From an uncultured bacterium (lineage in GTDB: Bacteria; Patescibacteriota; Minisyncoccia; Moranbacterales; GWC2-37-73): DNA of 64,000 nt. The notes under the pieces are model-generated. The model searched no databases. It saw only the letters and a list, made by a program, of their open reading frames with translations, and had not been told where the DNA came from. Both the position numbers and the translations under genes were made by a program. The stretch is taken from the NCBI GenBank assembly GCA_903851135.1, contig CAINNK010000037.1, forward strand, positions 1,320 to 65,319. Reading direction: 5' to 3'. How positions within the stretch are numbered: the first letter of the stretch is position 1; each line of letters begins with the position of its first letter. This document shows positions 1-64,000 of the stretch, piece after piece.

Positions 1-1501
1 TTCTGCGTGGAATCATTCCCTGCTTAGATAAATTACGCTCATCTACCGTAAAAAGAGCTTCTTTGAAAAAATAATATTCCAGCACAAACATGAAACCAAA
101 AAATAAAAATAGCAGCAATAAAATAATTACCAACCAACCTACATAATTAACTAACTGCAAATAAGTCAGCGTGATGCCACCGCCAAGGTTAAGCATCGGC
201 ATATCAACGAAAATAAAGGAACTTTCTCCACTCAAAAGATTGGCTCCGTCAAATAAAGAAACCCTGATTTTATAACTGCCGCTTGGCAGGTTTTCTGGAA
301 CATGCAGGGTTTTTTCCAATTGATTTCCAATTATTCTTTCTGAAACTTGCGAGCTAAAAACAACTGAATTTTTTTTGTTCAAGATTTCATATTTCAAATT
401 GAAAAGATTTTCATTTGAAATGACGGATAATTTATTTCTATCAACTAACAGGATTCTAAATTGCGCATCTTGACCCCTATAAATTCGCCCATTTTCATTT
501 TCAAGTTTCACGACAATTCTTCCAGCTTCAGCCGAGGATTGCAAAGGGTTTTCCTGAGGTTGAACGTTTTGATTGCCGGCATTATGCTTCGGATTACCAG
601 TTGACACGGGGATTAAATTTTCAGTTAAACCCTTAGAGGAACCATGATGTTTGCCGCCGCCTGATTCTTTTGGAGCTGGAGCCGGAGTTGGCGGTGGAGC
701 TGGAGGAACGGGCGGCGTTGACTCACTGATGATTTGAAAAGTATAGTCCTTGGTGATGTTGCGCAGGAAATCACCGGGATCAACGGCGGTAATTTGAAAA
801 TCGTAAGTTCCAACACTAAGTTCATTCGGCAAATAATACTCCCAATAGCCGGTCGCATTGGCCTGCAAGGTAGAAACAAAAACCGGACCCGGCAAAGTTT
901 TGATTTGGATATCCGCATTCGGCATATTTGTGGTACCGGTTATCCTGAAAGTTTTTTTGGTTGTTGAAAGCACATCTCCCAGCAAATATTCCTTTTCATT
1001 AAAAGAAATCAAATCCAAAGTAGGATCCGGTAAAATAATTAGACAATCCCTAGCGGTCACCACCAAAGGATCGGAAACAGTATCTCCGCCGGCACCTGAA
1101 GCTGTCACCACATAGGCATAGTCAGTGCCGCCAATTACATTATTATCAACATAAGCCATGGTCTGAAAGCCGGAAGCCAAAGGAGTGCCGTCTCGAGTTA
1201 TTGCATAAGAGGTGGCACCTTCCGAACCAGTCCAGGCCAAATGCACGGCCGAAACATTACTTGCGCAAGTTTTAGTAGCTGTAATAATCGGTTTACCAGG
1301 AAGACCATCAACGAAAACACTAATCGTTGCCCCAGCTGCCCAGGCATACTTGGCCTTTAAGTCATTTCCGAGCACACTAAACCCACCCAGCGTTCCCAAA
1401 GTCACATAAAAAAGCAGCAAGAAAATAGTAAAAGCCGCATGCAGCCTCATCCAGAAACGCATTTTCAATTTTCGACTTTTTTGCTTTTGCTTTTTTTTCA
1501 T
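1..1501 (-). CDS. Membrane-anchored surface protein with Fn3/Ig-like domains (3' end runs off the window)
   Basis: Not in the ORF track. ATG at 1501 opens MKKKQKQKSRKLKMRFWMRLHAAFTIFLLLFYVTLG (basic N-terminus plus TM). It continues with an Fn3-like segment (VHLAWTGSEGATSYAITRDG...YVDNNV...YAYVV), an Ig-like segment, a Pro-rich linker (PPVPPAPPPTPAPAP) and a C-terminal TM (WLVIIFIAAILFFGFMFVLEY). The frame is open to base 1. Confidence 0.8.
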   Translation of the reverse strand, partial: MKKKQKQKSRKLKMRFWMRLHAAFTIFLLLFYVTLGTLGGFSVLGNDLKAKYAWAAGATISVFVDGLPGKPIITATKTCASNVSAVHLAWTGSEGATSYAITRDGTPLASGFQTMAYVDNNVIGGTDYAYVVTASGAGGDTVSDPLVVTARDCLIILPDPTLDLISFNEKEYLLGDVLSTTKKTFRITGTTNMPNADIQIKTLPGPVFVSTLQANATGYWEYYLPNELSVGTYDFQITAVDPGDFLRNITKDYTFQIISESTPPVPPAPPPTPAPAPKESGGGKHHGSSKGLTENLIPVSTGNPKHNAGNQNVQPQENPLQSSAEAGRIVVKLENENGRIYRGQDAQFRILLVDRNKLSVISNENLFNLKYEILNKKNSVVFSSQVSERIIGNQLEKTLHVPENLPSGSYKIRVSLFDGANLLSGESSFIFVDMPMLNLGGGITLTYLQLVNYVGWLVIILLLLFLFFGFMFVLEYYFFKEALFTVDERNLSKQGMIPRR

Positions 1502-1568
1502 TTAAATTATCAGCTAAAATTCAACTCCTCTAAAAAAATCTTTTTTAACTTTTTGACATATCCCCTTT

Positions 1569-4500
1569 CTACATATTAGCCCAATGGAAGATTTCTTGGA
1601 AATTATTAATGATAATCTGAATAATATTTTCTTTCTTCTTAGGGGTCAGTAGGGCAAAATCATTAGAAACTCCTTCATTGCCGGCTTCATCAACAGATTT
1701 AACCTTGAAGAAATAAACAGCTCCCGGCTTGAAAACCGTCATAACGGCTAAATGATTTTTAATGTAAGCGTCTCCGATATTTATTTCTCTATCTTCGCCA
1801 TTTTTTCCCTCTCGATAGACGATAGAAGTTGTAGCATTTTCACTAGTGGTCCAAGAAATAATGGACTGCACTTTGTCGTTTTGCGTCAGCGCGCTATCAG
1901 TGTGAATTTGATCAATCACTGGCGGAGTAGTGTCTTTGCCAATCGTAAAATTCGGTCCGACAAGTTCCGAGGCGTTGCCACTTTCATCTTTGGCTTGAAC
2001 TTTCAAAGTGTATTCAGTTCCTGGTGTCAAATTTTTGAGCAAAATGGAATGTGCAATCACCAAATTCGTTTGACCCTGGGAACCGGAATTATTCGGATCG
2101 CCCACTGCCACATAGGCAGCCACTGCATCAGAAGGCACATTGGTTGCAAAGGTTACCGTCGCGCCACTTTCAGTCACGTCACTGACGGCGACATTACTAA
2201 TAACCGGTGGCGACTTTGGTTGAAAAGCATAATCACCTGAAACAAAAACATTACCGGCAGAATCAGTACTTCTGACTCTAAAATGATACATTTGTCCAAT
2301 TGTCAATTTAGTCAGATTAACCTCATGCGCTTTAGTTTGCGAATTACTTTCACTCTTGCTGCCATAGGTATCAGTTAAGCCATATTCAACCAGCGAGGTC
2401 ATGTTTTGAGTTGTCGACCAAGTAACTGCGGCTTCACCTAAAACCTTGGAAATTATACTGATGGAACTTAGCGTTGATTGAGTGGCAGTGGTGAAAGTTG
2501 CCGACGAACTTTCTGCTATATTGCCAGCAGCATCAATAGAAACAACACTATAGTAATATTTAGTCGCCGGCGCCAAGGAGCTGACGGTCACGGTATGAGC
2601 TGTGTCATATTTGGTCTGGTCGATGTTGACCAAATCATTTCCAACCATAAAACCAAAAGTTGATTTTGTTCCATAGCGGACATAGCTGCTAGTTTTCTTG
2701 TCAGTTTTCCAGGTGATGATAACATTTTCGCCAGTGGCTTTTCCAGCGCTGACGCCACTGATGACCGGCAAAGTTTTGTCGGTTCCGCCACTACCGCCTC
2801 CGCCACCAGATTGAATGGTCGTGAAAGAATATTCACTCGAAGTAACCGGAGTGCTAGCTATATTATCTTGACAATTAATCTGGAAGAAATATTTCGTCGT
2901 GCTGATGAGCGAAAGAATTTGCATGCGATGATTTTGATTGAAATCGCTTTCACTTGTCAGTCCTCCAGGATAGGTCTGTCCGTCCAAACGATATTCAATT
3001 ACACATTTAGCCAGTTGATCGGTATTGAAAGTCACACTAGCACTGCCTGAATCCGGAGTTGTCACCACATTGTCGATGGTTTTAAGCGGATCGTGCAAAT
3101 ATTTCGGATCTTTGGCGGTCTTGAAAGTTTTTTCATTGCTGACTGTGGTGATACCATTAGCACCCTTGGTTGAAACTTTATAATTGTAAGTTGTGTCTAA
3201 AGCCAGGTCACTGATAATCAAAGAGTGCCCAGCTCCAATCAAGTCAGCCGGATGATAAATACTACTGTCCAGAGAGTTATCCTTGCTAAAAGCAACTTTA
3301 CTATCACCAACCACATCCGTATCCCAAGTGATGGTAACTTGATTATAGGTAGCAGGCACACCGGCGTCACTGGCCACTACTGCCTGGATATTTGAAATCA
3401 CCGGAGCACCTGCCAAAGAATCGGTTGTAAAACTATTCATGCTGCCATAAGTTACGTTGCCGGAAGTATCTTTGGAAACGACTTGATAGAAATAAGTAGT
3501 AGCACTGGCAAGTCCGGTCACATCAACACTATGACTGGAAGTCGCATCACTAGCGCTGCCAAAAATTTTACTATACTGCGCTGTCTCACCTATATAAATA
3601 ATCGAATCGGTGTTTTCACTAGTGTTCCAACTGATGGTGACACCATTGTCAATAATGTTAGAAGTTGTCAGGTTGGAAATCAGCGGACGAATAAGGTCCG
3701 GGCCAGCACTGGTTGTGAAAGTATAACCAGCGGAAACCCCCTTGTTACCTGAGCCATCCGTAGAATGGACGCGATAATAATATTGATTACTTTGAGCCAA
3801 ATCAGCAGGCAAAACCACACTATGAGAAGTTGTCAGCTCCCCATTGCCGAAGATTTTTCCATAAGCGGTCGTAGTGCCATATTCCACATAGGAATCAGCA
3901 GCGACGTCCGTGGTCCAATTAATAGTGGCGTTATCGTAGGTTATGCCAGTTGCCGTTACAGCGGTGATTTGCGGAACTCCAGGCACTGGCGTAATGTCGG
4001 TTTTGAAATTAAAATCTCCGGAAGTGCCCTTATTTCCTGAACCATCGGTGGAATGCACGCGATAATGATAAGTTGTGTCTGGTGCTAAATCTCCGGGCAA
4101 GTTAATGCTGTGCGCAGTCCCAAGCGTACTGTCGCCGAAAGTTTTTCCATAAGCAGTCGTAGTGCCGTATTCCACATAAGAATCAGCGTTGATATCCGTA
4201 GTCCAATTGACGGTGGCGGTATTGTAGGTCACGCCGGTTGTTGTGACGTTAGTAATTTGAGGCATATTAGGAATCGGATTGGTCAGAGTCAGGAAAGTAT
4301 AGTCACTGGAAGTTCCTTTAGTTCCGGAAACATCCGTAGAATGGACGCGATAATGATAAGTTGTTTCCGGGGCCAAATCAGCCGGCAAGTTAATACTATG
4401 CGATTTAACCAAGGTACTGTTGCCAAAAGTTTTTCCATAGGAAGTTGTGGTGCCATATTCCACATAAGAATCAGCGTTAACATCGGTAGTCCAATTGACC

Positions 4501-7500
4501 GTGGCGGTGCTGTAAGTAACAGCGTCAGAAGAGACAGCTGAAATAATCGGGGCAGCCGGAAGTGGATCAGTCACGAAAGAATATGAACCGGAAACCATTT
4601 CAAACTGAGCCGTGCTGCGAACTCGATAATAATAAGTTGTCTGGGTAGCCAAACCTTGCAAACTAACGGAATGATTTTTAACGTTATCATATTTTCCAAA
4701 GACTTCTGCATTGGAAAAATCACTTTCAGTTGCAAACTCAACAAAAGAAGTTGCATTAATATCCGTGCTCCAGGAAATCGTAAAGGCATTGTAAGCATTT
4801 TTGGTCGCCAATGGTGAGCCTTGCAAAACCGGCGGTTGACCGGAGGAAGTGACAAACGTAAACCCATCCCCTCCATTATCAATGGTCATTATATTGCCAG
4901 ATGCATCAGCAGATTTCAGTTGATAATAATAGGCAGTATCTGGAATTAAGTTAACCAATGTGACTGAATGTAATTGGGTCAGTGGCAAACTTCCCTGTTC
5001 TAATTGAAAATTTCCAAGCGTCGGAGAATAATCAATAAAGGAAGTTGAATCCTCATCAGTCACCCAAGTTATAGTGGCCGAAGTAGCTGAAAAAGCCGTG
5101 ACTATTGGACCAGACACAAGCGTTGGCGCAGTGACATCTTGAGGATCAACATTGGTAGTAAAAGAATAATCAATTGAAACCGCTTCATTATTCGAAGCAT
5201 CCGCAGAATGAACTCGATAGTGATAAGTTGTCTGCGGCACTAAATCTTGAGGCAAAGCAACTGAGTGATTGAAAGGCGGCCCACTCACCAAGGTGCTGTT
5301 GCCGAAAGTTTTTCCATAGGAAGTTGTGGTGCCATATTCCACGTAGGATGTTGCCGTCTCATCCGTGATCCAATCGATGGTAGCGGTGTTGTGGGTCTTT
5401 GAAAAAACTGAAACAGCGCTAATCACTGGCGCAGTTATATCACCCAAGGAACTGGTTTGAAAAGTCTGCTCATCTGAAATAGCCTCATTACCTGAACCGT
5501 CTTTGGAATGCAATTTGTAATAATAAGTTGTGTTAGGACTTAGGAGGCTTGGCAAGGTTATGCTATGAGACAAAGTCAAATCATAAGAACCATAAGAGCT
5601 TCCCACGGAAAATCCCTGACTGACTGAATATTCCACAAATGAAGTAGCGGCTTCGTTGGTTGACCAAGTTATCAAGGTCGAAGTGGTTGTTGGCAAAGAA
5701 GCTATAGCGGAAATTACCGGTGGAACTATGTCGGCAGTAGTCGTAGTGAAACTAAAGCCATTGTGATTACCAGAGACATCAAAATTATCATCCACACTCA
5801 CCCCATTGTTGACCCCGATCGATTTGACTCTGAAATAATAAGTTTGATTTTGAGCAAGCCCAGTAAGAGTCACACTGTGACCCGAAGTCACCAATGTCGC
5901 GTTGCCAACTTCGCTTGAAAAATCACCCGGAGTTGTTGAAAAACCAACCGTGGAGCTAGCTTGCGCATCAGTGTCCCAGGTTATAGTAGCGCTACTGGAA
6001 TTTATTGAAGGAATTGGAACATCTACGTTTGAAATGACAGCCGGCGTGACATTTGCCCCACCTTCCCCATTAGGCATGTCATTGACAATGGCTGAGAAAG
6101 CTGAAATATTCCCATCTGCATCTTCCAAGGTAATCTTATAAGAATAAGTTGCAGCATTGGAAAGTCCTGAGTCAAGATAATAATTAACATTTTTATCCGT
6201 AATGGAATTTACTAAACTGTAACTACTGCCATCTATTGAACGCCAAATGTTATATTTGGCAAAGCCGCCACTACCCATTTCACCCAACACTGGTGCTCGC
6301 CAGGAAATCAACTCGCGATATTCTCCCGTCGTACTGTTAGAAATATCATAAAAGACCACATCGCTAAGTGAAAATGGGGTTGTCTCGACTGCATCAGCAT
6401 AGTTGCCTTTCGCATCTTTGATTCGTAAATGGACAGTTGCAGGATCATTTGTCAAAGCCGAATAATCATAAACACTTTGAAAGGCTTGATAAGTTGCATC
6501 ATGAAAATCACCAAAATTTGAAACAATCATTTGATAGGAAGAGTCATCAATCGGCGAAGTCAGATGCACCTTGTTTGCAGTGTGGTCAATAAAGAAGTTA
6601 ACATTGACCGGATTTTTTGTGTCAAAAACAAAATTGCTTGATTTGCCATAGCCAAGATTGTTGGCACCTTCCGAGTCATTCGCTTTTACTCGAACTTTGA
6701 AATTGCTGCCATTGAAAGCTTGCGGATAATCACTCTTAGCATTCCAAGTCAGTTGATATGATTTCCAATTAACATCTTCCACGGAAATATTAGCTCCTAC
6801 GTCACCATTGACAGTGGCAGCATTAGCCCAAACTTCTGAACCGCTCGCAGCGCAATTAGCGGTGCAATATTGCAAACCAATAATCACTTTTCCCGGAGTA
6901 ACATTTTGCGGAACACTTGAATCAGGATCGCGTACGTCATAATTTACCGTGACCAAGCCATCACTGCCTTGCGAAGCTACGACATTTTGAACTTCCGGTG
7001 GAGCATTGACCACGTATTGCAAAGTAACATCTGACAAAATCGGCGAATTGATTCCATCGGAAATCAGCAGCGCTTGATATTGAATCCATTGATCACCACT
7101 AACATCACTGACTAAACTTGGCATTGCTTGTCCGCCAGTATTATCAGAAAAATAGGTATTCGAAGTACCATCCGGGCCAACCCAACCGGTCCAGGTTCCC
7201 GGATTGCCAGCCTGATCAGGCGCGGTTCTCACTTGAAATTGCACATTCGTACCTGTTGCCAAAGAACGTGACCAACTTACTTTTGAAAGAATATTAGAAG
7301 CATCAGAAGTGTCATAAGCCGAGGAAACAAGGTGTCCCGGAGAAGGAAAATAATTATAATTCAAAGTTATGTCATCAAAAGAAGGCGTCGTGTTAGAATT
7401 AGTAGTAGCCATATTCACCGAATATTGATAGTAGCGCTGTTGACCTAGAGCTGAAATGTCACCACCATTTGAAACATTGGTCAAAGAAATCCAATTTCCA

Positions 7501-10500
7501 TCAACAGTTGGCGTGTTTCCAGCTTTAATATCGACAGTTGCGCTTGTGTTGGCTGGAGTTACAATTGAATAATTAAGCGTGGTGAAGGTTTTAATGCTGC
7601 CAGAATCAATGATAGCAGAATTGAAGGTTCCGCTTGAAAAATAAAAAGTGTGTCCAGCGTTGATTGTGCCACTGGCAGTTCCCCAAACTTGCACTGGAGA
7701 AACTCTTGTTTTATTGTTGTTTTGACCCAACTGTCCATTGCCATTTCCACCCCAAACCCAGACACTGCTGGCATCTGACATGAGAGCAACTGAATGAGCA
7801 TAACCACAAGAAATCATAGAAATACTAGAGGAACCAACGCTACCACCGACTTGCACAGGCGTAATACTATCCACAGTGTTTCCGTTGCCAAGTTGACCAT
7901 AAGCGTTCCAACCCCAAGTCCAAACCGTGCCATCATTTTTAAGGATAATAGAATGATTATTTCCAGCTTTAACCATATTAACATTTGAAGCACCCGCGCC
8001 AGTCACTGGCAAAGCTATCGTTGCTGAATTGCTATTACCAGTTCCCAGCTGTCCATAATCATTCCAACCCCAAGCCAATAAAGAACCATCATTAAGCAGC
8101 GCAAAAGAATGCGCATAACCAGCACTTATTTTTGCAACATTTGTGATTCCGGCAAGACTCGGATCAACAACTTGCACCGGCAAAGATTTATCAATCTTGG
8201 AATAATCTCCAAGCTGACCCTGGTCATTGCTGCCCCAACTCCAAGCGGTTCCATCATACAGTGAAGCTAATGAATAATAACCGCCACCAGAAATTGAACT
8301 CACATTAGTCAAGAAACTACCACCTGTTTTATCTTTAACTTGTTGCGGATAAGGTTGAAAAAAGCCAATACCGCCAATACCTATTTGCCCTTTCCCATTT
8401 CCTCCCCAAGCCCAAACTGTGCCATCACTCCTGAGTGCCAAAGAATGCGTGTCTCCCAAAGAAATCGCAGAAATGTTTTGCAGATAATCTCCGGGAGTTG
8501 AGGAAGCTTTTACTTGCACTGGCAAACTTTGACTCGTTTGCGTGCCGTCGCCCAATTGACCATAAGAGTTCCAACCCCAAGACCAAACCGTGCCATCAGA
8601 TTTCAATGCCAAAGAATGATTATACCCAGCCGCAATGGCAATAACATCGGTCAAACCAACCACTTCAATTGGTGTCAATCTGTTAATATTCGTACCATCT
8701 CCGAGTTGTCCAAAACCGTTTGAACCCCAAGCCCAAACTGTGCCGTCAGATTTCAGGCCTAAATTATGAGCATAACCCGAAGAGATATCTGAGAAACCAC
8801 TGATAATTCCTTGGGCCGATCCCCAGACTTGCACCGGCGTGCTTCGATTGACAACATCATTGACGCCAAGTTTACCGTTGAAATTCCAACCCCAAGTCCA
8901 AACGGTGCCATCCAATTTCAAGGCCACCGAAAAACCTTCCCCACCTGAAACCATCACACTATTGCCACTGCCAAAAGCTTCAACCGGAACCGGGGTTGAC
9001 TTATTTGAAACTGTTCCATCACCTAATTGACTTTTACTGTTGTTTCCCCAAGCCCAAACTGTGCCGTTTGCTCTGATGGCCAAAGAATGATCACTTCCAC
9101 CGCCGATGTAATTAACGTCCGTCAGATTCAACACTTGCACAGGAACATCCGAAGAATTGTTGGTTCCGTCCCCAAGTTCGCCACTGACATTGCTTCCCCA
9201 GGACCAAACGGTCTTGTCTGACTTGAGCACGACCGATCTATTTTTGCCACCATTAATTGAAATAACATTGGAAACTCCTGAAACTTGCAGGGGAATATTA
9301 CTATCCAGCAAAGCTCCATTGCCAAGCTGACCCAAACCGCCATCGCCCCAAGCCCAAACGTTTCCATCTGAAGTCACAGCCATTGTGGTCTTGCTATTGA
9401 TTCCGGAAGTAATCATGGAAACTTGAGCTAGGTTTGAAACTTGCACTGGCAAGTTCGTGTTAACATTGGCTGCATTTCCCAATTGACCTTTGTCATTAGA
9501 GCCCCATGCCCAAACTGTGCCGTCTTTTTTCAGGGCAATTGAATAACCATTGCCGGCTGAAATTGCAATCACATCTGAAAGGGTGCCAGTGCCATTAAAA
9601 TTTTTCACTTTTACTGGAAACAAACTTGAACTGTTAGCTCCGTTGCCAAGTTGGCCCAGGCCGCCATCTCCCCAAGCCCAAACTGTTCCATCAGCGTCAA
9701 GCCCCAAGGAATGATTATCTCCCGCTGCAACTGCCTCGATATTAGAAAGATAATCACTATCAGTTGAATTTCTGATTTGCACTGGTGTTAGACGTGCTGT
9801 TTGCGTGCCATCACCCAATTGTCCACTGTCATTTTGTCCCCAAGCCCAAATCTTATGATTATCACTGATGAGCAACACATGTCCTACTCCAGCCGAAATA
9901 GCTGCAATTCCTCCATAACCCAAATCAACCCGAGCACTGCTACCAGCCGAACGTCCTTTCGTTTGAATATGTTGGCCTGCGTTAAAACCACCACCATTTG
10001 GGGTGTCTTGGGCGCCAGTGTCAGAAGTCTGCACCGAAGAACCAGCCGTCCAATTCAATTCAACATCGTTGCCGGCATTCGTGGTTTTCACGAAAGGATC
10101 TTTGCTCGAATATTCATCCCAACCTCCGACTTTTCCTGGGTGTACATCAGTGTTGTTCGTTTGACCACCTGACCATTTCAATTGTTGCCAAGTGTAGGTC
10201 GCTCCATGCGCATCATGCAAGTTTTGAAAAAAGGCCACCGACACTATCGCCAAAATTAAAAATGAAGAAAAAACTCTTTTGGCAAAAATCGGATTGAAAG
10301 CAAAAGTTTTTTTGGATTTTTTGAAAAATTGCGCAACATTTTGTCCTATTGGATTTTCTTTCTTTTTGCGCGCCGCAAAAGATGGTGCAACTATTTTTCC
10401 AGTGCCAATAGAAAAAGTCACCACCGTTTCCGCTTTCCATTTGCGCATGATTCGCAAAGAAGAAAAAGCAGCAGGCTTGGAATTGGTTTGAATCTTTTTT

Positions 10501-10730
10501 TCAACAGAAAAATCAACTTGTTTTTTTGTCGCTGGCGGTCTTATCGAAGCTGGTCGAAAATTCGCAACTTGATCAGAACAAGCACGACGCATTTTCAACT
10601 TGGACAAATCCAAAATTTTTCTTTTCGAATTGGTCAAATTATTAATAGCAGCATACGTAACAACCCCATCCATCCTCCTTTGGGACGTTGGTTTTTGCTG
10701 AAGATTTTGTATTTTTTTTCGGAAAATCAT
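1569..10730 (-). CDS. Giant (~3050 aa) surface protein: TM anchor, 14 RCC1-like repeats, ~16 Fn3/purple-acid-phosphatase-N-like domains
   Basis: ORF 1569..10766; ATG at 10730 is a likely start. It has 14 copies of W-x-WG-x-N-x-x-GQLG and 15 copies of T-I/V-x-W-x-T-D...S-x-V-E-Y-G...H...L...Y-Y-Y, plus one classical Fn3. TM segment FSSFLILAIVSVAFF. Confidence 0.85.
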   Translation of the reverse strand: MIFRKKIQNLQQKPTSQRRMDGVVTYAAINNLTNSKRKILDLSKLKMRRACSDQVANFRPASIRPPATKKQVDFSVEKKIQTNSKPAAFSSLRIMRKWKAETVVTFSIGTGKIVAPSFAARKKKENPIGQNVAQFFKKSKKTFAFNPIFAKRVFSSFLILAIVSVAFFQNLHDAHGATYTWQQLKWSGGQTNNTDVHPGKVGGWDEYSSKDPFVKTTNAGNDVELNWTAGSSVQTSDTGAQDTPNGGGFNAGQHIQTKGRSAGSSARVDLGYGGIAAISAGVGHVLLISDNHKIWAWGQNDSGQLGDGTQTARLTPVQIRNSTDSDYLSNIEAVAAGDNHSLGLDADGTVWAWGDGGLGQLGNGANSSSLFPVKVKNFNGTGTLSDVIAISAGNGYSIALKKDGTVWAWGSNDKGQLGNAANVNTNLPVQVSNLAQVSMITSGINSKTTMAVTSDGNVWAWGDGGLGQLGNGALLDSNIPLQVSGVSNVISINGGKNRSVVLKSDKTVWSWGSNVSGELGDGTNNSSDVPVQVLNLTDVNYIGGGSDHSLAIRANGTVWAWGNNSKSQLGDGTVSNKSTPVPVEAFGSGNSVMVSGGEGFSVALKLDGTVWTWGWNFNGKLGVNDVVNRSTPVQVWGSAQGIISGFSDISSGYAHNLGLKSDGTVWAWGSNGFGQLGDGTNINRLTPIEVVGLTDVIAIAAGYNHSLALKSDGTVWSWGWNSYGQLGDGTQTSQSLPVQVKASSTPGDYLQNISAISLGDTHSLALRSDGTVWAWGGNGKGQIGIGGIGFFQPYPQQVKDKTGGSFLTNVSSISGGGYYSLASLYDGTAWSWGSNDQGQLGDYSKIDKSLPVQVVDPSLAGITNVAKISAGYAHSFALLNDGSLLAWGWNDYGQLGTGNSNSATIALPVTGAGASNVNMVKAGNNHSIILKNDGTVWTWGWNAYGQLGNGNTVDSITPVQVGGSVGSSSISMISCGYAHSVALMSDASSVWVWGGNGNGQLGQNNNKTRVSPVQVWGTASGTINAGHTFYFSSGTFNSAIIDSGSIKTFTTLNYSIVTPANTSATVDIKAGNTPTVDGNWISLTNVSNGGDISALGQQRYYQYSVNMATTNSNTTPSFDDITLNYNYFPSPGHLVSSAYDTSDASNILSKVSWSRSLATGTNVQFQVRTAPDQAGNPGTWTGWVGPDGTSNTYFSDNTGGQAMPSLVSDVSGDQWIQYQALLISDGINSPILSDVTLQYVVNAPPEVQNVVASQGSDGLVTVNYDVRDPDSSVPQNVTPGKVIIGLQYCTANCAASGSEVWANAATVNGDVGANISVEDVNWKSYQLTWNAKSDYPQAFNGSNFKVRVKANDSEGANNLGYGKSSNFVFDTKNPVNVNFFIDHTANKVHLTSPIDDSSYQMIVSNFGDFHDATYQAFQSVYDYSALTNDPATVHLRIKDAKGNYADAVETTPFSLSDVVFYDISNSTTGEYRELISWRAPVLGEMGSGGFAKYNIWRSIDGSSYSLVNSITDKNVNYYLDSGLSNAATYSYKITLEDADGNISAFSAIVNDMPNGEGGANVTPAVISNVDVPIPSINSSSATITWDTDAQASSTVGFSTTPGDFSSEVGNATLVTSGHSVTLTGLAQNQTYYFRVKSIGVNNGVSVDDNFDVSGNHNGFSFTTTTADIVPPVISAIASLPTTTSTLITWSTNEAATSFVEYSVSQGFSVGSSYGSYDLTLSHSITLPSLLSPNTTYYYKLHSKDGSGNEAISDEQTFQTSSLGDITAPVISAVSVFSKTHNTATIDWITDETATSYVEYGTTTSYGKTFGNSTLVSGPPFNHSVALPQDLVPQTTYHYRVHSADASNNEAVSIDYSFTTNVDPQDVTAPTLVSGPIVTAFSATSATITWVTDEDSTSFIDYSPTLGNFQLEQGSLPLTQLHSVTLVNLIPDTAYYYQLKSADASGNIMTIDNGGDGFTFVTSSGQPPVLQGSPLATKNAYNAFTISWSTDINATSFVEFATESDFSNAEVFGKYDNVKNHSVSLQGLATQTTYYYRVRSTAQFEMVSGSYSFVTDPLPAAPIISAVSSDAVTYSTATVNWTTDVNADSYVEYGTTTSYGKTFGNSTLVKSHSINLPADLAPETTYHYRVHSTDVSGTKGTSSDYTFLTLTNPIPNMPQITNVTTTGVTYNTATVNWTTDINADSYVEYGTTTAYGKTFGDSTLGTAHSINLPGDLAPDTTYHYRVHSTDGSGNKGTSGDFNFKTDITPVPGVPQITAVTATGITYDNATINWTTDVAADSYVEYGTTTAYGKIFGNGELTTSHSVVLPADLAQSNQYYYRVHSTDGSGNKGVSAGYTFTTSAGPDLIRPLISNLTTSNIIDNGVTISWNTSENTDSIIYIGETAQYSKIFGSASDATSSHSVDVTGLASATTYFYQVVSKDTSGNVTYGSMNSFTTDSLAGAPVISNIQAVVASDAGVPATYNQVTITWDTDVVGDSKVAFSKDNSLDSSIYHPADLIGAGHSLIISDLALDTTYNYKVSTKGANGITTVSNEKTFKTAKDPKYLHDPLKTIDNVVTTPDSGSASVTFNTDQLAKCVIEYRLDGQTYPGGLTSESDFNQNHRMQILSLISTTKYFFQINCQDNIASTPVTSSEYSFTTIQSGGGGGSGGTDKTLPVISGVSAGKATGENVIITWKTDKKTSSYVRYGTKSTFGFMVGNDLVNIDQTKYDTAHTVTVSSLAPATKYYYSVVSIDAAGNIAESSSATFTTATQSTLSSISIISKVLGEAAVTWSTTQNMTSLVEYGLTDTYGSKSESNSQTKAHEVNLTKLTIGQMYHFRVRSTDSAGNVFVSGDYAFQPKSPPVISNVAVSDVTESGATVTFATNVPSDAVAAYVAVGDPNNSGSQGQTNLVIAHSILLKNLTPGTEYTLKVQAKDESGNASELVGPNFTIGKDTTPPVIDQIHTDSALTQNDKVQSIISWTTSENATTSIVYREGKNGEDREINIGDAYIKNHLAVMTVFKPGAVYFFKVKSVDEAGNEGVSNDFALLTPKKKENIIQIIINNFQEIFHWANM

Positions 10731-11130
10731 CTGAGCTTTTGTTTTTCTTAAGACCCAAAAAACCACGAAGAAACAACGGGGAAACCGCTTGATTTCTTCT
10801 CAAAAAATTTCACTAATCCAATTTATTATCATCGCTCATTTAATAATAAATATTGCTTTTATTATACTATTTTTTTGCAAATCGCGCAAAGAAAAAAACG
10901 CACTCGGAGCTTGCGTTTAATTTGGCTTTTTCAAAAAAAATTTCGCTCATTTTTTTCTTCTGCCAAAGTTTTAATTTTGCATTTTTTCAACCTCCCAAAA
11001 AGTCAAAAAACATCGTTTTTACAATCACGAATTCACAATTCTTAAAAACTCAAAAAAATCAATTTTGACAACCTCAAAAACAGCTTGCAACTCAAACTCT
11101 CATCAATTTCTTCAAAATTTGCAACAATTT

Positions 11131-14100
11131 TTAACGCAATTTAAAGCTTCCGCGAACTTTGAATTGACCGCGCGAACGAACCAGCGGAAGCAATTCACTT
11201 GTTTTGGCTTCGGTGATGATGATTGAGACTCGACCAGTATTAGTGAGGTAGCCCGAAGCCCCAATAGCAAGATCAATATCGCCGTCCTGATTAAAATCAC
11301 CCACCGCCAAAGACCCGCCAAAACTATTGTTATCGCCAGTTATTCCAGTAATTATTTCATCTGCCGAAGCTGCTAAAGCAGGATAAGGAGTGTAGACATT
11401 ATCAAAAAAAATGTAAACCCGACCAACCCCAGAATAACCTGAAGCGCCAATCACCAAATCTGTTTTACCGTCAGCGTTGAAGTCGCCAACGGCCAAATCA
11501 GTTCCGAAACCACTTGAAGATTCACCGTTGATGATGACATCAGCCATGGCAGCGGTCGTTGGGATAGAGCCATCGTTATAGAAAATATAGACACGCCCAC
11601 CGGAACCCGCACCCGTTGCGCTAACCGCCAAATCTGTCTTACCATCAGCATTCAGGTCACCAGCAACAATAAAATATCCAAATTGACCCGTCTCACCATC
11701 GATGATAACATCGGCCGTGGCAGCGGTCGTCGGAATGGAGCCATCGTTATAGAAAATATAGACACGACCAGTACTAGAGGAGTAAAGAGGTGCCCCGACC
11801 GCCAAGTCAGTCTTACCATCGGCGTTGAAATCACCAGCAACAAGAGAGCTACCAAAGCCACTTGATGCTTCCCCATTAATGATCACATCAGCCGTGGCAG
11901 CGGTCGTCGGAATGGAGCCATCGTTATAGAAAATATAGACTCGCCCAGCTTGAGAGGAATAGTTATTAGCTGAAACCGCCAAATCGGTTTTACCATCAGC
12001 ATTAAAGTCACCAGTGGTAAGAATTTCACCAAACAAATTAGTCGTTGCTTCGCCAGAAATTATAACATCAGCCGTAGCAGCGGTTGTTGGATACGAGCCG
12101 TCGTTATAGAAAATATAAGCACGACCAGTGCTGCTTGACCACATTAAACCGCCAACAATTAGATCAGTTTTGCCGTCGCCATTCAAGTCACCCGCAGCCA
12201 GGTTAGCTCCAAATTGAGTTGCAGCTTCACCATCAATAATGACATCAGCTGCAGAAATATTAGGAGAGACTTTTCCATTAGCCGCATAAAAAATGTAAAC
12301 TCGACCAACACTAGAAGAATAGCTGAAAGCTCCGACAACTAGGTCTGTTTTGCCATCAGCATTGAAATCGCCAGCCGCCATATATGCTCCAAAATAAGTC
12401 CCAGTCCCCGGGCCTGAACCGGTACTGTCATTGAAAGTATAAAGGTAAGTCCGTCCGGCATTGGAAGAATAACCATAAGCCCCAACCACTAAATCAGTTT
12501 TGCCGTCGGCGTTAAAATCTCCAGCCATTAAAGTATAGCCAAAATAATTAGTTGTTGCTTCACCAGTGATAATCGTGTTGGCAGCCGTTGCGGCAATGGT
12601 TGCACTAAAACCACCAGCCGAATTTTGATTGAAAATATAGGCGCGGCCAGTGTAAGAAGAATAATAATAAGCCCCAACCGCCAGGTCGGTTTTGCCATCA
12701 GTATTAAAATCGCCAGCCGCAAGAGCATAGCCAAAATAATTATTTGTTGTTTCACCGGTGATGATTGTATTAGCGGCTGTCGCAGCAATGATCGCGTTGA
12801 AACCGCCCCCAGAGTTTTGATTAAAAATATAGGCGCGACCGGCATTAGATGAGTATTGATAAGCGCCAACTGCCAAATCAGTTTTGCCATCAGCGTTGAA
12901 GTCGCCGGCTGCCAAAGAAGATCCTAGAGAGCCGTACATTGCTTGAGCATCTATGATAGTATTAGCAGACGTAGCCGCAAGTGGTGTAGTGAAACCGCCC
13001 CCGGAATTTTGATTAAAGATATAAACACGGCCACCCCCAAGATAAAGCCCGCTGTAAGTACTACATCCAACCACTAAATCAGTTTTGCCATCAGTATTAA
13101 AGTCGCCGACTGTCAGAGAAGCACCAAAAGTAGTAGTCTGACCAGTAATAATGACATTGGCTGAGGCTGCAGCGATAGTTGCACCAAAACTTTGATTAAA
13201 AACGTAAACCCTTCCACCACTAGTATACATATAAGCGCTTACAACCAGATCAGTTTTACCATCAGCGTTAAGATCGCCAGCAATCATTCCATTGCCAAAT
13301 TTATCACCAGATGTTTCCCCGGTAATGATAGTATTAGCAGTGCTTGCAGCGATGGTTGGGCTGAAACCACCGCCAGAATTTTGATAAAAGATATAGGCGC
13401 GACCAGTATTGGTTGAATATCCATAAGCCCCAACCGCCAAATCAGTTTTTCCATCAGCGTTGAAATCGCCAACTGTCAGAGAATAGCCAAAATAACTCGA
13501 CGTTTCACCATCAATAATAACATCGGCTGAAATAGCAGTAAGTGGCGTAGAACCTTTGTTATAAAAAATATAAACGCGACCAGCATTACTAGCATAAGCA
13601 TAAGCCCCAACCGCCAAATCAGTTTTTCCATCAGCGTTAAAATCGCCAGCCGTCATTGCATACCCAAACTGACTTGAAGCTTGGCCGGTTGTTTTCATTT
13701 CCTGCCCAGCTCCCGCCGGACTAATGCGAAGCGACCCAGGCAGACCGACATTTTGCAATTGCCAGATGAAGTTGTCACGAGCTTCATAGAAATAGGATCT
13801 TCCTGCAGAAGAAGAATACCCATAAGCACCAACTACTAAATCAGCTTTACCATCACTATTGAAATCGCCAGCAATTAAAGCACTGCCGAAATAGTTGCCT
13901 GTTGTTTCGCCGCCGATAATCACATCAGCCGTGGCGGCAGTGGTTGGAATTGTGCCGTCGTTATAGAAAATATAGGCGCGACCGGTATTAGTCGAATATT
14001 GAGTTGCGCCAACTGCCAAATCAGTTTTACCATCAGCGTTAAAATCGCCAGCAACAAGGGAAGTGCCAAAATTATTAGTCGTCGTTTCACCAGAGATGAT

Positions 14101-17100
14101 TACATCAGCCGTGGCCGCGGTGGTAGGAATAGAACCATCGTTATAGAAAATATAGGTGCGACCTGTATTAGTAGAATAACCATAAGCACCAACCGCTAAA
14201 TCTATCTTACTATCGGCGTTAAAATCACCGGCTGCGAGAGAAAAACCAAAATAATTATTCATTGTTTCGCCAGTAATGGTGACGTCAGCAGTAAAAGCGT
14301 TAGTTGGAATGGAGCCATCATTATAGAAGATATAGGCGCGACCAGCATTAGCGTTAATACCATCCATATAGCCATAAGCACCAACCGCTAAATCTATCTT
14401 ACCATCCGCATTAAAATCACCAGCTGCGAGGGAAGAACCAAAATTACCCCCCACTATTTCACCATCAATTTTAATATCAGCTGTTGCGGCAGTGGTAGGT
14501 ATTGAACCATCGTTATAGAAAATATAAGCTCGGCCGGTATTACTTGTCCATAATAAAGCTCCGACGGCCAGATCAATCTTACCATCAGCATTGAAATCAC
14601 CGGCCGCAAGTGAAGTGCCGAATTGACTTGAGGCTTCACCAGTAATTTTCACATCAGCCGTCGCAGCAGTGGTTGGAATTGTGCCGTCGTTATAGAAAAT
14701 ATAGGCGCGACCGGTATTGGTAAAATAACCATAAGCACTAACGGCCAAATCAGTTTTCCCGTCGCCATTAAAATCGCCAGCTGCCAAAGCAGATCCGAAA
14801 TAACTTGACGCCTCTCCAGTGATGATGACATCAGCCGTGACAGCAGTCGTCGGAATAGAACCGTCATTGTAAAAGATATAAGCTCGACCGGTATTAGTCG
14901 AATAAGCATTTGCGCCAACTGCCAGATCAATTTTGCCATCAGCATTAAAATCACCCACCGCAAGTGAAGTGCCAAATTGGCTTGAGGCTTCTCCGGTCAT
15001 CATTCGATCCGTGTTTATGACTCCGTTTTGGGAATAAAAGATGTAGGCACGGCCATTGTTGGTTGAATATCTCTGAGCTCCAACCACTAAGTCAATTTTT
15101 CCATCAGCATTGAAATCACCAACAGCAAGGGAGCTACCGAAATAACTTGAGGCTTCACCGGTGATAATGACATCAGCCATAATGGAGGTGGCCGAATATG
15201 CACCATCGTTGTAAAAAATATAAGCCCGACCAGGAGAAACATATGTCCCTACCGTCAAATCAGTTTTGCCGTCGGCATTGAAATCACCGGCCGCAAGTGA
15301 AGTGCCGAATTGGCTTGAAGCTTCTCCATCAATGATGGTGCTTGCCGCGCTTGCAGCAATAGTCGCATTAAAACCGCCGCCGGAATTTTGGTTGAAGATA
15401 TAAGCACGACCAGCCTGAGTAGAATAACCAGAAGCTCCAACCGCCAAATCAGTTTTGCCATCGGCGTTGAAATCACCAGTCGCCAGAGAGCGGCCAAAAA
15501 TATTGCTTGACGCCTCTCCACTGATAATGACGTTGGCGGCCGTAGCAGCAATAGTTGCATTGAAACCGCCGCCGGAATTTTGATAGAAAATATAAACCCT
15601 ACCAGTAGAAGTCCCCAACCCAACCGCCAAGTCAGTCTTACCGTCAGTGTTAAAATCACCAACAGCCAAAGAAGAGCCGAAACTGCTAAACCCAATAGTG
15701 CCTGATATTTTTACATTGGCACCGGTCGAGGTAGCTGGATATGAACCACTGTTATAAAAAATATAAACATTACCATAGGCTACATCATTAGAATCTCCGA
15801 CGGCCAAATCTGTTTTACCGTCGGCGTTAAAGTCTCCAGCCGCCAAAGTATTGCCAAATTGAACTGTCGGGCTATTCCCATCAATGATTGCATTAGCAGT
15901 TGTAACAGCCACAATTGCATTAAAACCGCCAGCAGCATTTTGATTGAAAATATAAACCCGACCCTTTTGGCTAGTTGTAGCAGAATACCAATTTGCACCA
16001 ACTGCCAAATCAATTTTGCCATCAGCATTGAAATCACCAGCTGCCAATGCATAACCAAATTGACTTGCTGCTGAAGTTTCACTATTAATAATGACGTCAG
16101 CATTGGCAGCAGCTGCTGAATAAGAACCTTTGTTGTAGAAAATATAGACGCGACCATCGCCAGAATTCCAGTCATAAGCTCCAACCGCCAAATCAGTCTT
16201 ACCATCAAAATTAAAATCCCCAGCCACCAATGAATTAGCAAAATAGTCACCCGTATTCTCTCCTGTTATCACACTTCCCCCACTGCTAATCCCCGGCGCA
16301 GTGAAAGCCAGAGTCGGATCCAAAGTCAGCGGATATTTATCCGGCGTAGTTTTGATTTCCAAGGTTAAAGTTTTATCACTGATTTTCCAATCAAGGTCAA
16401 CTCTTTTGCCGTCTTTGTCTAGGTAGTAAGGTTTGGGGATGATGAAGTCCGGAGTCTTGTTGGGATTTAAAATATCCTTGCCTGCATCAGCTTGAATAGC
16501 TTTTTGCGCCCTTTCGATTAAGCTTTGGTCAACATTAGCCAGAGCTTGTTGGTTTTTCGCCTCGCTGCCATCGTCAAAAAAAACTTGGACGTCACCATCA
16601 CTGTTGAAACTGAGTTTAGCGTTGCTAAAATCATAGCTTTCGCTTTCGCTTCCATTGCCAAGAGCATAGACAACCCAGTTTTTAAGTTTTTTTTCACCAC
16701 TAGCTTGGTCTTTTTGATAACCATAATAAATGGTTTTGCGAGTGTCTGGAGTTTGATATTTAATAACATCGGCAGCGAATTTAAGTTGCGGTTGTTTTTC
16801 ATTGTTAGCTTGCTTGGCTTGAACTGGATTTTGATTAACAATCAATTCTCCCTTAGTATTGGAGGCATTTTTTTCAGTAATAGTGATGACTTTGTTATTA
16901 GGAAGATTGACTGAAATTGGTTGGTCAATAGTCTTGGGAAAATTTATTTTAGTTTGGGTTTTAGGGTTTGGAATTTGGGATTGTTGATTGGCAAATTGGA
17001 TTTTGATTCCATCTTGATTGTCATCGGTTATTTCAAACCCGTCATTAGTTTTGGCGGGGTTAAGTAATGAGATAGAGTTGAAACTTTTGACGATTTCATT

Positions 17101-17286
17101 TTTGGCGGCGGGATATTGATTCAATTCTCTTTCAATGGAATTAGTAGGAAGATTTTTAATTATGAATATGACAAGTAAGACTAAAAAGGCCAATGCTAAA
17201 AGTGAGGCTAAAAGGGTTAGCAAAAACTTTTTTGAAAAGTTCGGCCAAGAAATTTTTGAGAGAAGTTTTTGAATTTTTGCTTTCAT
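11131..17286 (-). CDS. FG-GAP / integrin-alpha beta-propeller repeat surface protein (28 repeats)
   Basis: N-terminal TM, then 28 copies of FG-x-x-L-x-x-GDFNADGKTDLxVGA...GRxYIF with DxDxDG-like Ca-binding loops. Confidence 0.9.
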   Translation of the reverse strand: MKAKIQKLLSKISWPNFSKKFLLTLLASLLALAFLVLLVIFIIKNLPTNSIERELNQYPAAKNEIVKSFNSISLLNPAKTNDGFEITDDNQDGIKIQFANQQSQIPNPKTQTKINFPKTIDQPISVNLPNNKVITITEKNASNTKGELIVNQNPVQAKQANNEKQPQLKFAADVIKYQTPDTRKTIYYGYQKDQASGEKKLKNWVVYALGNGSESESYDFSNAKLSFNSDGDVQVFFDDGSEAKNQQALANVDQSLIERAQKAIQADAGKDILNPNKTPDFIIPKPYYLDKDGKRVDLDWKISDKTLTLEIKTTPDKYPLTLDPTLAFTAPGISSGGSVITGENTGDYFANSLVAGDFNFDGKTDLAVGAYDWNSGDGRVYIFYNKGSYSAAAANADVIINSETSAASQFGYALAAGDFNADGKIDLAVGANWYSATTSQKGRVYIFNQNAAGGFNAIVAVTTANAIIDGNSPTVQFGNTLAAGDFNADGKTDLAVGDSNDVAYGNVYIFYNSGSYPATSTGANVKISGTIGFSSFGSSLAVGDFNTDGKTDLAVGLGTSTGRVYIFYQNSGGGFNATIAATAANVIISGEASSNIFGRSLATGDFNADGKTDLAVGASGYSTQAGRAYIFNQNSGGGFNATIAASAASTIIDGEASSQFGTSLAAGDFNADGKTDLTVGTYVSPGRAYIFYNDGAYSATSIMADVIITGEASSYFGSSLAVGDFNADGKIDLVVGAQRYSTNNGRAYIFYSQNGVINTDRMMTGEASSQFGTSLAVGDFNADGKIDLAVGANAYSTNTGRAYIFYNDGSIPTTAVTADVIITGEASSYFGSALAAGDFNGDGKTDLAVSAYGYFTNTGRAYIFYNDGTIPTTAATADVKITGEASSQFGTSLAAGDFNADGKIDLAVGALLWTSNTGRAYIFYNDGSIPTTAATADIKIDGEIVGGNFGSSLAAGDFNADGKIDLAVGAYGYMDGINANAGRAYIFYNDGSIPTNAFTADVTITGETMNNYFGFSLAAGDFNADSKIDLAVGAYGYSTNTGRTYIFYNDGSIPTTAATADVIISGETTTNNFGTSLVAGDFNADGKTDLAVGATQYSTNTGRAYIFYNDGTIPTTAATADVIIGGETTGNYFGSALIAGDFNSDGKADLVVGAYGYSSSAGRSYFYEARDNFIWQLQNVGLPGSLRISPAGAGQEMKTTGQASSQFGYAMTAGDFNADGKTDLAVGAYAYASNAGRVYIFYNKGSTPLTAISADVIIDGETSSYFGYSLTVGDFNADGKTDLAVGAYGYSTNTGRAYIFYQNSGGGFSPTIAASTANTIITGETSGDKFGNGMIAGDLNADGKTDLVVSAYMYTSGGRVYVFNQSFGATIAAASANVIITGQTTTFGASLTVGDFNTDGKTDLVVGCSTYSGLYLGGGRVYIFNQNSGGGFTTPLAATSANTIIDAQAMYGSLGSSLAAGDFNADGKTDLAVGAYQYSSNAGRAYIFNQNSGGGFNAIIAATAANTIITGETTNNYFGYALAAGDFNTDGKTDLAVGAYYYSSYTGRAYIFNQNSAGGFSATIAATAANTIITGEATTNYFGYTLMAGDFNADGKTDLVVGAYGYSSNAGRTYLYTFNDSTGSGPGTGTYFGAYMAAGDFNADGKTDLVVGAFSYSSSVGRVYIFYAANGKVSPNISAADVIIDGEAATQFGANLAAGDLNGDGKTDLIVGGLMWSSSTGRAYIFYNDGSYPTTAATADVIISGEATTNLFGEILTTGDFNADGKTDLAVSANNYSSQAGRVYIFYNDGSIPTTAATADVIINGEASSGFGSSLVAGDFNADGKTDLAVGAPLYSSSTGRVYIFYNDGSIPTTAATADVIIDGETGQFGYFIVAGDLNADGKTDLAVSATGAGSGGRVYIFYNDGSIPTTAAMADVIINGESSSGFGTDLAVGDFNADGKTDLVIGASGYSGVGRVYIFFDNVYTPYPALAASADEIITGITGDNNSFGGSLAVGDFNQDGDIDLAIGASGYLTNTGRVSIIITEAKTSELLPLVRSRGQFKVRGSFKLR

Positions 17287-17404
17287 TTACTTTTGCGTTT
17301 TTCTAAAAACTTTAAAATTGATTAACACTCTATTTTTAAGCTATTTTTGCTAAACGTATTGGATTTGGATGACGGACTGTTTTGATTTTTTCTTTCATGC
17401 AAGC

Positions 17405-20400
17405 TTACGGACTCGGAACAGTTGTAACAACTGGGAAAGTCAATGATGCCGAGGTGGTAGCTTGCACAATCCACCAATCCACATTGACACCTTCATTTAC
17501 TGATTGATCCACTATAATTTTAAACCCGGTGTAATCGTCTAGGCCACTTTCCATTGTCTTTTCGACCCAACTTGAAGATCCTGGATTTTTCACGAAACTG
17601 GTGAAAATTTTCGAATCCCCACTAACTGCCCTGGTCTTAATTTCCACGCTCTTGCCATCACTGATTGGATTTTTCGTGTTGTCATCAAAACCATCATTGT
17701 TCTCATCAGTTTGAGCTACTGTACATTTATTATTTTTATCAACTTCCAGCAACTTCGGACAAATAATCGCCTGTCCAATCGAAGGCTTGTTAACATCTAC
17801 AATTTTGATAGTCAAGATTCCAGTTTCAACTTCAGCAGCTTCTAATTTTCCGTCAAGCAAATCAAGATTGCCAAGTGAATCTTTGTAAATTATTTTTGTC
17901 GGATCAAGAATTGCAATAAAATCACCAATGGTCTTGTTTTGTTCTTTGATTAAATTGATTTGCGTTTGCAATTGATCAGTAATATTTTTTTCATCAGCAA
18001 TTTGAGCTTGCATGCCAAACATAGTAGTTGCTTGCGCAGTAATTTGGGCATCAAGCGTTGTAAATTTGCCATTAATAATCAACAGATTTGAATCAACTGA
18101 AGTTTGAAGTCCGGAAAGACTTGAAATATCGGTATCAGTTTTAAGGTTAAGTGCCGAAATTTGATTTGAAATAGTATTAATTTGCTGGATATTCTTTTGG
18201 ATTCCAGCTGTAAGCAGCGGTGTAATTGCACCATAGTTGACTACGAAGCGAGCACCAGCTGGACTAATGAAGCCGTCAGCACTTATCTGTTCAGGCATGT
18301 TCGAATCAGGAGCAACAGAAACGAGATAACCGAATCCCTCCTTGATGAGGTCCTGGGCAATAAAACCGGTGTCTAAATTTTGATCAGCAATCCAACGGAA
18401 ATCAACTGGATTAACAGTGTTGAAAAAACTGTCAACTTTGTTGGCATCAATCGGAGTAACATTTTCCTTAAGTCGCTGATCAGAAGTTGCAAGAATGGTA
18501 CTTCCAACAACGGCACCATTCGGAGCATAAACACTGACTGCACGACTAGCTGAAGTAATTATTCCCCAAGTTGTTCCAGTCGAACCATAACCACCGATTG
18601 TAAGGTTGGCACTTGAGGTCACATGTACAGGGACTGTTGGAGCTGTTGTTCCAACGCCAACAAATCCGGAATTAATAATCAAGCCATAATTATTTGTCGC
18701 GCCAGATGCGTTCAAATAAAGACCGACATTGGTCGAAGTGCCCCCGGAATGAGTATTGGAAATTTGAGATCCATATGTGGTAACAGTTCCAGTAATAGTT
18801 CCAGTAGTGAGAATATTTAAAGCGGTTTGTGTCGTTGATGAAGCGACATTTCCCGATACTTGCAAATCAACGAGTTTTCCGGAAGTGAGCGTTGAAGATG
18901 CCGCATAAAGACCTGTTCCTGTGGTAAGTGAATTTGCTGAAAGATTGAGTGCACTCGAAGTGGTCAAACCAGTAGTGTTGCCAGAAACAACCGATAATGT
19001 TCCGCCCGGAGTCACTGTGCCAATACCAATGTTACCTGTGGAATTTATTGAAAGATATGGAGTTGTGCCAACAGTCAAACCAAGACCGATTTTGAAAACT
19101 GAGTCACTTTGGTCAATCCCAGTATAATAATCCTGACTATTGCCATCAAATTGAACAGAAACACTTTGACCAGCTGTTCCACTGCCAACAACAAGGGCCG
19201 ACTCAGCAGTGTTTGAACTCGAAAAAGCAAGATCGCCATTGCTCGCAGAAGCAAGATTGGCATAATGAGAAGCATCATATGACAAACGCAGCGCGTTGCT
19301 TGTGCCAAAAAGAGAAAGCATGGCTGCTGGCGCGGTGGTGCCAAGACCAAGCCGATGATTGGTCGCGTCATAGAAAAAGCCGGAATTGTCTTGAGCCAGT
19401 GCCCCAGCAGTGCCACCAAAATAAACTGAGCCGAGCGTGCCAGAAGTCACCGCGCCGCCAATCGCCATGCCACCGCTGCCACCAAGATTGGCCCATGAGC
19501 CGCCACTGTTTTTATATTGCAGCGTGCCAGCATTGTCATAAATTCCATAACCGCTTGCTCCATTAGTAGAACCAAAATTCAAATAGGAAGAACCAGCCAA
19601 ACTGGCATTTCCCGCATTTATAACTAATCCATAATTCGCAGTAGTTGCACCGGAAGCATTCAAATAAAGTGCCACATTAGTGCCGGAAGTCGCATTGGTG
19701 TGCGTGTTAGAAATCTTAGCGCCATAAGTCGTGATAGCATTGGTTGCATTAGCACCGGTTGTCAAAATGTTAAGAGCAGTCTGGGATGCTGCCGCTGCTG
19801 TGCCAGAAACTTCCAAGTCAGCCAGATAACCACTAGTTAGTGAGGATGAGGCGGCATATAAAGCAGTTCCCGTAGTCAAAGCATTTGCAGTTATATTGGC
19901 CGAAGTCGTTGAAATTTGTTGCGAACCAATGTTATTTGCAAACAAATTACTAAAAGCCAACATACTTGAACCGATTGAACCCCCTGGTGTAAATGAAGGA
20001 CTGATTGTTTTCAGATCTCCATTTGTAACGTCATAATAACTAATTTTGGAATTTCCACTCGAATCAACAGCAATGGACGTGTACTGTCCGGTGTCTCCCG
20101 TTGAATCAATGGTGGCAGTCGAGCTGGAAGAGCAAGCTACGTCACTACACTGAGCAAATTTCAAATCGCCATTAGTAACGTCATAATAACTCATGCGGGC
20201 AATTCCGTCGCTGCCCAAAGCGGCAGCTTGATATTGACCAACATTGCCTGCGGAATCAATCACGTTACCAGTACCAGCACTGGTTGTGTTGCCATGGCTA
20301 TAATTCAAAGTGCCATCAGTAGAATTATAATAAGCAACGTTAAAATTATTACTTGAATCCAAATCAAGAGAAAGATTTTGAAAAATCTCAGCACCGCTAG

Positions 20401-23400
20401 TGTTAATACTACCAGCACTTGATAGCGAAGAACAACTAGCGTTACTGCAAACAAGATACGACATACCGGAATCAGAATAGCTAGCATAAGCAATACGAGC
20501 AAAACCATCAGTGCCTATAGCAACAGCTGTATATTTTCCAGTACCAGCATTTGAATCAACAACAGTGGTGTTCTTGGTTGAACAAGCGGAATTGGTACAT
20601 TGAATGAATTTAGCATTCGTATTAGTCAAATCATAATAGGCAATCCGAGCAAAAGTGTCCGCGGAACTGATAGCAATGGAACTATACTGACCAACATCTC
20701 CAGTTGAATCAAGGGTGGCGATATTCTTGGTTGAACAAGCTGCATTGGTACACTGAACAAATTTGAGATCATGATTAGTAACATCATAATAACTGATGCG
20801 AGCAAAACCATCAGCGCCCATTGCCATGGCCGTGTATTGACCAACATCTCCAGTTGAATCAAGGGTGGCGATATTCTTGGTTGAACAAGCTGCATTGGTA
20901 CACTGAACAAATTTGAGATCATGATTAGTAACATCATAATAACTGATGCGCGAAAAGCCATCACTGCCAATAGCAGTTGAAGTATATTGTCCCACATTGC
21001 CACCAGAATCAACAACAGTACTACTAATAGTGGGAACTGTTGGCATAATGTCTCCACTTACTGAAACCGAACCGGCAACTTGCAATGCTGTCATTGGACT
21101 TGTTGTCCCGATGCCAACATGACCATCATTGCGTACAAACAGACCTGAAGTTCCGGAAGCATTTTTAACATTCAAAGCTGACGCAGAACTGTCTGACGTA
21201 GCGCCCATAATTTCAAGATTTGATCCGGGTGAAGCAGTGCCAATACCAACATTGCCAGCGCTAGTAATGCGTAACCTTTCAGTAAGGGTGTCTGCGGTCG
21301 TATTAGGTGGAATTGCTGAATGATTAATTGAAACCGCCACCGCAGATGCACCTATCGATGCACCGGAATTCCACAAAGTCCAAGATATCGTAGTTGAAGC
21401 TGCGCCATCCTTAACACTACCCGCTCCGCCAAATGTGGAAGTGGGATTCTGAAACCATAAAGCTGTTTGACCAAGACCCCCGGTAAGCGACATGGAAGCT
21501 GAAGACGTCGCTTGGATTACACCAAAAACTTTATTACCTACAGCACTTGAAAGCGTGACAGCATCAATTGAGCCATTGCCACTACCGCTAGCGCTTCCAG
21601 ATGTAGATACCGGGGTTGATTGATCAACATTGTACCAAGATGCCGCCCCACCAACCTTCGCACATGAACTTGCCATCGTAATCGTAATTGTGTCTGTTCC
21701 TGAAGTTGGATTTACCAAATACCAAATTTCAACAACCCCGTTATATCCTCCAGAAGTTCCAAGCTTTGTCAGACTTGCCGCTCCATACGTAACCGACGAA
21801 GCTCCAACCCCACTAGTGCCACCCATAACACCAACAAGCAAAAACCGATTACTATTCGAACCGACGGTATGTGACCATGCTAAAGTTGTGCCAGTGGTGT
21901 TTGAATTGTGACTACTTGCATCAAGAGTAACGACTGGAGTTGTCAAGGGACCAGCCGTTCGAAAAATGAAATCACCGGAACCTGAACTGCCGGTTCCATT
22001 TGAAGCATCAAAAATAAAGTTGCCACCAATAATGTTGCTGCCAGTTGCAGCCGCTCCTCGCAAAGTGAAAGCAGAGGGTGTGGCTCCTTCACCTGTTCCA
22101 AAAATCGTAGAAGTTCCCGCCACATGCAGCGCCGCGGCCGGCGTTGCCGTACCGATTCCAAGACGATTGGTTGAATTATCCCAAAAGAAATTTGCGTTGT
22201 TTTGAGCAAGAACGCCAGAAGTGCCGGCAAAAAGAATGGAACCTTGCGTTGCCGAAGTGATTGCGCCGCCAATTGCCATAGCCCCACCCCCGCCAAGATT
22301 AGCCCAACTGCCACCACTGTTTTTGTATTGCAGCGTGCCGGCATTATCATAGAGTCCATAACCGCCAGTTCCATCAGTGGCTCCGAAATTGATATACGAG
22401 GAAGCTGAAAGGCCGATGTTTCCTGCTACGTCTAATTTATGATTTGGACCAGTAGTCCCGATGCCGACGTAACCATCACGCTCGACCGCCATCGCATAAT
22501 AAGTCGTGTCGGTCAAGCCAACGGGTAAACTTCCAATGCCGACATTCCCAGCATCCGCACCAATATTTGTCACGGTCAATACTCCACCAGACGTGGTTCT
22601 ATTTGCTATATCAACCGCTAAATATATTGTCGAACCATCAGAGGAAATGAACGTTCGAATATTATCCATCGAAGCGTTACTGCTGTAGTGATTTTCATTC
22701 AGGATATTCAGCGACATATTTTCGTCAAATTGAGATCCGTTCACAGCCACTGTGTAGCGGTCGACTCTATTGGAGTCATCAAACGTGATAGTATAAATTC
22801 CACCCAGTCGCGATCCGACGGCAACATAGTATGTACCATCTGCCGAAATAGTGGACTGAACGGAATTTGCCGTCCCAACTCCAGAACTCGAGATAAGCCC
22901 GGCGACGTCCAATAACGATTGTGGGGAACTTGTCCCGATGCCGACATACCCGGTATCCCTGGCGAACGCGAGCATATTCGAGACGGACAAGGAAGAAAAT
23001 CCCAGTGTATTCGCGTTCTCGTCAAATGTAAGGTTGAAATTCTCAACTCCGGAACTATCGGCAAATGAGATAACGTCGGCCGTGCTCCCGTAACCAGCCA
23101 TCACCAAGGATACTGGGGCCGCGCCAGAACCGAGCTGGAGCGTCCCAGTCGGGCTCGTCGTCCCGATGCCGACGCTGCCACCGGCAGCATTAAGCACGAT
23201 ATCTCCATAGGAAGTTCCCTCCGCTTTAATGGATTGAATACCGAGATACCCATTCGTATCAGCACTCGTATAAAAATATCCAGAGGTATGCCCGGTAGCG
23301 TCACTCCCAATTGTAAAATCCGTTGTGCTCCCAGAACTATAAATGCTCAAAGTGCTGCTAGGGCTCGTCGTGCCGATGCCGACATTGCCATTATTCAAAA

Positions 23401-24211
23401 CTGTCAAAGCGGTAGTGCCTCCACTATTGCCGACGTTAAGTTGAATGGCAGGAGAAGTTGCCGTTCCATTGCCGGAAGTGCCCTGCAGTTTCAAAATGTC
23501 TGTGACTCCAGTGCCACCGATGACGGTGCCAGCAGAACCTCCAGCCAGTTGAATGTTTCCAGTGGCACTGACATTGCCTTGCGCATCAACTTTAAATTCC
23601 TGAGTGCCATTTACAGCCAAGCCCAACAGCGTATATCCAGCAGTTGCCGAAGCCGGATTAACATAAACCGTTCCGCCACTGACAGTATTGCCAGTTGGCA
23701 AACCGGCGATATTGATAAAACCATCCCCAATCAAATTATTCGAATTGAAAGCTTGCGGCACGGCGCCAATTCTTTTACGCGAAGTCATTTCAGCGTCAGT
23801 GCCAACGGTGATGCCAAGATAATATGCGTCTTGAGAAAAATCAACGTTCATCGCATTGTCACCAGCCACCGTATCCCCAAGCATAATCGAGAACATTCCG
23901 TTGGTCAGTGTCACCGCTCTGGCAGTTGGCGTACCAACTGTTCCGCGCGCAGTCCAAACCGGTGTGCCACCACTGGCAACAGTATACAAACTTATTTTGA
24001 AATTATAACTTCCATCAGCGACTGAAACGCCAGATCCGTCTGTCAATTTTCCCTGATAATTTATTTGCTTGTTGATGCCGGTTGCAGCTTGAGAAAAACT
24101 GACAAAAAATGCTATTCCAACCAACACAGAAAAAAACAAAGCAACCCATTTTGCTGTGGATTTCTCATTTTTTGGCTTATTTATTTTTATTTTTGGATTT
24201 ATGAGAAACAT
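17405..24211 (-). CDS. Secreted fibre/adhesin-like protein with VGIGT repeats and a peptidase S74-type intramolecular chaperone domain
   Basis: Signal/TM followed by GINKQINYQGKLTD, many G-x-VGIGT-x-x-P repeats, and a Cys-containing ~50-aa repeat block (ISYYDVTNHDLKFVQC). S74 motif TSDQRLKENV...GFIAQDL...VNYGAITPLL, followed by a coiled coil. Confidence 0.8.
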   Translation of the reverse strand: MFLINPKIKINKPKNEKSTAKWVALFFSVLVGIAFFVSFSQAATGINKQINYQGKLTDGSGVSVADGSYNFKISLYTVASGGTPVWTARGTVGTPTARAVTLTNGMFSIMLGDTVAGDNAMNVDFSQDAYYLGITVGTDAEMTSRKRIGAVPQAFNSNNLIGDGFINIAGLPTGNTVSGGTVYVNPASATAGYTLLGLAVNGTQEFKVDAQGNVSATGNIQLAGGSAGTVIGGTGVTDILKLQGTSGNGTATSPAIQLNVGNSGGTTALTVLNNGNVGIGTTSPSSTLSIYSSGSTTDFTIGSDATGHTSGYFYTSADTNGYLGIQSIKAEGTSYGDIVLNAAGGSVGIGTTSPTGTLQLGSGAAPVSLVMAGYGSTADVISFADSSGVENFNLTFDENANTLGFSSLSVSNMLAFARDTGYVGIGTSSPQSLLDVAGLISSSGVGTANSVQSTISADGTYYVAVGSRLGGIYTITFDDSNRVDRYTVAVNGSQFDENMSLNILNENHYSSNASMDNIRTFISSDGSTIYLAVDIANRTTSGGVLTVTNIGADAGNVGIGSLPVGLTDTTYYAMAVERDGYVGIGTTGPNHKLDVAGNIGLSASSYINFGATDGTGGYGLYDNAGTLQYKNSGGSWANLGGGGAMAIGGAITSATQGSILFAGTSGVLAQNNANFFWDNSTNRLGIGTATPAAALHVAGTSTIFGTGEGATPSAFTLRGAAATGSNIIGGNFIFDASNGTGSSGSGDFIFRTAGPLTTPVVTLDASSHNSNTTGTTLAWSHTVGSNSNRFLLVGVMGGTSGVGASSVTYGAASLTKLGTSGGYNGVVEIWYLVNPTSGTDTITITMASSCAKVGGAASWYNVDQSTPVSTSGSASGSGNGSIDAVTLSSAVGNKVFGVIQATSSASMSLTGGLGQTALWFQNPTSTFGGAGSVKDGAASTTISWTLWNSGASIGASAVAVSINHSAIPPNTTADTLTERLRITSAGNVGIGTASPGSNLEIMGATSDSSASALNVKNASGTSGLFVRNDGHVGIGTTSPMTALQVAGSVSVSGDIMPTVPTISSTVVDSGGNVGQYTSTAIGSDGFSRISYYDVTNHDLKFVQCTNAACSTKNIATLDSTGDVGQYTAMAMGADGFARISYYDVTNHDLKFVQCTNAACSTKNIATLDSTGDVGQYSSIAISSADTFARIAYYDLTNTNAKFIQCTNSACSTKNTTVVDSNAGTGKYTAVAIGTDGFARIAYASYSDSGMSYLVCSNASCSSLSSAGSINTSGAEIFQNLSLDLDSSNNFNVAYYNSTDGTLNYSHGNTTSAGTGNVIDSAGNVGQYQAAALGSDGIARMSYYDVTNGDLKFAQCSDVACSSSSTATIDSTGDTGQYTSIAVDSSGNSKISYYDVTNGDLKTISPSFTPGGSIGSSMLAFSNLFANNIGSQQISTTSANITANALTTGTALYAASSSLTSGYLADLEVSGTAAAASQTALNILTTGANATNAITTYGAKISNTHTNATSGTNVALYLNASGATTANYGLVINAGNASLAGSSYLNFGSTNGASGYGIYDNAGTLQYKNSGGSWANLGGSGGMAIGGAVTSGTLGSVYFGGTAGALAQDNSGFFYDATNHRLGLGTTAPAAMLSLFGTSNALRLSYDASHYANLASASNGDLAFSSSNTAESALVVGSGTAGQSVSVQFDGNSQDYYTGIDQSDSVFKIGLGLTVGTTPYLSINSTGNIGIGTVTPGGTLSVVSGNTTGLTTSSALNLSANSLTTGTGLYAASSTLTSGKLVDLQVSGNVASSTTQTALNILTTGTITGTVTTYGSQISNTHSGGTSTNVGLYLNASGATNNYGLIINSGFVGVGTTAPTVPVHVTSSANLTIGGYGSTGTTWGIITSASRAVSVYAPNGAVVGSTILATSDQRLKENVTPIDANKVDSFFNTVNPVDFRWIADQNLDTGFIAQDLIKEGFGYLVSVAPDSNMPEQISADGFISPAGARFVVNYGAITPLLTAGIQKNIQQINTISNQISALNLKTDTDISSLSGLQTSVDSNLLIINGKFTTLDAQITAQATTMFGMQAQIADEKNITDQLQTQINLIKEQNKTIGDFIAILDPTKIIYKDSLGNLDLLDGKLEAAEVETGILTIKIVDVNKPSIGQAIICPKLLEVDKNNKCTVAQTDENNDGFDDNTKNPISDGKSVEIKTRAVSGDSKIFTSFVKNPGSSSWVEKTMESGLDDYTGFKIIVDQSVNEGVNVDWWIVQATTSASLTFPVVTTVPSP

Positions 24212-24307
24212 TTTTGTGAGTCTTTTTTTATCTTTCTTTTTTTGAATAAAAACTACCTAAAAAAGACGCACGCTCCCTACCCAGAAATTATATTTCTTCA
24301 TAGGGAA

Positions 24308-24359
24308 ATTATAGCACAAAAAGAGCATTTTTTAAATGCTCTTTTAAAAGTTATCCACA
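24308..24359 (-). promoter_or_regulatory. Extended -10 promoter with adjacent inverted repeat and DnaA-type box, upstream of the surface-protein cluster
   Basis: TGCTATAAT on the minus strand (24308-24316); 12-bp inverted repeat AAAAGAGCATTT/AAATGCTCTTTT (24319-24345); TTATCCACA at 24351-24359. Confidence 0.5.
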
Positions 24360-24436
24360 GGTTTTTTCCGCTCAAACAAAGCAAAAAAATAATCAGTTGC
24401 AATTTTCAGGGTCCAAGACTTGAAAATCCGAAAAAA

Positions 24437-25120
24437 CTAGAGTTTTGCGATTGCTGTATAGCTCAAAATGTTCGTGTAATTTCCAGCTTTTTGCGAAGAA
24501 GGAACATCCAATTTGTAGCCAACCACTGTGCTGTCAATTCCACTCGAATATCCATTCTTGGTGTGAAACAAAGTTGAAGTGGTTGGAATGGCAGCATATT
24601 TGTAACTTGGATTCGTTCCCCACTTAGCTTCAACTGCCGTACCAGAACTCACCGTGAATCCAAAACCAGTTCCTGACCAAAAGCAAGGCGAGGCTATCGC
24701 GCAAGAATATGCTCCTATCGTCGTCACAGCGTCAGTGTGTTTCAAATTATTATTTTCTGAGATATAAAGGTCATAACCGCCCCAAGCATCGGTTGTGACT
24801 GAAGCCGTGGTGGTTGCCGTTATCGGCGTTCCGGAAGTCACCGAACCAAGATTTTTTGTGCTCGAATCCAAAAACAAACTCAAACCATACGTGGTCATAG
24901 GAGCCAACCCTTCTCCGATTGCAAAATTAGTGCTGGCCATGTTCCCAATGAAGGCTTCACCAATCGAATCAAAAGTTTTGTAGTTGGTGGAAGTGCTGAG
25001 ATTTCCGCCCGAGTTTATCGAGTCGGCGTTGATCTGATAATTCGCGCTAGACATTGCCAGCGCGGAAAGCGCGTAAAAACCGAACAAAAAAATAACAAGT
25101 AGTAGAATTATTTTTTTCAT
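24437..25120 (-). CDS. Secreted hypothetical protein, beta-sandwich/WxL-like C-terminus
   Basis: Signal peptide MKKIILLLVIFLFGFYALSALA (ATG 25120), Ser/Thr-rich body, ending VPSSQKAGNYTNILSYTAIAKL. Confidence 0.7.
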   Translation of the reverse strand: MKKIILLLVIFLFGFYALSALAMSSANYQINADSINSGGNLSTSTNYKTFDSIGEAFIGNMASTNFAIGEGLAPMTTYGLSLFLDSSTKNLGSVTSGTPITATTTASVTTDAWGGYDLYISENNNLKHTDAVTTIGAYSCAIASPCFWSGTGFGFTVSSGTAVEAKWGTNPSYKYAAIPTTSTLFHTKNGYSSGIDSTVVGYKLDVPSSQKAGNYTNILSYTAIAKL

Positions 25121-25671
25121 CTGTTTTGTAAAATAAGTTTCAAATATCAAAAAAATATTCTTGCTTACTTTGTAAATTAATTTTTATTTTAAAATTCAAT
25201 ATAGTATAAAAATAATCTTTAATAATTTGACAAAATTTATTTTTTAATACAAAAAATTATGGAATCATAAATCGCATCCAATGCGCTTTAATGCTGGGTT
25301 TTATAATTTTTAAAAATCTTAAAAAGTTTGAACTTGACAATTTCTAAATTTTTGTTTTCAAAAAACAGACTTTGAATTTTCCCAAATAAAACAATTTCAA
25401 AAAAAATTTTCACAGTTTTAATTTTATGAAATATTTTCTGATTATACACAGTGCAAATTTCTGACTAAAAAATATTTCTAAATTCTTGCGAACTTATTTT
25501 TCCTTTTTAGGACTTAGCTAGCAACGCAAAATCAGAGCCATTAGGCACAACTATCAACCAAGAAGCGTCTCCTGAAAGGAAAATACGCCGCAAAAATAGG
25601 CTGCGAAAAAGCAGTCTTACTTAGAATCATAATCCGAGTAAGACCTTTTTTCTGCTACTTTTTTTCAAAAG

Positions 25672-27866
<2,195 letters not shown>

Positions 27867-27872
27867 CGTTTG

Positions 27873-28244
27873 TCAGCGAGTTAAATAATATAGTTCCACC
27901 AAAAATATTCCAGCCGCACTCAAAGCCCCATCCCACCAGGTCAAAACCCGATATTGTTGAAAAACTAAAAGGATGATGAACAACAGCGACAACAAAACTC
28001 CTTGCCGGAAACTGACGCCGATGAAAACCATTGATTCATCTTCGTCTTTTTGCATCTTTTGCCAAATCCAAGTGAGCAGCAACACGAAAGTGCTCGCAAG
28101 AAACAAAAATCCACTGACATAAAAAAGCAGCCAACCAGGAGCGCCTGATTTTTCCGGATCGATGTTGGTGAAAACCAAGACCCAAGCGGCCAGCGAAATT
28201 GCCCAACCGATTCTCATTCCCCAGAGATATGATTTTAATGTCAT
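27873..28244 (-). CDS. Small integral membrane protein (4 TM)
   Basis: 123-aa ORF with four hydrophobic segments and an SFRQGVLLS motif; co-directional with gyrB. Confidence 0.8.
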   Translation of the reverse strand: MTLKSYLWGMRIGWAISLAAWVLVFTNIDPEKSGAPGWLLFYVSGFLFLASTFVLLLTWIWQKMQKDEDESMVFIGVSFRQGVLLSLLFIILLVFQQYRVLTWWDGALSAAGIFLVELYYLTR

Positions 28245-28313
28245 GTTTGTTTGCCTGCCCCGTTAAATTGAATTTTCATTTAACTAGGGTTTTTTGTTTT
28301 TTGCTACTTATCC

Positions 28314-28342
28314 ATTATAACGGAAAAAACCCTCAAAGGCAA
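28314..28342 (-). promoter_or_regulatory. Sigma70-type promoter for the membrane protein/gyrB unit
   Basis: TTGCCT-N17-TATAAT on the minus strand. Confidence 0.6.
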
Positions 28343-28367
28343 GCAAAAATCAATTATTTAGCTTTAA

Positions 28368-28395
28368 TTGACATAATCTCAAAAACCCGTATAAT
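28368..28395 (+). promoter_or_regulatory. Consensus sigma70 promoter of the tRNA operon
   Basis: TTGACA-N16-TATAAT ending 26 nt before tRNA-fMet. Confidence 0.8.
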
Positions 28396-28421
28396 CAAAG
28401 AACGTTATCGAAATTTTACAT

Positions 28422-28495
28422 AGCGGGATGGAGCAGTCTGGCAGCTCGCGTGGCTCATAACCACGAGGTCGTAGGTTCGAATCCTACTCCCGCAA
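28422..28495 (+). tRNA. tRNA-fMet (initiator, CAT)
   Basis: Cloverleaf: AGCGGGA/TCCCGCA with unpaired 1:72, A11-U24, anticodon arm CGTGG-CTCATAA-CCACG, T-loop TTCGAAT. Confidence 0.92.
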
Positions 28496-28599
28496 CAAGT
28501 TATCCTGAGATTCGCAACGCAAAACATACAGCGTGACAAACTTAAACGGAGCCTTTCGTTTTTTACGTTATGCGTTTTACGTTTAAAGTTTCGGGTTTT

Positions 28600-28673
28600 G
28601 GCAGGGTAGCTCAGTTGGTTAGAGCACAGCCTTCATAAGGCTGGGGTCGCGAGTCCGAGTCTCGCCCCTGCTA
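28600..28673 (+). tRNA. tRNA-Met (elongator, CAT; Ile2 less likely)
   Basis: GGCAGGG/CCCTGCT-A; D arm GCTC/GAGC; anticodon arm CAGCC-TTCATAA-GGCTG; T arm GCGAG-TCCGAGT-CTCGC. Confidence 0.88.
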
Positions 28674-28695
28674 CGGATATTGATTGAAAAAAATC

Positions 28696-29373
28696 ATGCC
28701 AATTTACAAAAAGAAAAATGAGAATTTCTTTAAAAAATGGTCACCAGAAATGGCTTACGTGTTGGGATTTTTTGCAGCAGATGGTTGCATGATTAAAAAC
28801 AATCGCGGAGCACATTTTATTGAGTTTCATATTACTGATTTAGATATTTTGGAAAAAATTAAAAAATTACTAGAAGCTGAGAATAAAATTTCAACAAGAA
28901 AAACCAGTGCTGAATTAGCAAATGCATATAGACTACAAATAGGAAGCAAGGAAATGTTTAAAGATTTATTATCGCTTGAATTTAAGCCTAGAAAGAGTGC
29001 CAGCGTTCAATTTCCAAAAATTCCAAACAAATATTTGAAAGATTTTGTTCGAGGATATTTTGATGGAGATGGAAATGTTTATGCAAATGAATATCAAAGA
29101 AAAGGAAAACCTAGCAAAAGTCTAACATTGCTAGCAGGATTCACTTGCGGTAGCAAAAATTTTTTAGAAAAGTTAAAAGAAGAATTGAAACAGGTTGCAA
29201 ATTTATCAGGGGGAACATTGCATGAAATTGGCGGGTACTTTCGCCTATACTATTCAGTAAAAGATAGTTGCAAGTTGTATAAATTCATGTACAATACAAA
29301 AAGTGATTTATTTTTGGAGCGAAAGAAAAAGGTTTTTGAAGGTTATTTCAAAAAGCAAAATATTTTATTTTGA
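28696..29373 (+). CDS. Free-standing double-motif LAGLIDADG homing endonuclease
   Basis: Two motifs, AYVLGFFAADGC and DFVRGYFDGDGN, and a C-terminal LERKK. Visibly more AT-rich than its neighbours. ATG at 28696 (track start 28684). Confidence 0.88.
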   Translation: MPIYKKKNENFFKKWSPEMAYVLGFFAADGCMIKNNRGAHFIEFHITDLDILEKIKKLLEAENKISTRKTSAELANAYRLQIGSKEMFKDLLSLEFKPRKSASVQFPKIPNKYLKDFVRGYFDGDGNVYANEYQRKGKPSKSLTLLAGFTCGSKNFLEKLKEELKQVANLSGGTLHEIGGYFRLYYSVKDSCKLYKFMYNTKSDLFLERKKKVFEGYFKKQNILF

Positions 29374-29379
29374 TAAAAT

Positions 29380-29453
29380 GGACTGGTAGCTCAGTTGGTT
29401 AGAGCACCGCCCTGTCACGGCGGGGGTCGAGGGTTCGAGTCCCTTCCAGTCCG
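29380..29453 (+). tRNA. tRNA-Asp (GTC)
   Basis: GGACTGG/CCAGTCC-G; anticodon arm CCGCC-CTGTCAC-GGCGG; T-loop TTCGAGT. Confidence 0.95.
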
Positions 29454-29460
29454 CATAGAT

Positions 29461-29494
29461 AAAAAAAGCATTCATATTCCATGAATGCTTTTTT
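29461..29494. terminator. Bidirectional intrinsic terminator
   Basis: AAAAAAAGCATTCAT-attcc-ATGAATGCTTTTTT between the convergent tRNA operon and a GH130 gene. Confidence 0.8.
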
Positions 29495-29595
29495 GCTTGC
29501 AATTATCCTTATGATTTTTAATTTTACAAAAAAATCTTTTTTAATTCCACTACAATATACTGAAATATTGTAATCTTTTTTTATTAAGCCAAAAA

Positions 29596-31488
29596 CTAAA
29601 CATCCATCGCTTCCAGAATCCCTTCGAGACTAGCCGTAGCCACACCTAACACGCTATCTCCCCCGCCATAATACATAAAGATATTGTCACCCCGATTTAT
29701 GATTCCGCAAGGAAAAACAACCCGAGAAACTTGGCCATTATTTTCATAGTCTGTTTCCGGTTCAAAAATAAAGTCCGTGGTTCTGGCCAGCACGATTGTC
29801 GGATCCTTCAAAGCAAGCAAAATTGCCCCGACACGATAAGTGCTACTATCTGAAACTCCGTGATAGAAAAGCAGCCAGCCTTTTTTCGTTTTGATTGGCG
29901 GCGCTGCAATCCCAACTTTTTGACTATCCCACATGCCGGTTCGCGGACCAACGATTGGCGTGAAACTTTCGATTTTGTCCATTTCAAAATTTGCCGAACG
30001 AACTCGGTCAAGGCAAATATGATTATGTGCTCGATGAAAAACAAAATAATGTCCTTTGATTTTTTCAGGAAAAAGACAGGCGTCCTTATTATCAATTCCC
30101 ACTGGCGTAATAATAGTTGGATAAGTCCAATTCCAGTTTCTTTTCAGAAAATCGCCCGCTGCAATGCTGGTCGCGGCCACACCTGGCGGATTAACACCAT
30201 CATAAGCCGTATAAAACATATACAGCGTGTCATCGATTTGCGTCAGCCGCGGATCTTCACAGCCGGAATTGCCAGGATGAGTTTTCATTTCAAAAGCTTG
30301 GCGAGGGACATAAATCGGCTCTTCCAACCTTTCCAAAATATCTTTGCCGTTTTTTGAAATTGCCAAGCCCATCACCGAAGTGTCATCACTGCCCATTGCG
30401 CGATAGACGATATAAATTTTACCTTTCAATTCGACAGCGGCCGGATTAAACACCGCTTTGTTTTCCCAGACGTGATTTTCAAGCGGAAGCAGAATTGGAT
30501 TTTTTTTGCTACGTGAAAAAACCGGCTCTCTTTTGATGCTACGCAGCAAATCATCCAAGTTCACACTGGCTCGACAACAAGTAGTGTCGGTGGCTCCGTA
30601 ATAAATGAAAAGTTTTTTGCCAGCCACAAAAGACCCGGACGGGAAAATGACATTCGGCACTTGTCCAAATTCTTCATAAGTTTCTTCCGGCACCAACAAG
30701 GGCCCGGAAGTTCTAGCCACAATTTTCCGTGGGTCTTTCAAATCCAAAAGCAAAGCCTCAATACCAAAAATTTTATGATCACTGAAATAATTTTGAATAT
30801 GCGAATATATCATCAGCCAGCCGTCTTTCGTTTTGATTGGCGCTGAACCTATTTCCACATGATCAGTTTCACCTCTTCGCAAGACAATGCGATGACTTTC
30901 AATTTCACTATGCCACTTTTCCCAATAAGCTTGCGACCAAATTTCCTCCAGACTATCAAATTCAGCCAAGGCTGTAATCACAGGAGGACTGTCAGTGTGG
31001 GCACTCAGCATTGCCACATATTTGCCATTGATTTTTTCCGGAAAAAGCACCATAGCTTTAGCATTAAACGGAGTGACTAATTTTTTTTGGATGATTTTTT
31101 TGAAGTCCTTAGTGGTGGCTACAGCAATCTTGATACCTTCAGCGGCAAATGGAAAAACTGAAAGGGCGGTATAAAAAATATAGTAAGTATCATCAATTTT
31201 TGTGACGCGCGGATCTTCACAACCAAATTGCTCCCATTCGTGTTCCGGCGCAATGAACTGCCGACGCTTTTCATAATGATGCCCATCTTCACTGCAAGTA
31301 TAGCCAATGGAAGAAATTCGCAATTCTTTTTTGTGAACATATTCCATGTCTGATTCGGCTCGATACAAAGCATGAATTTTTTTCTTGTCCTGAATCGGAC
31401 ACCAATTGAAAGCGGCAAACGATTCCCAGGAATGATCTGAAATAGGTTTTAACAATGGATTGTGAGTTGATCTTCTGACAACAAGCAT
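29596..31488 (-). CDS. Tandem two-domain GH130-like (DUF377) glycosidase/mannoside phosphorylase
   Basis: Both halves carry FN...YRA, GCEDPR, LFPEKI, VxFPxG and YYGxxD motifs. Confidence 0.85.
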   Translation of the reverse strand: MLVVRRSTHNPLLKPISDHSWESFAAFNWCPIQDKKKIHALYRAESDMEYVHKKELRISSIGYTCSEDGHHYEKRRQFIAPEHEWEQFGCEDPRVTKIDDTYYIFYTALSVFPFAAEGIKIAVATTKDFKKIIQKKLVTPFNAKAMVLFPEKINGKYVAMLSAHTDSPPVITALAEFDSLEEIWSQAYWEKWHSEIESHRIVLRRGETDHVEIGSAPIKTKDGWLMIYSHIQNYFSDHKIFGIEALLLDLKDPRKIVARTSGPLLVPEETYEEFGQVPNVIFPSGSFVAGKKLFIYYGATDTTCCRASVNLDDLLRSIKREPVFSRSKKNPILLPLENHVWENKAVFNPAAVELKGKIYIVYRAMGSDDTSVMGLAISKNGKDILERLEEPIYVPRQAFEMKTHPGNSGCEDPRLTQIDDTLYMFYTAYDGVNPPGVAATSIAAGDFLKRNWNWTYPTIITPVGIDNKDACLFPEKIKGHYFVFHRAHNHICLDRVRSANFEMDKIESFTPIVGPRTGMWDSQKVGIAAPPIKTKKGWLLFYHGVSDSSTYRVGAILLALKDPTIVLARTTDFIFEPETDYENNGQVSRVVFPCGIINRGDNIFMYYGGGDSVLGVATASLEGILEAMDV

Positions 31489-31568
31489 AGTTTGATATTT
31501 ATTTTATTATTTAAATCAGGCTAAGCACCAATTTTATATTTTGCGGAATTGAGCGTACTTTATGGTTT

Positions 31569-31673
31569 AAATTTTTACGAGCTTGTTTGCTTTTTAGACC
31601 ACTGCAAGCGATTAGCTATAATTCCTAGCCAAAGGAACGCGCCCTAAAAAGGAAACGAGCGAAGTAAAAATTT
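31569..31673. repeat. Intergenic imperfect palindrome with GAGC/GCGA arms
   Basis: AAATTTTTAC-GAGC-TTGTTTGCTTTTTAG ... CTAAAAAGGAAACGA-GCGA-AGTAAAAATTT. Confidence 0.6.
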
Positions 31674-31715
31674 CTAACTTAGTTTCTGAGAACCAAAATG
31701 TTTCATATTCCAAAC

Positions 31716-33545
31716 TTAATCAATTTTTTCTAATAGAAAAGATTTTTTGGAATCACTGATGGCGGGCGCAGTCAATTCTTGCAAAAATTCATTCACATTT
31801 TCCGTAGCCACGCAAACCACACTATCAGCTCCACCATAATACACAAAAAGTTTGTCATCCTTAATCACCGCCCCACAAACATAGACCACGCCAGCCTTAG
31901 CTCCCTGATTTTCATAGTGAGCCAACGGTTCCAAGATTGGATAATTACAACGATGCAAAATTTTTGTCGGATCCTTATAGTCCAAAATCATCGCTCCAAC
32001 TTTATACTTGTCAGGATCGCGTTTATCCATAGCATGATACAAAACCAACCAACCATACTCAGTCAGCAGTGGCGGTGCGCCGGCGCCCCTGACAATATTA
32101 TCCCAACGATGTTCATCAACTCCCGGTTTTTTTGTGCTTTCAATAACAATGCCCTCCTTGTCCAAATTATCAACATATTCAATGGAAATTTTCGGAGTAA
32201 TGCTATGCAAAATTGCATATTTGCCGTTAATTTTTTCTGGGAAAATCATCCAGTTTTTTTGAATCTCACCTGCCCTTGAAATCAATTTAGGCTTTTTCCA
32301 TTTCCAACTTTTACTGAGGAAATCACTGACCTTTATGGATGTCAGGGCCACGCCGGGAGGATTACACCCATCAAAAAAAACATAGGTCACATAAATCCGT
32401 TTACCAATTATGGTTGCCCGAGGATCTTCACAGCCCGCCCAACTGCCGCCGGAAACATACAAAGATTTAACAACCGGTTTCTTCTCAACGATGCGTAAAT
32501 TTTCTGCCAACGAAAAAATTGGATAATTCAAGCGTTCATTAATCGTAAATCCATCATCCGAAGCGGCATAGCCCAAAACCGAAACTCCGTTTTCACCAAT
32601 AGCCCGATAAAGCAAATGAATTTTATTATCCAAATACAAAGCGGCGGGATTAAAGGTGGCATCGCGCTCCCATTTGTTTAGCGCCTTAGGCTGCAAAATC
32701 GGATTGCTGGCGTGCCTTTTCAGTTGCCTGGTTTGCTTGGTCAAAATCAAACCTGACGAAGCAAGATTAATTGTTTTTACAAAAAATTCATTTCCAAAGG
32801 AAGACCAATAAATATGCAGTGATTCATCAATAACCGCGCAACCTAAAAATCTAATCTCATATTTCTTTTTCTCCACGGATTCCTCCCAAATTGGAACTTC
32901 CGATCGCCAAATCGGCACATAAGGTTTATCCAGAGAAAATAACGCACAGCCAATCTTTATTGTATAGCTACTCTTCTTATCAATTCTGGCATCATACAAA
33001 ACCAAAATCCCTCGTTGAACAATGACCGTGCCAATAACATGCAGCAGTGCTCCGTCATCAAAAAAATCCTTTCGTTTTGGCAACAAGTGCCCCGTGCTGT
33101 GCCAATGCGTCAAATTATCCGAAGCTGCAACCTGAATTGATTTATCGCCATAGTAAGTCAAGAAATTCTTTTTGTACTTGTGATTTGAGACAATTGGAAA
33201 AAGGCTAACCAAATCAGCGGTTCCTTTGATAATTTCAAAGTTTTGCAAGTCGTTTGACTGGGCAATTAAAATTTGTTTTTTTCCTTTAAGGCTTTGCTCC
33301 AAAAAAAGATAAGCTTTGCCACCATAAGCAAAAAAAGAAAGCGCGCCGCAATCAACTAATCGTTTTCGCCGGCCACTTTCCAAGAAAAAGCTAACTTCAT
33401 GTTTGTTTTTAAAGGCTAGTCCATCATCACTATCAGATAAAAATATTTTTGTTTCAACAAAAGTTTTAACTCCATACACAAGCACCACTTTTTTTTCGTG
33501 TTGCACGGCTGAAAAAGGATAGAATGTAGAATTTATCTTTGCCAT
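31716..33545 (-). CDS. GH130-like glycosidase with a degenerate N-terminal propeller domain
   Basis: The C-terminal half has FNPAA, YRA, GCEDPR, KNWMIFPEKING and YYGGAD; the N-terminal half lacks EDPR. Confidence 0.8.
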   Translation of the reverse strand: MAKINSTFYPFSAVQHEKKVVLVYGVKTFVETKIFLSDSDDGLAFKNKHEVSFFLESGRRKRLVDCGALSFFAYGGKAYLFLEQSLKGKKQILIAQSNDLQNFEIIKGTADLVSLFPIVSNHKYKKNFLTYYGDKSIQVAASDNLTHWHSTGHLLPKRKDFFDDGALLHVIGTVIVQRGILVLYDARIDKKSSYTIKIGCALFSLDKPYVPIWRSEVPIWEESVEKKKYEIRFLGCAVIDESLHIYWSSFGNEFFVKTINLASSGLILTKQTRQLKRHASNPILQPKALNKWERDATFNPAALYLDNKIHLLYRAIGENGVSVLGYAASDDGFTINERLNYPIFSLAENLRIVEKKPVVKSLYVSGGSWAGCEDPRATIIGKRIYVTYVFFDGCNPPGVALTSIKVSDFLSKSWKWKKPKLISRAGEIQKNWMIFPEKINGKYAILHSITPKISIEYVDNLDKEGIVIESTKKPGVDEHRWDNIVRGAGAPPLLTEYGWLVLYHAMDKRDPDKYKVGAMILDYKDPTKILHRCNYPILEPLAHYENQGAKAGVVYVCGAVIKDDKLFVYYGGADSVVCVATENVNEFLQELTAPAISDSKKSFLLEKID

Positions 33546-33670
33546 TTTTTGTTTTTTGCAACTTAGAACTTGCGACCATAAAAATCTGATATTCTAATTA
33601 TACCACTTTATCCAAAATCCCCAAAATTCATTCTAAAAAAGAACCGCACCTTCAAAAAAACATTTTAGGC

Positions 33671-34204
33671 TCAACTCAAAAAATCCAAATATTTAAGAAA
33701 GTCCTCATAAACCTTAATAGCAGCCTGGGCAGTTTCGTGGTCTATTTCAAAATCAGCCTCATGAACAATTCGATTTCGCAGCTTGTGAACTTCAGTCAAA
33801 GTTTCGCGATGTTCATCCAAATGTGCATCTCCGACTTGTTCTAGCTTTTGAGCCATGTTTTCCCCGCCATAGCCGATACTGGCCAGGATCTCCTCCGCAA
33901 CAACATCTGCTTCAATAATTGCAACTTTGTATTGTGAAGTGTTGCCACTTTCCAAACGTTGCAAAATTTCCCCCCAACGTTTTTGCATTTTCTTTTTTGA
34001 AACAATTGGAATATCCGCGCCCTTAGCGCCAACCCTGATGTCCCACGTGACATCTCGAAGAATAAGCAGCAGCACAATGTCCGCCAAAATAACCAGCAAA
34101 TAAATTGCAATTAAAATTTTCAAAAGCAAAAACAACGGTGAGTTGTAAAAACCCATCCAAGCAGAAGCAAAAATATCAGTCAAACCCGTGGCGTCGTATT
34201 CCAT
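33671..34204 (-). CDS. Hypothetical membrane protein (N-terminal TM, HEPN-like helical C-terminus)
   Basis: TM segment, then KVAIIEAD...HKLRNRIVHE (R-x4-H-like). ATG at 34204 (track start 34228). Confidence 0.7.
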   Translation of the reverse strand: MEYDATGLTDIFASAWMGFYNSPLFLLLKILIAIYLLVILADIVLLLILRDVTWDIRVGAKGADIPIVSKKKMQKRWGEILQRLESGNTSQYKVAIIEADVVAEEILASIGYGGENMAQKLEQVGDAHLDEHRETLTEVHKLRNRIVHEADFEIDHETAQAAIKVYEDFLKYLDFLS

Positions 34205-34266
34205 GAATTTTCGCAGGGCGCAAATCAAAGCATGTTTGATAAGTCCTATTTGTTTTATTTTTCTTA

Positions 34267-35724
34267 TTATTTTTCGCTTATTTCAAAAGTATGCGCCGCA
34301 TTAAGAATGCCTTCTTCATCAAACCATTCGCCTATCAGCTGTCCACCTACTGGTAATTTCTTTTCTTCAATCTCACAAAAACCAATTGGAAAAGAGATCG
34401 CCGGCAAACCTGCCAGATTGACCGAAATTGTGAAAATATCCGAAAGATACATTTGCAGTGGATCAGAAGTTTTTTCGCCAAATTTGAAAGCCACTTCCGG
34501 ACAAGTTGGACAGTAAATAAAATCAACTTTTTCGTAAGCTTGCTGAAAATCTTTGCGAATCAGGGCGCGCACCTTTTGGGCCTTCAAATAATAAGCATCA
34601 TAGTAGCCAGCACTTAAAGCATAGGTTCCAAGCATAATGCGACGCTTAACTTCATCGCCAAAACCAATTTTTCGAGTGTCCAAGTAGGTTTCCAAAAGAT
34701 TTTTCGCCGTGCCACTTTCAGTAGCGCCGGAATCATTCAAATCATCAGCGCGCATCCCAAATTTAATCCCATCAAATTTCGCCAAGTTGGAACTAACTTC
34801 GCTGGTCATAATAATATAATAAATCGCCAGCGCATACTGCGTGTGCGGCAAACTAATCGTTTCAATCCTGGCACCAAGGGCTTTGAATTTTTCTACCGAT
34901 TTTTCAAAAATTTCCAAAATTTCCCCTTCCAAATTTTCCACGTATTCTTTCGGCACGCCGATAACTTTGCCAGCAATATCACCAGTCAGATAGTCTTCAA
35001 ATTTTTTGTCGCCGCTTTGAGCACTGGTAGCATCCTTCAAATCCTGTCCGGCAATCACACTTAGCACAATCGCCGCATCTTCCACGGTTTTCGTGAAAGG
35101 GCCAATTTGATCAAGACTAGAAGCCATCGCAATGGCGCCGTATCTGGAAACTCTACCATAGGTTGGCTTGAGTCCCACTACTCCGCAAAAAGAAGCTGGC
35201 TGCCTAATTGAACCACCAGTGTCAGTTCCCAAGGACCACACTGCTTCATCTGCTGCCACCGCCGCCGCGCTGCCACCGGATGAACCACCTGGCACCCGAC
35301 TAGGGTCCACTGGATTTCTAGTAATCTGATAGGCACTGGTTTCAGTTGAGGATCCCATGGCAAATTCATCTTGATTGGCTTTACCCAAAATTACTGCGCC
35401 ATTTTCTTTAAGTTTTTTGATGACAGTCGCATCATAGGGCGCAATATAATTGTCCAAGATTTTTGAACCAGCCGTAGCGCGCACCCCTTCCACACAGATC
35501 ATGTCCTTGATAGCACCTGGTATGCCTTCAAGCAAGCCTATTTCCTCACCTCTGGCAATTTTCTCATCCACAAATTTAGCCTGCTCCAAAGCCAACTTCT
35601 TGGTGAGCGTCAAATAAGCTCCAATTTCTCCGTCTTTTTTTTCAATCGCCTCGAAATAAGTCTGCGCCAGTTGAGTGGCACTCATTTCTTTGCTAATTAA
35701 TTTATTGTGAAGATCTCTAATCAT
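34267..35724 (-). CDS. gatA: Asp/Glu-tRNA amidotransferase subunit A
   Basis: Amidase signature PGGSSGGSAAAVAA, GTDTGGSIRQPA, GLKPTYGRVSRYG, EVKRRIMLGTY. Confidence 0.96.
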   Translation of the reverse strand: MIRDLHNKLISKEMSATQLAQTYFEAIEKKDGEIGAYLTLTKKLALEQAKFVDEKIARGEEIGLLEGIPGAIKDMICVEGVRATAGSKILDNYIAPYDATVIKKLKENGAVILGKANQDEFAMGSSTETSAYQITRNPVDPSRVPGGSSGGSAAAVAADEAVWSLGTDTGGSIRQPASFCGVVGLKPTYGRVSRYGAIAMASSLDQIGPFTKTVEDAAIVLSVIAGQDLKDATSAQSGDKKFEDYLTGDIAGKVIGVPKEYVENLEGEILEIFEKSVEKFKALGARIETISLPHTQYALAIYYIIMTSEVSSNLAKFDGIKFGMRADDLNDSGATESGTAKNLLETYLDTRKIGFGDEVKRRIMLGTYALSAGYYDAYYLKAQKVRALIRKDFQQAYEKVDFIYCPTCPEVAFKFGEKTSDPLQMYLSDIFTISVNLAGLPAISFPIGFCEIEEKKLPVGGQLIGEWFDEEGILNAAHTFEISEK

Positions 35725-35785
35725 AATGAAAAAAAATAAAAAATTTTATCCGTCTTATCAGTCCTCTTTATCCCAGTATCCAAAA

Positions 35786-36073
35786 TCAAAGCACCGACTT
35801 CACTTTGACATATTCGTCTTTCCTTTCTGGCACATTTTTCAAAATTGCCGCTTTCCCCAGGTCTCCGAAATCAACGTTGGCATCTGTGCGAAAAGTATTT
35901 TGCATGCCAGTAATATGCCCAATCGGCTCAACACCCCTCACATCAACTTGGTCTAATTTTTTGAAATAATCCAAAATTTCAGACAAATCATGTTGATATT
36001 TTTCAATATCTTTTTCACTGACTCCAATTCTGGCCAGTGTTGCAATATGTAAAATTTCTTCTTTGGTTAACAT
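35786..36073 (-). CDS. gatC: Asp/Glu-tRNA amidotransferase subunit C
   Basis: 95 aa, HIATLARI...ILDYFKKL...VKVKSVL; directly upstream of gatA. Confidence 0.92.
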   Translation of the reverse strand: MLTKEEILHIATLARIGVSEKDIEKYQHDLSEILDYFKKLDQVDVRGVEPIGHITGMQNTFRTDANVDFGDLGKAAILKNVPERKDEYVKVKSVL

Positions 36074-36089
36074 AATTTCTTAAGCTAAG

Positions 36090-36200
36090 AATTATAAACT
36101 GCGTAAGTGAGCAGAGCATACTTTTTCTTTTTTCACTTAAAATCAGCAGATTTTACTGGGATAAAAAGAAAAAGTATGCGATGCGAGCGAAATATAATTT
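36090..36200. repeat. Intergenic rod-like palindrome with GAGC/GCGA arms
   Basis: GAGCAGAGC-ATACTTTTTCTTTT...AAAAGAAAAAGTAT-GCGATGCGA with an inner TAAAATC/GATTTTA hairpin. Confidence 0.65.
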
Positions 36201-36211
36201 CAAAATTCAAT

Positions 36212-38437
<2,226 letters not shown>

Positions 38438-38559
38438 TCAAAGAGATTTTACCTAAAAATCTTTCTAAATGTCAAAATATTACATTTCTCCTGCGTAATT
38501 AAGTATTTTATCTTTTCTAAATTCTCACCACTGGTTAATTATATCACATAAAAGTTTTC

Positions 38560-38585
38560 AAAAAAAGCATCCCGGGGATGCTTTT
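38560..38585 (-). terminator. Intrinsic terminator after the pilus cluster
   Basis: AAAAAAAGCATCCC-G-GGGATGCTTTT; U-tract on the minus strand. Confidence 0.6.
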
Positions 38586-38619
38586 AGCTTGACTTTTCTT
38601 TACTAACTAAGTTCAACAG

Positions 38620-39228
38620 CTACTTGGAATTTCTCAAGGACACTGCCATCTGGATTTTCAAGGGAGATGATGTTTGACTGTCATTTTTAACCGTAACCGC
38701 AACAGCGACAACTCCATATGTTGCTATAGTGGAAGGTACAACGTTAAAAAAAACTTTCGTCACATTTGGAGGAGTAAGGTCATCTGGTGACGTCATGACA
38801 TCAAAATTGCAATTATCAAGCGCATCGCCGTCGGAAGTGTAAACTTGCAGCTTATTTGAAACCAATGAATATTTTATACATTTCAGCTGAGCATAATCGA
38901 AACAGCCAAGATTATTTTCATCTATTTTTCTCACATCACTAGTTCTAATGGTTTTTGCCATAAGATTCATCGCAAACTGAGTTGCTTCGATATTTTGCTG
39001 CATTTTTTTTGACTCGGCATAATTTTTCAAAAAATTCCCAAATATCCCAGACACCATCACTGAAACCAAGGAAAAAAGAAAAACCGCAATTAAAGTTTCC
39101 ACCAAAGTAAAACCTTTCCTGGTTGAAAAAACCAGCTGCTTGCGCTCAGAGGAAAAGCGACACTTCAGCAATTGCCATTCCTTTTTTATATTATTTATTT
39201 TCTTTTTCATTTGCATAAACCAAGCCAA
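38620..39228 (-). CDS. Minor type IV pilin (PilW-like)
   Basis: Class III signal RKG|FTLVETLIAV; the real start may be a downstream ATG. Confidence 0.8.
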   Translation of the reverse strand: MAWFMQMKKKINNIKKEWQLLKCRFSSERKQLVFSTRKGFTLVETLIAVFLFSLVSVMVSGIFGNFLKNYAESKKMQQNIEATQFAMNLMAKTIRTSDVRKIDENNLGCFDYAQLKCIKYSLVSNKLQVYTSDGDALDNCNFDVMTSPDDLTPPNVTKVFFNVVPSTIATYGVVAVAVTVKNDSQTSSPLKIQMAVSLRNSK

Positions 39229-39266
39229 ACTTATATATCTAAAAAGCCAACAAAACCGCTCTCATC

Positions 39267-39821
39267 TTAAGGAACAACCGTATAGGAGATAACTAAACTA
39301 GCAGTTATGCATTTATTTGAAACATTGCAAATTGCCGGAGGATTCAAGTTATCTGGTCCATCCCACCAAACTTCACTGGTAACTATTCGCTTTCCAGAAA
39401 CACTACCGTCTATATCTATTTTCCTGCAAAATTTAGTAGGAGTTCCTCCACCACTGTGAGAATAATATCCGCTAGTTTCATCCAGGTATAATCTAAAATT
39501 CCCAGCATTTGGAAAGGAGATTTCTCCCGTGGCAGCATCCATATCTATCCTGTGATCATTATAATCTGTTTTATCTGTAAGCATCGAATTGTCATTCAAA
39601 TTTCGCACCAATTCAATGCCTTCTTGAGTAAGTTGAGCTGCAATGATTTGATTTCTAGCCATTGCGGATGTTTTGATATTTGCAGTCATAATTGCAACAA
39701 TACTCACGATTCCAATCGACAGCACCAACAATGAAAACAACACCTCAATCAAAGAAAAGCCTTTCTTGGCAACTGTTTTATTTCCATCCTGATTGTATTT
39801 TTTCTTGTTGAGCATATCCAA
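39267..39821 (-). CDS. Minor type IV pilin (PilV-like)
   Basis: KKG|FSLIEVLFSL...AAQLTQEGIELVRN. Confidence 0.82.
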   Translation of the reverse strand: MDMLNKKKYNQDGNKTVAKKGFSLIEVLFSLLVLSIGIVSIVAIMTANIKTSAMARNQIIAAQLTQEGIELVRNLNDNSMLTDKTDYNDHRIDMDAATGEISFPNAGNFRLYLDETSGYYSHSGGGTPTKFCRKIDIDGSVSGKRIVTSEVWWDGPDNLNPPAICNVSNKCITASLVISYTVVP

Positions 39822-39845
39822 AAAAAATTATTTTAAAAAAATCTA

Positions 39846-40400
39846 TCACGAGCACGCCGTCTTTTGCGCAAAAATGTTTCCCATTTTATTAATGCAAACA
39901 TAATAAACATCAGTCCCTGAAGCAAGCTTAATATAACCGTCAGAACTAACATCTCCGCGAGGAGCTGTGAAATAAAATTGCAAACCAGGTGAAGATTCCA
40001 CAAAAGAAACTGTGCCATTATCTTTTTTTGCGCTTAGATACATTTCAACAGCCGCTGAATCAACTTCATTATTCAAAGCGCAGTCCCTGACAGTATTGGT
40101 GTATTTTTTGTCGCCAATATTGAAATTAAATTCAAATTGACACATCATGACGCCATCAATACTTTTGCCATTGATGGAATCATTTTGCAACGCTCTAAGT
40201 TGAGCCACGACCTGCAGCGCAGCAATTTCAACCTCATTAACCCCCTTGTTCTTGTTCATATTAACTGCCACTACCCCAGTCATCAAAGAAATAATCGCAA
40301 TGACTACCAACAGCTCAATCAAAGAAAAACCGTTTCTCATTTTCGATGAAATTCCTGATTTAAATGAGAATTTTCTTTGCTTGTCTTGATTGTTGAGCAT
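39846..40400 (-). CDS. Minor type IV pilin (FimT/FimU-like)
   Basis: RNG|FSLIELLVVIAII; C-terminal VCINKMG. Confidence 0.8.
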   Translation of the reverse strand: MLNNQDKQRKFSFKSGISSKMRNGFSLIELLVVIAIISLMTGVVAVNMNKNKGVNEVEIAALQVVAQLRALQNDSINGKSIDGVMMCQFEFNFNIGDKKYTNTVRDCALNNEVDSAAVEMYLSAKKDNGTVSFVESSPGLQFYFTAPRGDVSSDGYIKLASGTDVYYVCINKMGNIFAQKTACS

Positions 40401-40408
40401 GAGAAAGA

Positions 40409-41209
40409 CTAACTAAAAAGTAAGAAATAAGATTGCAATTGCGGAAACATCCGCGGAAGCAGCAAGACCAAAAAGACGCCAGCAATCAAAAAAGGCGCAA
40501 ATGGCACCTGGCTTTTGATGGTTTTTTTGCTAGCCACAACCAACAAAACACTGACAAAAGCCCCGATTGAAAATGAAAGCAGCAGCGCCACCAAAATATT
40601 TGACCAACCAACAACGAGCCCGGCTAATAATCCAAGATAAGCGTCGCCATAACCCATCCAGGTTTCTTTGGAGTATGCCGCCAAACCGTAAAAGAAACCT
40701 CCAGCGATTAACCCACCCAAAATTCCTGCAATTGTTTTTAATTCCAAAATTGAATTAGCAGTTTTGAAACCATAATAGTCGGAAAATATGTAATACACTA
40801 AACTCACCCCAATACCGAGCCACAAGATCAACATTGGAATTTCCATGTATTTAAAATCATACACAAAAATAACTATCAAAATAGCAAAAACAACCAAATA
40901 ATACGTCGTCAAGCTCCAAGTCAAAGGATCAAGCATGTCAAAAAAATAATTTCCAATCAAAGCAAAGATTACACCAGTTGCAGCTTCCACGAAAGGATAT
41001 TGCCAAGAAATTTTTTCGCCGCAATCGCGACACCTAGCACTGAGCAGAATAAAACTAAGCACCGGTACATTATCGAACCAACGCACAGTTTTTTTGCAAT
41101 GCGGACAATGGCTGCGCTCCAATAAAGACTCCACCGCATTCAGACGATACACTACTGCGTTCAAAAAACTGCCTATGATTAGTCCGAACAAAAGAAAAAT
41201 GATTATCAT
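40409..41209 (-). CDS. pilD: Prepilin peptidase (A24)
   Basis: GSFLNAVVYR, RSHCPHC, ARCRDC, ISWQYP, MGYGD, VPFAPF. Confidence 0.93.
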   Translation of the reverse strand: MIIIFLLFGLIIGSFLNAVVYRLNAVESLLERSHCPHCKKTVRWFDNVPVLSFILLSARCRDCGEKISWQYPFVEAATGVIFALIGNYFFDMLDPLTWSLTTYYLVVFAILIVIFVYDFKYMEIPMLILWLGIGVSLVYYIFSDYYGFKTANSILELKTIAGILGGLIAGGFFYGLAAYSKETWMGYGDAYLGLLAGLVVGWSNILVALLLSFSIGAFVSVLLVVASKKTIKSQVPFAPFLIAGVFLVLLLPRMFPQLQSYFLLFS

Positions 41210-41334
41210 ATTCTTGTTATTATTTTTTAATCCACCTTATCAGTCTTATTTGTCCTAGCATCGTCCTTAACCTATTTCTTCCTCAAAAATTTCATTTGTT
41301 TGCCAATTTTTTTGGCAAACATGGAAACTTTTGA

Positions 41335-41745
41335 TTACGGACAAACAGCAGCTGCTGCTGGAACCGCGCAAAGATTGTCAGAGAACAAGCCTCCTTGTCC
41401 AACGAAAACGTGACAGTTAGTCGCAGTTGTAGTTGGGAAATCTTTAACATTAGTAGCTTCTTCACAGAAAGTCAAACTTCCAGTCGGCCCGCAACTATCA
41501 GTAAAGGCAGCATCATGAGTCCAAGTTATGTTTGATGTATTAGTCAATGCTGGAGTTCCTGCAGTAGCATCACATTTCATAAGGATACCGCCAGCAGAAC
41601 CCCTTGCTTCCTCCAAAAATGCTGCACGATTGGCCTTTCCCCTAGCAGCAGAAGTGCTAACCAAGATAACTCCCGCCAAAATGCCAATGATTGCAATCAC
41701 AATCAAAAGTTCAATCAGCGTGAAACCTTTTTGTGTTTTTTTCAT
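41335..41745 (-). CDS. Type IV pilin (major pilin candidate)
   Basis: Short leader MKKTQKG|FTLIELLIVIAIIGILA; Cys-rich head. Confidence 0.88.
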   Translation of the reverse strand: MKKTQKGFTLIELLIVIAIIGILAGVILVSTSAARGKANRAAFLEEARGSAGGILMKCDATAGTPALTNTSNITWTHDAAFTDSCGPTGSLTFCEEATNVKDFPTTTATNCHVFVGQGGLFSDNLCAVPAAAAVCP

Positions 41746-41887
41746 ATTTATTATCTTTATTTAAAAATTAACATTTGTAATTACATCGACCTTTCTTATG
41801 TAATTTATATCTAAACTTTCCATTTTTTAGCTTTAATTTCAAAATCTAAAACTTTCCCACCAAATCAACAAACATTTTCTATTTAAA

Positions 41888-42352
41888 TTAGTTGCAATCA
41901 TTTGTCGCATAACTGCAGGTGATAGTTATTTGTCCTGTTTTTGCTGCGGTAAAGGTGTAACTTAAAATCTGAGCATTTGTTGCTGCTCCAGCAGTTACGA
42001 TATATCCGGTTTTGGTGTTTATATCCGGCCATTTCACTGTGTGGCTGGCGTCATTACAAATCGTACTGGCCGTATTATAAGCATTGAGACCAAAACCATC
42101 ATCTTGACACGCAACCAATTCCGGCAACACACTCGACATGGTTGTCATAGCGGAAGCTCTTTTTGATTTTTCAACACTCCCAGCGGAACTCACCATAACA
42201 ACTCCCGCCAAAACACCAATGATCGCAATCACAATCAACAATTCAACCAGTGTAAAACCTTTTTGATTTTGCGCAAAAAGAAAATTGGTTGAATTGTTTT
42301 TTTCAGCCGAAATTAAAACTTTTTTGAAAACGGATTTTTTCTCTTTTTCCAT
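41888..42352 (-). CDS. Type IV pilin with long leader
   Basis: QKG|FTLVELLIVIAIIGVLA; probable ATG at 42352; four Cys in the head. Confidence 0.85.
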   Translation of the reverse strand: MEKEKKSVFKKVLISAEKNNSTNFLFAQNQKGFTLVELLIVIAIIGVLAGVVMVSSAGSVEKSKRASAMTTMSSVLPELVACQDDGFGLNAYNTASTICNDASHTVKWPDINTKTGYIVTAGAATNAQILSYTFTAAKTGQITITCSYATNDCN

Positions 42353-42416
42353 AATATGATTGTAGCACAATAGTTATCGTTTTTAAATACCTTGACAATT
42401 ACTAAATTTGAATTTT

Positions 42417-43625
42417 CTACATCAGTGTTGAAAGATTGTAAATCGGAATCAAAATTGCAAAAACCAAGATTGCCACCCCAAGCCCCAACAAGGAAATCAG
42501 AATCGGCTCCAGCATGGTTGAAAGATTGCGCGTAATGGTGTCAGTCTCCTTACCATAAAATACGGCAATGTGTTTTAGCACCTCACTTATTTTTCCAGAA
42601 TCTTCTCCGATTTTGATCATCTGCGGTACAATCGGCGGAAAATATTGTGAACGCGCAAAAACGCTACTCATCGTTCCACCTTTTTTCACTTCATCAGCCG
42701 CTCGCAAAATAACACTTTCATAAGCTGTGCTGTTCACGACACCGCTAATAATCGTAAGCGCTCTAACTATTGGAATTCCTCCAGCTAGCAACACTGCCAA
42801 ATTCTCCGAAAAACGAGCCAAATAAACGTATTTGAAAATATTTCCAACCACCGGAATTTTCATTTTGATAATATCCCATTCTCTTTTTCCATCCTCACTG
42901 CGGATGTAGTAAACAGTTCCACTGATAATTGCAGCCAAAAAAACCAAAACTATCCACCAATATTGACTCATAAAATCACCAACATTCATCATGACTTTCG
43001 TGTACCACGGAACTTCAGCATTTAAATCTTTGAAAATAGCTGTTAGTTTTGGCAGCACCAAAGTAGAAACCACAAATCCAATTATCGTAGCCGCTGATAA
43101 AACAAACCCTGGATAGAAAAGCGCACCCCTGATTTTTGAAGTGAGATCATAATTTTTTTCCGCATTTTCAGCCAAGAAAGAAAAGGAACGTTCCAAATTT
43201 CCCGAAAGTTCACCAGCTTTAATCATACTGATCGCCAACGGCTCAAAAATATCCGTGTGTTTAGCCATCGATTCGGAAAAAGGCATACCATCCTCCAGGT
43301 CATTAACCATTTCCCAAATGATTGTTCGCAAATAAGTGTTTTCAGTTTGATCAGCTACCGCTCGCATGGAATAAATAATTGCAACCTTAGCTTCAATCAA
43401 AGTTGACATTTGCCTGAAAAAAACCGCCACTTCCCGCAGGCTGATTCCTTCCCAAAGATGTTGGAAATCTTTAATGAACTCAGGAACTTGTCTTTCCTGC
43501 TCAATTGAAATAGGCACCAGGCCTTTACTTTGCAGTATGGCGGCGGCGGCATCTTTTGTGATAGCCTCAATGTGCCCCTCCCTCAAGTCTCCGAGAGCAC
43601 TTTTAGCTTGAAAAGAAAATTTCAT
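42417..43625 (-). CDS. pilC: Type IV pilus platform protein (T2SS F family)
   Basis: FFRQMSTLI, MIKAGELSGNL, ALFYP, MIKIGEDSG, LEPILI. Confidence 0.93.
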   Translation of the reverse strand: MKFSFQAKSALGDLREGHIEAITKDAAAAILQSKGLVPISIEQERQVPEFIKDFQHLWEGISLREVAVFFRQMSTLIEAKVAIIYSMRAVADQTENTYLRTIIWEMVNDLEDGMPFSESMAKHTDIFEPLAISMIKAGELSGNLERSFSFLAENAEKNYDLTSKIRGALFYPGFVLSAATIIGFVVSTLVLPKLTAIFKDLNAEVPWYTKVMMNVGDFMSQYWWIVLVFLAAIISGTVYYIRSEDGKREWDIIKMKIPVVGNIFKYVYLARFSENLAVLLAGGIPIVRALTIISGVVNSTAYESVILRAADEVKKGGTMSSVFARSQYFPPIVPQMIKIGEDSGKISEVLKHIAVFYGKETDTITRNLSTMLEPILISLLGLGVAILVFAILIPIYNLSTLM

Positions 43626-43702
43626 AGTAATAAATTAATTAAATTATTTTTATTTCACTGTTCGAACTTTTTTGAAAAAATATCATTCTTAATAATCAAA
43701 AC

Positions 43703-44785
43703 CTATCCATTCCTTCCAACAAGCATCTGCAGATATTCGCGATTGCTAGAATAGAGCAAGGCATCGTCTACTGTTATCAAACCGCGCTGAACCAAGTCAG
43801 CCAAAGATTTATCCAAAGAAATCATCCCATCACGCAGACTGGTTTCAATGACTGAATCAATCTGATAAGTTTTATTTTCTCTAATCAAATTCTCAACCGC
43901 ATGATTATTAATCATGATTTCTAAGGCCGGAACACGCCCACCACCGACTTTCGGCAACAATCGCTGGGAAACAACACCCAAAAGCACGCTGGCCAGTTGC
44001 GATCTGATTTGATTTTGTTGATGCGCTGGAAAAACGTCAATGATACGATCAATTGTTTGTGAGGTGTCATTTGTATGCAAGGTTGCCAAGATAAGATGTC
44101 CGGTTTCAGCAGCTGTCATCGCAGTGCTAATTGTGTCCAAATCTCGCAGTTCACCAATAAGCACAACATTGGCATCTTCTCGAAAAACACTTCGCAGCCC
44201 ATCCTGAAAAGATTTTGTATCCTTACCTACTTCTCGTTGATTGATGATGCAACGGTCCTGCTCATAAACATATTCTATCGGATCTTCAATTGTCATGATG
44301 TGCTTATCTTGATTATGATTGATAAAATCAATAAGCGCCGAAAGAGTGGTTGACTTACCGTGCCCAACTGGACCAGTAATCAGTAATAATCCTTGAGTCT
44401 TGTGAGTAAATTCATACAGTGCCGGCGGGAGCCCTAATTCTTCCAAAGTTCTGATGCGACCAGAAACCAAACGCATCGCCACACTTACGTTACCTTTTTG
44501 ATAGAAAACATTAGTACGAAATCTGGCCTTTTCTTCAAAGTTATAGGAAAAATCAACTTGACCCTCAGCGATCAATCTTTTTTTGTTTTCTTCCGTCATC
44601 AAACTATCGCTCAGCATCTGCGTATCTTCCACTGACAAAATACTCTCTTGAGTGAGAGGATAAAGCTGTCCATCCAAGCGAATAGTCGGATATCGCCCCA
44701 CAACCAAATGAAGGTCTGAGGCATTTTGTTGAGCAACCAGACGCAAAAGATTTTTTACTCTTTGTTCACCATGCAATGTTGTCAT
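43703..44785 (-). CDS. pilT: Type IV pilus retraction ATPase
   Basis: ASDLHL, RFRTNVF, GPVGHGKSTT, TIEDPIEY, GELRD, AAETGHL, TLHT, RIIDVFP, QIRSQLA. Confidence 0.93.
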   Translation of the reverse strand: MTTLHGEQRVKNLLRLVAQQNASDLHLVVGRYPTIRLDGQLYPLTQESILSVEDTQMLSDSLMTEENKKRLIAEGQVDFSYNFEEKARFRTNVFYQKGNVSVAMRLVSGRIRTLEELGLPPALYEFTHKTQGLLLITGPVGHGKSTTLSALIDFINHNQDKHIMTIEDPIEYVYEQDRCIINQREVGKDTKSFQDGLRSVFREDANVVLIGELRDLDTISTAMTAAETGHLILATLHTNDTSQTIDRIIDVFPAHQQNQIRSQLASVLLGVVSQRLLPKVGGGRVPALEIMINNHAVENLIRENKTYQIDSVIETSLRDGMISLDKSLADLVQRGLITVDDALLYSSNREYLQMLVGRNG

Positions 44786-44905
44786 TTTTTATTTTTATAT
44801 TAATTTGATTTTAATTAGATGAACTAAGCTATCAAACAACACCAAAAAAATCCCCAGAAAAATCACGCAAGCTACCAACATAGTTAACTTTATTGTACTA
44901 AAAAT

Positions 44906-45280
44906 TTACATTTTCAGCAAAGTTCTTACTTTATGTACCACCTCTGAAGGTGTGAAATGAGATTTAATCAAATAATCATTGGCTCCGGTTTCCATCCCTT
45001 CGTCGATTTTTTCTTTTTCAGAAATGTTAGTCAACATGATAATTGGAATTTCCTTCAGTTTTCCATTCTCTTTTATTTTTCTCAAAACTTCCATGCCATC
45101 CATGTATGGCATAATAACGTCTAGCAAAATAATATCAGGAACGAATTGATTCAATCTTTCAAGGGCAACAACCCCATCTTCAGCCATCATGACTTCAAAT
45201 CCTTCTTGTTGAAATTTTATTTGATAAATATCGCGAATAAAAGTGTCATCCTCTATAATTAAGATTTTCTTTTTATCCAT
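44906..45280 (-). CDS. Single-domain response regulator (receiver)
   Basis: ILIIEDD, PDIILLDVIMP, DG, IPIIMLTN, YLIK. Confidence 0.92.
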   Translation of the reverse strand: MDKKKILIIEDDTFIRDIYQIKFQQEGFEVMMAEDGVVALERLNQFVPDIILLDVIMPYMDGMEVLRKIKENGKLKEIPIIMLTNISEKEKIDEGMETGANDYLIKSHFTPSEVVHKVRTLLKM

Positions 45281-45313
45281 AATTGTTGAGCCGTTATGAT
45301 TAAAAAATTAGAC

Positions 45314-47026
45314 TTAAGCTTCATCGACGTCTCCACCGACACTTCTGCTGCCCTCCGTTACTCGCTCCACCTCAGCAAGCGTAGTCCTGCCAGCAAGTGC
45401 CTTTAGTACCCCGTCTTGTTTAATTGTAATCATCCCTTGAGTTTTTGCATAATCTTGAACAGCTTGCTCACTGCCGTCATGTTCAGAAATAATTTCTTTA
45501 ATGTTAGCATCTACTTCAAGAGCTTCAAACATTGCAATACGTCCTTTGTAACCAGTTTTTCCACACTCTTCACAACCAGCTCCTTCAAATAATGAGACTC
45601 CTTTCTTCAGATCAACCCCATATTTAGCCATATCTTCGTCTGATATCCCTTCAATTTGGCCAAGGAGATACTCCTTTGTTGATCCAGAAATGCTGACCTC
45701 ATGCTTACATTTATCGCAGATTCTTCTGACCAAACGCTGCGCAGCCACAACTCGCAAAGAAGACGCCAACAGGAAAGCTTCTACACCCATGTCAACAAGT
45801 CGAGGGATTGCTCCAATGGAGCTATTGGTATGCAAAGTTGAAAGCACTAAGTGACCAGTGAGGGCAGCATGAATTGTAAGCTCAGCAGTTTCACTATCGC
45901 GAATTTCTCCCACCATAATAACATTCGGATCTTGACGCAAAATTGAACGCAGTCCACTAGCAAAGGTATAGCCAATTTCAGGATTTATTTGACTCTGATT
46001 GATGCCAGCGATGGAATATTCAACCGGGTCCTCAAGTGTGATGATGTTTCGCTCTTCCATATTCAAAACTTCCAAGCAAGAATACAAAGTGGTTGATTTT
46101 CCACTACCAGTAGGACCAGTCATCAAAATAATTCCGAAAGGTTCACTGATATTTCTGACCAAAATATCTCCGCCTCGGCCTATGATTCCCATGTTTTCGA
46201 GACTATCCAGCTTATTGTCCTTATCCAAAAGTCGTAAAACTATTTTCTCTCCATCCATAATAGGCAAAGTTGAAACTCGAAAATCAACCGGGTGTCCATT
46301 TTCAACAACATTAAAACGACCGTCTTGCGGTTTCCTTTTTTCATCTATTTTCAAATTGGCGAGAATCTTAATTCTTGAAACTACCGCCTTTCCAACTTCT
46401 TTAGGAACAGATAATGAAGCATAAAGCAAACCATCGACACGAAAACGCACCCGATATTCTTTATCGATTGGTTCAATGTGGATGTCACTAGCTTTACCAT
46501 CAATCGCGTGACGAATAATCACACTTAAAAGTTTCGTAACTGGAGCCGACTGAACATTGCTGTCACCTCTGCCACCATCGCCCATTGCAAAACTGCCTTC
46601 CTCTTCTCCGACAGTTGCATCGTCTCGCAAAGAGTCTGCGGCTTCTTCAATCGCCTTTTCAGCTCCACCGGAATATTGCACAACCAAATCTTGAAAAACT
46701 TTCAAAGAAATCAAATAAACCTCAAACTGCAATTGAGTTTTTTCAGAAATAAATCGCAAGACATTCAGCGCATTGATGTTTTGCGGATCAACAATGCCGA
46801 CCTTAGCAATATTTTCTTTTTTCTCGAAAACAACCATCTGATTTCCCCTGGCAACATCTTCCGGAATAATATTAAGCACGTCAATAAAAACCGGAACGCT
46901 CTTATTCATATAAGGCATACCTAATTTCCTGGCCTCTTCGGCGAGAGCCTCGCCATCACTGACAGAAACAATTCCCTGGCCTTTTATTTCTGTGGCTATT
47001 TTATCATCATCAACTAAATTTTCCAT
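45314..47026 (-). CDS. pilB: Type IV pilus assembly ATPase (PilB/GspE)
   Basis: ASDIHIEP, RFRVDG, PQDGR, GPTGSGKSTT, LRQDPNVIMVGEIRD, CDKC/CEEC, GYKGR. Confidence 0.93.
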   Translation of the reverse strand: MENLVDDDKIATEIKGQGIVSVSDGEALAEEARKLGMPYMNKSVPVFIDVLNIIPEDVARGNQMVVFEKKENIAKVGIVDPQNINALNVLRFISEKTQLQFEVYLISLKVFQDLVVQYSGGAEKAIEEAADSLRDDATVGEEEGSFAMGDGGRGDSNVQSAPVTKLLSVIIRHAIDGKASDIHIEPIDKEYRVRFRVDGLLYASLSVPKEVGKAVVSRIKILANLKIDEKRKPQDGRFNVVENGHPVDFRVSTLPIMDGEKIVLRLLDKDNKLDSLENMGIIGRGGDILVRNISEPFGIILMTGPTGSGKSTTLYSCLEVLNMEERNIITLEDPVEYSIAGINQSQINPEIGYTFASGLRSILRQDPNVIMVGEIRDSETAELTIHAALTGHLVLSTLHTNSSIGAIPRLVDMGVEAFLLASSLRVVAAQRLVRRICDKCKHEVSISGSTKEYLLGQIEGISDEDMAKYGVDLKKGVSLFEGAGCEECGKTGYKGRIAMFEALEVDANIKEIISEHDGSEQAVQDYAKTQGMITIKQDGVLKALAGRTTLAEVERVTEGSRSVGGDVDEA

Positions 47027-47100
47027 GAGAATAAATAAATATATTTAAAAACAAATAAACAAGCCTAACTAGCTAACAAAAAATCCCAATAACATAATAA

Positions 47101-47874
47101 TTACTGACTCAAGAATGGGTTATTACTTCCGGCAGAGATGCCACTCATATTGATTTTTGGAACATTTCCAGCGGTATAATCTTTCAATTTTTGAATTGTC
47201 GCATTATCAATCTCAGGATGAAAATCAGCCAGCTTCTTGTCATCAGCTTTAACTTGCTTTAGGTATCCAAAATCAACAGTAATTTTAGCCGTGATTGTGG
47301 TGGTTGACTGCGAGCCTGTAGTTGAAGTTGCAGCTGAATCACTACTGGTCGTCTTTTCAACAGTAGCTATATTTAAAGATTTTATTGAATTGAAAAGTGG
47401 AATGTGCTGAATGCCATTAAAAAAGGTTTTCAATTTATCATAATCACCATCAACCGTAATCACAGCCTGAGTATTCTGAATGATATCGATAGGTTGATTT
47501 TTCGAGGCTAAATCAGCCACAACGGAAGCAGGAGTTGGGTTATCAACAATTTCAACATTATCCAAAAAGACCCCGGCATTAGCCGCTAAATAATTAACTT
47601 CTCCCACAATTTTCTCCTCCACTTTATTCTTAGGGAGGTAGTTCAAAATCATCGCGTTACTCTCTTCATCATTTTTAATCGTATTACTCAATGAATCAAG
47701 GGCGGCTTTTTTATTCTTAACTCCCTGCAAGATCTGAAGATTGGTATTATAGTCATCACTCACCGCCTTAAAAGCAACGATTTCAGGATTTATATAGCCA
47801 AAAAAAACAGCCACTGCGAGAATTAAAATTATAGGAAAAAACAAATATTTCAACCTCATTTTTTTATTTTCCAA
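47101..47874 (-). CDS. PilO-like pilus assembly protein
   Basis: N-terminal TM, coiled coil, GDYDKLKTFF and C-terminal NNPF; sits after pilM/pilN. Confidence 0.7.
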   Translation of the reverse strand: MENKKMRLKYLFFPIILILAVAVFFGYINPEIVAFKAVSDDYNTNLQILQGVKNKKAALDSLSNTIKNDEESNAMILNYLPKNKVEEKIVGEVNYLAANAGVFLDNVEIVDNPTPASVVADLASKNQPIDIIQNTQAVITVDGDYDKLKTFFNGIQHIPLFNSIKSLNIATVEKTTSSDSAATSTTGSQSTTTITAKITVDFGYLKQVKADDKKLADFHPEIDNATIQKLKDYTAGNVPKINMSGISAGSNNPFLSQ

Positions 47875-48011
47875 TATTTTGTTAAATCAAACAAAAATAA
47901 TGGGTTTATTTATTTAAAATTTTATTATTCAACTAAGTAAATGAGTTATTTTTTTCAGCTTGTAAAAAATCCCCAAACCTCCACAGCCAACAAAAGTCAA
48001 TTAGCTAAAAA

Positions 48012-48533
48012 TCATTTAATATTAATTTCAACATCACATTTTATGCCTTTTGTATCCCTGCTCAAGCTCTTCACATTAACACTTGAAGCAAAATCAGCCT
48101 GTTTAAAGTTGAAAACTTGTTTTGAGACACTGTCAAAATTTGATGTTCTTAAAGTTATCAAAACCTTCTTGTCCGTTTGAGTATATGAAGAAAAGACAAT
48201 TCCCGGGATGACAACTTTGGATATATCACTAAGCACGCTATTGACTTCAATTTTTGCCCCTAAATTATTTTTCACTTCCTTCAGTCTTGTCTGCGTATCA
48301 ATAACGTCGTCCACACTTTGTTTACCACTAAGAGCCCCACTTTCTGAGGTTATTTGAATTTTCAATTCATTATTCTTTTTATCAATAGAGAGCGACCCAA
48401 ATTTTAAACCCAAGAAAGAAATGAGGATTATTGCGAAAACTGCAATAAAAACTATAATACTGAAGTTCATTTTTCCAGTACCGTTAAGCATTTCTTCTCG
48501 CTGTTGATCTTGATAAAGATTGATTGTGGTCAT
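48012..48533 (-). CDS. PilN-like pilus assembly protein
   Basis: N-terminal INL motif, TM and coiled coil; follows pilM. Confidence 0.7.
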   Translation of the reverse strand: MTTINLYQDQQREEMLNGTGKMNFSIIVFIAVFAIILISFLGLKFGSLSIDKKNNELKIQITSESGALSGKQSVDDVIDTQTRLKEVKNNLGAKIEVNSVLSDISKVVIPGIVFSSYTQTDKKVLITLRTSNFDSVSKQVFNFKQADFASSVNVKSLSRDTKGIKCDVEINIK

Positions 48534-48703
48534 GCTTGTGAATAAATCTCGGATCGACGCTAATTTATCTTCAGTAATCTCTAACTATCAAACTCGTGCT
48601 TTGCAACTGTCAGCAAATGAGCTTGGGTAGCATTAGTGATTCATGTTTTCCGTGATAATTAGTGAAAAGATTCGTGTAGATTAGTGATTTATATTCTTAA
48701 TTT

Positions 48704-49831
48704 TTATTTTCTTTTATAATCATCGATGCCGCGTAAAGCCAAACCAAGCGCTACTGAAAATGAAGATCCCAGCTCTTTCGTGAAAGGCGCAACTTCATTG
48801 CTAACAACTATACCACGCCAAGGATTTCCCATCCGCACTTTTTCACCCAAGGACCTAGTAAAATATTCTTCAATACCCTTCATCTTGGAAGTGCCACCGG
48901 AAATTATCAGTGAATCTATCCTAGCTTCTCTATTTTTTTCTTTATAAGCAGCAATGATCCTGCGCAATTCGCCCACAATCAAATCTAAGACTGGAATTAT
49001 GATAGCCGTCTCATTACTATTAAGCATGTCCTTATCACCCTTTTTGAATATTTCCGCTCTGGCTCTAGCAATATTCATGCCATCGGCAATAGCTGAAGTG
49101 ATTTCATCGCCCCCAGCATCGATATTTCTGTTAACCTGAATCACACTTTTTTCAACCAAAACGATGTTAGTTGCTCTGGATCCAATATCCACAATCAAGA
49201 AGGTTCCACCATCATCGCCAACCAGCGATCTGGCAATAGAAAAAGTTTCCAGTTCAATAGCGCTCACATCCAGACCAGCGCCGGAAACCAAGCGGTCACA
49301 ATGTTCAATATCTTTTTTTGGAGCAGCCACTAAAAGCACCTTTATCTTCCCATTAGTTCTGCCCTTTGGATCATTCTTTGCTTTAAGTTTAGCAACAAAA
49401 TTATCTTGATCTTGAAGTTTTACGCCATCCGTTTTCCTTTCAATGATTTCCCAACTCATAGCAATTTCATCAAGAGCACTAGGAATATATTTATGCGCTT
49501 CAAACTGAATCGCTTTTGCCAATTCATCATCCGGCATGTCTGGTAAATCAATAATAGTAACCAAACCGCTAAAGCCTGGGATAGAAACATAAGTTGACAC
49601 AGGCTTTATGCCCATTCTGGCAATAAGTTTTTTCAGGGATTCATTAAGCGCTTGTTCCAGCGAAGCTGATTTCAAACCGTTGTTATTGCTAGCCAAATTC
49701 AAGTCAACAAAACCATAATTTTCCAAACGAGTTTGTTGATCAGTATATGAAAGTTCCACAACTTTAATTGAGGATGTTCCGAAATCGACACCAATAAAAT
49801 GATTCTTATTTGTTTTAAACAATTCAAGCAT
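48704..49831 (-). CDS. pilM: Type IV pilus assembly protein PilM
   Basis: IGVDFGTSSIKVVEL, EAHKYIP, VLLVAA, VDIGSRATN, ISGGTS, VALGLALR. Confidence 0.92.
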   Translation of the reverse strand: MLELFKTNKNHFIGVDFGTSSIKVVELSYTDQQTRLENYGFVDLNLASNNNGLKSASLEQALNESLKKLIARMGIKPVSTYVSIPGFSGLVTIIDLPDMPDDELAKAIQFEAHKYIPSALDEIAMSWEIIERKTDGVKLQDQDNFVAKLKAKNDPKGRTNGKIKVLLVAAPKKDIEHCDRLVSGAGLDVSAIELETFSIARSLVGDDGGTFLIVDIGSRATNIVLVEKSVIQVNRNIDAGGDEITSAIADGMNIARARAEIFKKGDKDMLNSNETAIIIPVLDLIVGELRRIIAAYKEKNREARIDSLIISGGTSKMKGIEEYFTRSLGEKVRMGNPWRGIVVSNEVAPFTKELGSSFSVALGLALRGIDDYKRK

Positions 49832-49913
49832 ATTTGTTTTTGTGTTAGGCTAAAGTCAGATATAGCAGTTACAAAAATCATAACATATATTTAAAAAATC
49901 AACAACAACAAAA

Positions 49914-50672
49914 ATGCCAACCTTGTGGACAAAAATCCTTATCAATCTCAAAAACATCAGGGGTTACGCGCTTGATATTTTTTTTCCCATTAATTGCCTT
50001 GGCTGTGGCGCTGAAGAAGGTTGGATTTGCGAAACTTGCAGTCAAAAGATTAAAATCCGTGATCAACAGCTCTGTCCTCTCTGCGAGAAAATCATAACCC
50101 CGGACGGCCAGGTCTGTTTTGCCTGCAAACACAAATCTCCCTTGAGCGGGCTGCTGGTTGCGGCAAGTTATCAAGAGCCGCTTGTCTCAAAAGCAGTCCA
50201 TCTTTTCAAGTATCGCTTCATCGAAGAATTGTCCGCACCACTAACAAAAATAATCCTCAAGGCTATTAGAAGTTACGAGTTGCCCTTGCCAGACCTTATC
50301 ATGCCAATACCCCTTCACACCAAAAGACTTCATTGGCGAGGTTTCAACCAATCTTCCTTGCTAGCAAAAAACCTGGCTGAAAATCTTTTGCCAAATTCAC
50401 AACTGGAAGTTTGCGAAGATATTCTAATACGCAGTCGGCACACCTTACCGCAAATGAGTCTAAAGGACCACCAACAGCGAAATCGGAACATTCAAAACGC
50501 TTTCACCATCAACGATTTCTCAAAAATTAAAGACAAAAGAATTTTACTCGTTGATGACATCACCACCACTGGTTCAACCATTTTCGAATGTGCTCGCGTA
50601 CTCAAAAAAGCCGGCGCCAAAGAAATTTATGCTACTGTAATTGCCAGACAGGAATACAAAAAGAAATCCTAA
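49914..50672 (+). CDS. comF: ComF family competence protein (zinc ribbon plus PRTase)
   Basis: Four CxxC pairs, PIPLH...RGFNQS, LLVDDITTTGST. Confidence 0.92.
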   Translation: MPTLWTKILINLKNIRGYALDIFFPINCLGCGAEEGWICETCSQKIKIRDQQLCPLCEKIITPDGQVCFACKHKSPLSGLLVAASYQEPLVSKAVHLFKYRFIEELSAPLTKIILKAIRSYELPLPDLIMPIPLHTKRLHWRGFNQSSLLAKNLAENLLPNSQLEVCEDILIRSRHTLPQMSLKDHQQRNRNIQNAFTINDFSKIKDKRILLVDDITTTGSTIFECARVLKKAGAKEIYATVIARQEYKKKS

Positions 50673-50713
50673 ATCCTAATTTACAATGTCCAATACAATA
50701 AAAAGGGTATTAA

Positions 50714-50872
50714 AAACCCAGCGTAAACCCTGCACCCTTCGGGCTCACGCCGATAAAATCGGCGAGGTTTTAAAGCTTTTGGTATCGTCGCTCCCGCCCG
50801 CTTCGATACGCGAAGCGTTTCGGGCAGGCGCTGCGAAATAAAAGTACTCTTTCATTTCACTCACTCCGCTAG
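50714..50872. repeat. GC-rich intergenic nested-hairpin element between convergent genes
   Basis: CGCCGAT-aaa-ATCGGCG and GCCCGCTTCG-ata-CGCGAAGCG...CGGGC. Confidence 0.55.
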
Positions 50873-50912
50873 ATAATAAACCAGGAAACTAAGAAGCTAA
50901 AGCCTGATAAGC

Positions 50913-51530
50913 TTAATCCTCTGCCTTAACAACCCCCGCCACAACCAAAGCTTCAAAATGTTTTGGTTTTTTCTGAAAAAGATACTGCACAATTTTTCCG
51001 CGTTTTTTTTCAAATTTAAGCTCATTTCTTTTGGCAAATTTTTCAATCTGCTTGCTTGCCGACGATACTTCATCTTTATTTTCAACCAGCAATTCTATCT
51101 CAGTTATTTTATAAACAAAATCTTCCTCACCTGGCAAAATGGAAACTGCCTCATCTAAATCAATTTCAAAGCCTTCCTTTTGATATTTCTTGCGCGTTGT
51201 CCTAAGCTGACAAAAAAATTCATAACCAAAAGCTTTGATATCGGTTTCAAAATCCAACACAGTTGCCACCGCAAAAATTTCCCGAATTTTATCTTCGCCT
51301 TCGATTTCTTGAAATTGAGTGGTCTGCATTTTCTCTTTTTGAAAAACTGGCAACTTCAATTGAAACTCGCCGTCTCTTTCTCGCAGCCAAATGTTGTTTT
51401 TCGAAAGCGTAAAATCCGCAGTGTCATAATAAACATCCGTAAAGGTTTTTTCACTGACAAATTCAGCACCCTTAAGAAGCCTTTTTTCCTCCTCATCATT
51501 TAGTTTAAATTTTTTTTCAACTTCAATCAT
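50913..51530 (-). CDS. CYTH domain protein
   Basis: N-terminal EVEKKF, DVYYD, WLRER, IDLDE, EIEL. Confidence 0.9.
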   Translation of the reverse strand: MIEVEKKFKLNDEEEKRLLKGAEFVSEKTFTDVYYDTADFTLSKNNIWLRERDGEFQLKLPVFQKEKMQTTQFQEIEGEDKIREIFAVATVLDFETDIKAFGYEFFCQLRTTRKKYQKEGFEIDLDEAVSILPGEEDFVYKITEIELLVENKDEVSSASKQIEKFAKRNELKFEKKRGKIVQYLFQKKPKHFEALVVAGVVKAED

Positions 51531-51570
51531 AACACTTATCTTTATTATTTTTTGTTATCTTTTTATTCCA

Positions 51571-51616
51571 AAAAGTGTGACACATCTTGACGGCCGTCAA
51601 CTTCTGTCACACTTTT
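51571..51616. repeat. Palindromic element/hairpin
   Basis: AAAAGTGTGACA...TGTCACACTTTT enclosing the perfect palindrome TTGACGGCCGTCAA. Confidence 0.7.
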
Positions 51617-51619
51617 ATT

Positions 51620-54136
51620 TTATTTTTTTGATAATTTCTTAACCCAAAATTGAAACTGTTCACCCTTTTCTTCAAAATTTTTCCACACGCTATAACTCGG
51701 CGAAGCCGTGGAAAGCAAGCAGACTGAGCCTTTTGGTGTATTTTCAAAAGCAAATGCCACCGCTTCCTTCATGCTTTTTGTTTCCAAAATGTTAAGTCCT
51801 TTTTGTGATTTGAAAATTCTTTTGCCACTATCCGGGAAAAGCACCACGTTTTTGACGCCCTTTTTGCGGATTTGCTTTTCAAGCTTGGAAAAATCATAGC
51901 CGCGATCTTGCCCGCCCAGAAAAATAGTTCCAACATTTTCAATTGCTTCCAAGGCCATCATGGTTGATTCCGGCGTGGTTGAAATCGCATCATCAAAAAA
52001 TTTAATATCACCAAATTGCCCCACAAATTCCAACCGGTGAGCAAGCGATTTGAATTTTTTGAGCGCCTTTTTAATTGCGTCATCTGAAATTCCAAACTCT
52101 TTCGCGACCGTCACTGCCGCTCGGATGTTGTTTTGATTATGCTCACCCAACAATGACGATTCAAAACCATCCAGCGAAATTTCAGCAAAAGACTTTTTTT
52201 GCGCCACTGTTGCGCTAGCCCAGTTTTTAAGTTTTTGATCTTTAGCGTTATAAACAAAAACATCTTCAGAGTCTTGAAAAGAAACTATCCTCTTTTTGGC
52301 TTGATAATAATTATCAATCCCACCGTGATAATCCATATGCTCAGGAAAAAAATTCAGCGCCACGGCGATGTTTGGCGAATAAGCGATGTCATCCAGTTGA
52401 TAACTGGAAAGTTCCAACACAAAAATTTCTTCAGGATCAATCTTGCCTAGCAACGCTCCCAGCATCGGAGTGCCAATATTTCCCAACAGCCGAACTTTTT
52501 TGCCAGCCTCTTTCAAAATTGCGGCAATTAAAGAAGCGGTGGTGCTTTTGCCCTTGCTACCAGTCACCCCAATTGTGAAATTTTTGTTTTGCGCAAAAAA
52601 CAAATTTGTAGCTGTCACATACGGAATTGAGACTTTTTCCTTTTTTATTCCCGGCGTTTTGATGGCCAAATCATAATCAGCCTGACTTGCTAGATAGTTT
52701 TCATCCAGATTCCCGTCAGCGATTCCAATTTTCAATTTTGGAAAATATTTTTTCAGATATTTTTCTGTCGTCTTTCCTTCCTTGCCATAACCAAGAATCA
52801 GGATATTATATAGTCCAAGTAATCTGAAATTTTCTGGCAAAGTTTCAACTTGATTGACTTTAAAAACTTCCTTAACCAGTTTTTCTGGATTTTTTATTTT
52901 TGGTAAAAGTTTTTTCAAAATAAAAGTTTCGCCAAAATTTTTACGTGCCAAATATAACGCTGCTTGCGATTCAGCAAAAGTTCCAACACAATCAAAAGGT
53001 TTCATTTTGCCAAAACCAAGCACGTCTTCAAACATTGGCAAAAGTTTTTCATCTTCAAAAAGATTTTTTCCAAAAATTTTCAACAACTCCGGCTTTTTCA
53101 AAAAAGAAGCCAGTAGCGTGAAAACAAAAACGCATTTCGCGCACTCACCGCACCACAACTTCTCTTGGCGATTCTTGTGAACTTTAAAGTTCCGATTACA
53201 GCTAGAAAAAGACGCAAAATATTTCTGTTGCCTGGCAAACATTTGCGCAATACGAATTTCATAAAACTGCCTTAACAAGGAAAAGTAAACTACATCAGAT
53301 GAAAAAAGTTTTTTTGTATAAGTTTGGAAAAGTTTCTCAAACTCCATTGACTTGCTCCATTGATGATTCACGCTCTCACCTTTATACTTAATGTTGCCAA
53401 AGTTGCTACTAAATTCATTGCCAACCACCACATGCGAATAATCATACAAAATCGCCGTCAAATATCCAACAAAAGCAAAGACTGCTGAAATCGGAACATG
53501 CCCATTATAAGCACCTTCAAATTTTTCAAATATTTTTTTATCCAAAAATCGTTGCACTTTCAAAGCTGGGATGTCCATCGTTTTTACAACCGTATCGGAA
53601 ATTGGAGAACCCTGTTGGGTTTCAATTAAAAGCGCCGTGATTTTCTGCCCATTTTCCTTGAGCAATTCCCCTGCCACAATTGAATCTTTCCCTCCGCCAA
53701 TTCCCACTAACATTCGTTGCTTTCTTTTCAGGCTATAGCTTTTGATTTTCACTTTCGAGCTATATGGAAATTCAATCAATCCCTGTGGGTCAATTTTATT
53801 CTGAAAGAAAAATTCTCCCAAACCTTTTCGATAAACCACATTGAAAAATTTCGCCTGCTCCTTGGAAATTAGTTTAAACAATTTTATTTTCGGCGGACAA
53901 TAAAGTTTGAAGTAGCTGATTCCCAACATCAAATGCACGCTTTGCAAAACATTTTCCAACAGCTCAGCTGGAACGTTTTCAAGAGATATTTTTCTTGGAA
54001 AGATAATTGTCTCAAAAAATTCCAAGGTTGGTCGATTTTCAAATTCAATCGCATATCCAAAAACAGCCTGCTTTTTCTCAGGCTGCAATTGATATGAGGT
54101 AAACACAAAATTTTTCGCAATTGGCGCTTTATTCAT
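51620..54136 (-). CDS. Fusion of a MurL-like UDP-MurNAc-L-Ala-L-Glu epimerase and a MurD-type ligase
   Basis: N-half: GIGGGKDS, NGHVPISA, VNHQWSKS, FSSCNRNF, WCGECAKC, KPFDCVG. C-half: GYGKEG, GVTGSKGKSTT, GNIG, LELSSYQL, EHMDYH, HRLE, DDAISTTPES, SYSVWKNFEEKG. Probable ATG at 54136. Confidence 0.85.
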   Translation of the reverse strand: MNKAPIAKNFVFTSYQLQPEKKQAVFGYAIEFENRPTLEFFETIIFPRKISLENVPAELLENVLQSVHLMLGISYFKLYCPPKIKLFKLISKEQAKFFNVVYRKGLGEFFFQNKIDPQGLIEFPYSSKVKIKSYSLKRKQRMLVGIGGGKDSIVAGELLKENGQKITALLIETQQGSPISDTVVKTMDIPALKVQRFLDKKIFEKFEGAYNGHVPISAVFAFVGYLTAILYDYSHVVVGNEFSSNFGNIKYKGESVNHQWSKSMEFEKLFQTYTKKLFSSDVVYFSLLRQFYEIRIAQMFARQQKYFASFSSCNRNFKVHKNRQEKLWCGECAKCVFVFTLLASFLKKPELLKIFGKNLFEDEKLLPMFEDVLGFGKMKPFDCVGTFAESQAALYLARKNFGETFILKKLLPKIKNPEKLVKEVFKVNQVETLPENFRLLGLYNILILGYGKEGKTTEKYLKKYFPKLKIGIADGNLDENYLASQADYDLAIKTPGIKKEKVSIPYVTATNLFFAQNKNFTIGVTGSKGKSTTASLIAAILKEAGKKVRLLGNIGTPMLGALLGKIDPEEIFVLELSSYQLDDIAYSPNIAVALNFFPEHMDYHGGIDNYYQAKKRIVSFQDSEDVFVYNAKDQKLKNWASATVAQKKSFAEISLDGFESSLLGEHNQNNIRAAVTVAKEFGISDDAIKKALKKFKSLAHRLEFVGQFGDIKFFDDAISTTPESTMMALEAIENVGTIFLGGQDRGYDFSKLEKQIRKKGVKNVVLFPDSGKRIFKSQKGLNILETKSMKEAVAFAFENTPKGSVCLLSTASPSYSVWKNFEEKGEQFQFWVKKLSKK

Positions 54137-54208
54137 TAATTTTTTCCATATTCCACAGAGACTTAAGCATAGCAAATTTGAAACTCAAAATCAATGAGAT
54201 CGAAATTT

Positions 54209-54373
54209 TTATTGCACAAAGCCGCTCATTGCAACCCCGATGAAATATGGCCAGACGGCAATGGCAAGCACGCCTTCCCAAAAGGAAAGATGCAGAAAGC
54301 CGATTGTGAACAGCCAGCCGGCAAACCACGAGAACGCCGTGAACCCGTGTTGCTCGATTTTGATTTTTTCCAT
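54209..54373 (-). CDS. Small membrane protein (54 aa)
   Basis: Below the ORF-track cutoff: MEKIKIEQHGFTAFSWFAGWLFTIGFLHLSFWEGVLAIAVWPYFIGVAMSGFVQ; fills the gap in a co-directional gene run. Confidence 0.7.
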   Translation of the reverse strand: MEKIKIEQHGFTAFSWFAGWLFTIGFLHLSFWEGVLAIAVWPYFIGVAMSGFVQ

Positions 54374-54415
54374 ATGATTATGGATTAAAAAATTAATTGG
54401 TTTTTATTTGGAACA

Positions 54416-54727
54416 TCAGCTCAGCTTTTTCATGACTTCGGCAAACTCTTCATCGGTCGCAATTTCGCCTTTCAAAATTTCACATTCCTTGCCTTGCCAA
54501 TGAGGTTGCTGGCTCATGTTTTTTCTGGTGATTTTTTCAGCCAGCTGACGATCGTCTCCGATTTGACTCATGAAATATTGGACTCCGCCTTCAAAAATTT
54601 CCTCGCAGGATTTGACGTTGCCGTCTTCACCCACACAATGGAGACAAAAATTTGAATTTTCGTCGCCGCCAGCGAAATCTTCTTTTTTCTCAAGTGGCAT
54701 TCCGCATGCCTGGCAAAATTTTTGCAT
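54416..54727 (-). CDS. Zinc-ribbon domain protein
   Basis: FCQACGMPL...FCLHC. Confidence 0.82.
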   Translation of the reverse strand: MQKFCQACGMPLEKKEDFAGGDENSNFCLHCVGEDGNVKSCEEIFEGGVQYFMSQIGDDRQLAEKITRKNMSQQPHWQGKECEILKGEIATDEEFAEVMKKLS

Positions 54728-54747
54728 ATATTTTTATGAATTAATTA

Positions 54748-55113
54748 TTAGACCAACTTGGCTTTATTTTTCCACCAACCCACAAAAAGCGGAAGCGCAA
54801 AAGTCAAAAGATAATAAAGATAAACGTCCATTTTGTAATACCCATCGGCTGGCTTGAAAATCTTGACCAAGAAAAAATAATCAAAAACAATCGCTATCAG
54901 CATCCAAATGATGGCAATTTTCAAATAATATTCAAATTCTTCATTTTTGATTTTTTTCAACAAAACCCAAAGCGTGATGGCTACGCCAATTGGCATAATC
55001 ACCCAGCCCAGCACCGAAGTTGGCACAAAAGCGAAAAGCACAATGCCAAGCACGTAGCCAAAAAACCATAGTCCGATTCCCCAACCGAAAGTGTCTTTCA
55101 GAAATTGTTTCAT
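54748..55113 (-). CDS. Small integral membrane protein (4 TM)
   Basis: 121 aa, four hydrophobic helices, YYKMDVYLYY. Confidence 0.8.
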   Translation of the reverse strand: MKQFLKDTFGWGIGLWFFGYVLGIVLFAFVPTSVLGWVIMPIGVAITLWVLLKKIKNEEFEYYLKIAIIWMLIAIVFDYFFLVKIFKPADGYYKMDVYLYYLLTFALPLFVGWWKNKAKLV

Positions 55114-55167
55114 ATTGTTAAAAAATTACTAACATTTATTATTATACCTAAATATTTTTATTTCTCG

Positions 55168-55677
55168 CTACATCTTTTCGCCAAAATTTCTGTTTGAGTG
55201 ATAAGTTTGCTCCTCTTCCTCAACTGGCGTGACATGATATTTAACAATGGTTAGTTTTGAGCCGACATAAAGGTCACTATCATCAGTTTCCTCAACCATG
55301 TTTCTGAAGTTTTTTTCGTATTTTCGGCCTTTTGACTCAACCGTGAAAACGTCGAAATATTCAATTGACTCTTTCATGCCATAGTCACCTTTCACGTTCA
55401 AATTGATTTCTTTTTCGCCACTGCCCAAATCATCAATCACAATTTTCACTTTTTCGCTGTCAAAAATAGCTGTGACTTTTCCGTCACCTTTTCCATCGCT
55501 CAAAGAATTTTTCACCAACTGAACCAAATAGTTTCCAATTGCATAAAGCTTGCCAGGACTGGCTGGCGACTGCGACTTCTTGGAAATGTCTTTCCACCAA
55601 ACTCCAACGATGCTAGCAATGTTTCCCGCCTGCGACGCTTTGATTTCCAAACTCCTCTCAAAAATTTCTTCGGTCAT
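55168..55677 (-). CDS. Hypothetical protein, possibly a degenerate GHKL/anti-sigma-like ATPase fold
   Basis: QLVKNSL (N-box-like), IDDLG (DxG-like), DYGM...FDVFTVES. Confidence 0.6.
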   Translation of the reverse strand: MTEEIFERSLEIKASQAGNIASIVGVWWKDISKKSQSPASPGKLYAIGNYLVQLVKNSLSDGKGDGKVTAIFDSEKVKIVIDDLGSGEKEINLNVKGDYGMKESIEYFDVFTVESKGRKYEKNFRNMVEETDDSDLYVGSKLTIVKYHVTPVEEEEQTYHSNRNFGEKM

Positions 55678-55791
55678 GTTAATTATTGTTATTGTTATTG
55701 TTATTTATCAACCTTACATATTTTCATTATATCGCACTTTCAAGGTAAGCAAAACAACAGCAAAAGTAAAGAAAAATGGACCGTAAAATGC

Positions 55792-55820
55792 TTGACAGCT
55801 ACGCTGGAAAGGCATAAACT
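55792..55820 (+). promoter_or_regulatory. Sigma70 promoter
   Basis: TTGACA-N17-TAAACT upstream of the ORF at 55885. Confidence 0.6.
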
Positions 55821-55884
55821 ACTATGAAGTTTATTCAAGGTCAAAAGTCAGTCTATTTCAGAACATTTAAAACATAGGATAATT

Positions 55885-56142
55885 ATGAAAACTCTCAAGG
55901 GAACACTTTCAGACACAAAGACTTTAAGGGAAAATCTCAAGAAGATAAGGGATTATGCAATCGGTGGTGGTGATGGATATGAGATAGGAATTCTGCTTTC
56001 ACTCATCCTCAAAGACGATACTGAAGATGTCTGCCTTTTGGCAAAAGGATATGTCTACAAAAAAAACAAACAACCAACCAATGAACCAGGGCAATCAGAA
56101 GCCCAAAAGCTCATTGAAAAACTTTCAGCAATGCTGGAATAA
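55885..56142 (+). CDS. Hypothetical protein (85 aa)
   Basis: ATG-started ORF with its own promoter and AGGA upstream; no recognisable motif. Confidence 0.6.
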   Translation: MKTLKGTLSDTKTLRENLKKIRDYAIGGGDGYEIGILLSLILKDDTEDVCLLAKGYVYKKNKQPTNEPGQSEAQKLIEKLSAMLE

Positions 56143-56211
56143 AAACTTCAAGACATTACGTTTAGCATCAGGACTATGGCAACATTGCCATGTTACAGTC
56201 CTGATGCTTTT

Positions 56212-56580
56212 TTATTTCTTTCCCAGTTTCTCATTTGTCATATACTTATCATCCGAAGACCAAACAAGATAAAGTCTTTTTGCAAATCCACCTTTTTTTT
56301 CAAAATTTTTCTTTTGTTGATCGATGACTTGTTTTTGGGTGATTTTCTTGAACTTCAAAATTTCATCAATCACATCCAGCACGTCGGCAATCTCTTCAAC
56401 GATTTCTTTCTTGCCTTTTGATTTCAAAAAGAGTTCGCCACTTTCTTCCCCAGCCTTTTTCAAAAGCTCTTTCAAAAACTCAACTTTCGAAAGTCTGCGG
56501 GTTTCAAGCTCACTTCCCCGGTTGCTTATCTTTTCCGGAATCTTGTCCCGAATGAGTTTTCGATAATAGACTCTTTTCAT
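56212..56580 (-). CDS. PRA-PH/MazG-like all-alpha nucleotide pyrophosphohydrolase
   Basis: YRKLIRDKIPE, EESGEL, EEIADVLDV, KKGGFAKRLYL. Confidence 0.85.
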   Translation of the reverse strand: MKRVYYRKLIRDKIPEKISNRGSELETRRLSKVEFLKELLKKAGEESGELFLKSKGKKEIVEEIADVLDVIDEILKFKKITQKQVIDQQKKNFEKKGGFAKRLYLVWSSDDKYMTNEKLGKK

Positions 56581-56601
56581 AAAATTTTATATAAACTCAA
56601 G

Positions 56602-57741
56602 CTAATCCCTATCAAATTTCATTAAACTTTTCTTATATATCTCAAACACTTCTGGAATTGTGTCTACATTTATCCATTCATTTGAAGCATGGACGTTGTC
56701 ACTTTCAACTCCAAAAGCATTTATAATTGGAATATTAAGTTTTGAAATAACATTTCCAACACTTCCCTGTCCGCTAGCAACAAGTGGAATTTGTTTTTCC
56801 AAAATTTCACTTGCAGTGTTTTGAAGAATTTTAACAAAAGAATTATTTTCATCAGTCAAAAATGCTTGTTCGCTTTGCAAAATATCCAATTCGTATTTAA
56901 TTCCTAACTCATTTATTTTTTTCTTTATTTCTGTAATAATATTTTCTTCTTTTTGAGTCGGCAACAAGCGAATATCTAAATCAATCTCACACTTGTCAGG
57001 AATTATATTAATAGCTGTCCCTCCATTAATTTGTGAAATATTAAGTGAAGAACCAAATTCAAAAAAACGTTCAGTCTTCTCTCCCAAATCCAGTGCGGCC
57101 AATAAATTTATAACCTTTCCCATTGAGTGAATAGCATTTATTCCTTTTTTACTCCTACTCCCAGTGTGTGCAGCCTTTCCCAATGTCGTAATTTTTATTC
57201 TCAACCACCCACGAGCTCCAATTGAAATTTCATCCGTTCCCTGATAGCCAAGCAAACAAATATCATGATTTAGTGGTGCATATTTCATAACCTCTCTTAT
57301 GCCAGTAAATTTTCCAGATTGTTCATCAGCGTCAAACCCTAAAAAGATTGAGGAACTGAAATTTTTATCTTCAGCGAGATATTTTGCAAGATAACAAAAT
57401 AAAGCGATTGCAACTTTTGAATCAGCCACCCCCCGCCCATACATTTTATTATTAACAATCTGCGCCTCAAACGGAGGATATTGCCATCTTGAAAGATCGC
57501 CAACTTGGACAGTATCTAAGCAACTTTCAAGCCAAATTGTTTTTGATGAGTTTTCTTTTTTAATACGGCAAATAACAGATGGGTGTTTTTCTCCCCCAAT
57601 CATATCCGGATTAAAACCAAATTCTTTTAGCTTAAGAAAAACTAAATCAGCAACCCTGCGTTCGCCATCAATTTGATTTTGCGACGGAATAGCCACCAAC
57701 TCTTGCGTGAATTTAATGATTTGTTCAGAAAAAGAATCCAT
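56602..57741 (-). CDS. M20 family metallopeptidase (ArgE/DapE-like)
   Basis: LDTV, MYGRGVADSK, DEQ, GKAAHTG, GGTAINIIPDKC, HASNEWI. Confidence 0.85.
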   Translation of the reverse strand: MDSFSEQIIKFTQELVAIPSQNQIDGERRVADLVFLKLKEFGFNPDMIGGEKHPSVICRIKKENSSKTIWLESCLDTVQVGDLSRWQYPPFEAQIVNNKMYGRGVADSKVAIALFCYLAKYLAEDKNFSSSIFLGFDADEQSGKFTGIREVMKYAPLNHDICLLGYQGTDEISIGARGWLRIKITTLGKAAHTGSRSKKGINAIHSMGKVINLLAALDLGEKTERFFEFGSSLNISQINGGTAINIIPDKCEIDLDIRLLPTQKEENIITEIKKKINELGIKYELDILQSEQAFLTDENNSFVKILQNTASEILEKQIPLVASGQGSVGNVISKLNIPIINAFGVESDNVHASNEWINVDTIPEVFEIYKKSLMKFDRD

Positions 57742-57773
57742 AAAATATTTTAATAAAAAAATAATGAGCTACT

Positions 57774-58265
57774 TTACCATTTTTCCTGATGGATTTTTTC
57801 GATTTTAAACTCCTCGTCACTATGCTCGGGTTTTTCTTCGGCAGGAAAACCAAGAGGAATGATATCAATCATGCGAAAATTTTGCGGCACGCCAAGGACT
57901 TCTTTGACCTTTTCTTCCCAAACTGGCGTCAGATTCTTCCAAACACTGCCAAGTCCAAGTTCAGCAGCTTGCAAGAAAATATTTTCCGAAACAATGGAAA
58001 GATCCTGCACTGGCAAAACCGATTGGTCACTAGCAACTGGCACTACCAGCACTGGCGCAGTTTTGATATAGTCTTGATCAATAACTGCAAAAATTGCCTC
58101 TTTGATTTTTTGATCCCTGATCACAATGAACTCAACCGCGCTTCTGCCCATCGCGCTTGGCGCAAATTGCGCCGCCTTGATAATCTCATTTATCATTTCA
58201 TCCGAAACAGGATCACTCTTATAAGTTCGAAAACTCCGACGTTTTTTGATTGACTCAATAATCAT
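57774..58265 (-). CDS. Nitroreductase family protein
   Basis: IKKRRSFRTY, AAQFAPSA, LQAAELGLGSVW, IPLGFPAE. Confidence 0.92.
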   Translation of the reverse strand: MIIESIKKRRSFRTYKSDPVSDEMINEIIKAAQFAPSAMGRSAVEFIVIRDQKIKEAIFAVIDQDYIKTAPVLVVPVASDQSVLPVQDLSIVSENIFLQAAELGLGSVWKNLTPVWEEKVKEVLGVPQNFRMIDIIPLGFPAEEKPEHSDEEFKIEKIHQEKW

Positions 58266-58322
58266 GTTTTTAGAATTAGTTATATGTTAAAAAAGTAATC
58301 TTAATTTTGCATTCCACATCTA

Positions 58323-58540
58323 TCCTCCGCACATTGCGAAGTGCGTAGGTAAAAGACGATTGATGAGCGTAAAAAATTTCTAGCGAGCTTTTTCAACAGA
58401 AAAAGTGCAGCGGGAATTTTTAGCGAAGAGTGAAGTCTTTACCACAGCAACGAGCACGTGTCGGGGAAGATTTTCACCCAAGGGGTGATCATCCCCTGGA
58501 TGACTTTTGTAACTTTTCTTTCCTAAAAAGAAAAGTTACC
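58323..58540. repeat. Large intergenic multi-hairpin element with GAGC/GCGA arms
   Basis: GGTAAAAGAC...GTCTTTACC encloses GAGC-GTAAAAAATTTC...GGGAATTTTTA-GCGA. It is followed by AGGGGTGATCATCCCCT and GTAACTTTTCTTT/AAAGAAAAGTTAC hairpins. Confidence 0.6.
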
Positions 58541-58586
58541 CCTTGAATTTCGATTAAATTATTGGCCAATACAGAAATATTAATTA

Positions 58587-59258
58587 TTAAAGAGTTTCAT
58601 ACACCAATTCCTCATTCCCGCTGAAACTCTTGATCACGTCAATCACTTTTCCGAAAACCTGAAAATCTTTTTTCATAATGATCGGACGATATTGCGGGTC
58701 GCGAGACATTGGTTGCAAAACCACGGCGTTGGGAGAAAAATTGATTTGTTTTATCAGCGCCATGCCATCAACCACTGCCACCACTTTGTCTTTGTTGACA
58801 ACCTCAAGGGTTTTTTCCGTGATCACCAAATCCCCCGTTCCAATCCCGGCATCAGACATTGAATCACCAACCGCCCTGAAAACAAAAACCTGCTCAGGAT
58901 TTTTGCCGTGAATAAAATCTCGATCGAGGGTGACAAATTCAGCAAAAGATTGCTCGGCAAAAACTTGCATGTTATCACAACCAGCACTGCTGAGCACTGG
59001 CAAAATCACGGTTTGAGTCATCACATCATTATGAGTTGCCAAACGAATGCCGCGATTTTGGTGACGAGAGCGAATGATGAGATTTTTCTTTTCCAGACTT
59101 TCCAAGTATTGCGTCACAGTTCGCAATGACGAAACTCCCATAAACTTTGCCAGCTCCAAAATCGTGGGAGAAGACCCATCTTTTTCAAGGCAATCACAAA
59201 TATATTCAAAAATCTTTTTTTGTTTTTGAGTAAGTTTTTTTGTTTTTTCTTTTAGCAT
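58587..59258 (-). CDS. lexA: LexA repressor
   Basis: wHTH LTQKQKKIFEYI...SPTILELA...LESLEKKNLI...RGI; Ala-Gly in SSAGC; catalytic GDSM and ALIK. Probable ATG at 59258. Confidence 0.88.
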   Translation of the reverse strand: MLKEKTKKLTQKQKKIFEYICDCLEKDGSSPTILELAKFMGVSSLRTVTQYLESLEKKNLIIRSRHQNRGIRLATHNDVMTQTVILPVLSSAGCDNMQVFAEQSFAEFVTLDRDFIHGKNPEQVFVFRAVGDSMSDAGIGTGDLVITEKTLEVVNKDKVVAVVDGMALIKQINFSPNAVVLQPMSRDPQYRPIIMKKDFQVFGKVIDVIKSFSGNEELVYETL

Positions 59259-59264
59259 TCTGAC

Positions 59265-59320
59265 ATTATACAACTTTTGGATTTGTGTAACAATAGTACA
59301 CTTGTGCACACAATATACAC
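59265..59320 (-). promoter_or_regulatory. lexA promoter with two candidate LexA operators
   Basis: TTGTTA-N17-TATAAT on the minus strand; GTGTA-N7-TACAC (59285-59301) and GTGCA-N7-TACAC (59304-59320). Confidence 0.65.
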
Positions 59321-59564
59321 AACTGTGCAGAACCCTGTGCATAATCTTAAAATGGCTTTTCTTAGCCAGATAAGCTGCTTATATTTCGCGCTTCCGTGCA
59401 ACACAAATGTGCAGCATCTTTACGTTGTGCATAACTTTCAATACACAACACACACAAATTTAAATTTGATTTGCAACTAGTTTATGATTTAAAAACATTT
59501 TAAAGGCTTCTATTGATATTTTTATCAATATCTGTTAATCTAAATCTTGTAAATAAGTGTACAC

Positions 59565-59646
59565 GGAGAAGTGACTGAGAGGGTTGAATGTAAGCGGGCA
59601 AACATTCAACGGGTTTCAAAAGAAACCCTGGCGGCCCGAAGTCCAC
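59565..59646 (+). ncRNA. tRNA-5'-end-duplicating structured element A (before tRNA-Ser GCT)
   Basis: Exact 18-nt copy of tRNA nt 1-18, then a 9-bp hairpin, a GGGTTTC-AAAA-GAAACCC hairpin and a closing CCCGAAGTC. RNA status is inferred from structure only. Confidence 0.5.
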
Positions 59647-59677
59647 AGTTTTTTGAATTTACGAAGTAAATAGATAT

Positions 59678-59767
59678 GGAGAAGTGACTGAGAGGCCGAA
59701 AGTACCTCACTGCTAACGAGGCAGGGCTTAATCGCCCTCGAGGGTTCGAATCCCTCCTTCTCCTCCA
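59678..59767 (+). tRNA. tRNA-Ser (GCT)
   Basis: GGAGAAG/CTTCTCC-T-CCA; anticodon loop CT-GCT-AA; long variable arm AGGGC-TTAATC-GCCCT; T-loop TTCGAAT. Confidence 0.92.
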
Positions 59768-59828
59768 AAAAACAAGGTCTCTATCTCAAGACCATTTGGT
59801 TTTTTGTGTTTTTAAAAAAAATAATTAA

Positions 59829-59908
59829 GAAAGCATGGCCGAGTGGGTATGGTGCGAATGTGTGAGCATTATGCGGATTTCAAAAGAAACCCAGGAACCC
59901 GAGGTCAT
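59829..59908 (+). ncRNA. tRNA-5'-end-duplicating structured element B (before tRNA-Ser TGA)
   Basis: 17/18-nt copy of tRNA nt 1-18, the same two hairpins as element A, and a closing CCCGAGGTCAT. Confidence 0.5.
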
Positions 59909-59940
59909 TCAAATTTTTGCATTTTTGAAAAAAATATTAA

Positions 59941-60025
59941 GGAAGCATGGCCGAGTGGTTGAAGGCAACAGTCTTGAAAACTGTCATGGGGAGACCCATC
60001 GTGAGTTCGAATCTCACTGCTTCCT
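59941..60025 (+). tRNA. tRNA-Ser (TGA)
   Basis: GGAAGCA/TGCTTCC-T; ACAGT-CTTGAAA-ACTGT; variable arm ATGGG-GAGA-CCCAT; GTGAG-TTCGAAT-CTCAC. Confidence 0.95.
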
Positions 60026-60044
60026 CATTAACATAAAAGCAAAA

Positions 60045-60143
60045 GAGATTCAAAGGGCGCAAGTAGAATGCAAGAAGTACAAGCATTCTGCGTGTAGGGC
60101 CCAAACTGCGAGTCAGAGCAAGTAGGAATCTCACCACTTCCTC
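60045..60143 (+). repeat. tRNA-3'-end-duplicating structured element C (after tRNA-Ser TGA)
   Basis: Terminal stem GAGATTC...GAATCTC; ends GAATCTCACCACTTCCTC versus tRNA GAATCTCACTGCTTCCTC; inner GTAGAATGC/GCATTCTGC hairpin. Confidence 0.55.
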
Positions 60144-60254
60144 CTTGTAAGACAGTAGCTAACACCCTATGGTGTTTTTTTATTTGTCTAAAAAATTTTG
60201 AGCAACTGAGGGTCTGTGTTAAAATCAACTTAAACAAGAGTAACAAAAAAACAT

Positions 60255-60845
60255 ATGCCAGTTGACCTACGACAATTTATCAACAAACCAAAGCAAAAAG
60301 AAAGACGAATTCCGCAATATTCGCAACCAGAGCCTCCAGAAAAGAAATCACCGAAAGAAAATGAAGAAAGCGAAGGAAAATATGGCGAAATCCTGCACCA
60401 ATGGCAGGCGCCCGAGTTTGAGGTTTATGAAAAATCTGACCGCTGGTACCTTTTTGCCGGCGTTTTCCTTTTGGCGATCATCATCTATGCGATGTTTACA
60501 AACGGACCAATTATGGCAATCACCTTCATCTTGGTCGGAATCGTCGGCTACATCCATATGCAAAAAGAGCCGCGCATTGTAACATTCACCATCACCACCG
60601 AAGGAATCATAGCTGACAAGGATATGTATCTATATGAAAATATTCATTCCTTTTGGATTTTTTATGAACCGCATCACACTGAAATTATCAGCCTGCACAC
60701 CAAAGCCTCCATGCTTCCATACGTTCATATTCCCTTGCAAGATGAAGACCCGGTGCATATTCGTGAAATAATATTGCCATACATTCCCGAAATCAAACAA
60801 GAGCAAAGCCTGGTCGACACAGTTGAGAAGGTTTTGCATATCTAG
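60255..60845 (+). CDS. Hypothetical membrane protein (2 TM plus PH-like domain)
   Basis: WQAPEF...RWY, two TM helices, then FTITTEGI...IHSFWIFYEP. Confidence 0.8.
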   Translation: MPVDLRQFINKPKQKERRIPQYSQPEPPEKKSPKENEESEGKYGEILHQWQAPEFEVYEKSDRWYLFAGVFLLAIIIYAMFTNGPIMAITFILVGIVGYIHMQKEPRIVTFTITTEGIIADKDMYLYENIHSFWIFYEPHHTEIISLHTKASMLPYVHIPLQDEDPVHIREIILPYIPEIKQEQSLVDTVEKVLHI

Positions 60846-60985
60846 AATAATTGGTAACTAGTAATCAGAAATCTAGTCTTTCTCAGCTACAACAAATAGA
60901 ACGTTTATACAATTAGAACGTTGCCAAGGCTTTACATTTTCCACCTATCATATATACTAAGTTTTGAGTTGAAAAATAGAAAAAT

Positions 60986-61058
60986 GTCCTTGTAGCTCAG
61001 TGGATAGAGCGTCTGGTTGCGGTCCAGAAGGTCGCAGGTTCGATTCCTGCCAAGGACA
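60986..61058 (+). tRNA. tRNA-Arg (GCG)
   Basis: GTCCTTG/CAAGGAC-A; D-loop AGTGGATA (A20); TCTGG-TTGCGGT-CCAGA; GCAGG-TTCGATT-CCTGC. Promoter TTTACA-N16-TATACT at 60931-60958. Confidence 0.93.
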
Positions 61059-61073
61059 CACTTTGTGTGTTTT

Positions 61074-61213
61074 TTGGCAGGAATCAAACAGGAAAGGGGT
61101 CCCGCCCAAGGCGGACAGGCGGGAAAAACTAGGTTTTCCCGTGGCGGAAGCATTAAAACCACTGGGTTTCAAAAAGCATAGCGCATGAGATCTTCCTGCC
61201 AAGGACACACTTT
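61074..61213 (+). repeat. tRNA-3'-end-duplicating structured element D (after tRNA-Arg)
   Basis: 21-bp direct repeat TTCCTGCCAAGGACACACTTT (61044-61064 and 61193-61213); starts with TTGGCAGGAATCAAAC, antisense to the T arm. Confidence 0.65.
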
Positions 61214-61250
61214 AAAAAAAAACACCACCGATTTTCGGTGGTGTTTTTTG
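61214..61250 (+). terminator. Intrinsic terminator
   Basis: AAAACACCACCGA-ttt-TCGGTGGTGTTTTTT. Confidence 0.8.
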
Positions 61251-61272
61251 TTTTAACTTGTATAATTAACAT

Positions 61273-63405
61273 ATGGACATCTTTAATGCCAAAATCGGGT
61301 CAATTCCGAGAATCAGCGAAAAATACGTTGAAATTTTGAAAAAAATCAACGTTTTCACAGTGAGTGATTTTTTGCTTCACTTCCCTTTTCGCTATGAAGA
61401 TTATAGCGAACGAATTGAAATTGACTCCCTTGTCGCTGGGCAAACTGCCACGATTATGGGCGAGATTTCAACGAGCAAATTAGTTCGAACCTGGAAGAAA
61501 AAAATGCTCATTACAGAATGCCACATTGCAGATGAAACTGGCAGCGTGCGAGCGGTGTGGTTCAATCAGCCCTATGTCAGCGATTCGCTCACAGTCGGCA
61601 AAGGCGTGCGCCTGGCTGGCAAAGTTCTGGAAGACAAAAATGGCTTTTATTTTTCCAATCCGGCCTGGGAACTTTCTTCCCGCGAGCCGACCAACACTGG
61701 AAGATTGGTGCCAATTTACAGCGAAACTGAGGGCCTAACTTCCAAGTGGATTCGCTGGCAAATGCAAAACATTTTCAAATTAAAATTGGAAATTCCGGAT
61801 CCGATTCCGGCAGATATTCTCGAGGAACTCCACTTGCCGCCAATCAAAACTGCCTTACAGTATATTCACTTTCCCCAAAGCGAGAATCAATATTTGCTGG
61901 CTCAAAAAAGATTTGCTTTCCAAAATATGTTGACCGTCCAATTGGCCTCTTTGAAAGTCAAAGCCAATTGGGAAAAAGAATCCTGCGTCAAAATCCCTTT
62001 TCAAGAAAAAACGATCCAGCAGTTCACCGCTTCCCTGCCCTTCACCCTGACCAACGCCCAACGTAAAGCGTCTTTCGAAATTCTCAAAGATTTGGAAAAA
62101 ACCAGACCCATGAACAGGCTGCTTAATGGTGACGTTGGCTCTGGCAAAACTATCATCGCAGCCCTGGCAAGTTTGCAGACAACCCAAGCTGACTTTCAAA
62201 TAGCTATCATGGCCCCCACTGAAGTTCTGGCACGGCAACACTACACAACCTTTTGTGAATTATTCAAAAATACCAAAATAAAGATAGCATTGCTGACAAA
62301 TTCATACAGAGAAACTAACTCAAAGCAAAATACAAGATACGAAATACAAGATACAAAAAAAGTTCAAAAATCAAAAGCCCAAAGAGATGAATTATTAACC
62401 AAAATAAAGCATGGAGAAATAAATATCACAATAGGCACGCACGCCTTGATTCAAAAAGACATTCATTTTAAGAATTTAGCCCTGGTTATCATCGACGAAC
62501 AACATCGCTTTGGCGTCAGCCAGCGCGCTTTTTTGCAACAGCAAATTGAAACTATCAATGATGGACTGCCTGGTAAAATCCCTCATTTACTCACGATGAC
62601 CGCCACCCCAATTCCTCGCACTTTGACGATGGCATATTTTGGCAATCTCGATTTGTCTTTGTTGGATGAGATGCCAAAAAATCGCAAACCGATTATCACT
62701 AAAATAGTTCCACCTCGCCAAAGGAATGAAGTTTATAATTTTGTCAGAAGCCAAGTGGCCGACGGTCATCAGGTTTTTATCATCTTTCCCTTGGTTGAAG
62801 AGTCAGAAAAATTGGCTGAACTTAAGGCGGCCACCCAAGAACATGAAAGACTTTCACGCGATATCTTTCCCGCGCTTTCCCTGGGGCTGCTGCACGGCAA
62901 ACTCAAAGCCAAAGAAAAAGAGCAAGTGATGGCAGATTTCAAAAATAAAAAATATGACATCCTGGTTGCCACTTCCGTGGTGGAAGTTGGCATCGATGTT
63001 CCCAATGCCACCGTCATCATCATTGAAGATGCCGATCGTTTCGGACTTTCGCAGCTCCATCAATTTCGCGGACGCGTCGGCCGCAGCCAGCTACAATCAT
63101 ACTGCTTTCTGCTAACTTCTTCCAACACCGTTAAATCAAAATCACGGCTGGGCGCTTTGGAAAAAACCAACGGTGGTTTTGAAATCGCCGAAGCTGATTT
63201 GAAAATGCGAGGTCCAGGTGAATTTCTGGGCCTGCGCCAATCCGGCTTGCCAGACATTGCCATGCAGCATCTCGGCAACGTGAAACTCATTGAAATTTCT
63301 CGCCAAAAAGCGCTCCAGCTTTTGAAAAGCAGTCCAACCTTGGCAAAATATCCTTTGCTCAAAAAAGAGCTGACAAGGTTTGCCATCAACGTGCACCTTG
63401 AATAA
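61273..63405 (+). CDS. recG: ATP-dependent DNA helicase RecG
   Basis: HFPFRYED, OB wedge (WFNQPY), PMNRLLNGDVGSGKT, APTEVLARQH, IIDEQHRFGV, MTATPIPRT, RFGLSQLHQFRGRVGR, DLKMRGPGE. Confidence 0.97.
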   Translation: MDIFNAKIGSIPRISEKYVEILKKINVFTVSDFLLHFPFRYEDYSERIEIDSLVAGQTATIMGEISTSKLVRTWKKKMLITECHIADETGSVRAVWFNQPYVSDSLTVGKGVRLAGKVLEDKNGFYFSNPAWELSSREPTNTGRLVPIYSETEGLTSKWIRWQMQNIFKLKLEIPDPIPADILEELHLPPIKTALQYIHFPQSENQYLLAQKRFAFQNMLTVQLASLKVKANWEKESCVKIPFQEKTIQQFTASLPFTLTNAQRKASFEILKDLEKTRPMNRLLNGDVGSGKTIIAALASLQTTQADFQIAIMAPTEVLARQHYTTFCELFKNTKIKIALLTNSYRETNSKQNTRYEIQDTKKVQKSKAQRDELLTKIKHGEINITIGTHALIQKDIHFKNLALVIIDEQHRFGVSQRAFLQQQIETINDGLPGKIPHLLTMTATPIPRTLTMAYFGNLDLSLLDEMPKNRKPIITKIVPPRQRNEVYNFVRSQVADGHQVFIIFPLVEESEKLAELKAATQEHERLSRDIFPALSLGLLHGKLKAKEKEQVMADFKNKKYDILVATSVVEVGIDVPNATVIIIEDADRFGLSQLHQFRGRVGRSQLQSYCFLLTSSNTVKSKSRLGALEKTNGGFEIAEADLKMRGPGEFLGLRQSGLPDIAMQHLGNVKLIEISRQKALQLLKSSPTLAKYPLLKKELTRFAINVHLE

Positions 63406-63596
63406 AATCCCGATTTTTGCTAGGATAATTAGGCACTAAGATTTTTAATTTTAACTAAAAAATTCACTCTGTTAAATAATTTTAAAGAAAATTAAGATTT
63501 AATAATTTTTGGGTGAATTTTTAAAAATCATAACTATTAATTAAAATAAGTTGTTTCTACACTATTTGTAGAATCAAATCTTATTTAACAGGGTAA

Positions 63597-64000
63597 ATGG
63601 AAATTAACCCAGGCATTTTCAAAGCTTATGACATCCGTGGAATCTATGGAAGTGATTTTGATGAAGACATGGCCTATCGACTTGGTTTGGCCTATAGCCA
63701 AATGCGAAGAGGAGAATTGCCAGACAAAAAAGAACTCGAAATTGTGGTGGGATATGATATGCGTTTGTCTTCCCAAGCCCTGAAAGAAAAACTTATAGCC
63801 GGACTTTGCGATGGAGGTGTCAATGTGATTGATATCGGACTTTCTTCAACTCCAACTTTTTATTTCGCAGTCGCCAAATATAATTATGATGGTGGCGTAC
63901 TGGTTTCCGCCTCGCACAACCCAAAAGAATATAATGGTTTTAAATTAGTGAGAGAAAGAGCCTTGCCAATCAGCAAAGATTCTGGAATTTTTGTCCTGCG
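63597..64000 (+). CDS. Phosphomannomutase/phosphoglucomutase (5' part)
   Basis: Not in the track because it runs off the window: MEINPGIFKAYDIRGIY...GYDMRLSS...STP...VSASHNPKEYNGFK. Confidence 0.92.
   Translation, partial: MEINPGIFKAYDIRGIYGSDFDEDMAYRLGLAYSQMRRGELPDKKELEIVVGYDMRLSSQALKEKLIAGLCDGGVNVIDIGLSSTPTFYFAVAKYNYDGGVLVSASHNPKEYNGFKLVRERALPISKDSGIFVL

Follow-up and report, generated by a model that had tools for sequence, protein, structure and literature searches.

Short elements with tRNA-tailored arms upstream of two serine tRNA genes in a Patescibacteria genome: probable movement as folded single-stranded DNA

Background

In the 64-kb window studied here (the whole stretch of DNA that was analysed), the genes for tRNA-Ser(GCT) and tRNA-Ser(TGA) lie in tandem, and upstream of each gene its own first 18 nt are repeated. 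The distance from this repeated piece, which we call the stub, to the tRNA is 113 nt in the first case (A) and 112 nt in the second (B). What occupies the interval between stub and gene, and how did it come to be there? An earlier note on this DNA proposed that two hairpins take the place of the D-loop and that a strand tailored to each tRNA closes this D-arm on the stub. In the present study, we examined the two loci and their homologs, the partner of the tailored strand, the boundaries of the inserted unit, and its possible mode of movement.

Results and discussion

Anatomy of the two elements

The element sequences quoted for A and B were verified in the window, and all their quoted parts were found in place; A and B thus have one architecture, as had been claimed, and a T-rich tract is present after the closing strand in both. 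From stub to tRNA, the order is hairpin 1, hairpin 2, an NGG linker, the closing strand (hereafter the arm), the T-tract, and a third small hairpin. The features described in this section are on the + strand.

Stub A (59565..59582) corresponds to nt 1-18 of tRNA-Ser(GCT) with 0 mismatches, and its 3' end is the GG of the D-loop. It is followed by hairpin 1 (59583..59610; 9 bp, 10-nt loop), hairpin 2 (59611..59628; 7 bp, AAAA loop), the conserved NGG linker, here TGG (59629..59631), and the tailored arm (59632..59643), which pairs with nt 9-21 of tRNA-Ser(GCT) (59686-59698). This pairing includes tandem G.A and one bulge, and the first 3 nt of the arm, CGG, lie opposite a CCG of the tRNA that is not in stub A. 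The T-tract and hairpin 3 extend over 59645..59671, with the C(GAA)G triloop hairpin at 59657-59671, and the intact tRNA-Ser(GCT) gene occupies 59678..59767. Element A would run from the start of hairpin 1 to tRNA nt 21 (59583..59698), a length of 116 nt with 3 nt replaced and a net repeat of 113, and nt 1-21 of the intact gene would thus be carried by the element.

Stub B (59829..59846) is identical to nt 1-18 of tRNA-Ser(TGA) at 17/18 positions. Behind it are hairpin 1 (59847..59874; 9 bp including three G.T pairs), hairpin 2 with one A.C mismatch (59875-59892) and its AGG linker (together 59875..59895), and the arm (59896..59908), which pairs with nt 7-20 of tRNA-Ser(TGA) and whose first 2 nt, AA, face a TT of the tRNA that is not in stub B. 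The T-tract and hairpin 3 (59910..59935, with the T(GAA)A triloop hairpin at 59921-59935) precede the intact gene (59941..60026). The putative element B (59847..59961) is 115 nt long, gives a net repeat of 112, and ends at tRNA nt 21, so that here, too, nt 1-21 of the gene would be element-borne.

When up to 2 mismatches are allowed, the 18-nt hairpin 2 is found nowhere else in the 1.28-Mb genome than in A and B. Contigs of run X5, from the same study as the possible source run, and of run X4, from another study, span both elements without a differing letter; in run X6, each element was covered, in separate contig pieces. An Rfam search gave no match for the elements at the gathering score or at a meaningful E-value, and at E ≤10 it returned tRNAs and chance matches only. 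Likeness to a riboswitch, a hammerhead ribozyme or a CRISPR repeat was dropped for lack of an Rfam match, and a k-turn was dropped on the same ground and because the bulge is on the wrong side of the G.A pairs.

Upstream of stub A, a promoter-like TTGATA-17 nt-TAATCT is seen at 59513-59541, where the consensus scan made no call. As relatives that lack the element have a similar promoter-like site directly before tRNA-Ser(GCT), stub A holds the original position of the gene and is probably its displaced original 5' end. A LexA-like repressor gene, judged by eye from its translation, lies at 58587-59460 on the - strand, divergent from the tRNAs, and several short TGCACA/TGTGCA-type repeats are found between it and the tRNAs. 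Just upstream of stub B, a decayed T-tract and a hairpin-3-like stretch (59795-59828) suggest an earlier round of insertion at this place.

Distribution and copies

The earlier note called for a search of related genomes, and this search revealed homologs before many types of tRNA. A pattern based on hairpin 2 matched in 9/301 genomes of the class, and 5/10 of its matches outside this genome were the same element before tRNA-Ser or tRNA-Leu. In a collection of named genomes, a tRNA was found within 250 nt downstream in 16/80 loci (13 further loci were left out); most of these are labelled Moranbacteria or Parcubacteria, so that the lineage is probably Patescibacteria. Two loci labelled Bdellovibrionales (L054 and L078) carry typical copies before tRNA-Ser. 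In viral contigs, the hairpin-2 pattern gave 5 matches, none with a tRNA within 250 nt, two longer patterns gave 0, and a hairpin-3 pattern gave 1, which by eye was not an element.

We built a covariance model (R1) from 24 copies. It matched in at least 34/151 genomes of the order, including at least 16/20 of the family, in at least 18/151 genomes of the class and in at least 4/151 of the phylum, all being lower bounds, as 28 candidates at most were scored in each genome, and all including this genome and the training copies. We examined 87 matches and left out nine that were weak or had no locus. Among 79 distinct matches at E <1e-4, a tRNA lay within 160 nt downstream in 71, and these tRNAs were of 15 types; other sites, judged by eye, were the apparent tail of groEL and the inside of another repeat.

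Within the family, the pattern search found the element at 6/26 tRNA-Ser(GCT) loci and 11/27 tRNA-Ser(TGA) loci, and one more Ser(TGA) copy has a variant hairpin 2. Tandem, near-identical copies recur. This genome has 3 copies in all, the third of which, on contig C12, was found by the covariance model. As copies in the family resemble the copies at the same tRNA in other genomes and not those in the same genome, A and B are not the result of a recent spread within this genome.

Nearly all copies that restore their tRNA are sense to it and lie in its leader. At one locus (L257), a full restoring copy is on the strand opposite to tRNA-Arg(TCG); its arm is tailored to that strand, and its stub corresponds to the 3' end of the tRNA in reverse complement. 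A further six copies are on the strand opposite to a tRNA nearby. In one genome (G598), the 18 model matches include 17 dispersed copies of the core only (hairpin 1, a long-looped hairpin 2, and NGG), each of them after GG. They are found on both strands relative to rough ORF calls, with a leaning to sense (8/18 between two sense genes).

The partner of the tailored arm

We found that the complement of the arm is in the intact tRNA downstream, and that it extends 2-3 nt beyond the D-loop GG, into bases that are absent from the stub. In shuffling tests, all of which are inflated by kinship among the sequences, the start of the arm was Watson-Crick paired with the 3 nt after the junction GG at 66/78 positions, compared with 41.9±3.0 after shuffling (0/100000 shuffles); this test used 26 distinct arm/triplet pairs from 51 restoring copies and a register-free rule. 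With one representative per triplet, the value was 27/30 (15.3±2.2 when shuffled), and ten different triplets were matched. A second set was drawn from a scan of metagenomes with a pattern that contained neither stub, junction nor arm (65 matches, 50 distinct), and its 16 distinct pairs, none of them in the first match list, gave 36/48 (25.8±2.4; 0/50000 shuffles). A register-based test at the junction gave 37/60 (21.6±3.1); here the register was often one base off, and A and B scored low. Thus, the claim that the closing strand is tailored to each tRNA stood insofar as the arm tracks the tRNA type, but its partner is the downstream tRNA and not the stub. Homologs do keep the pairing of the closing strand. 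The tandem GA/GA mismatch noticed in both elements is also general: GA opposite GA is kept in 40/46 targets that have a GA, and it is found in Leu copies and in copies that do not restore the tRNA as well.

A D-arm closed on the stub is not supported as the fold of the elements, since the arm also pairs with nt found only downstream. In the 51 restoring copies, the junction is at tRNA nt 18 in 43, at nt 10 in 7 and at nt 6 in 1; as no D-stem is involved at the latter two, it is not required. The full antisense copy also speaks against this fold. In the non-restoring copies, including that on C12, the arm pairs better downstream than with the upstream flank in 17/17, at +43 to +58 in 15 of them; the 17 were picked by eye and the best of many downstream windows was compared with a single upstream one, which makes the constant spacing the more telling observation.

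Pairing of the arm with the stub is nevertheless a real alternative, as most of the partner sequence is also present there. Folded as RNA, precursor A prefers the tRNA and precursor B the stub (8.65 expected pairs for the arm, compared with 0.03), and the two folds are close in energy. With a DNA model in linear context, pairing of the arm with the tRNA is not favoured. On the stub side, the pairing is only modestly specific: because the 5' ends of serine tRNAs are alike, 19% of other targets reach as good a score.

These two folds could be used by the host. In such a case, the tRNA promoter would transcribe stub and element as an RNA leader, which may have arrived as mobile DNA before it was kept; the arm would pair with the stub to give a terminator-like stem before the U-tract, with the tRNA free, or with the D-arm, with the tRNA misfolded, and the supply of tRNA would be tuned in this way. 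The sense orientation of almost all restoring copies between promoter and tRNA, the covariation kept across a class, the inheritance by locus and not by genome, and the near-equal energies of the folds, with A choosing the tRNA and B the stub, all fit such a leader. Nevertheless, the element is absent from 20/26 and 16/27 orthologous loci, a full antisense copy exists, non-restoring and non-tRNA copies keep the same stem, and a terminator scan called neither T-tract on the + strand. We therefore regard a host-kept leader as unlikely.

Covariation and selection on the fold

When A and B were each folded alone, the fold drawn in the earlier note was obtained, with z values of -1.4 and -1.3 relative to shuffles, which are not significant. 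The homologs were more informative. Across 25 copies from the sequence search, pairing was kept in 97.5% of the cells of hairpins 1 and 2, and for 11/16 base pairs both partners had changed, whereas controls with slid partners paired in 33-46%. In 74 distinct copies aligned by the model, an alignment that is itself fitted to the structure, both sides had changed at 9/9 pairs of hairpin 1 and 6/7 pairs of hairpin 2. The wobble pairs of hairpin 1 (G.T 52, A.C 1) indicate that one strand folds, a count that rests on matches of an RNA model favouring G.U. The T-tract and hairpin 3 pattern was found inside full elements only (10/10 genome matches), and of the 79 matches, 18 have a GNA triloop in hairpin 3 and 35 have a hairpin 3 stem interrupted by G.A.

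Compared with the orthologues from the same genus (L014), hairpin 1 of A and B (59583-59610, 59847-59874) has many differences, with its pairing kept, while the arm, T-tract and hairpin 3 are almost identical. From these sequences, hairpin 1 may have been swapped or may be under diversifying pressure.

Compensatory changes in the homologs support the proposal of selection on a fold, and they also support the view that the elements are not a neutral duplication, as does GA opposite GA where a plain inverted copy would give TC. In a neutral relic, the core would have inserted into a duplicated tRNA, and the closing strand would be what is left of a D-stem or acceptor strand, or an inverted copy made only once. 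Arm A does resemble, in its 3' part, the D-stem strand of the tRNA itself, insertions of the core alone into duplicated tRNAs exist and possibly gave rise to the restoring type, and 18-nt direct repeats can explain tandem gain and loss. However, the 2-3 extra complementary bases belong to neither strand of the tRNA, GA faces GA and not TC in the 40/46 targets, the T-tract and hairpin 3 are confined to full elements, and both partners have changed in each of the 9 pairs of hairpin 1. The covariation largely refutes such a relic, and we consider it very improbable. The element family is real and under selection, and is apparently undescribed.

Junction, right end and replacement of three nucleotides

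In the metagenome scan, in which the junction was not part of the pattern, the left junction was directly after GG in 46/48 copies with a clear start of hairpin 1. In these copies, only this GG is fixed in the left flank.

The right end can be read from copies that did not restore their target. Fourteen copies are inside decayed tRNA genes, 8 of them with the matching intact tRNA alongside. In 8/8 comparable loci, which span five tRNA types (Ser-GGA four times, Glu, Ala, Thr and Ser-GCT), the sequence of the old tRNA continues immediately beyond the terminal stem, with exactly the 3 bases after GG missing, and the last 3 bases of the element differ from the lost target bases. Of the six remaining copies in decayed tRNAs, one was mis-called by the script. 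The arm is thus the 5' strand of a terminal stem, in which it pairs with the last 11-14 nt of the element, flush with the element end, and insertion replaces 3 bases. The unit consists of hairpin, hairpin, NGG and terminal stem, inserted after GG, with the T-tract and hairpin 3 in the loop of the terminal stem. An IS608-like guide function, in which the arm would read 3 flanking bases, was considered and dropped: in the non-restoring copies these bases usually differ from the target's own and therefore belong to the element. In restoring copies, the 3' end that the arm must match is also a working tRNA, and the arm is therefore tailored.

Partial duplication of a tRNA is a known footprint of integrative elements (in the accessible text of PMC9897764), and stubs are identical to their tRNA in 39/51 restoring copies. 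Stub and tRNA start could then be attL and attR of a lost integrase island, with the hairpins as arm sites. However, a single PF00589 gene was found in the genome, on a different contig. Non-restoring copies have no direct repeat and have lost 3 bases, and the junctions, whether at nt 6, 10 or 18 of a tRNA or outside tRNAs, have GG alone in common. Such a scar is therefore hardly credible.

An RNA-level mobile unit, or miniature intron, would interrupt the tRNA in its D-loop and splice or reverse-splice, alone or with a protein. In the minimum-energy RNA fold of precursor A, stub nt 1-7 pair with the acceptor strand of the tRNA, so that the element is a closed insert in the D-loop and its two junctions come close to each other; moreover, tandem G.A and wobble G.U pairs are common features of RNA. 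Yet the interrupted tRNA copies are decayed or truncated and mostly stand beside an intact tRNA, which is unexpected if splicing worked, and the 3 target bases are replaced by other bases. Rfam gave no ribozyme or intron match, we found no RVT_1 reverse transcriptase match in this genome, and antisense copies exist. We consider an intron quite improbable.

A model of mobile single-stranded DNA

Patchy presence, tandem copies, the core copies of G598 and the antisense copies point to mobile single-stranded DNA rather than to a tRNA-like RNA, although the sense bias of the restoring copies and of those in G598 fits RNA too. A and B are likely non-coding elements of about 115 nt that move as folded single-stranded DNA, insert after GG, replace 3 nt and rebuild the tRNA. 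The mobility as single-stranded DNA, the circle, the enzyme and the targeting role of the arm that follow are parts of this proposed model.

The element would insert directly after GG, with the next 3 target bases replaced. As A and B end in tRNA nt 1-21, the gene would be rebuilt behind the element and the old 5' end left upstream as the stub. The terminal stem would mark the right end of the element, and once excised as a circle the element would form a closed three-way junction in which NGG alone is unpaired. In silico, with RNA as well as DNA parameters, circular A folds into the two hairpins and the terminal stem and leaves three bases unpaired, and circular B forms the closed junction with RNA parameters only, losing hairpin 1 with DNA parameters. 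A nicking and joining enzyme acting in trans, either an HUH Y1 transposase or a small GIY-YIG nuclease, would cut and paste the element, and the arm, which is also complementary to the empty tRNA gene, could steer re-insertion to the same tRNA. Neither a circle joint nor an empty site was seen in contigs of 4 runs, and contigs drop rare forms. GNA triloops alone are reported to form a very stable DNA mini-hairpin, with the RNA tetraloop version being much weaker, and the flanking G-C pairs, which most copies here do not have, are described as essential for the DNA form (accessible text of PMC13037366).

A bolder reading, which we find possible but doubtful, is a natural reprogrammable insertion system of Patescibacteria. 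In this case, a three-way junction of 115 nt of DNA would use its 12-nt arm both to close its own end and to read the target; a change of arm and terminal segment would direct it to any GG site, its insertion would be self-repairing, and it would be moved by an unrecognised small nuclease or HUH enzyme or by its own catalysis.

Candidate enzymes

Profile searches of this genome matched two genes for Y1 HUH proteins (on contigs C37 and C45), one tyrosine recombinase and, above the cut-off, eight small GIY-YIG genes. Three of the GIY-YIG genes (on C12, C15 and C23) are at tRNA 5' ends, between a palindrome-bearing stub and the intact tRNA; GIY-YIG mini-genes with this order, ending in an intact tRNA-Cys or tRNA-Glu, are seen at C15:14400-14800 and C23:12950-13450. 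A search with NCBIfam gave only weak, sub-threshold GIY-YIG matches for the three tRNA-linked proteins. A genome of the same genus has one GIY-YIG cassette between its two tRNA-Ser genes. The layout of these cassettes is parallel to that of the element and is not proof of a partnership. In a small search of 56 loci (29 GIY-YIG, 27 Y1), the core was at the gene ends in none, and 3 core-only matches were found elsewhere, in 2 of the loci. GIY-YIG relatives occur in 96/151 genomes, including families without the element.

The copy on C12 is about 120 nt upstream of a GIY-YIG gene, with a second stub in between. This copy (C12:63020-63680, L143) is a non-restoring one in a decayed tRNA-Ser(GGA); the second stub carries a palindrome in the anticodon loop, and an intact tRNA follows the GIY-YIG gene.

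Comparison with known systems

The following comparisons draw on the accessible portions of the cited papers. Like IS200/IS605 elements such as IS608 (PMC5934647), the element would act as one folded strand with hairpins at its ends and insert 3' to a short fixed motif, its ends would be defined by DNA-DNA pairing, and a circular intermediate, here predicted, would occur. Unlike these, it has no transposase gene, its motif appears to be GG and not a tetranucleotide, its pairing is 11-14 bp long and not 4 as in IS608, it replaces 3 target bases (8/8 comparable loci) instead of inserting precisely, and it carries the 5' part of its target and rebuilds the gene.

REP/REPIN sequences with TnpA-REP (RAYT; PMC8266576) are likewise short, non-coding imperfect palindromes, proposed to be non-autonomous, with an HUH enzyme that acts in trans on their single-stranded DNA. 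Their GTAG or CGTC tag is beside hairpin 1 in 0/79 copies, however, and the present element is a multi-hairpin junction that is tailored to tRNA targets and appears to be of low copy number (3 copies in this genome, 18 matches in G598).

As for Ssn nucleases with their NTS/SRM hairpins (PMC11893778), this genome has small single-domain GIY-YIG genes with hairpin repeats. Unlike that system, the SRM motif is in 0/79 copies and not in A or B, and the element does not flank GIY-YIG genes; the accessible text of the Ssn paper has 0 occurrences of tRNA. Integrative elements that target tRNAs (PMC9897764, PMC4383910) similarly leave a displaced tRNA fragment with the regenerated gene on the opposite side. 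Unlike such islands, the element has only 115 nt and no integrase, duplicates the 5' part, varies in its junction position, has an internal arm matched to the duplicated end, and has related copies that insert without restoring.

The three GIY-YIG cassettes of this genome share with the element the layout of stub, cargo and intact tRNA. MITEs have terminal inverted repeats and a target-site duplication; unlike them, the element has ends that are not inverted repeats of each other, and its target loses 3 nt. The element works most like the single-stranded DNA elements of the IS200/IS605 and REP types, with the footprint of a tRNA island, and departs from each of them in defining features. We found no description of the element, the terminal stem or the 3-nt replacement in the literature covered, which took in neither supplements nor most subscription papers. 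Two papers by K. P. Williams reportedly deal with integration sites in tRNA and tmRNA genes, and tRNA-complementary arms are possibly described there.

Other oddities at tRNA genes

Behind tRNA-Ser(TGA), the window contains a mirror-type element (60045-60143), which consists of an inverted copy of the T-arm, a structured core in the style of hairpin 1, and a direct copy of the tRNA 3' end. A strict filter, which missed the one at 60045-60143, yielded 22 mirror elements (6 more in this genome), and in 18 of them the inverted arm extends at least 3 bases past position 57. At three loci (L161, L182 and L195 in G324, G304 and G485, respectively), an intact tRNA-Ser is flanked by inverted repeats of about 12 nt that extend the acceptor stem and is located inside older tRNA-Ser remains, which looks like the insertion of an entire tRNA in hairpin form. 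This genome also has incomplete copies of tRNA 5' parts, broken up by other short palindromes, upstream of tRNA-Ala(TGC), Gln(TTG), Lys(CTT) and Leu(CAG) on contigs C8, C27, C23 and C37, respectively.

Conclusion

If mobile, these elements would be some of the smallest that can enter an essential gene harmlessly, and their rule would be readable from the sequence: cut after GG, replace 3 bases, and close the right end by a matched stem. Long base-paired targeting has been engineered into IS608 (accessible text of PMC5934647), and something similar may have evolved here many times, once per tRNA type. With the ends of the element defined, it becomes testable which hairpin repeat is cut by which of the many small proteins of the GIY-YIG and Y1 types in Patescibacteria. 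The element also accounts for a type of tRNA fragment that is common in these genomes.

Follow-up and report, generated by a model that had tools for sequence, protein, structure and literature searches.

Closest described systems

The first description of E. coli tRNA-linked repeats (TLRs; RtT, Rfam RF00391) dates from 1978; according to the accessible text of one account, they had no known function as of 2021 (PMC8144298). In that text, TLRs carry an 18-19 bp copy of the 3' end of the upstream tRNA, form units of ~100-180 bp and occur in tandem arrays; some are expressed as processed RNAs (rrA, rrB and rrF are transcribed, processed and bound by CsrA and Hfq), and an antisense arm is not mentioned. 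Integrase islands at tRNA genes regenerate the tRNA and displace a fragment of it, and insertion is known both downstream and upstream, with T-loop and D-loop sublocations (bioRxiv 2020.11.02.365908, accessible text). IS200/IS605 (IS608) and REP/TnpA-REP systems use single-stranded hairpin substrates, with an internal guide that base-pairs to choose the target (PMC5934647, accessible text). Ssn GIY-YIG nucleases, with their NTS/SRM hairpin repeats, are small nucleases acting on single-stranded DNA hairpin repeats; the main text of that paper does not mention tRNA, and in its accessible parts SRMs are short hairpins for which neither guide nor duplication is described (PMC11893778).

The window analyzed here, a 64,000-nucleotide stretch from a bacterium with a tiny genome, contains three tRNA genes with four short, gene-less, folded cassettes beside them. 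Elements 3 and 4 copy the 3' end of the upstream tRNA as TLRs do (16/18 and 16/16 nt), a comparison that does not apply to elements 1 and 2. Unlike integrase islands, the elements have units of about 100-180 bp, no integrase gene or cargo between the repeats, and a target-specific antisense guide. The guide of IS608 is 4 nt long and the element encodes TnpA, whereas here the guide spans 10-20 nt across the break, 16 to about 60 bp are duplicated, and the guide covaries with its target and may take part in insertion; no cognate Y1 HUH gene with the same flanking hairpins was found. To our knowledge, target duplication is absent from IS608 and IS200/IS605. Small GIY-YIG genes are common beside these tRNAs. 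The elements were not found to flank an Ssn gene, and five GIY-YIG genes away from tRNAs have other flanks.

TLRs also share internal anatomy with these elements. At K-12 tyrT/tyrV, serX and lysQ, as in CPR downstream elements, the order is trailer, antisense T-arm arm, core and copy, and the K-12 cores end with a GAGCGAAGCGA-type motif. Judged by layout, the downstream class is of TLR type and the upstream class is its mirror image, which has no counterpart in the four K-12 loci examined. Similarity at the level of the cores was not found beyond a 15-27 nt motif (2/30 cores beat all 100 shuffles). In five CPR genomes, RF00391 gave only two hits at E≤1, of 18.6 and 16.5 bits; each falls on a downstream element that follows tRNA-Ser(GGA), and no CPR element reached the 45-bit gathering cut-off. 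The best score in this genome (18.6 bits) belongs to a downstream element other than elements 3 and 4, and within the window RtT gave no hit at E≤10. In E. coli, the serX unit occurs in 3536 of 5426 genomes, at 1-11 places each, and K-12 serW has no unit despite having the same tRNA as serX and a near-identical terminator. In the literature searched, which did not extend to the original TLR papers, we found no published account of the upstream class or of the guide.

Anatomy and distribution of the elements

All parts described here lie on the forward strand. Element 1, of the upstream type (D class), begins with a copy of nt 1-18 of tRNA-Ser(GCT) with GG at its end (59565-59582). Its core (59583-59628) comprises hairpin A (59583-59610), whose tandem-GA motif has decayed to AA, and hairpin B (59611-59628); its guide (59632-59646) is antisense to tRNA nt 7-21, the first 3 nt pairing with nt 19-21, which are absent from the copy. 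A T-run, hairpin C (59658-59670, with a C-GAA-G triloop) and the leader occupy 59647-59677, up to the intact tRNA-Ser(GCT) (59678-59767). Element 2, also of the D class, has a diverged leader copy before its copy of tRNA-Ser(TGA) nt 1-18 (59829-59846), which carries one mismatch, G2 to A. Its core of hairpins A and B (59847-59892) is followed, within 59896-59940, by a guide antisense to nt 7-20 (59896-59908), a T-run, hairpin C (59922-59934) and the leader of the intact tRNA-Ser(TGA) (59941-60026). Behind this tRNA lies element 3, of the downstream type (T class, core family A), with a guide antisense to T-arm nt 54-63 in which one base has decayed (60045-60054), a core (60055-60125) that includes hairpin A (60063-60091) and shows several CG to CA changes in comparison with relatives, and a copy of the tRNA 3' end from nt 57 with two mismatches (60126-60143). 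The terminator after this copy (60161-60176) directly follows the tRNA in the empty allele of a relative (G005). Element 4 (T class, core family C) stands behind the intact tRNA-Arg(GCG) (60986-61059). Its guide (61074-61089), again with one base decayed, is antisense to nt 53-68; its core (61090-61192) is split at 61102-61119 by a small palindromic repeat, whose 13-nt hairpin has eight exact copies genome-wide; and its copy of the tRNA 3' end runs from nt 59 into the flank (61193-61213), with a terminator beyond it (61217-61249). Decay is visible in three of the four copies (elements 1, 3, and 4).

The first-pass annotation had reported four elements at three tRNA genes with direct-repeat spacings of 113, 112, 117, and 149 bp, which we confirm; its three 9-bp hairpins, and the ATTAA and CACTTT that it saw duplicated outside the mature tRNA, are present as well. 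The 10-11 nt loop that it gave these hairpins had to be redrawn: the family consensus has a tandem G.A internal loop together with a single pair and a small loop, with decay to AA in elements 1 and 3. An assembly artefact, which it had named among the outcomes that would undo its reading, is ruled out because contigs from other runs are identical (59400-59977 and 59956-61054, X2; 59639-59977, X6; 61021-61400, X3; 0 differences) and relatives carry the same elements. Nor did the end copies arise by chance, since 12 of this genome's 44 tRNAs have a self-copy score of at least 15 in their own flank, against 8 of 1892 non-cognate tRNA/flank pairs. As the first-pass annotation had proposed to check, tRNA flanks here and in relatives hold related elements at many tRNAs: about one third of the tRNA genes of this genome have one beside them, and 20 of 21 core matches in the genome are at tRNAs. 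An Rfam search of 59300-61400 returned nothing but tRNA above gathering score. Across 201 genomes, 68 were positive for the element pattern, 20 of them element-rich (4 or more hits); single hits may be chance, because the reversed control pattern was positive in 19 genomes, with at most 2 hits each (hand count).

The cores are conserved, 12 of 16 pairs showing compensatory changes, and hairpin B is nearly invariant. There are several unrelated core families with a common layout and recurring fixed sizes (~50 nt for the upstream core), and gene remnants are absent. The duplication extends 0-45 nt past position 73 and in one case includes the entire terminator. Many downstream elements are preceded by a terminator-like hairpin. 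Among the leader hairpins, C-GAA-G is the commonest loop (9/21 stems of at least 4 bp, from 45 spacers); for mini-hairpins of this type, stability is far greater in DNA than in RNA (PMC13037366, accessible text). By eye, we also considered a hammerhead, hairpin-ribozyme or k-turn reading and abandoned it, as the copies do not share the motifs.

Orthologous loci may be empty, single or tandem, so the empty-site alleles sought for this locus do exist in relatives. Of six genomes in one genus, three have the Ser-TGA 5' element and a different set of three has the Ser-TGA 3' element, while Arg-GCG has one core family, another, or none. Core family A occurs at ten tRNA types, with nearest-neighbor identities of 0.86-0.95 (six cores compared), and the core at L025 is chimeric. 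Given these alleles, and a single core at ten tRNA types, the elements behave as mobile cassettes. The proposed miniature element, non-autonomous, aimed at tRNAs and fitted with custom antisense arms, is supported by its recurrence at many tRNAs and in relatives, by covariation and by empty-site alleles, and a search of the 38 window ORFs found no integrase or transposase. One locus (L031) comes from a record labelled Bdellovibrionales, in a 1.0-Mb genome; we do not claim cross-phylum transfer.

An antisense guide that bridges the break

The antisense arm is a guide, more than a closing stem: it bridges the break point in its own tRNA, pairing 2-4 bases past the break with tRNA bases missing from the copy. 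The first description, of an arm complementary to the copy, is incomplete, as the arm is chiefly complementary to the real tRNA across the break. In the upstream class, the target has a Watson-Crick partner at +1 in 40 and at +2 in 43 of 45 distinct elements, against means of 26.2 and 24.6 and maxima of 36 and 35 in 10,000 shuffles, a significance that is overstated because the sequences are related. Guides were anchored on the copied side only, with L070 left out and the target of L127 set by hand. In the downstream class, T-loop positions 56, 55, and 54 are partnered in 29, 30, and 30 of 30 elements, and position 55 is matched in 40/40 cases (C with G, 5/5; T with A, 35/35). At positions where a downstream copy departs from its tRNA, the guide agrees with the tRNA in 6/6 (two at the junction edge); among upstream elements with such differences, it fits the tRNA better in six, the copy in three, with one tie. 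Guides also track tRNA changes between orthologous copies and are customized even for rare T-loop variants. In a Ser-GGA lineage, the guide helix persists on a degenerate pseudo-target, by now not a tRNA; this resembles selection for structure in the absence of mobility.

Break positions vary. Upstream-type breaks come after GG, including two Leu cases at position 10/11 and one element on the antisense strand of tRNA-Arg(TCG), where the guide is refitted and the break follows GG at 60/61; downstream copies begin at any position from 55 to 59. The tie between breaks and tRNA elbow drawn in the first-pass annotation therefore fails, and elbow recognition is rejected as a general rule. The antisense case is a single lineage; no such orientation occurs among 101 downstream-core hits, and orientation is nearly always that of the tRNA.

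Mobile DNA, RNA switch or repeat

Our leading explanation, to which we give about an even chance, is that protein-less cassettes, each a folded core with a break-spanning guide, spread as single-stranded DNA, a trans-acting enzyme joining them to the guide-bound strand of the tRNA gene. It starts from what is observed: the anatomy, the guide reaching past the break, covariation with the tRNA, the fold-back register about the hairpin that separates guide from tRNA, the empty, single and tandem alleles, and one core at many tRNA types. The guide of a folded element would pair with a tRNA gene strand exposed at a replication fork or on transforming DNA entering the cell, and the 2-4 nt beyond the break would serve as its toehold. 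The target would then be cut at the break and one end joined to the core; on the other side, fill-in synthesis or a copy brought along in a unit-length circle would complete the junction. The tRNA would be regenerated, and the duplication left behind would be fixed at one end and variable at the other; slippage between duplicates would yield tandem arrays and clean losses, and recombination would swap cores between sites. Mobility is supported by patchy presence among close relatives, tandem copies and the spread of core family A, and action at the DNA level is hinted at by the antisense element, the C-GAA-G triloops and the downstream elements behind terminator-like hairpins. The explanation is weakened by the near-constant orientation, with the antisense case confined to one lineage, by the divided fit of upstream guides, by the Ser-GGA helix and the TLRs expressed as processed RNAs, and because no enzyme, circle or clean empty-site joint was found.

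The search for a mobilizing enzyme covered several sources. Y1/HUH transposase genes are not enriched in element-rich genomes (6/20 vs 83/181 others, hand count), and the palindromes flanking the two Y1-like genes of this genome differ from the hairpins of the elements. GIY-YIG matches occur in 200/201 genomes, one element-rich genome having a single weak match only, and profiling with PF01797 and PF01541 singled out no partner. When 404 ORFs near tRNA loci were clustered, inspection of the 28 largest clusters by eye picked out no recombinase, RT or HUH gene, the kind of co-occurring gene suggested at the outset. Eight contig sets, which drop rare forms, contained no circle and no clean empty-site joint; nor could any joint that goes back or skips by 112-149 bp be assigned to this strain, and one 137-nt skip joint came from a relative. 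A phage origin was rejected: two viral-contig motif scans gave 2 and 5 matches, all chance coding matches. Against phage records, blastn of element 1 found no match, and blastn of the tyrT unit matched one bacterial contig.

The main rival, a host RNA switch, is in our view rather doubtful. The element would be co-transcribed, its guide either closing on its own copy to release the native tRNA or invading the D- or T-arm; in the second case, an "expanded" tRNA, completed by the outer copy, would hold the core in a loop. Such a switch would adjust the maturation or termination of the tRNA, or else yield a small structured RNA or a decoy. In unconstrained RNA folding, elements 1, 3, and 4 prefer the invaded state and element 2 prefers the closed one, with 0.1-10 kcal/mol between the two, so the self-contained fold first proposed survives as one of two states. 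Element 1 has a promoter-like site on one side and the tRNA on the other, a T-run follows its guide, and the tracking of tRNA changes, the Ser-GGA helix with its non-tRNA partner and the processed, CsrA- and Hfq-bound E. coli RNAs all suit a switch. Patchy presence, different cores at the same tRNA, the antisense insertion, DNA-type triloops and visible decay do not. An enzyme-free selfish repeat seems unlikely: a nick or stalled 3' end would fold back at a neighboring hairpin, copy its own strand as guide, switch template to the core of another element through shared T- or D-arm sequence and return, using host polymerases only. The register favors it, as 28/42 arms are no more than 2 nt from fold-back symmetry around the trailer hairpin (15.8 on average and at most 26 after permutation), and so do the variable extent of the duplication, guides customized for rare T-loops, the L025 chimera and the missing enzyme. 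Against such copying, many upstream guides are not plain reverse complements (GA for TC opposite target GA, with target-specific neighbors on both sides), the stretch from hairpin to guide has little complementarity (positions 71-73 pair in 6-12 of 48), and hairpin B is nearly invariant, as expected of a protein site.

Two further accounts are very improbable. In a miniature intron-like ribozyme, the guide would align two "exons" as an internal guide sequence does, and the element would move by reverse splicing; one guide does bridge both sides of the break, and the outer pieces, if joined, would make a normal tRNA, but Rfam gave no ribozyme or intron family match (group I/II or small ribozyme) at E≤10, the upstream core is short, at ~50 nt, unrelated core families share the layout, and this genome has no reverse transcriptase match. 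The elements might also be decayed attachment-site scars of integrase islands, or of small nuclease cassettes targeting the same tRNA genes. Duplicated tRNA ends do mark island insertion, including Klebsiella D-loop sites with upstream insertion (bioRxiv 2020.11.02.365908, accessible text), and GIY-YIG cassettes precede three tRNAs of this genome. Covariation already makes scars unlikely, as do conserved cores of fixed size without gene remnants and a guide tailored to every target; in the nuclease cassettes, the break points differ and a guide is lacking.

The first-pass annotation was also incomplete on the downstream class, for which the E. coli TLRs are a known counterpart. Under the mobile-cassette explanation, that class and the TLRs would be one polarity of a design of which the upstream class is the mirror image. 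More tentatively, TLRs and CPR cassettes may form one widespread, unrecognized class of protein-less mobile DNA, with a programmable 10-20 nt splint guide, two mirror polarities and a host single-strand enzyme inserting at the guide-defined bond. The CPR copies provide natural variation from which to read TLR design, namely the break-spanning guide, the covariation with the target and the mirror-image 5' form, and the old question of TLR function becomes directly testable in E. coli K-12 by changing the guide. If the mobile reading is true, this would be a natural guide-programmed system for single-strand insertion that carries no gene; should the RNA reading be true instead, it would be a new kind of tRNA-maturation switch.

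tRNA-linked elements and their setting

The first-pass annotation had reported four tRNA-end copies beside tRNA-Ser(GCT), tRNA-Ser(TGA), and tRNA-Arg(GCG), which are ARAGORN calls; re-measurement gave the same spacings (113, 112, 117, and 149 bp). As a check on assembly artefacts, we looked in contigs from other runs, where all four elements recur with 0 differences. Self-copies occur at other tRNAs too: across the 1.28-Mb genome containing the window (G000), a self-copy score of at least 15 was found beside 12/44 tRNAs, a tally that takes in a few nuclease-cassette remnants of a different kind, versus 8/1892 non-cognate pairs. Within the element region, nothing but tRNA exceeded the Rfam cut-off, and the reported absence of integrases and transposases from the window held (0 among 38 ORFs scanned with Pfam). 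The annotation's observation is confirmed; its interpretation is borne out in part.

By Pfam, a LexA-like repressor gene (window 58587-59342) diverges from the tRNA-Ser pair, recG (61273-63405) lies behind tRNA-Arg, and a free-standing LAGLIDADG_3 gene (28684-29373) sits between tRNA-Met and tRNA-Asp. Three giant ORFs (1569-24211; 3065, 2051, and 2268 aa) carry RCC1/FN3, FG-GAP, and endosialidase-chaperone domains, with a type IV pilus cluster further on (38620-49831).

Two mirror-image classes

The D class (elements 1 and 2) is ordered as a tRNA-start copy whose last two bases are GG, hairpins A and B, an antisense guide, a T-run, an optional hairpin C, a leader, and the tRNA. The T class (elements 3 and 4) runs from the tRNA through a trailer, often a terminator-like hairpin, to guide, core, and tRNA-end copy. 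The layouts are mirror images, and hairpin A is common to both, with the same loop variants. The D-class alignment (48 elements) has 97.4% paired cells and two-sided changes in 12/16 pairs, a level reached by 0/500 shuffles, although kinship among sequences inflates this result.

G000 holds three D elements and an antisense T-arm behind 13/44 tRNAs, one of the 13 being doubtful; 20 of 21 genome-wide matches to 11 cores fall within 600 bp of a tRNA, the other being a weak coding match. The D-class model has matches in 21/121 genomes of the order (12/16 others of its own family) and in 5/150 phylum genomes. The T-loop-plus-inverted-arm pattern occurs in 68/201 phylum genomes (counting the unpublished G452, with 0 matches), at least four times in 20 of them; its reversed control never exceeded two matches per genome. 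Most records carrying one of the G000 cores bear the label Moraniibacteriota or Parcubacteria. T-class core family A was seen at ten tRNA types, many members having been found by a 20-nt pattern, which raises identity.

The break, first placed at the tRNA elbow, is not generally tied to it. D elements at all four Ser isoacceptors and Cys break after the D-loop GG. At two Leu genes the break follows G9-G10, and in one lineage a complete D-type element lies antisense at the tRNA-Arg(TCG) 3' end (L078/L080, about 480-560, minus strand), breaking at 60/61; the guide is refitted in both cases. T copies start at tRNA positions 55, 56, 57, 58, and 59 in 3, 4, 10, 7, and 6 cases and run 0-45 nt beyond position 73.

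A guide that reaches past the break

With the register set from the copied side alone, 45 distinct D guides pair the first tRNA base past the copy in 40 cases (shuffled mean 26.2, maximum 36), the second in 43 (24.6, 35), and the third in 17 (10.5, 17). T arms located via positions 57-65 extend their pairing to 56, 55, and 54 in 29/30, 30/30, and 30/30 cases (190 tRNA loci). Because bases 54-56 are nearly universal, variants at position 55 are the informative test: in 40 elements (240 loci), C is met by arm G in 5/5 and T by arm A in 35/35. L010 and L014 carry orthologous Arg elements that share a spacer; they differ at tRNA base 55 and, in step, in the arm. D copies equal the tRNA over nt 7-18 in 43/53 cases; where copy and tRNA disagree, the T arm matches the tRNA at 6/6 positions, and the D guide fits the tRNA in six, the copy in three, with one tie. 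Judged by these sequence patterns, the antisense arm is a guide spanning the break.

The T arm falls within 2 nt of the trailer hairpin's fold-back register in 28/42 rows (permuted mean 15.8, maximum 26), one row being E. coli lysQ, and within 4 nt in 33/42; the nine outliers all lie at Arg(GCG), belong to a single core family, and contain an additional hairpin. In predicted RNA folds with the tRNA, elements 1, 3, and 4 favour the guide on the true tRNA segment, the outer copy completing the acceptor stem, and element 2 favours the self-closed state. Under DNA parameters the two states lie within ~3 kcal/mol of each other in every element, with guide-on-tRNA slightly favoured in 1 and 4 and self-closed in 2 and 3.

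Guide and target have changed together in the Ser(GGA) lineage (L217, L218, L241, L245, L248, L089): the downstream target is degenerate and AT-rich, retaining only tRNA nt 21-29, and the guide has lost its fit to the upstream copy. Separately, GA replaces TC opposite T-loop G57-A58 in the tyr and serX arms of E. coli and likewise in a CPR (Patescibacteria-type) arm from G080 (L173, L204, L260); only on the real tRNA would this substitution form a tandem G.A pair.

Turnover, relatives, and origin

Empty-site alleles were sought and found. Six genomes of the genus were compared. Three of them (G000, G005, G006) have the 5' element of Ser(TGA), and the set with its 3' element is G000, G003, and G006. 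At Arg(GCG), G003 and G005 share a core family that differs from the one in G000, and G002 has no core. In G005, the terminator found behind element 3 in G000 directly follows the tRNA, so the downstream "copy" in element 3 is likely the original tRNA end. Element 3 has several CG to CA changes compared with relatives, and comparable ones are seen in elements 1 and 4; all three are therefore likely ageing copies. Tandem and nested arrangements are common. A downstream-type core of family C stands immediately before tRNA-Arg(GCG) nt 1 at L011 (1286-1367) and L013 (2049-2149), and no duplication was seen; in L013 it follows a short arm complementary to tRNA nt 1-6.

No partner enzyme, including the recombinase, HUH, or RT gene proposed as a check at first pass, emerged from genome profiles or tRNA-near ORFs. 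G000 has eight GIY-YIG matches over cut-off, two weak Y1, one tyrosine and one serine recombinase, and no RT match; its Y1 genes have palindromes different from those of the elements, and Y1 genes were not enriched in element-rich genomes. Among genes of mobile types, those that recur near tRNA loci are limited to small GIY-YIG, HNH-like, and LAGLIDADG-like ones (the last two labelled by eye). Small GIY-YIG genes precede tRNA Ser-GGA (C12:63185-63590), Cys (C15:14400-14727), and Glu-TTC (C23:12948-13288) in G000, each, as in L002, between a palindrome-interrupted tRNA 5' fragment and the intact tRNA. The third D element (C12:63028-63117) lies just upstream of one such cassette, so both element kinds nest. 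Another GIY-YIG gene (C20:6477) directly precedes an apparent RNase P RNA gene, identified by eye. Two more (C35:13049, C8:10946) lie away from tRNAs, flanked by palindromes that we take to resemble Ssn-type repeats. A common trailer behind tRNA-Ser (L006, L013, L019) presumably resembles, on its reverse strand, a CPR serine recombinase C-terminal remnant overlapping the tRNA 3' end.

We give an even chance to insertion by guide-aligned single-strand transfer, in which the guide would align the element at the tRNA gene; the nearest chemistry is that of IS608 (PMC5934647). Three features hint at DNA: the element inserted antisense at tRNA-Arg(TCG), the location downstream of terminator-like hairpins, and the C-GNA-G triloops that hairpin C shares with the E. 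coli cores, mini-hairpins of a kind whose stability as DNA far exceeds that as RNA (PMC13037366). A host RNA switch, at which near-constant sense orientation, predicted co-transcription, and a conserved pseudo-target helix hint, we consider rather doubtful, and enzyme-free template switching unlikely. A ribozyme seems highly improbable, as does a decayed att scar. D-loop island insertion is already known (bioRxiv 2020.11.02.365908). Ssn nucleases cut ssDNA hairpins, but tRNA appears nowhere in the main text of PMC11893778.

Among the E. coli K-12 loci compared (tyrT/tyrV, serX, the lysT cluster, serW), the T layout, antisense arm included, recurs in the repeats at tyr, serX, and lysQ; serW has no repeat. 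The serX unit, often annotated as RtT, occurs in 3536/5426 E. coli genomes at 1-11 places each. These tRNA-linked repeats (TLRs; Rfam RF00391) number 22 without known function, and three rRNA-operon TLRs are expressed as CsrA-binding RNAs, according to PMC8144298. In five CPR genomes the RF00391 cut-off was not reached, and the sole two matches, both sub-cut-off, lie on T elements. From these matches and the shared layout, the T class appears to operate as TLRs do and could be a distant relative of them, but it fails the sequence test. Neither the guide nor the upstream class was described in the literature searched; most subscription papers, the 1978 and 1999 TLR papers, and supplements were outside reach and may bear on novelty. 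Against that literature, the elements are a variant of a known but unexplained TLR-like kind, in which both the mirror class and the guide logic are undescribed.
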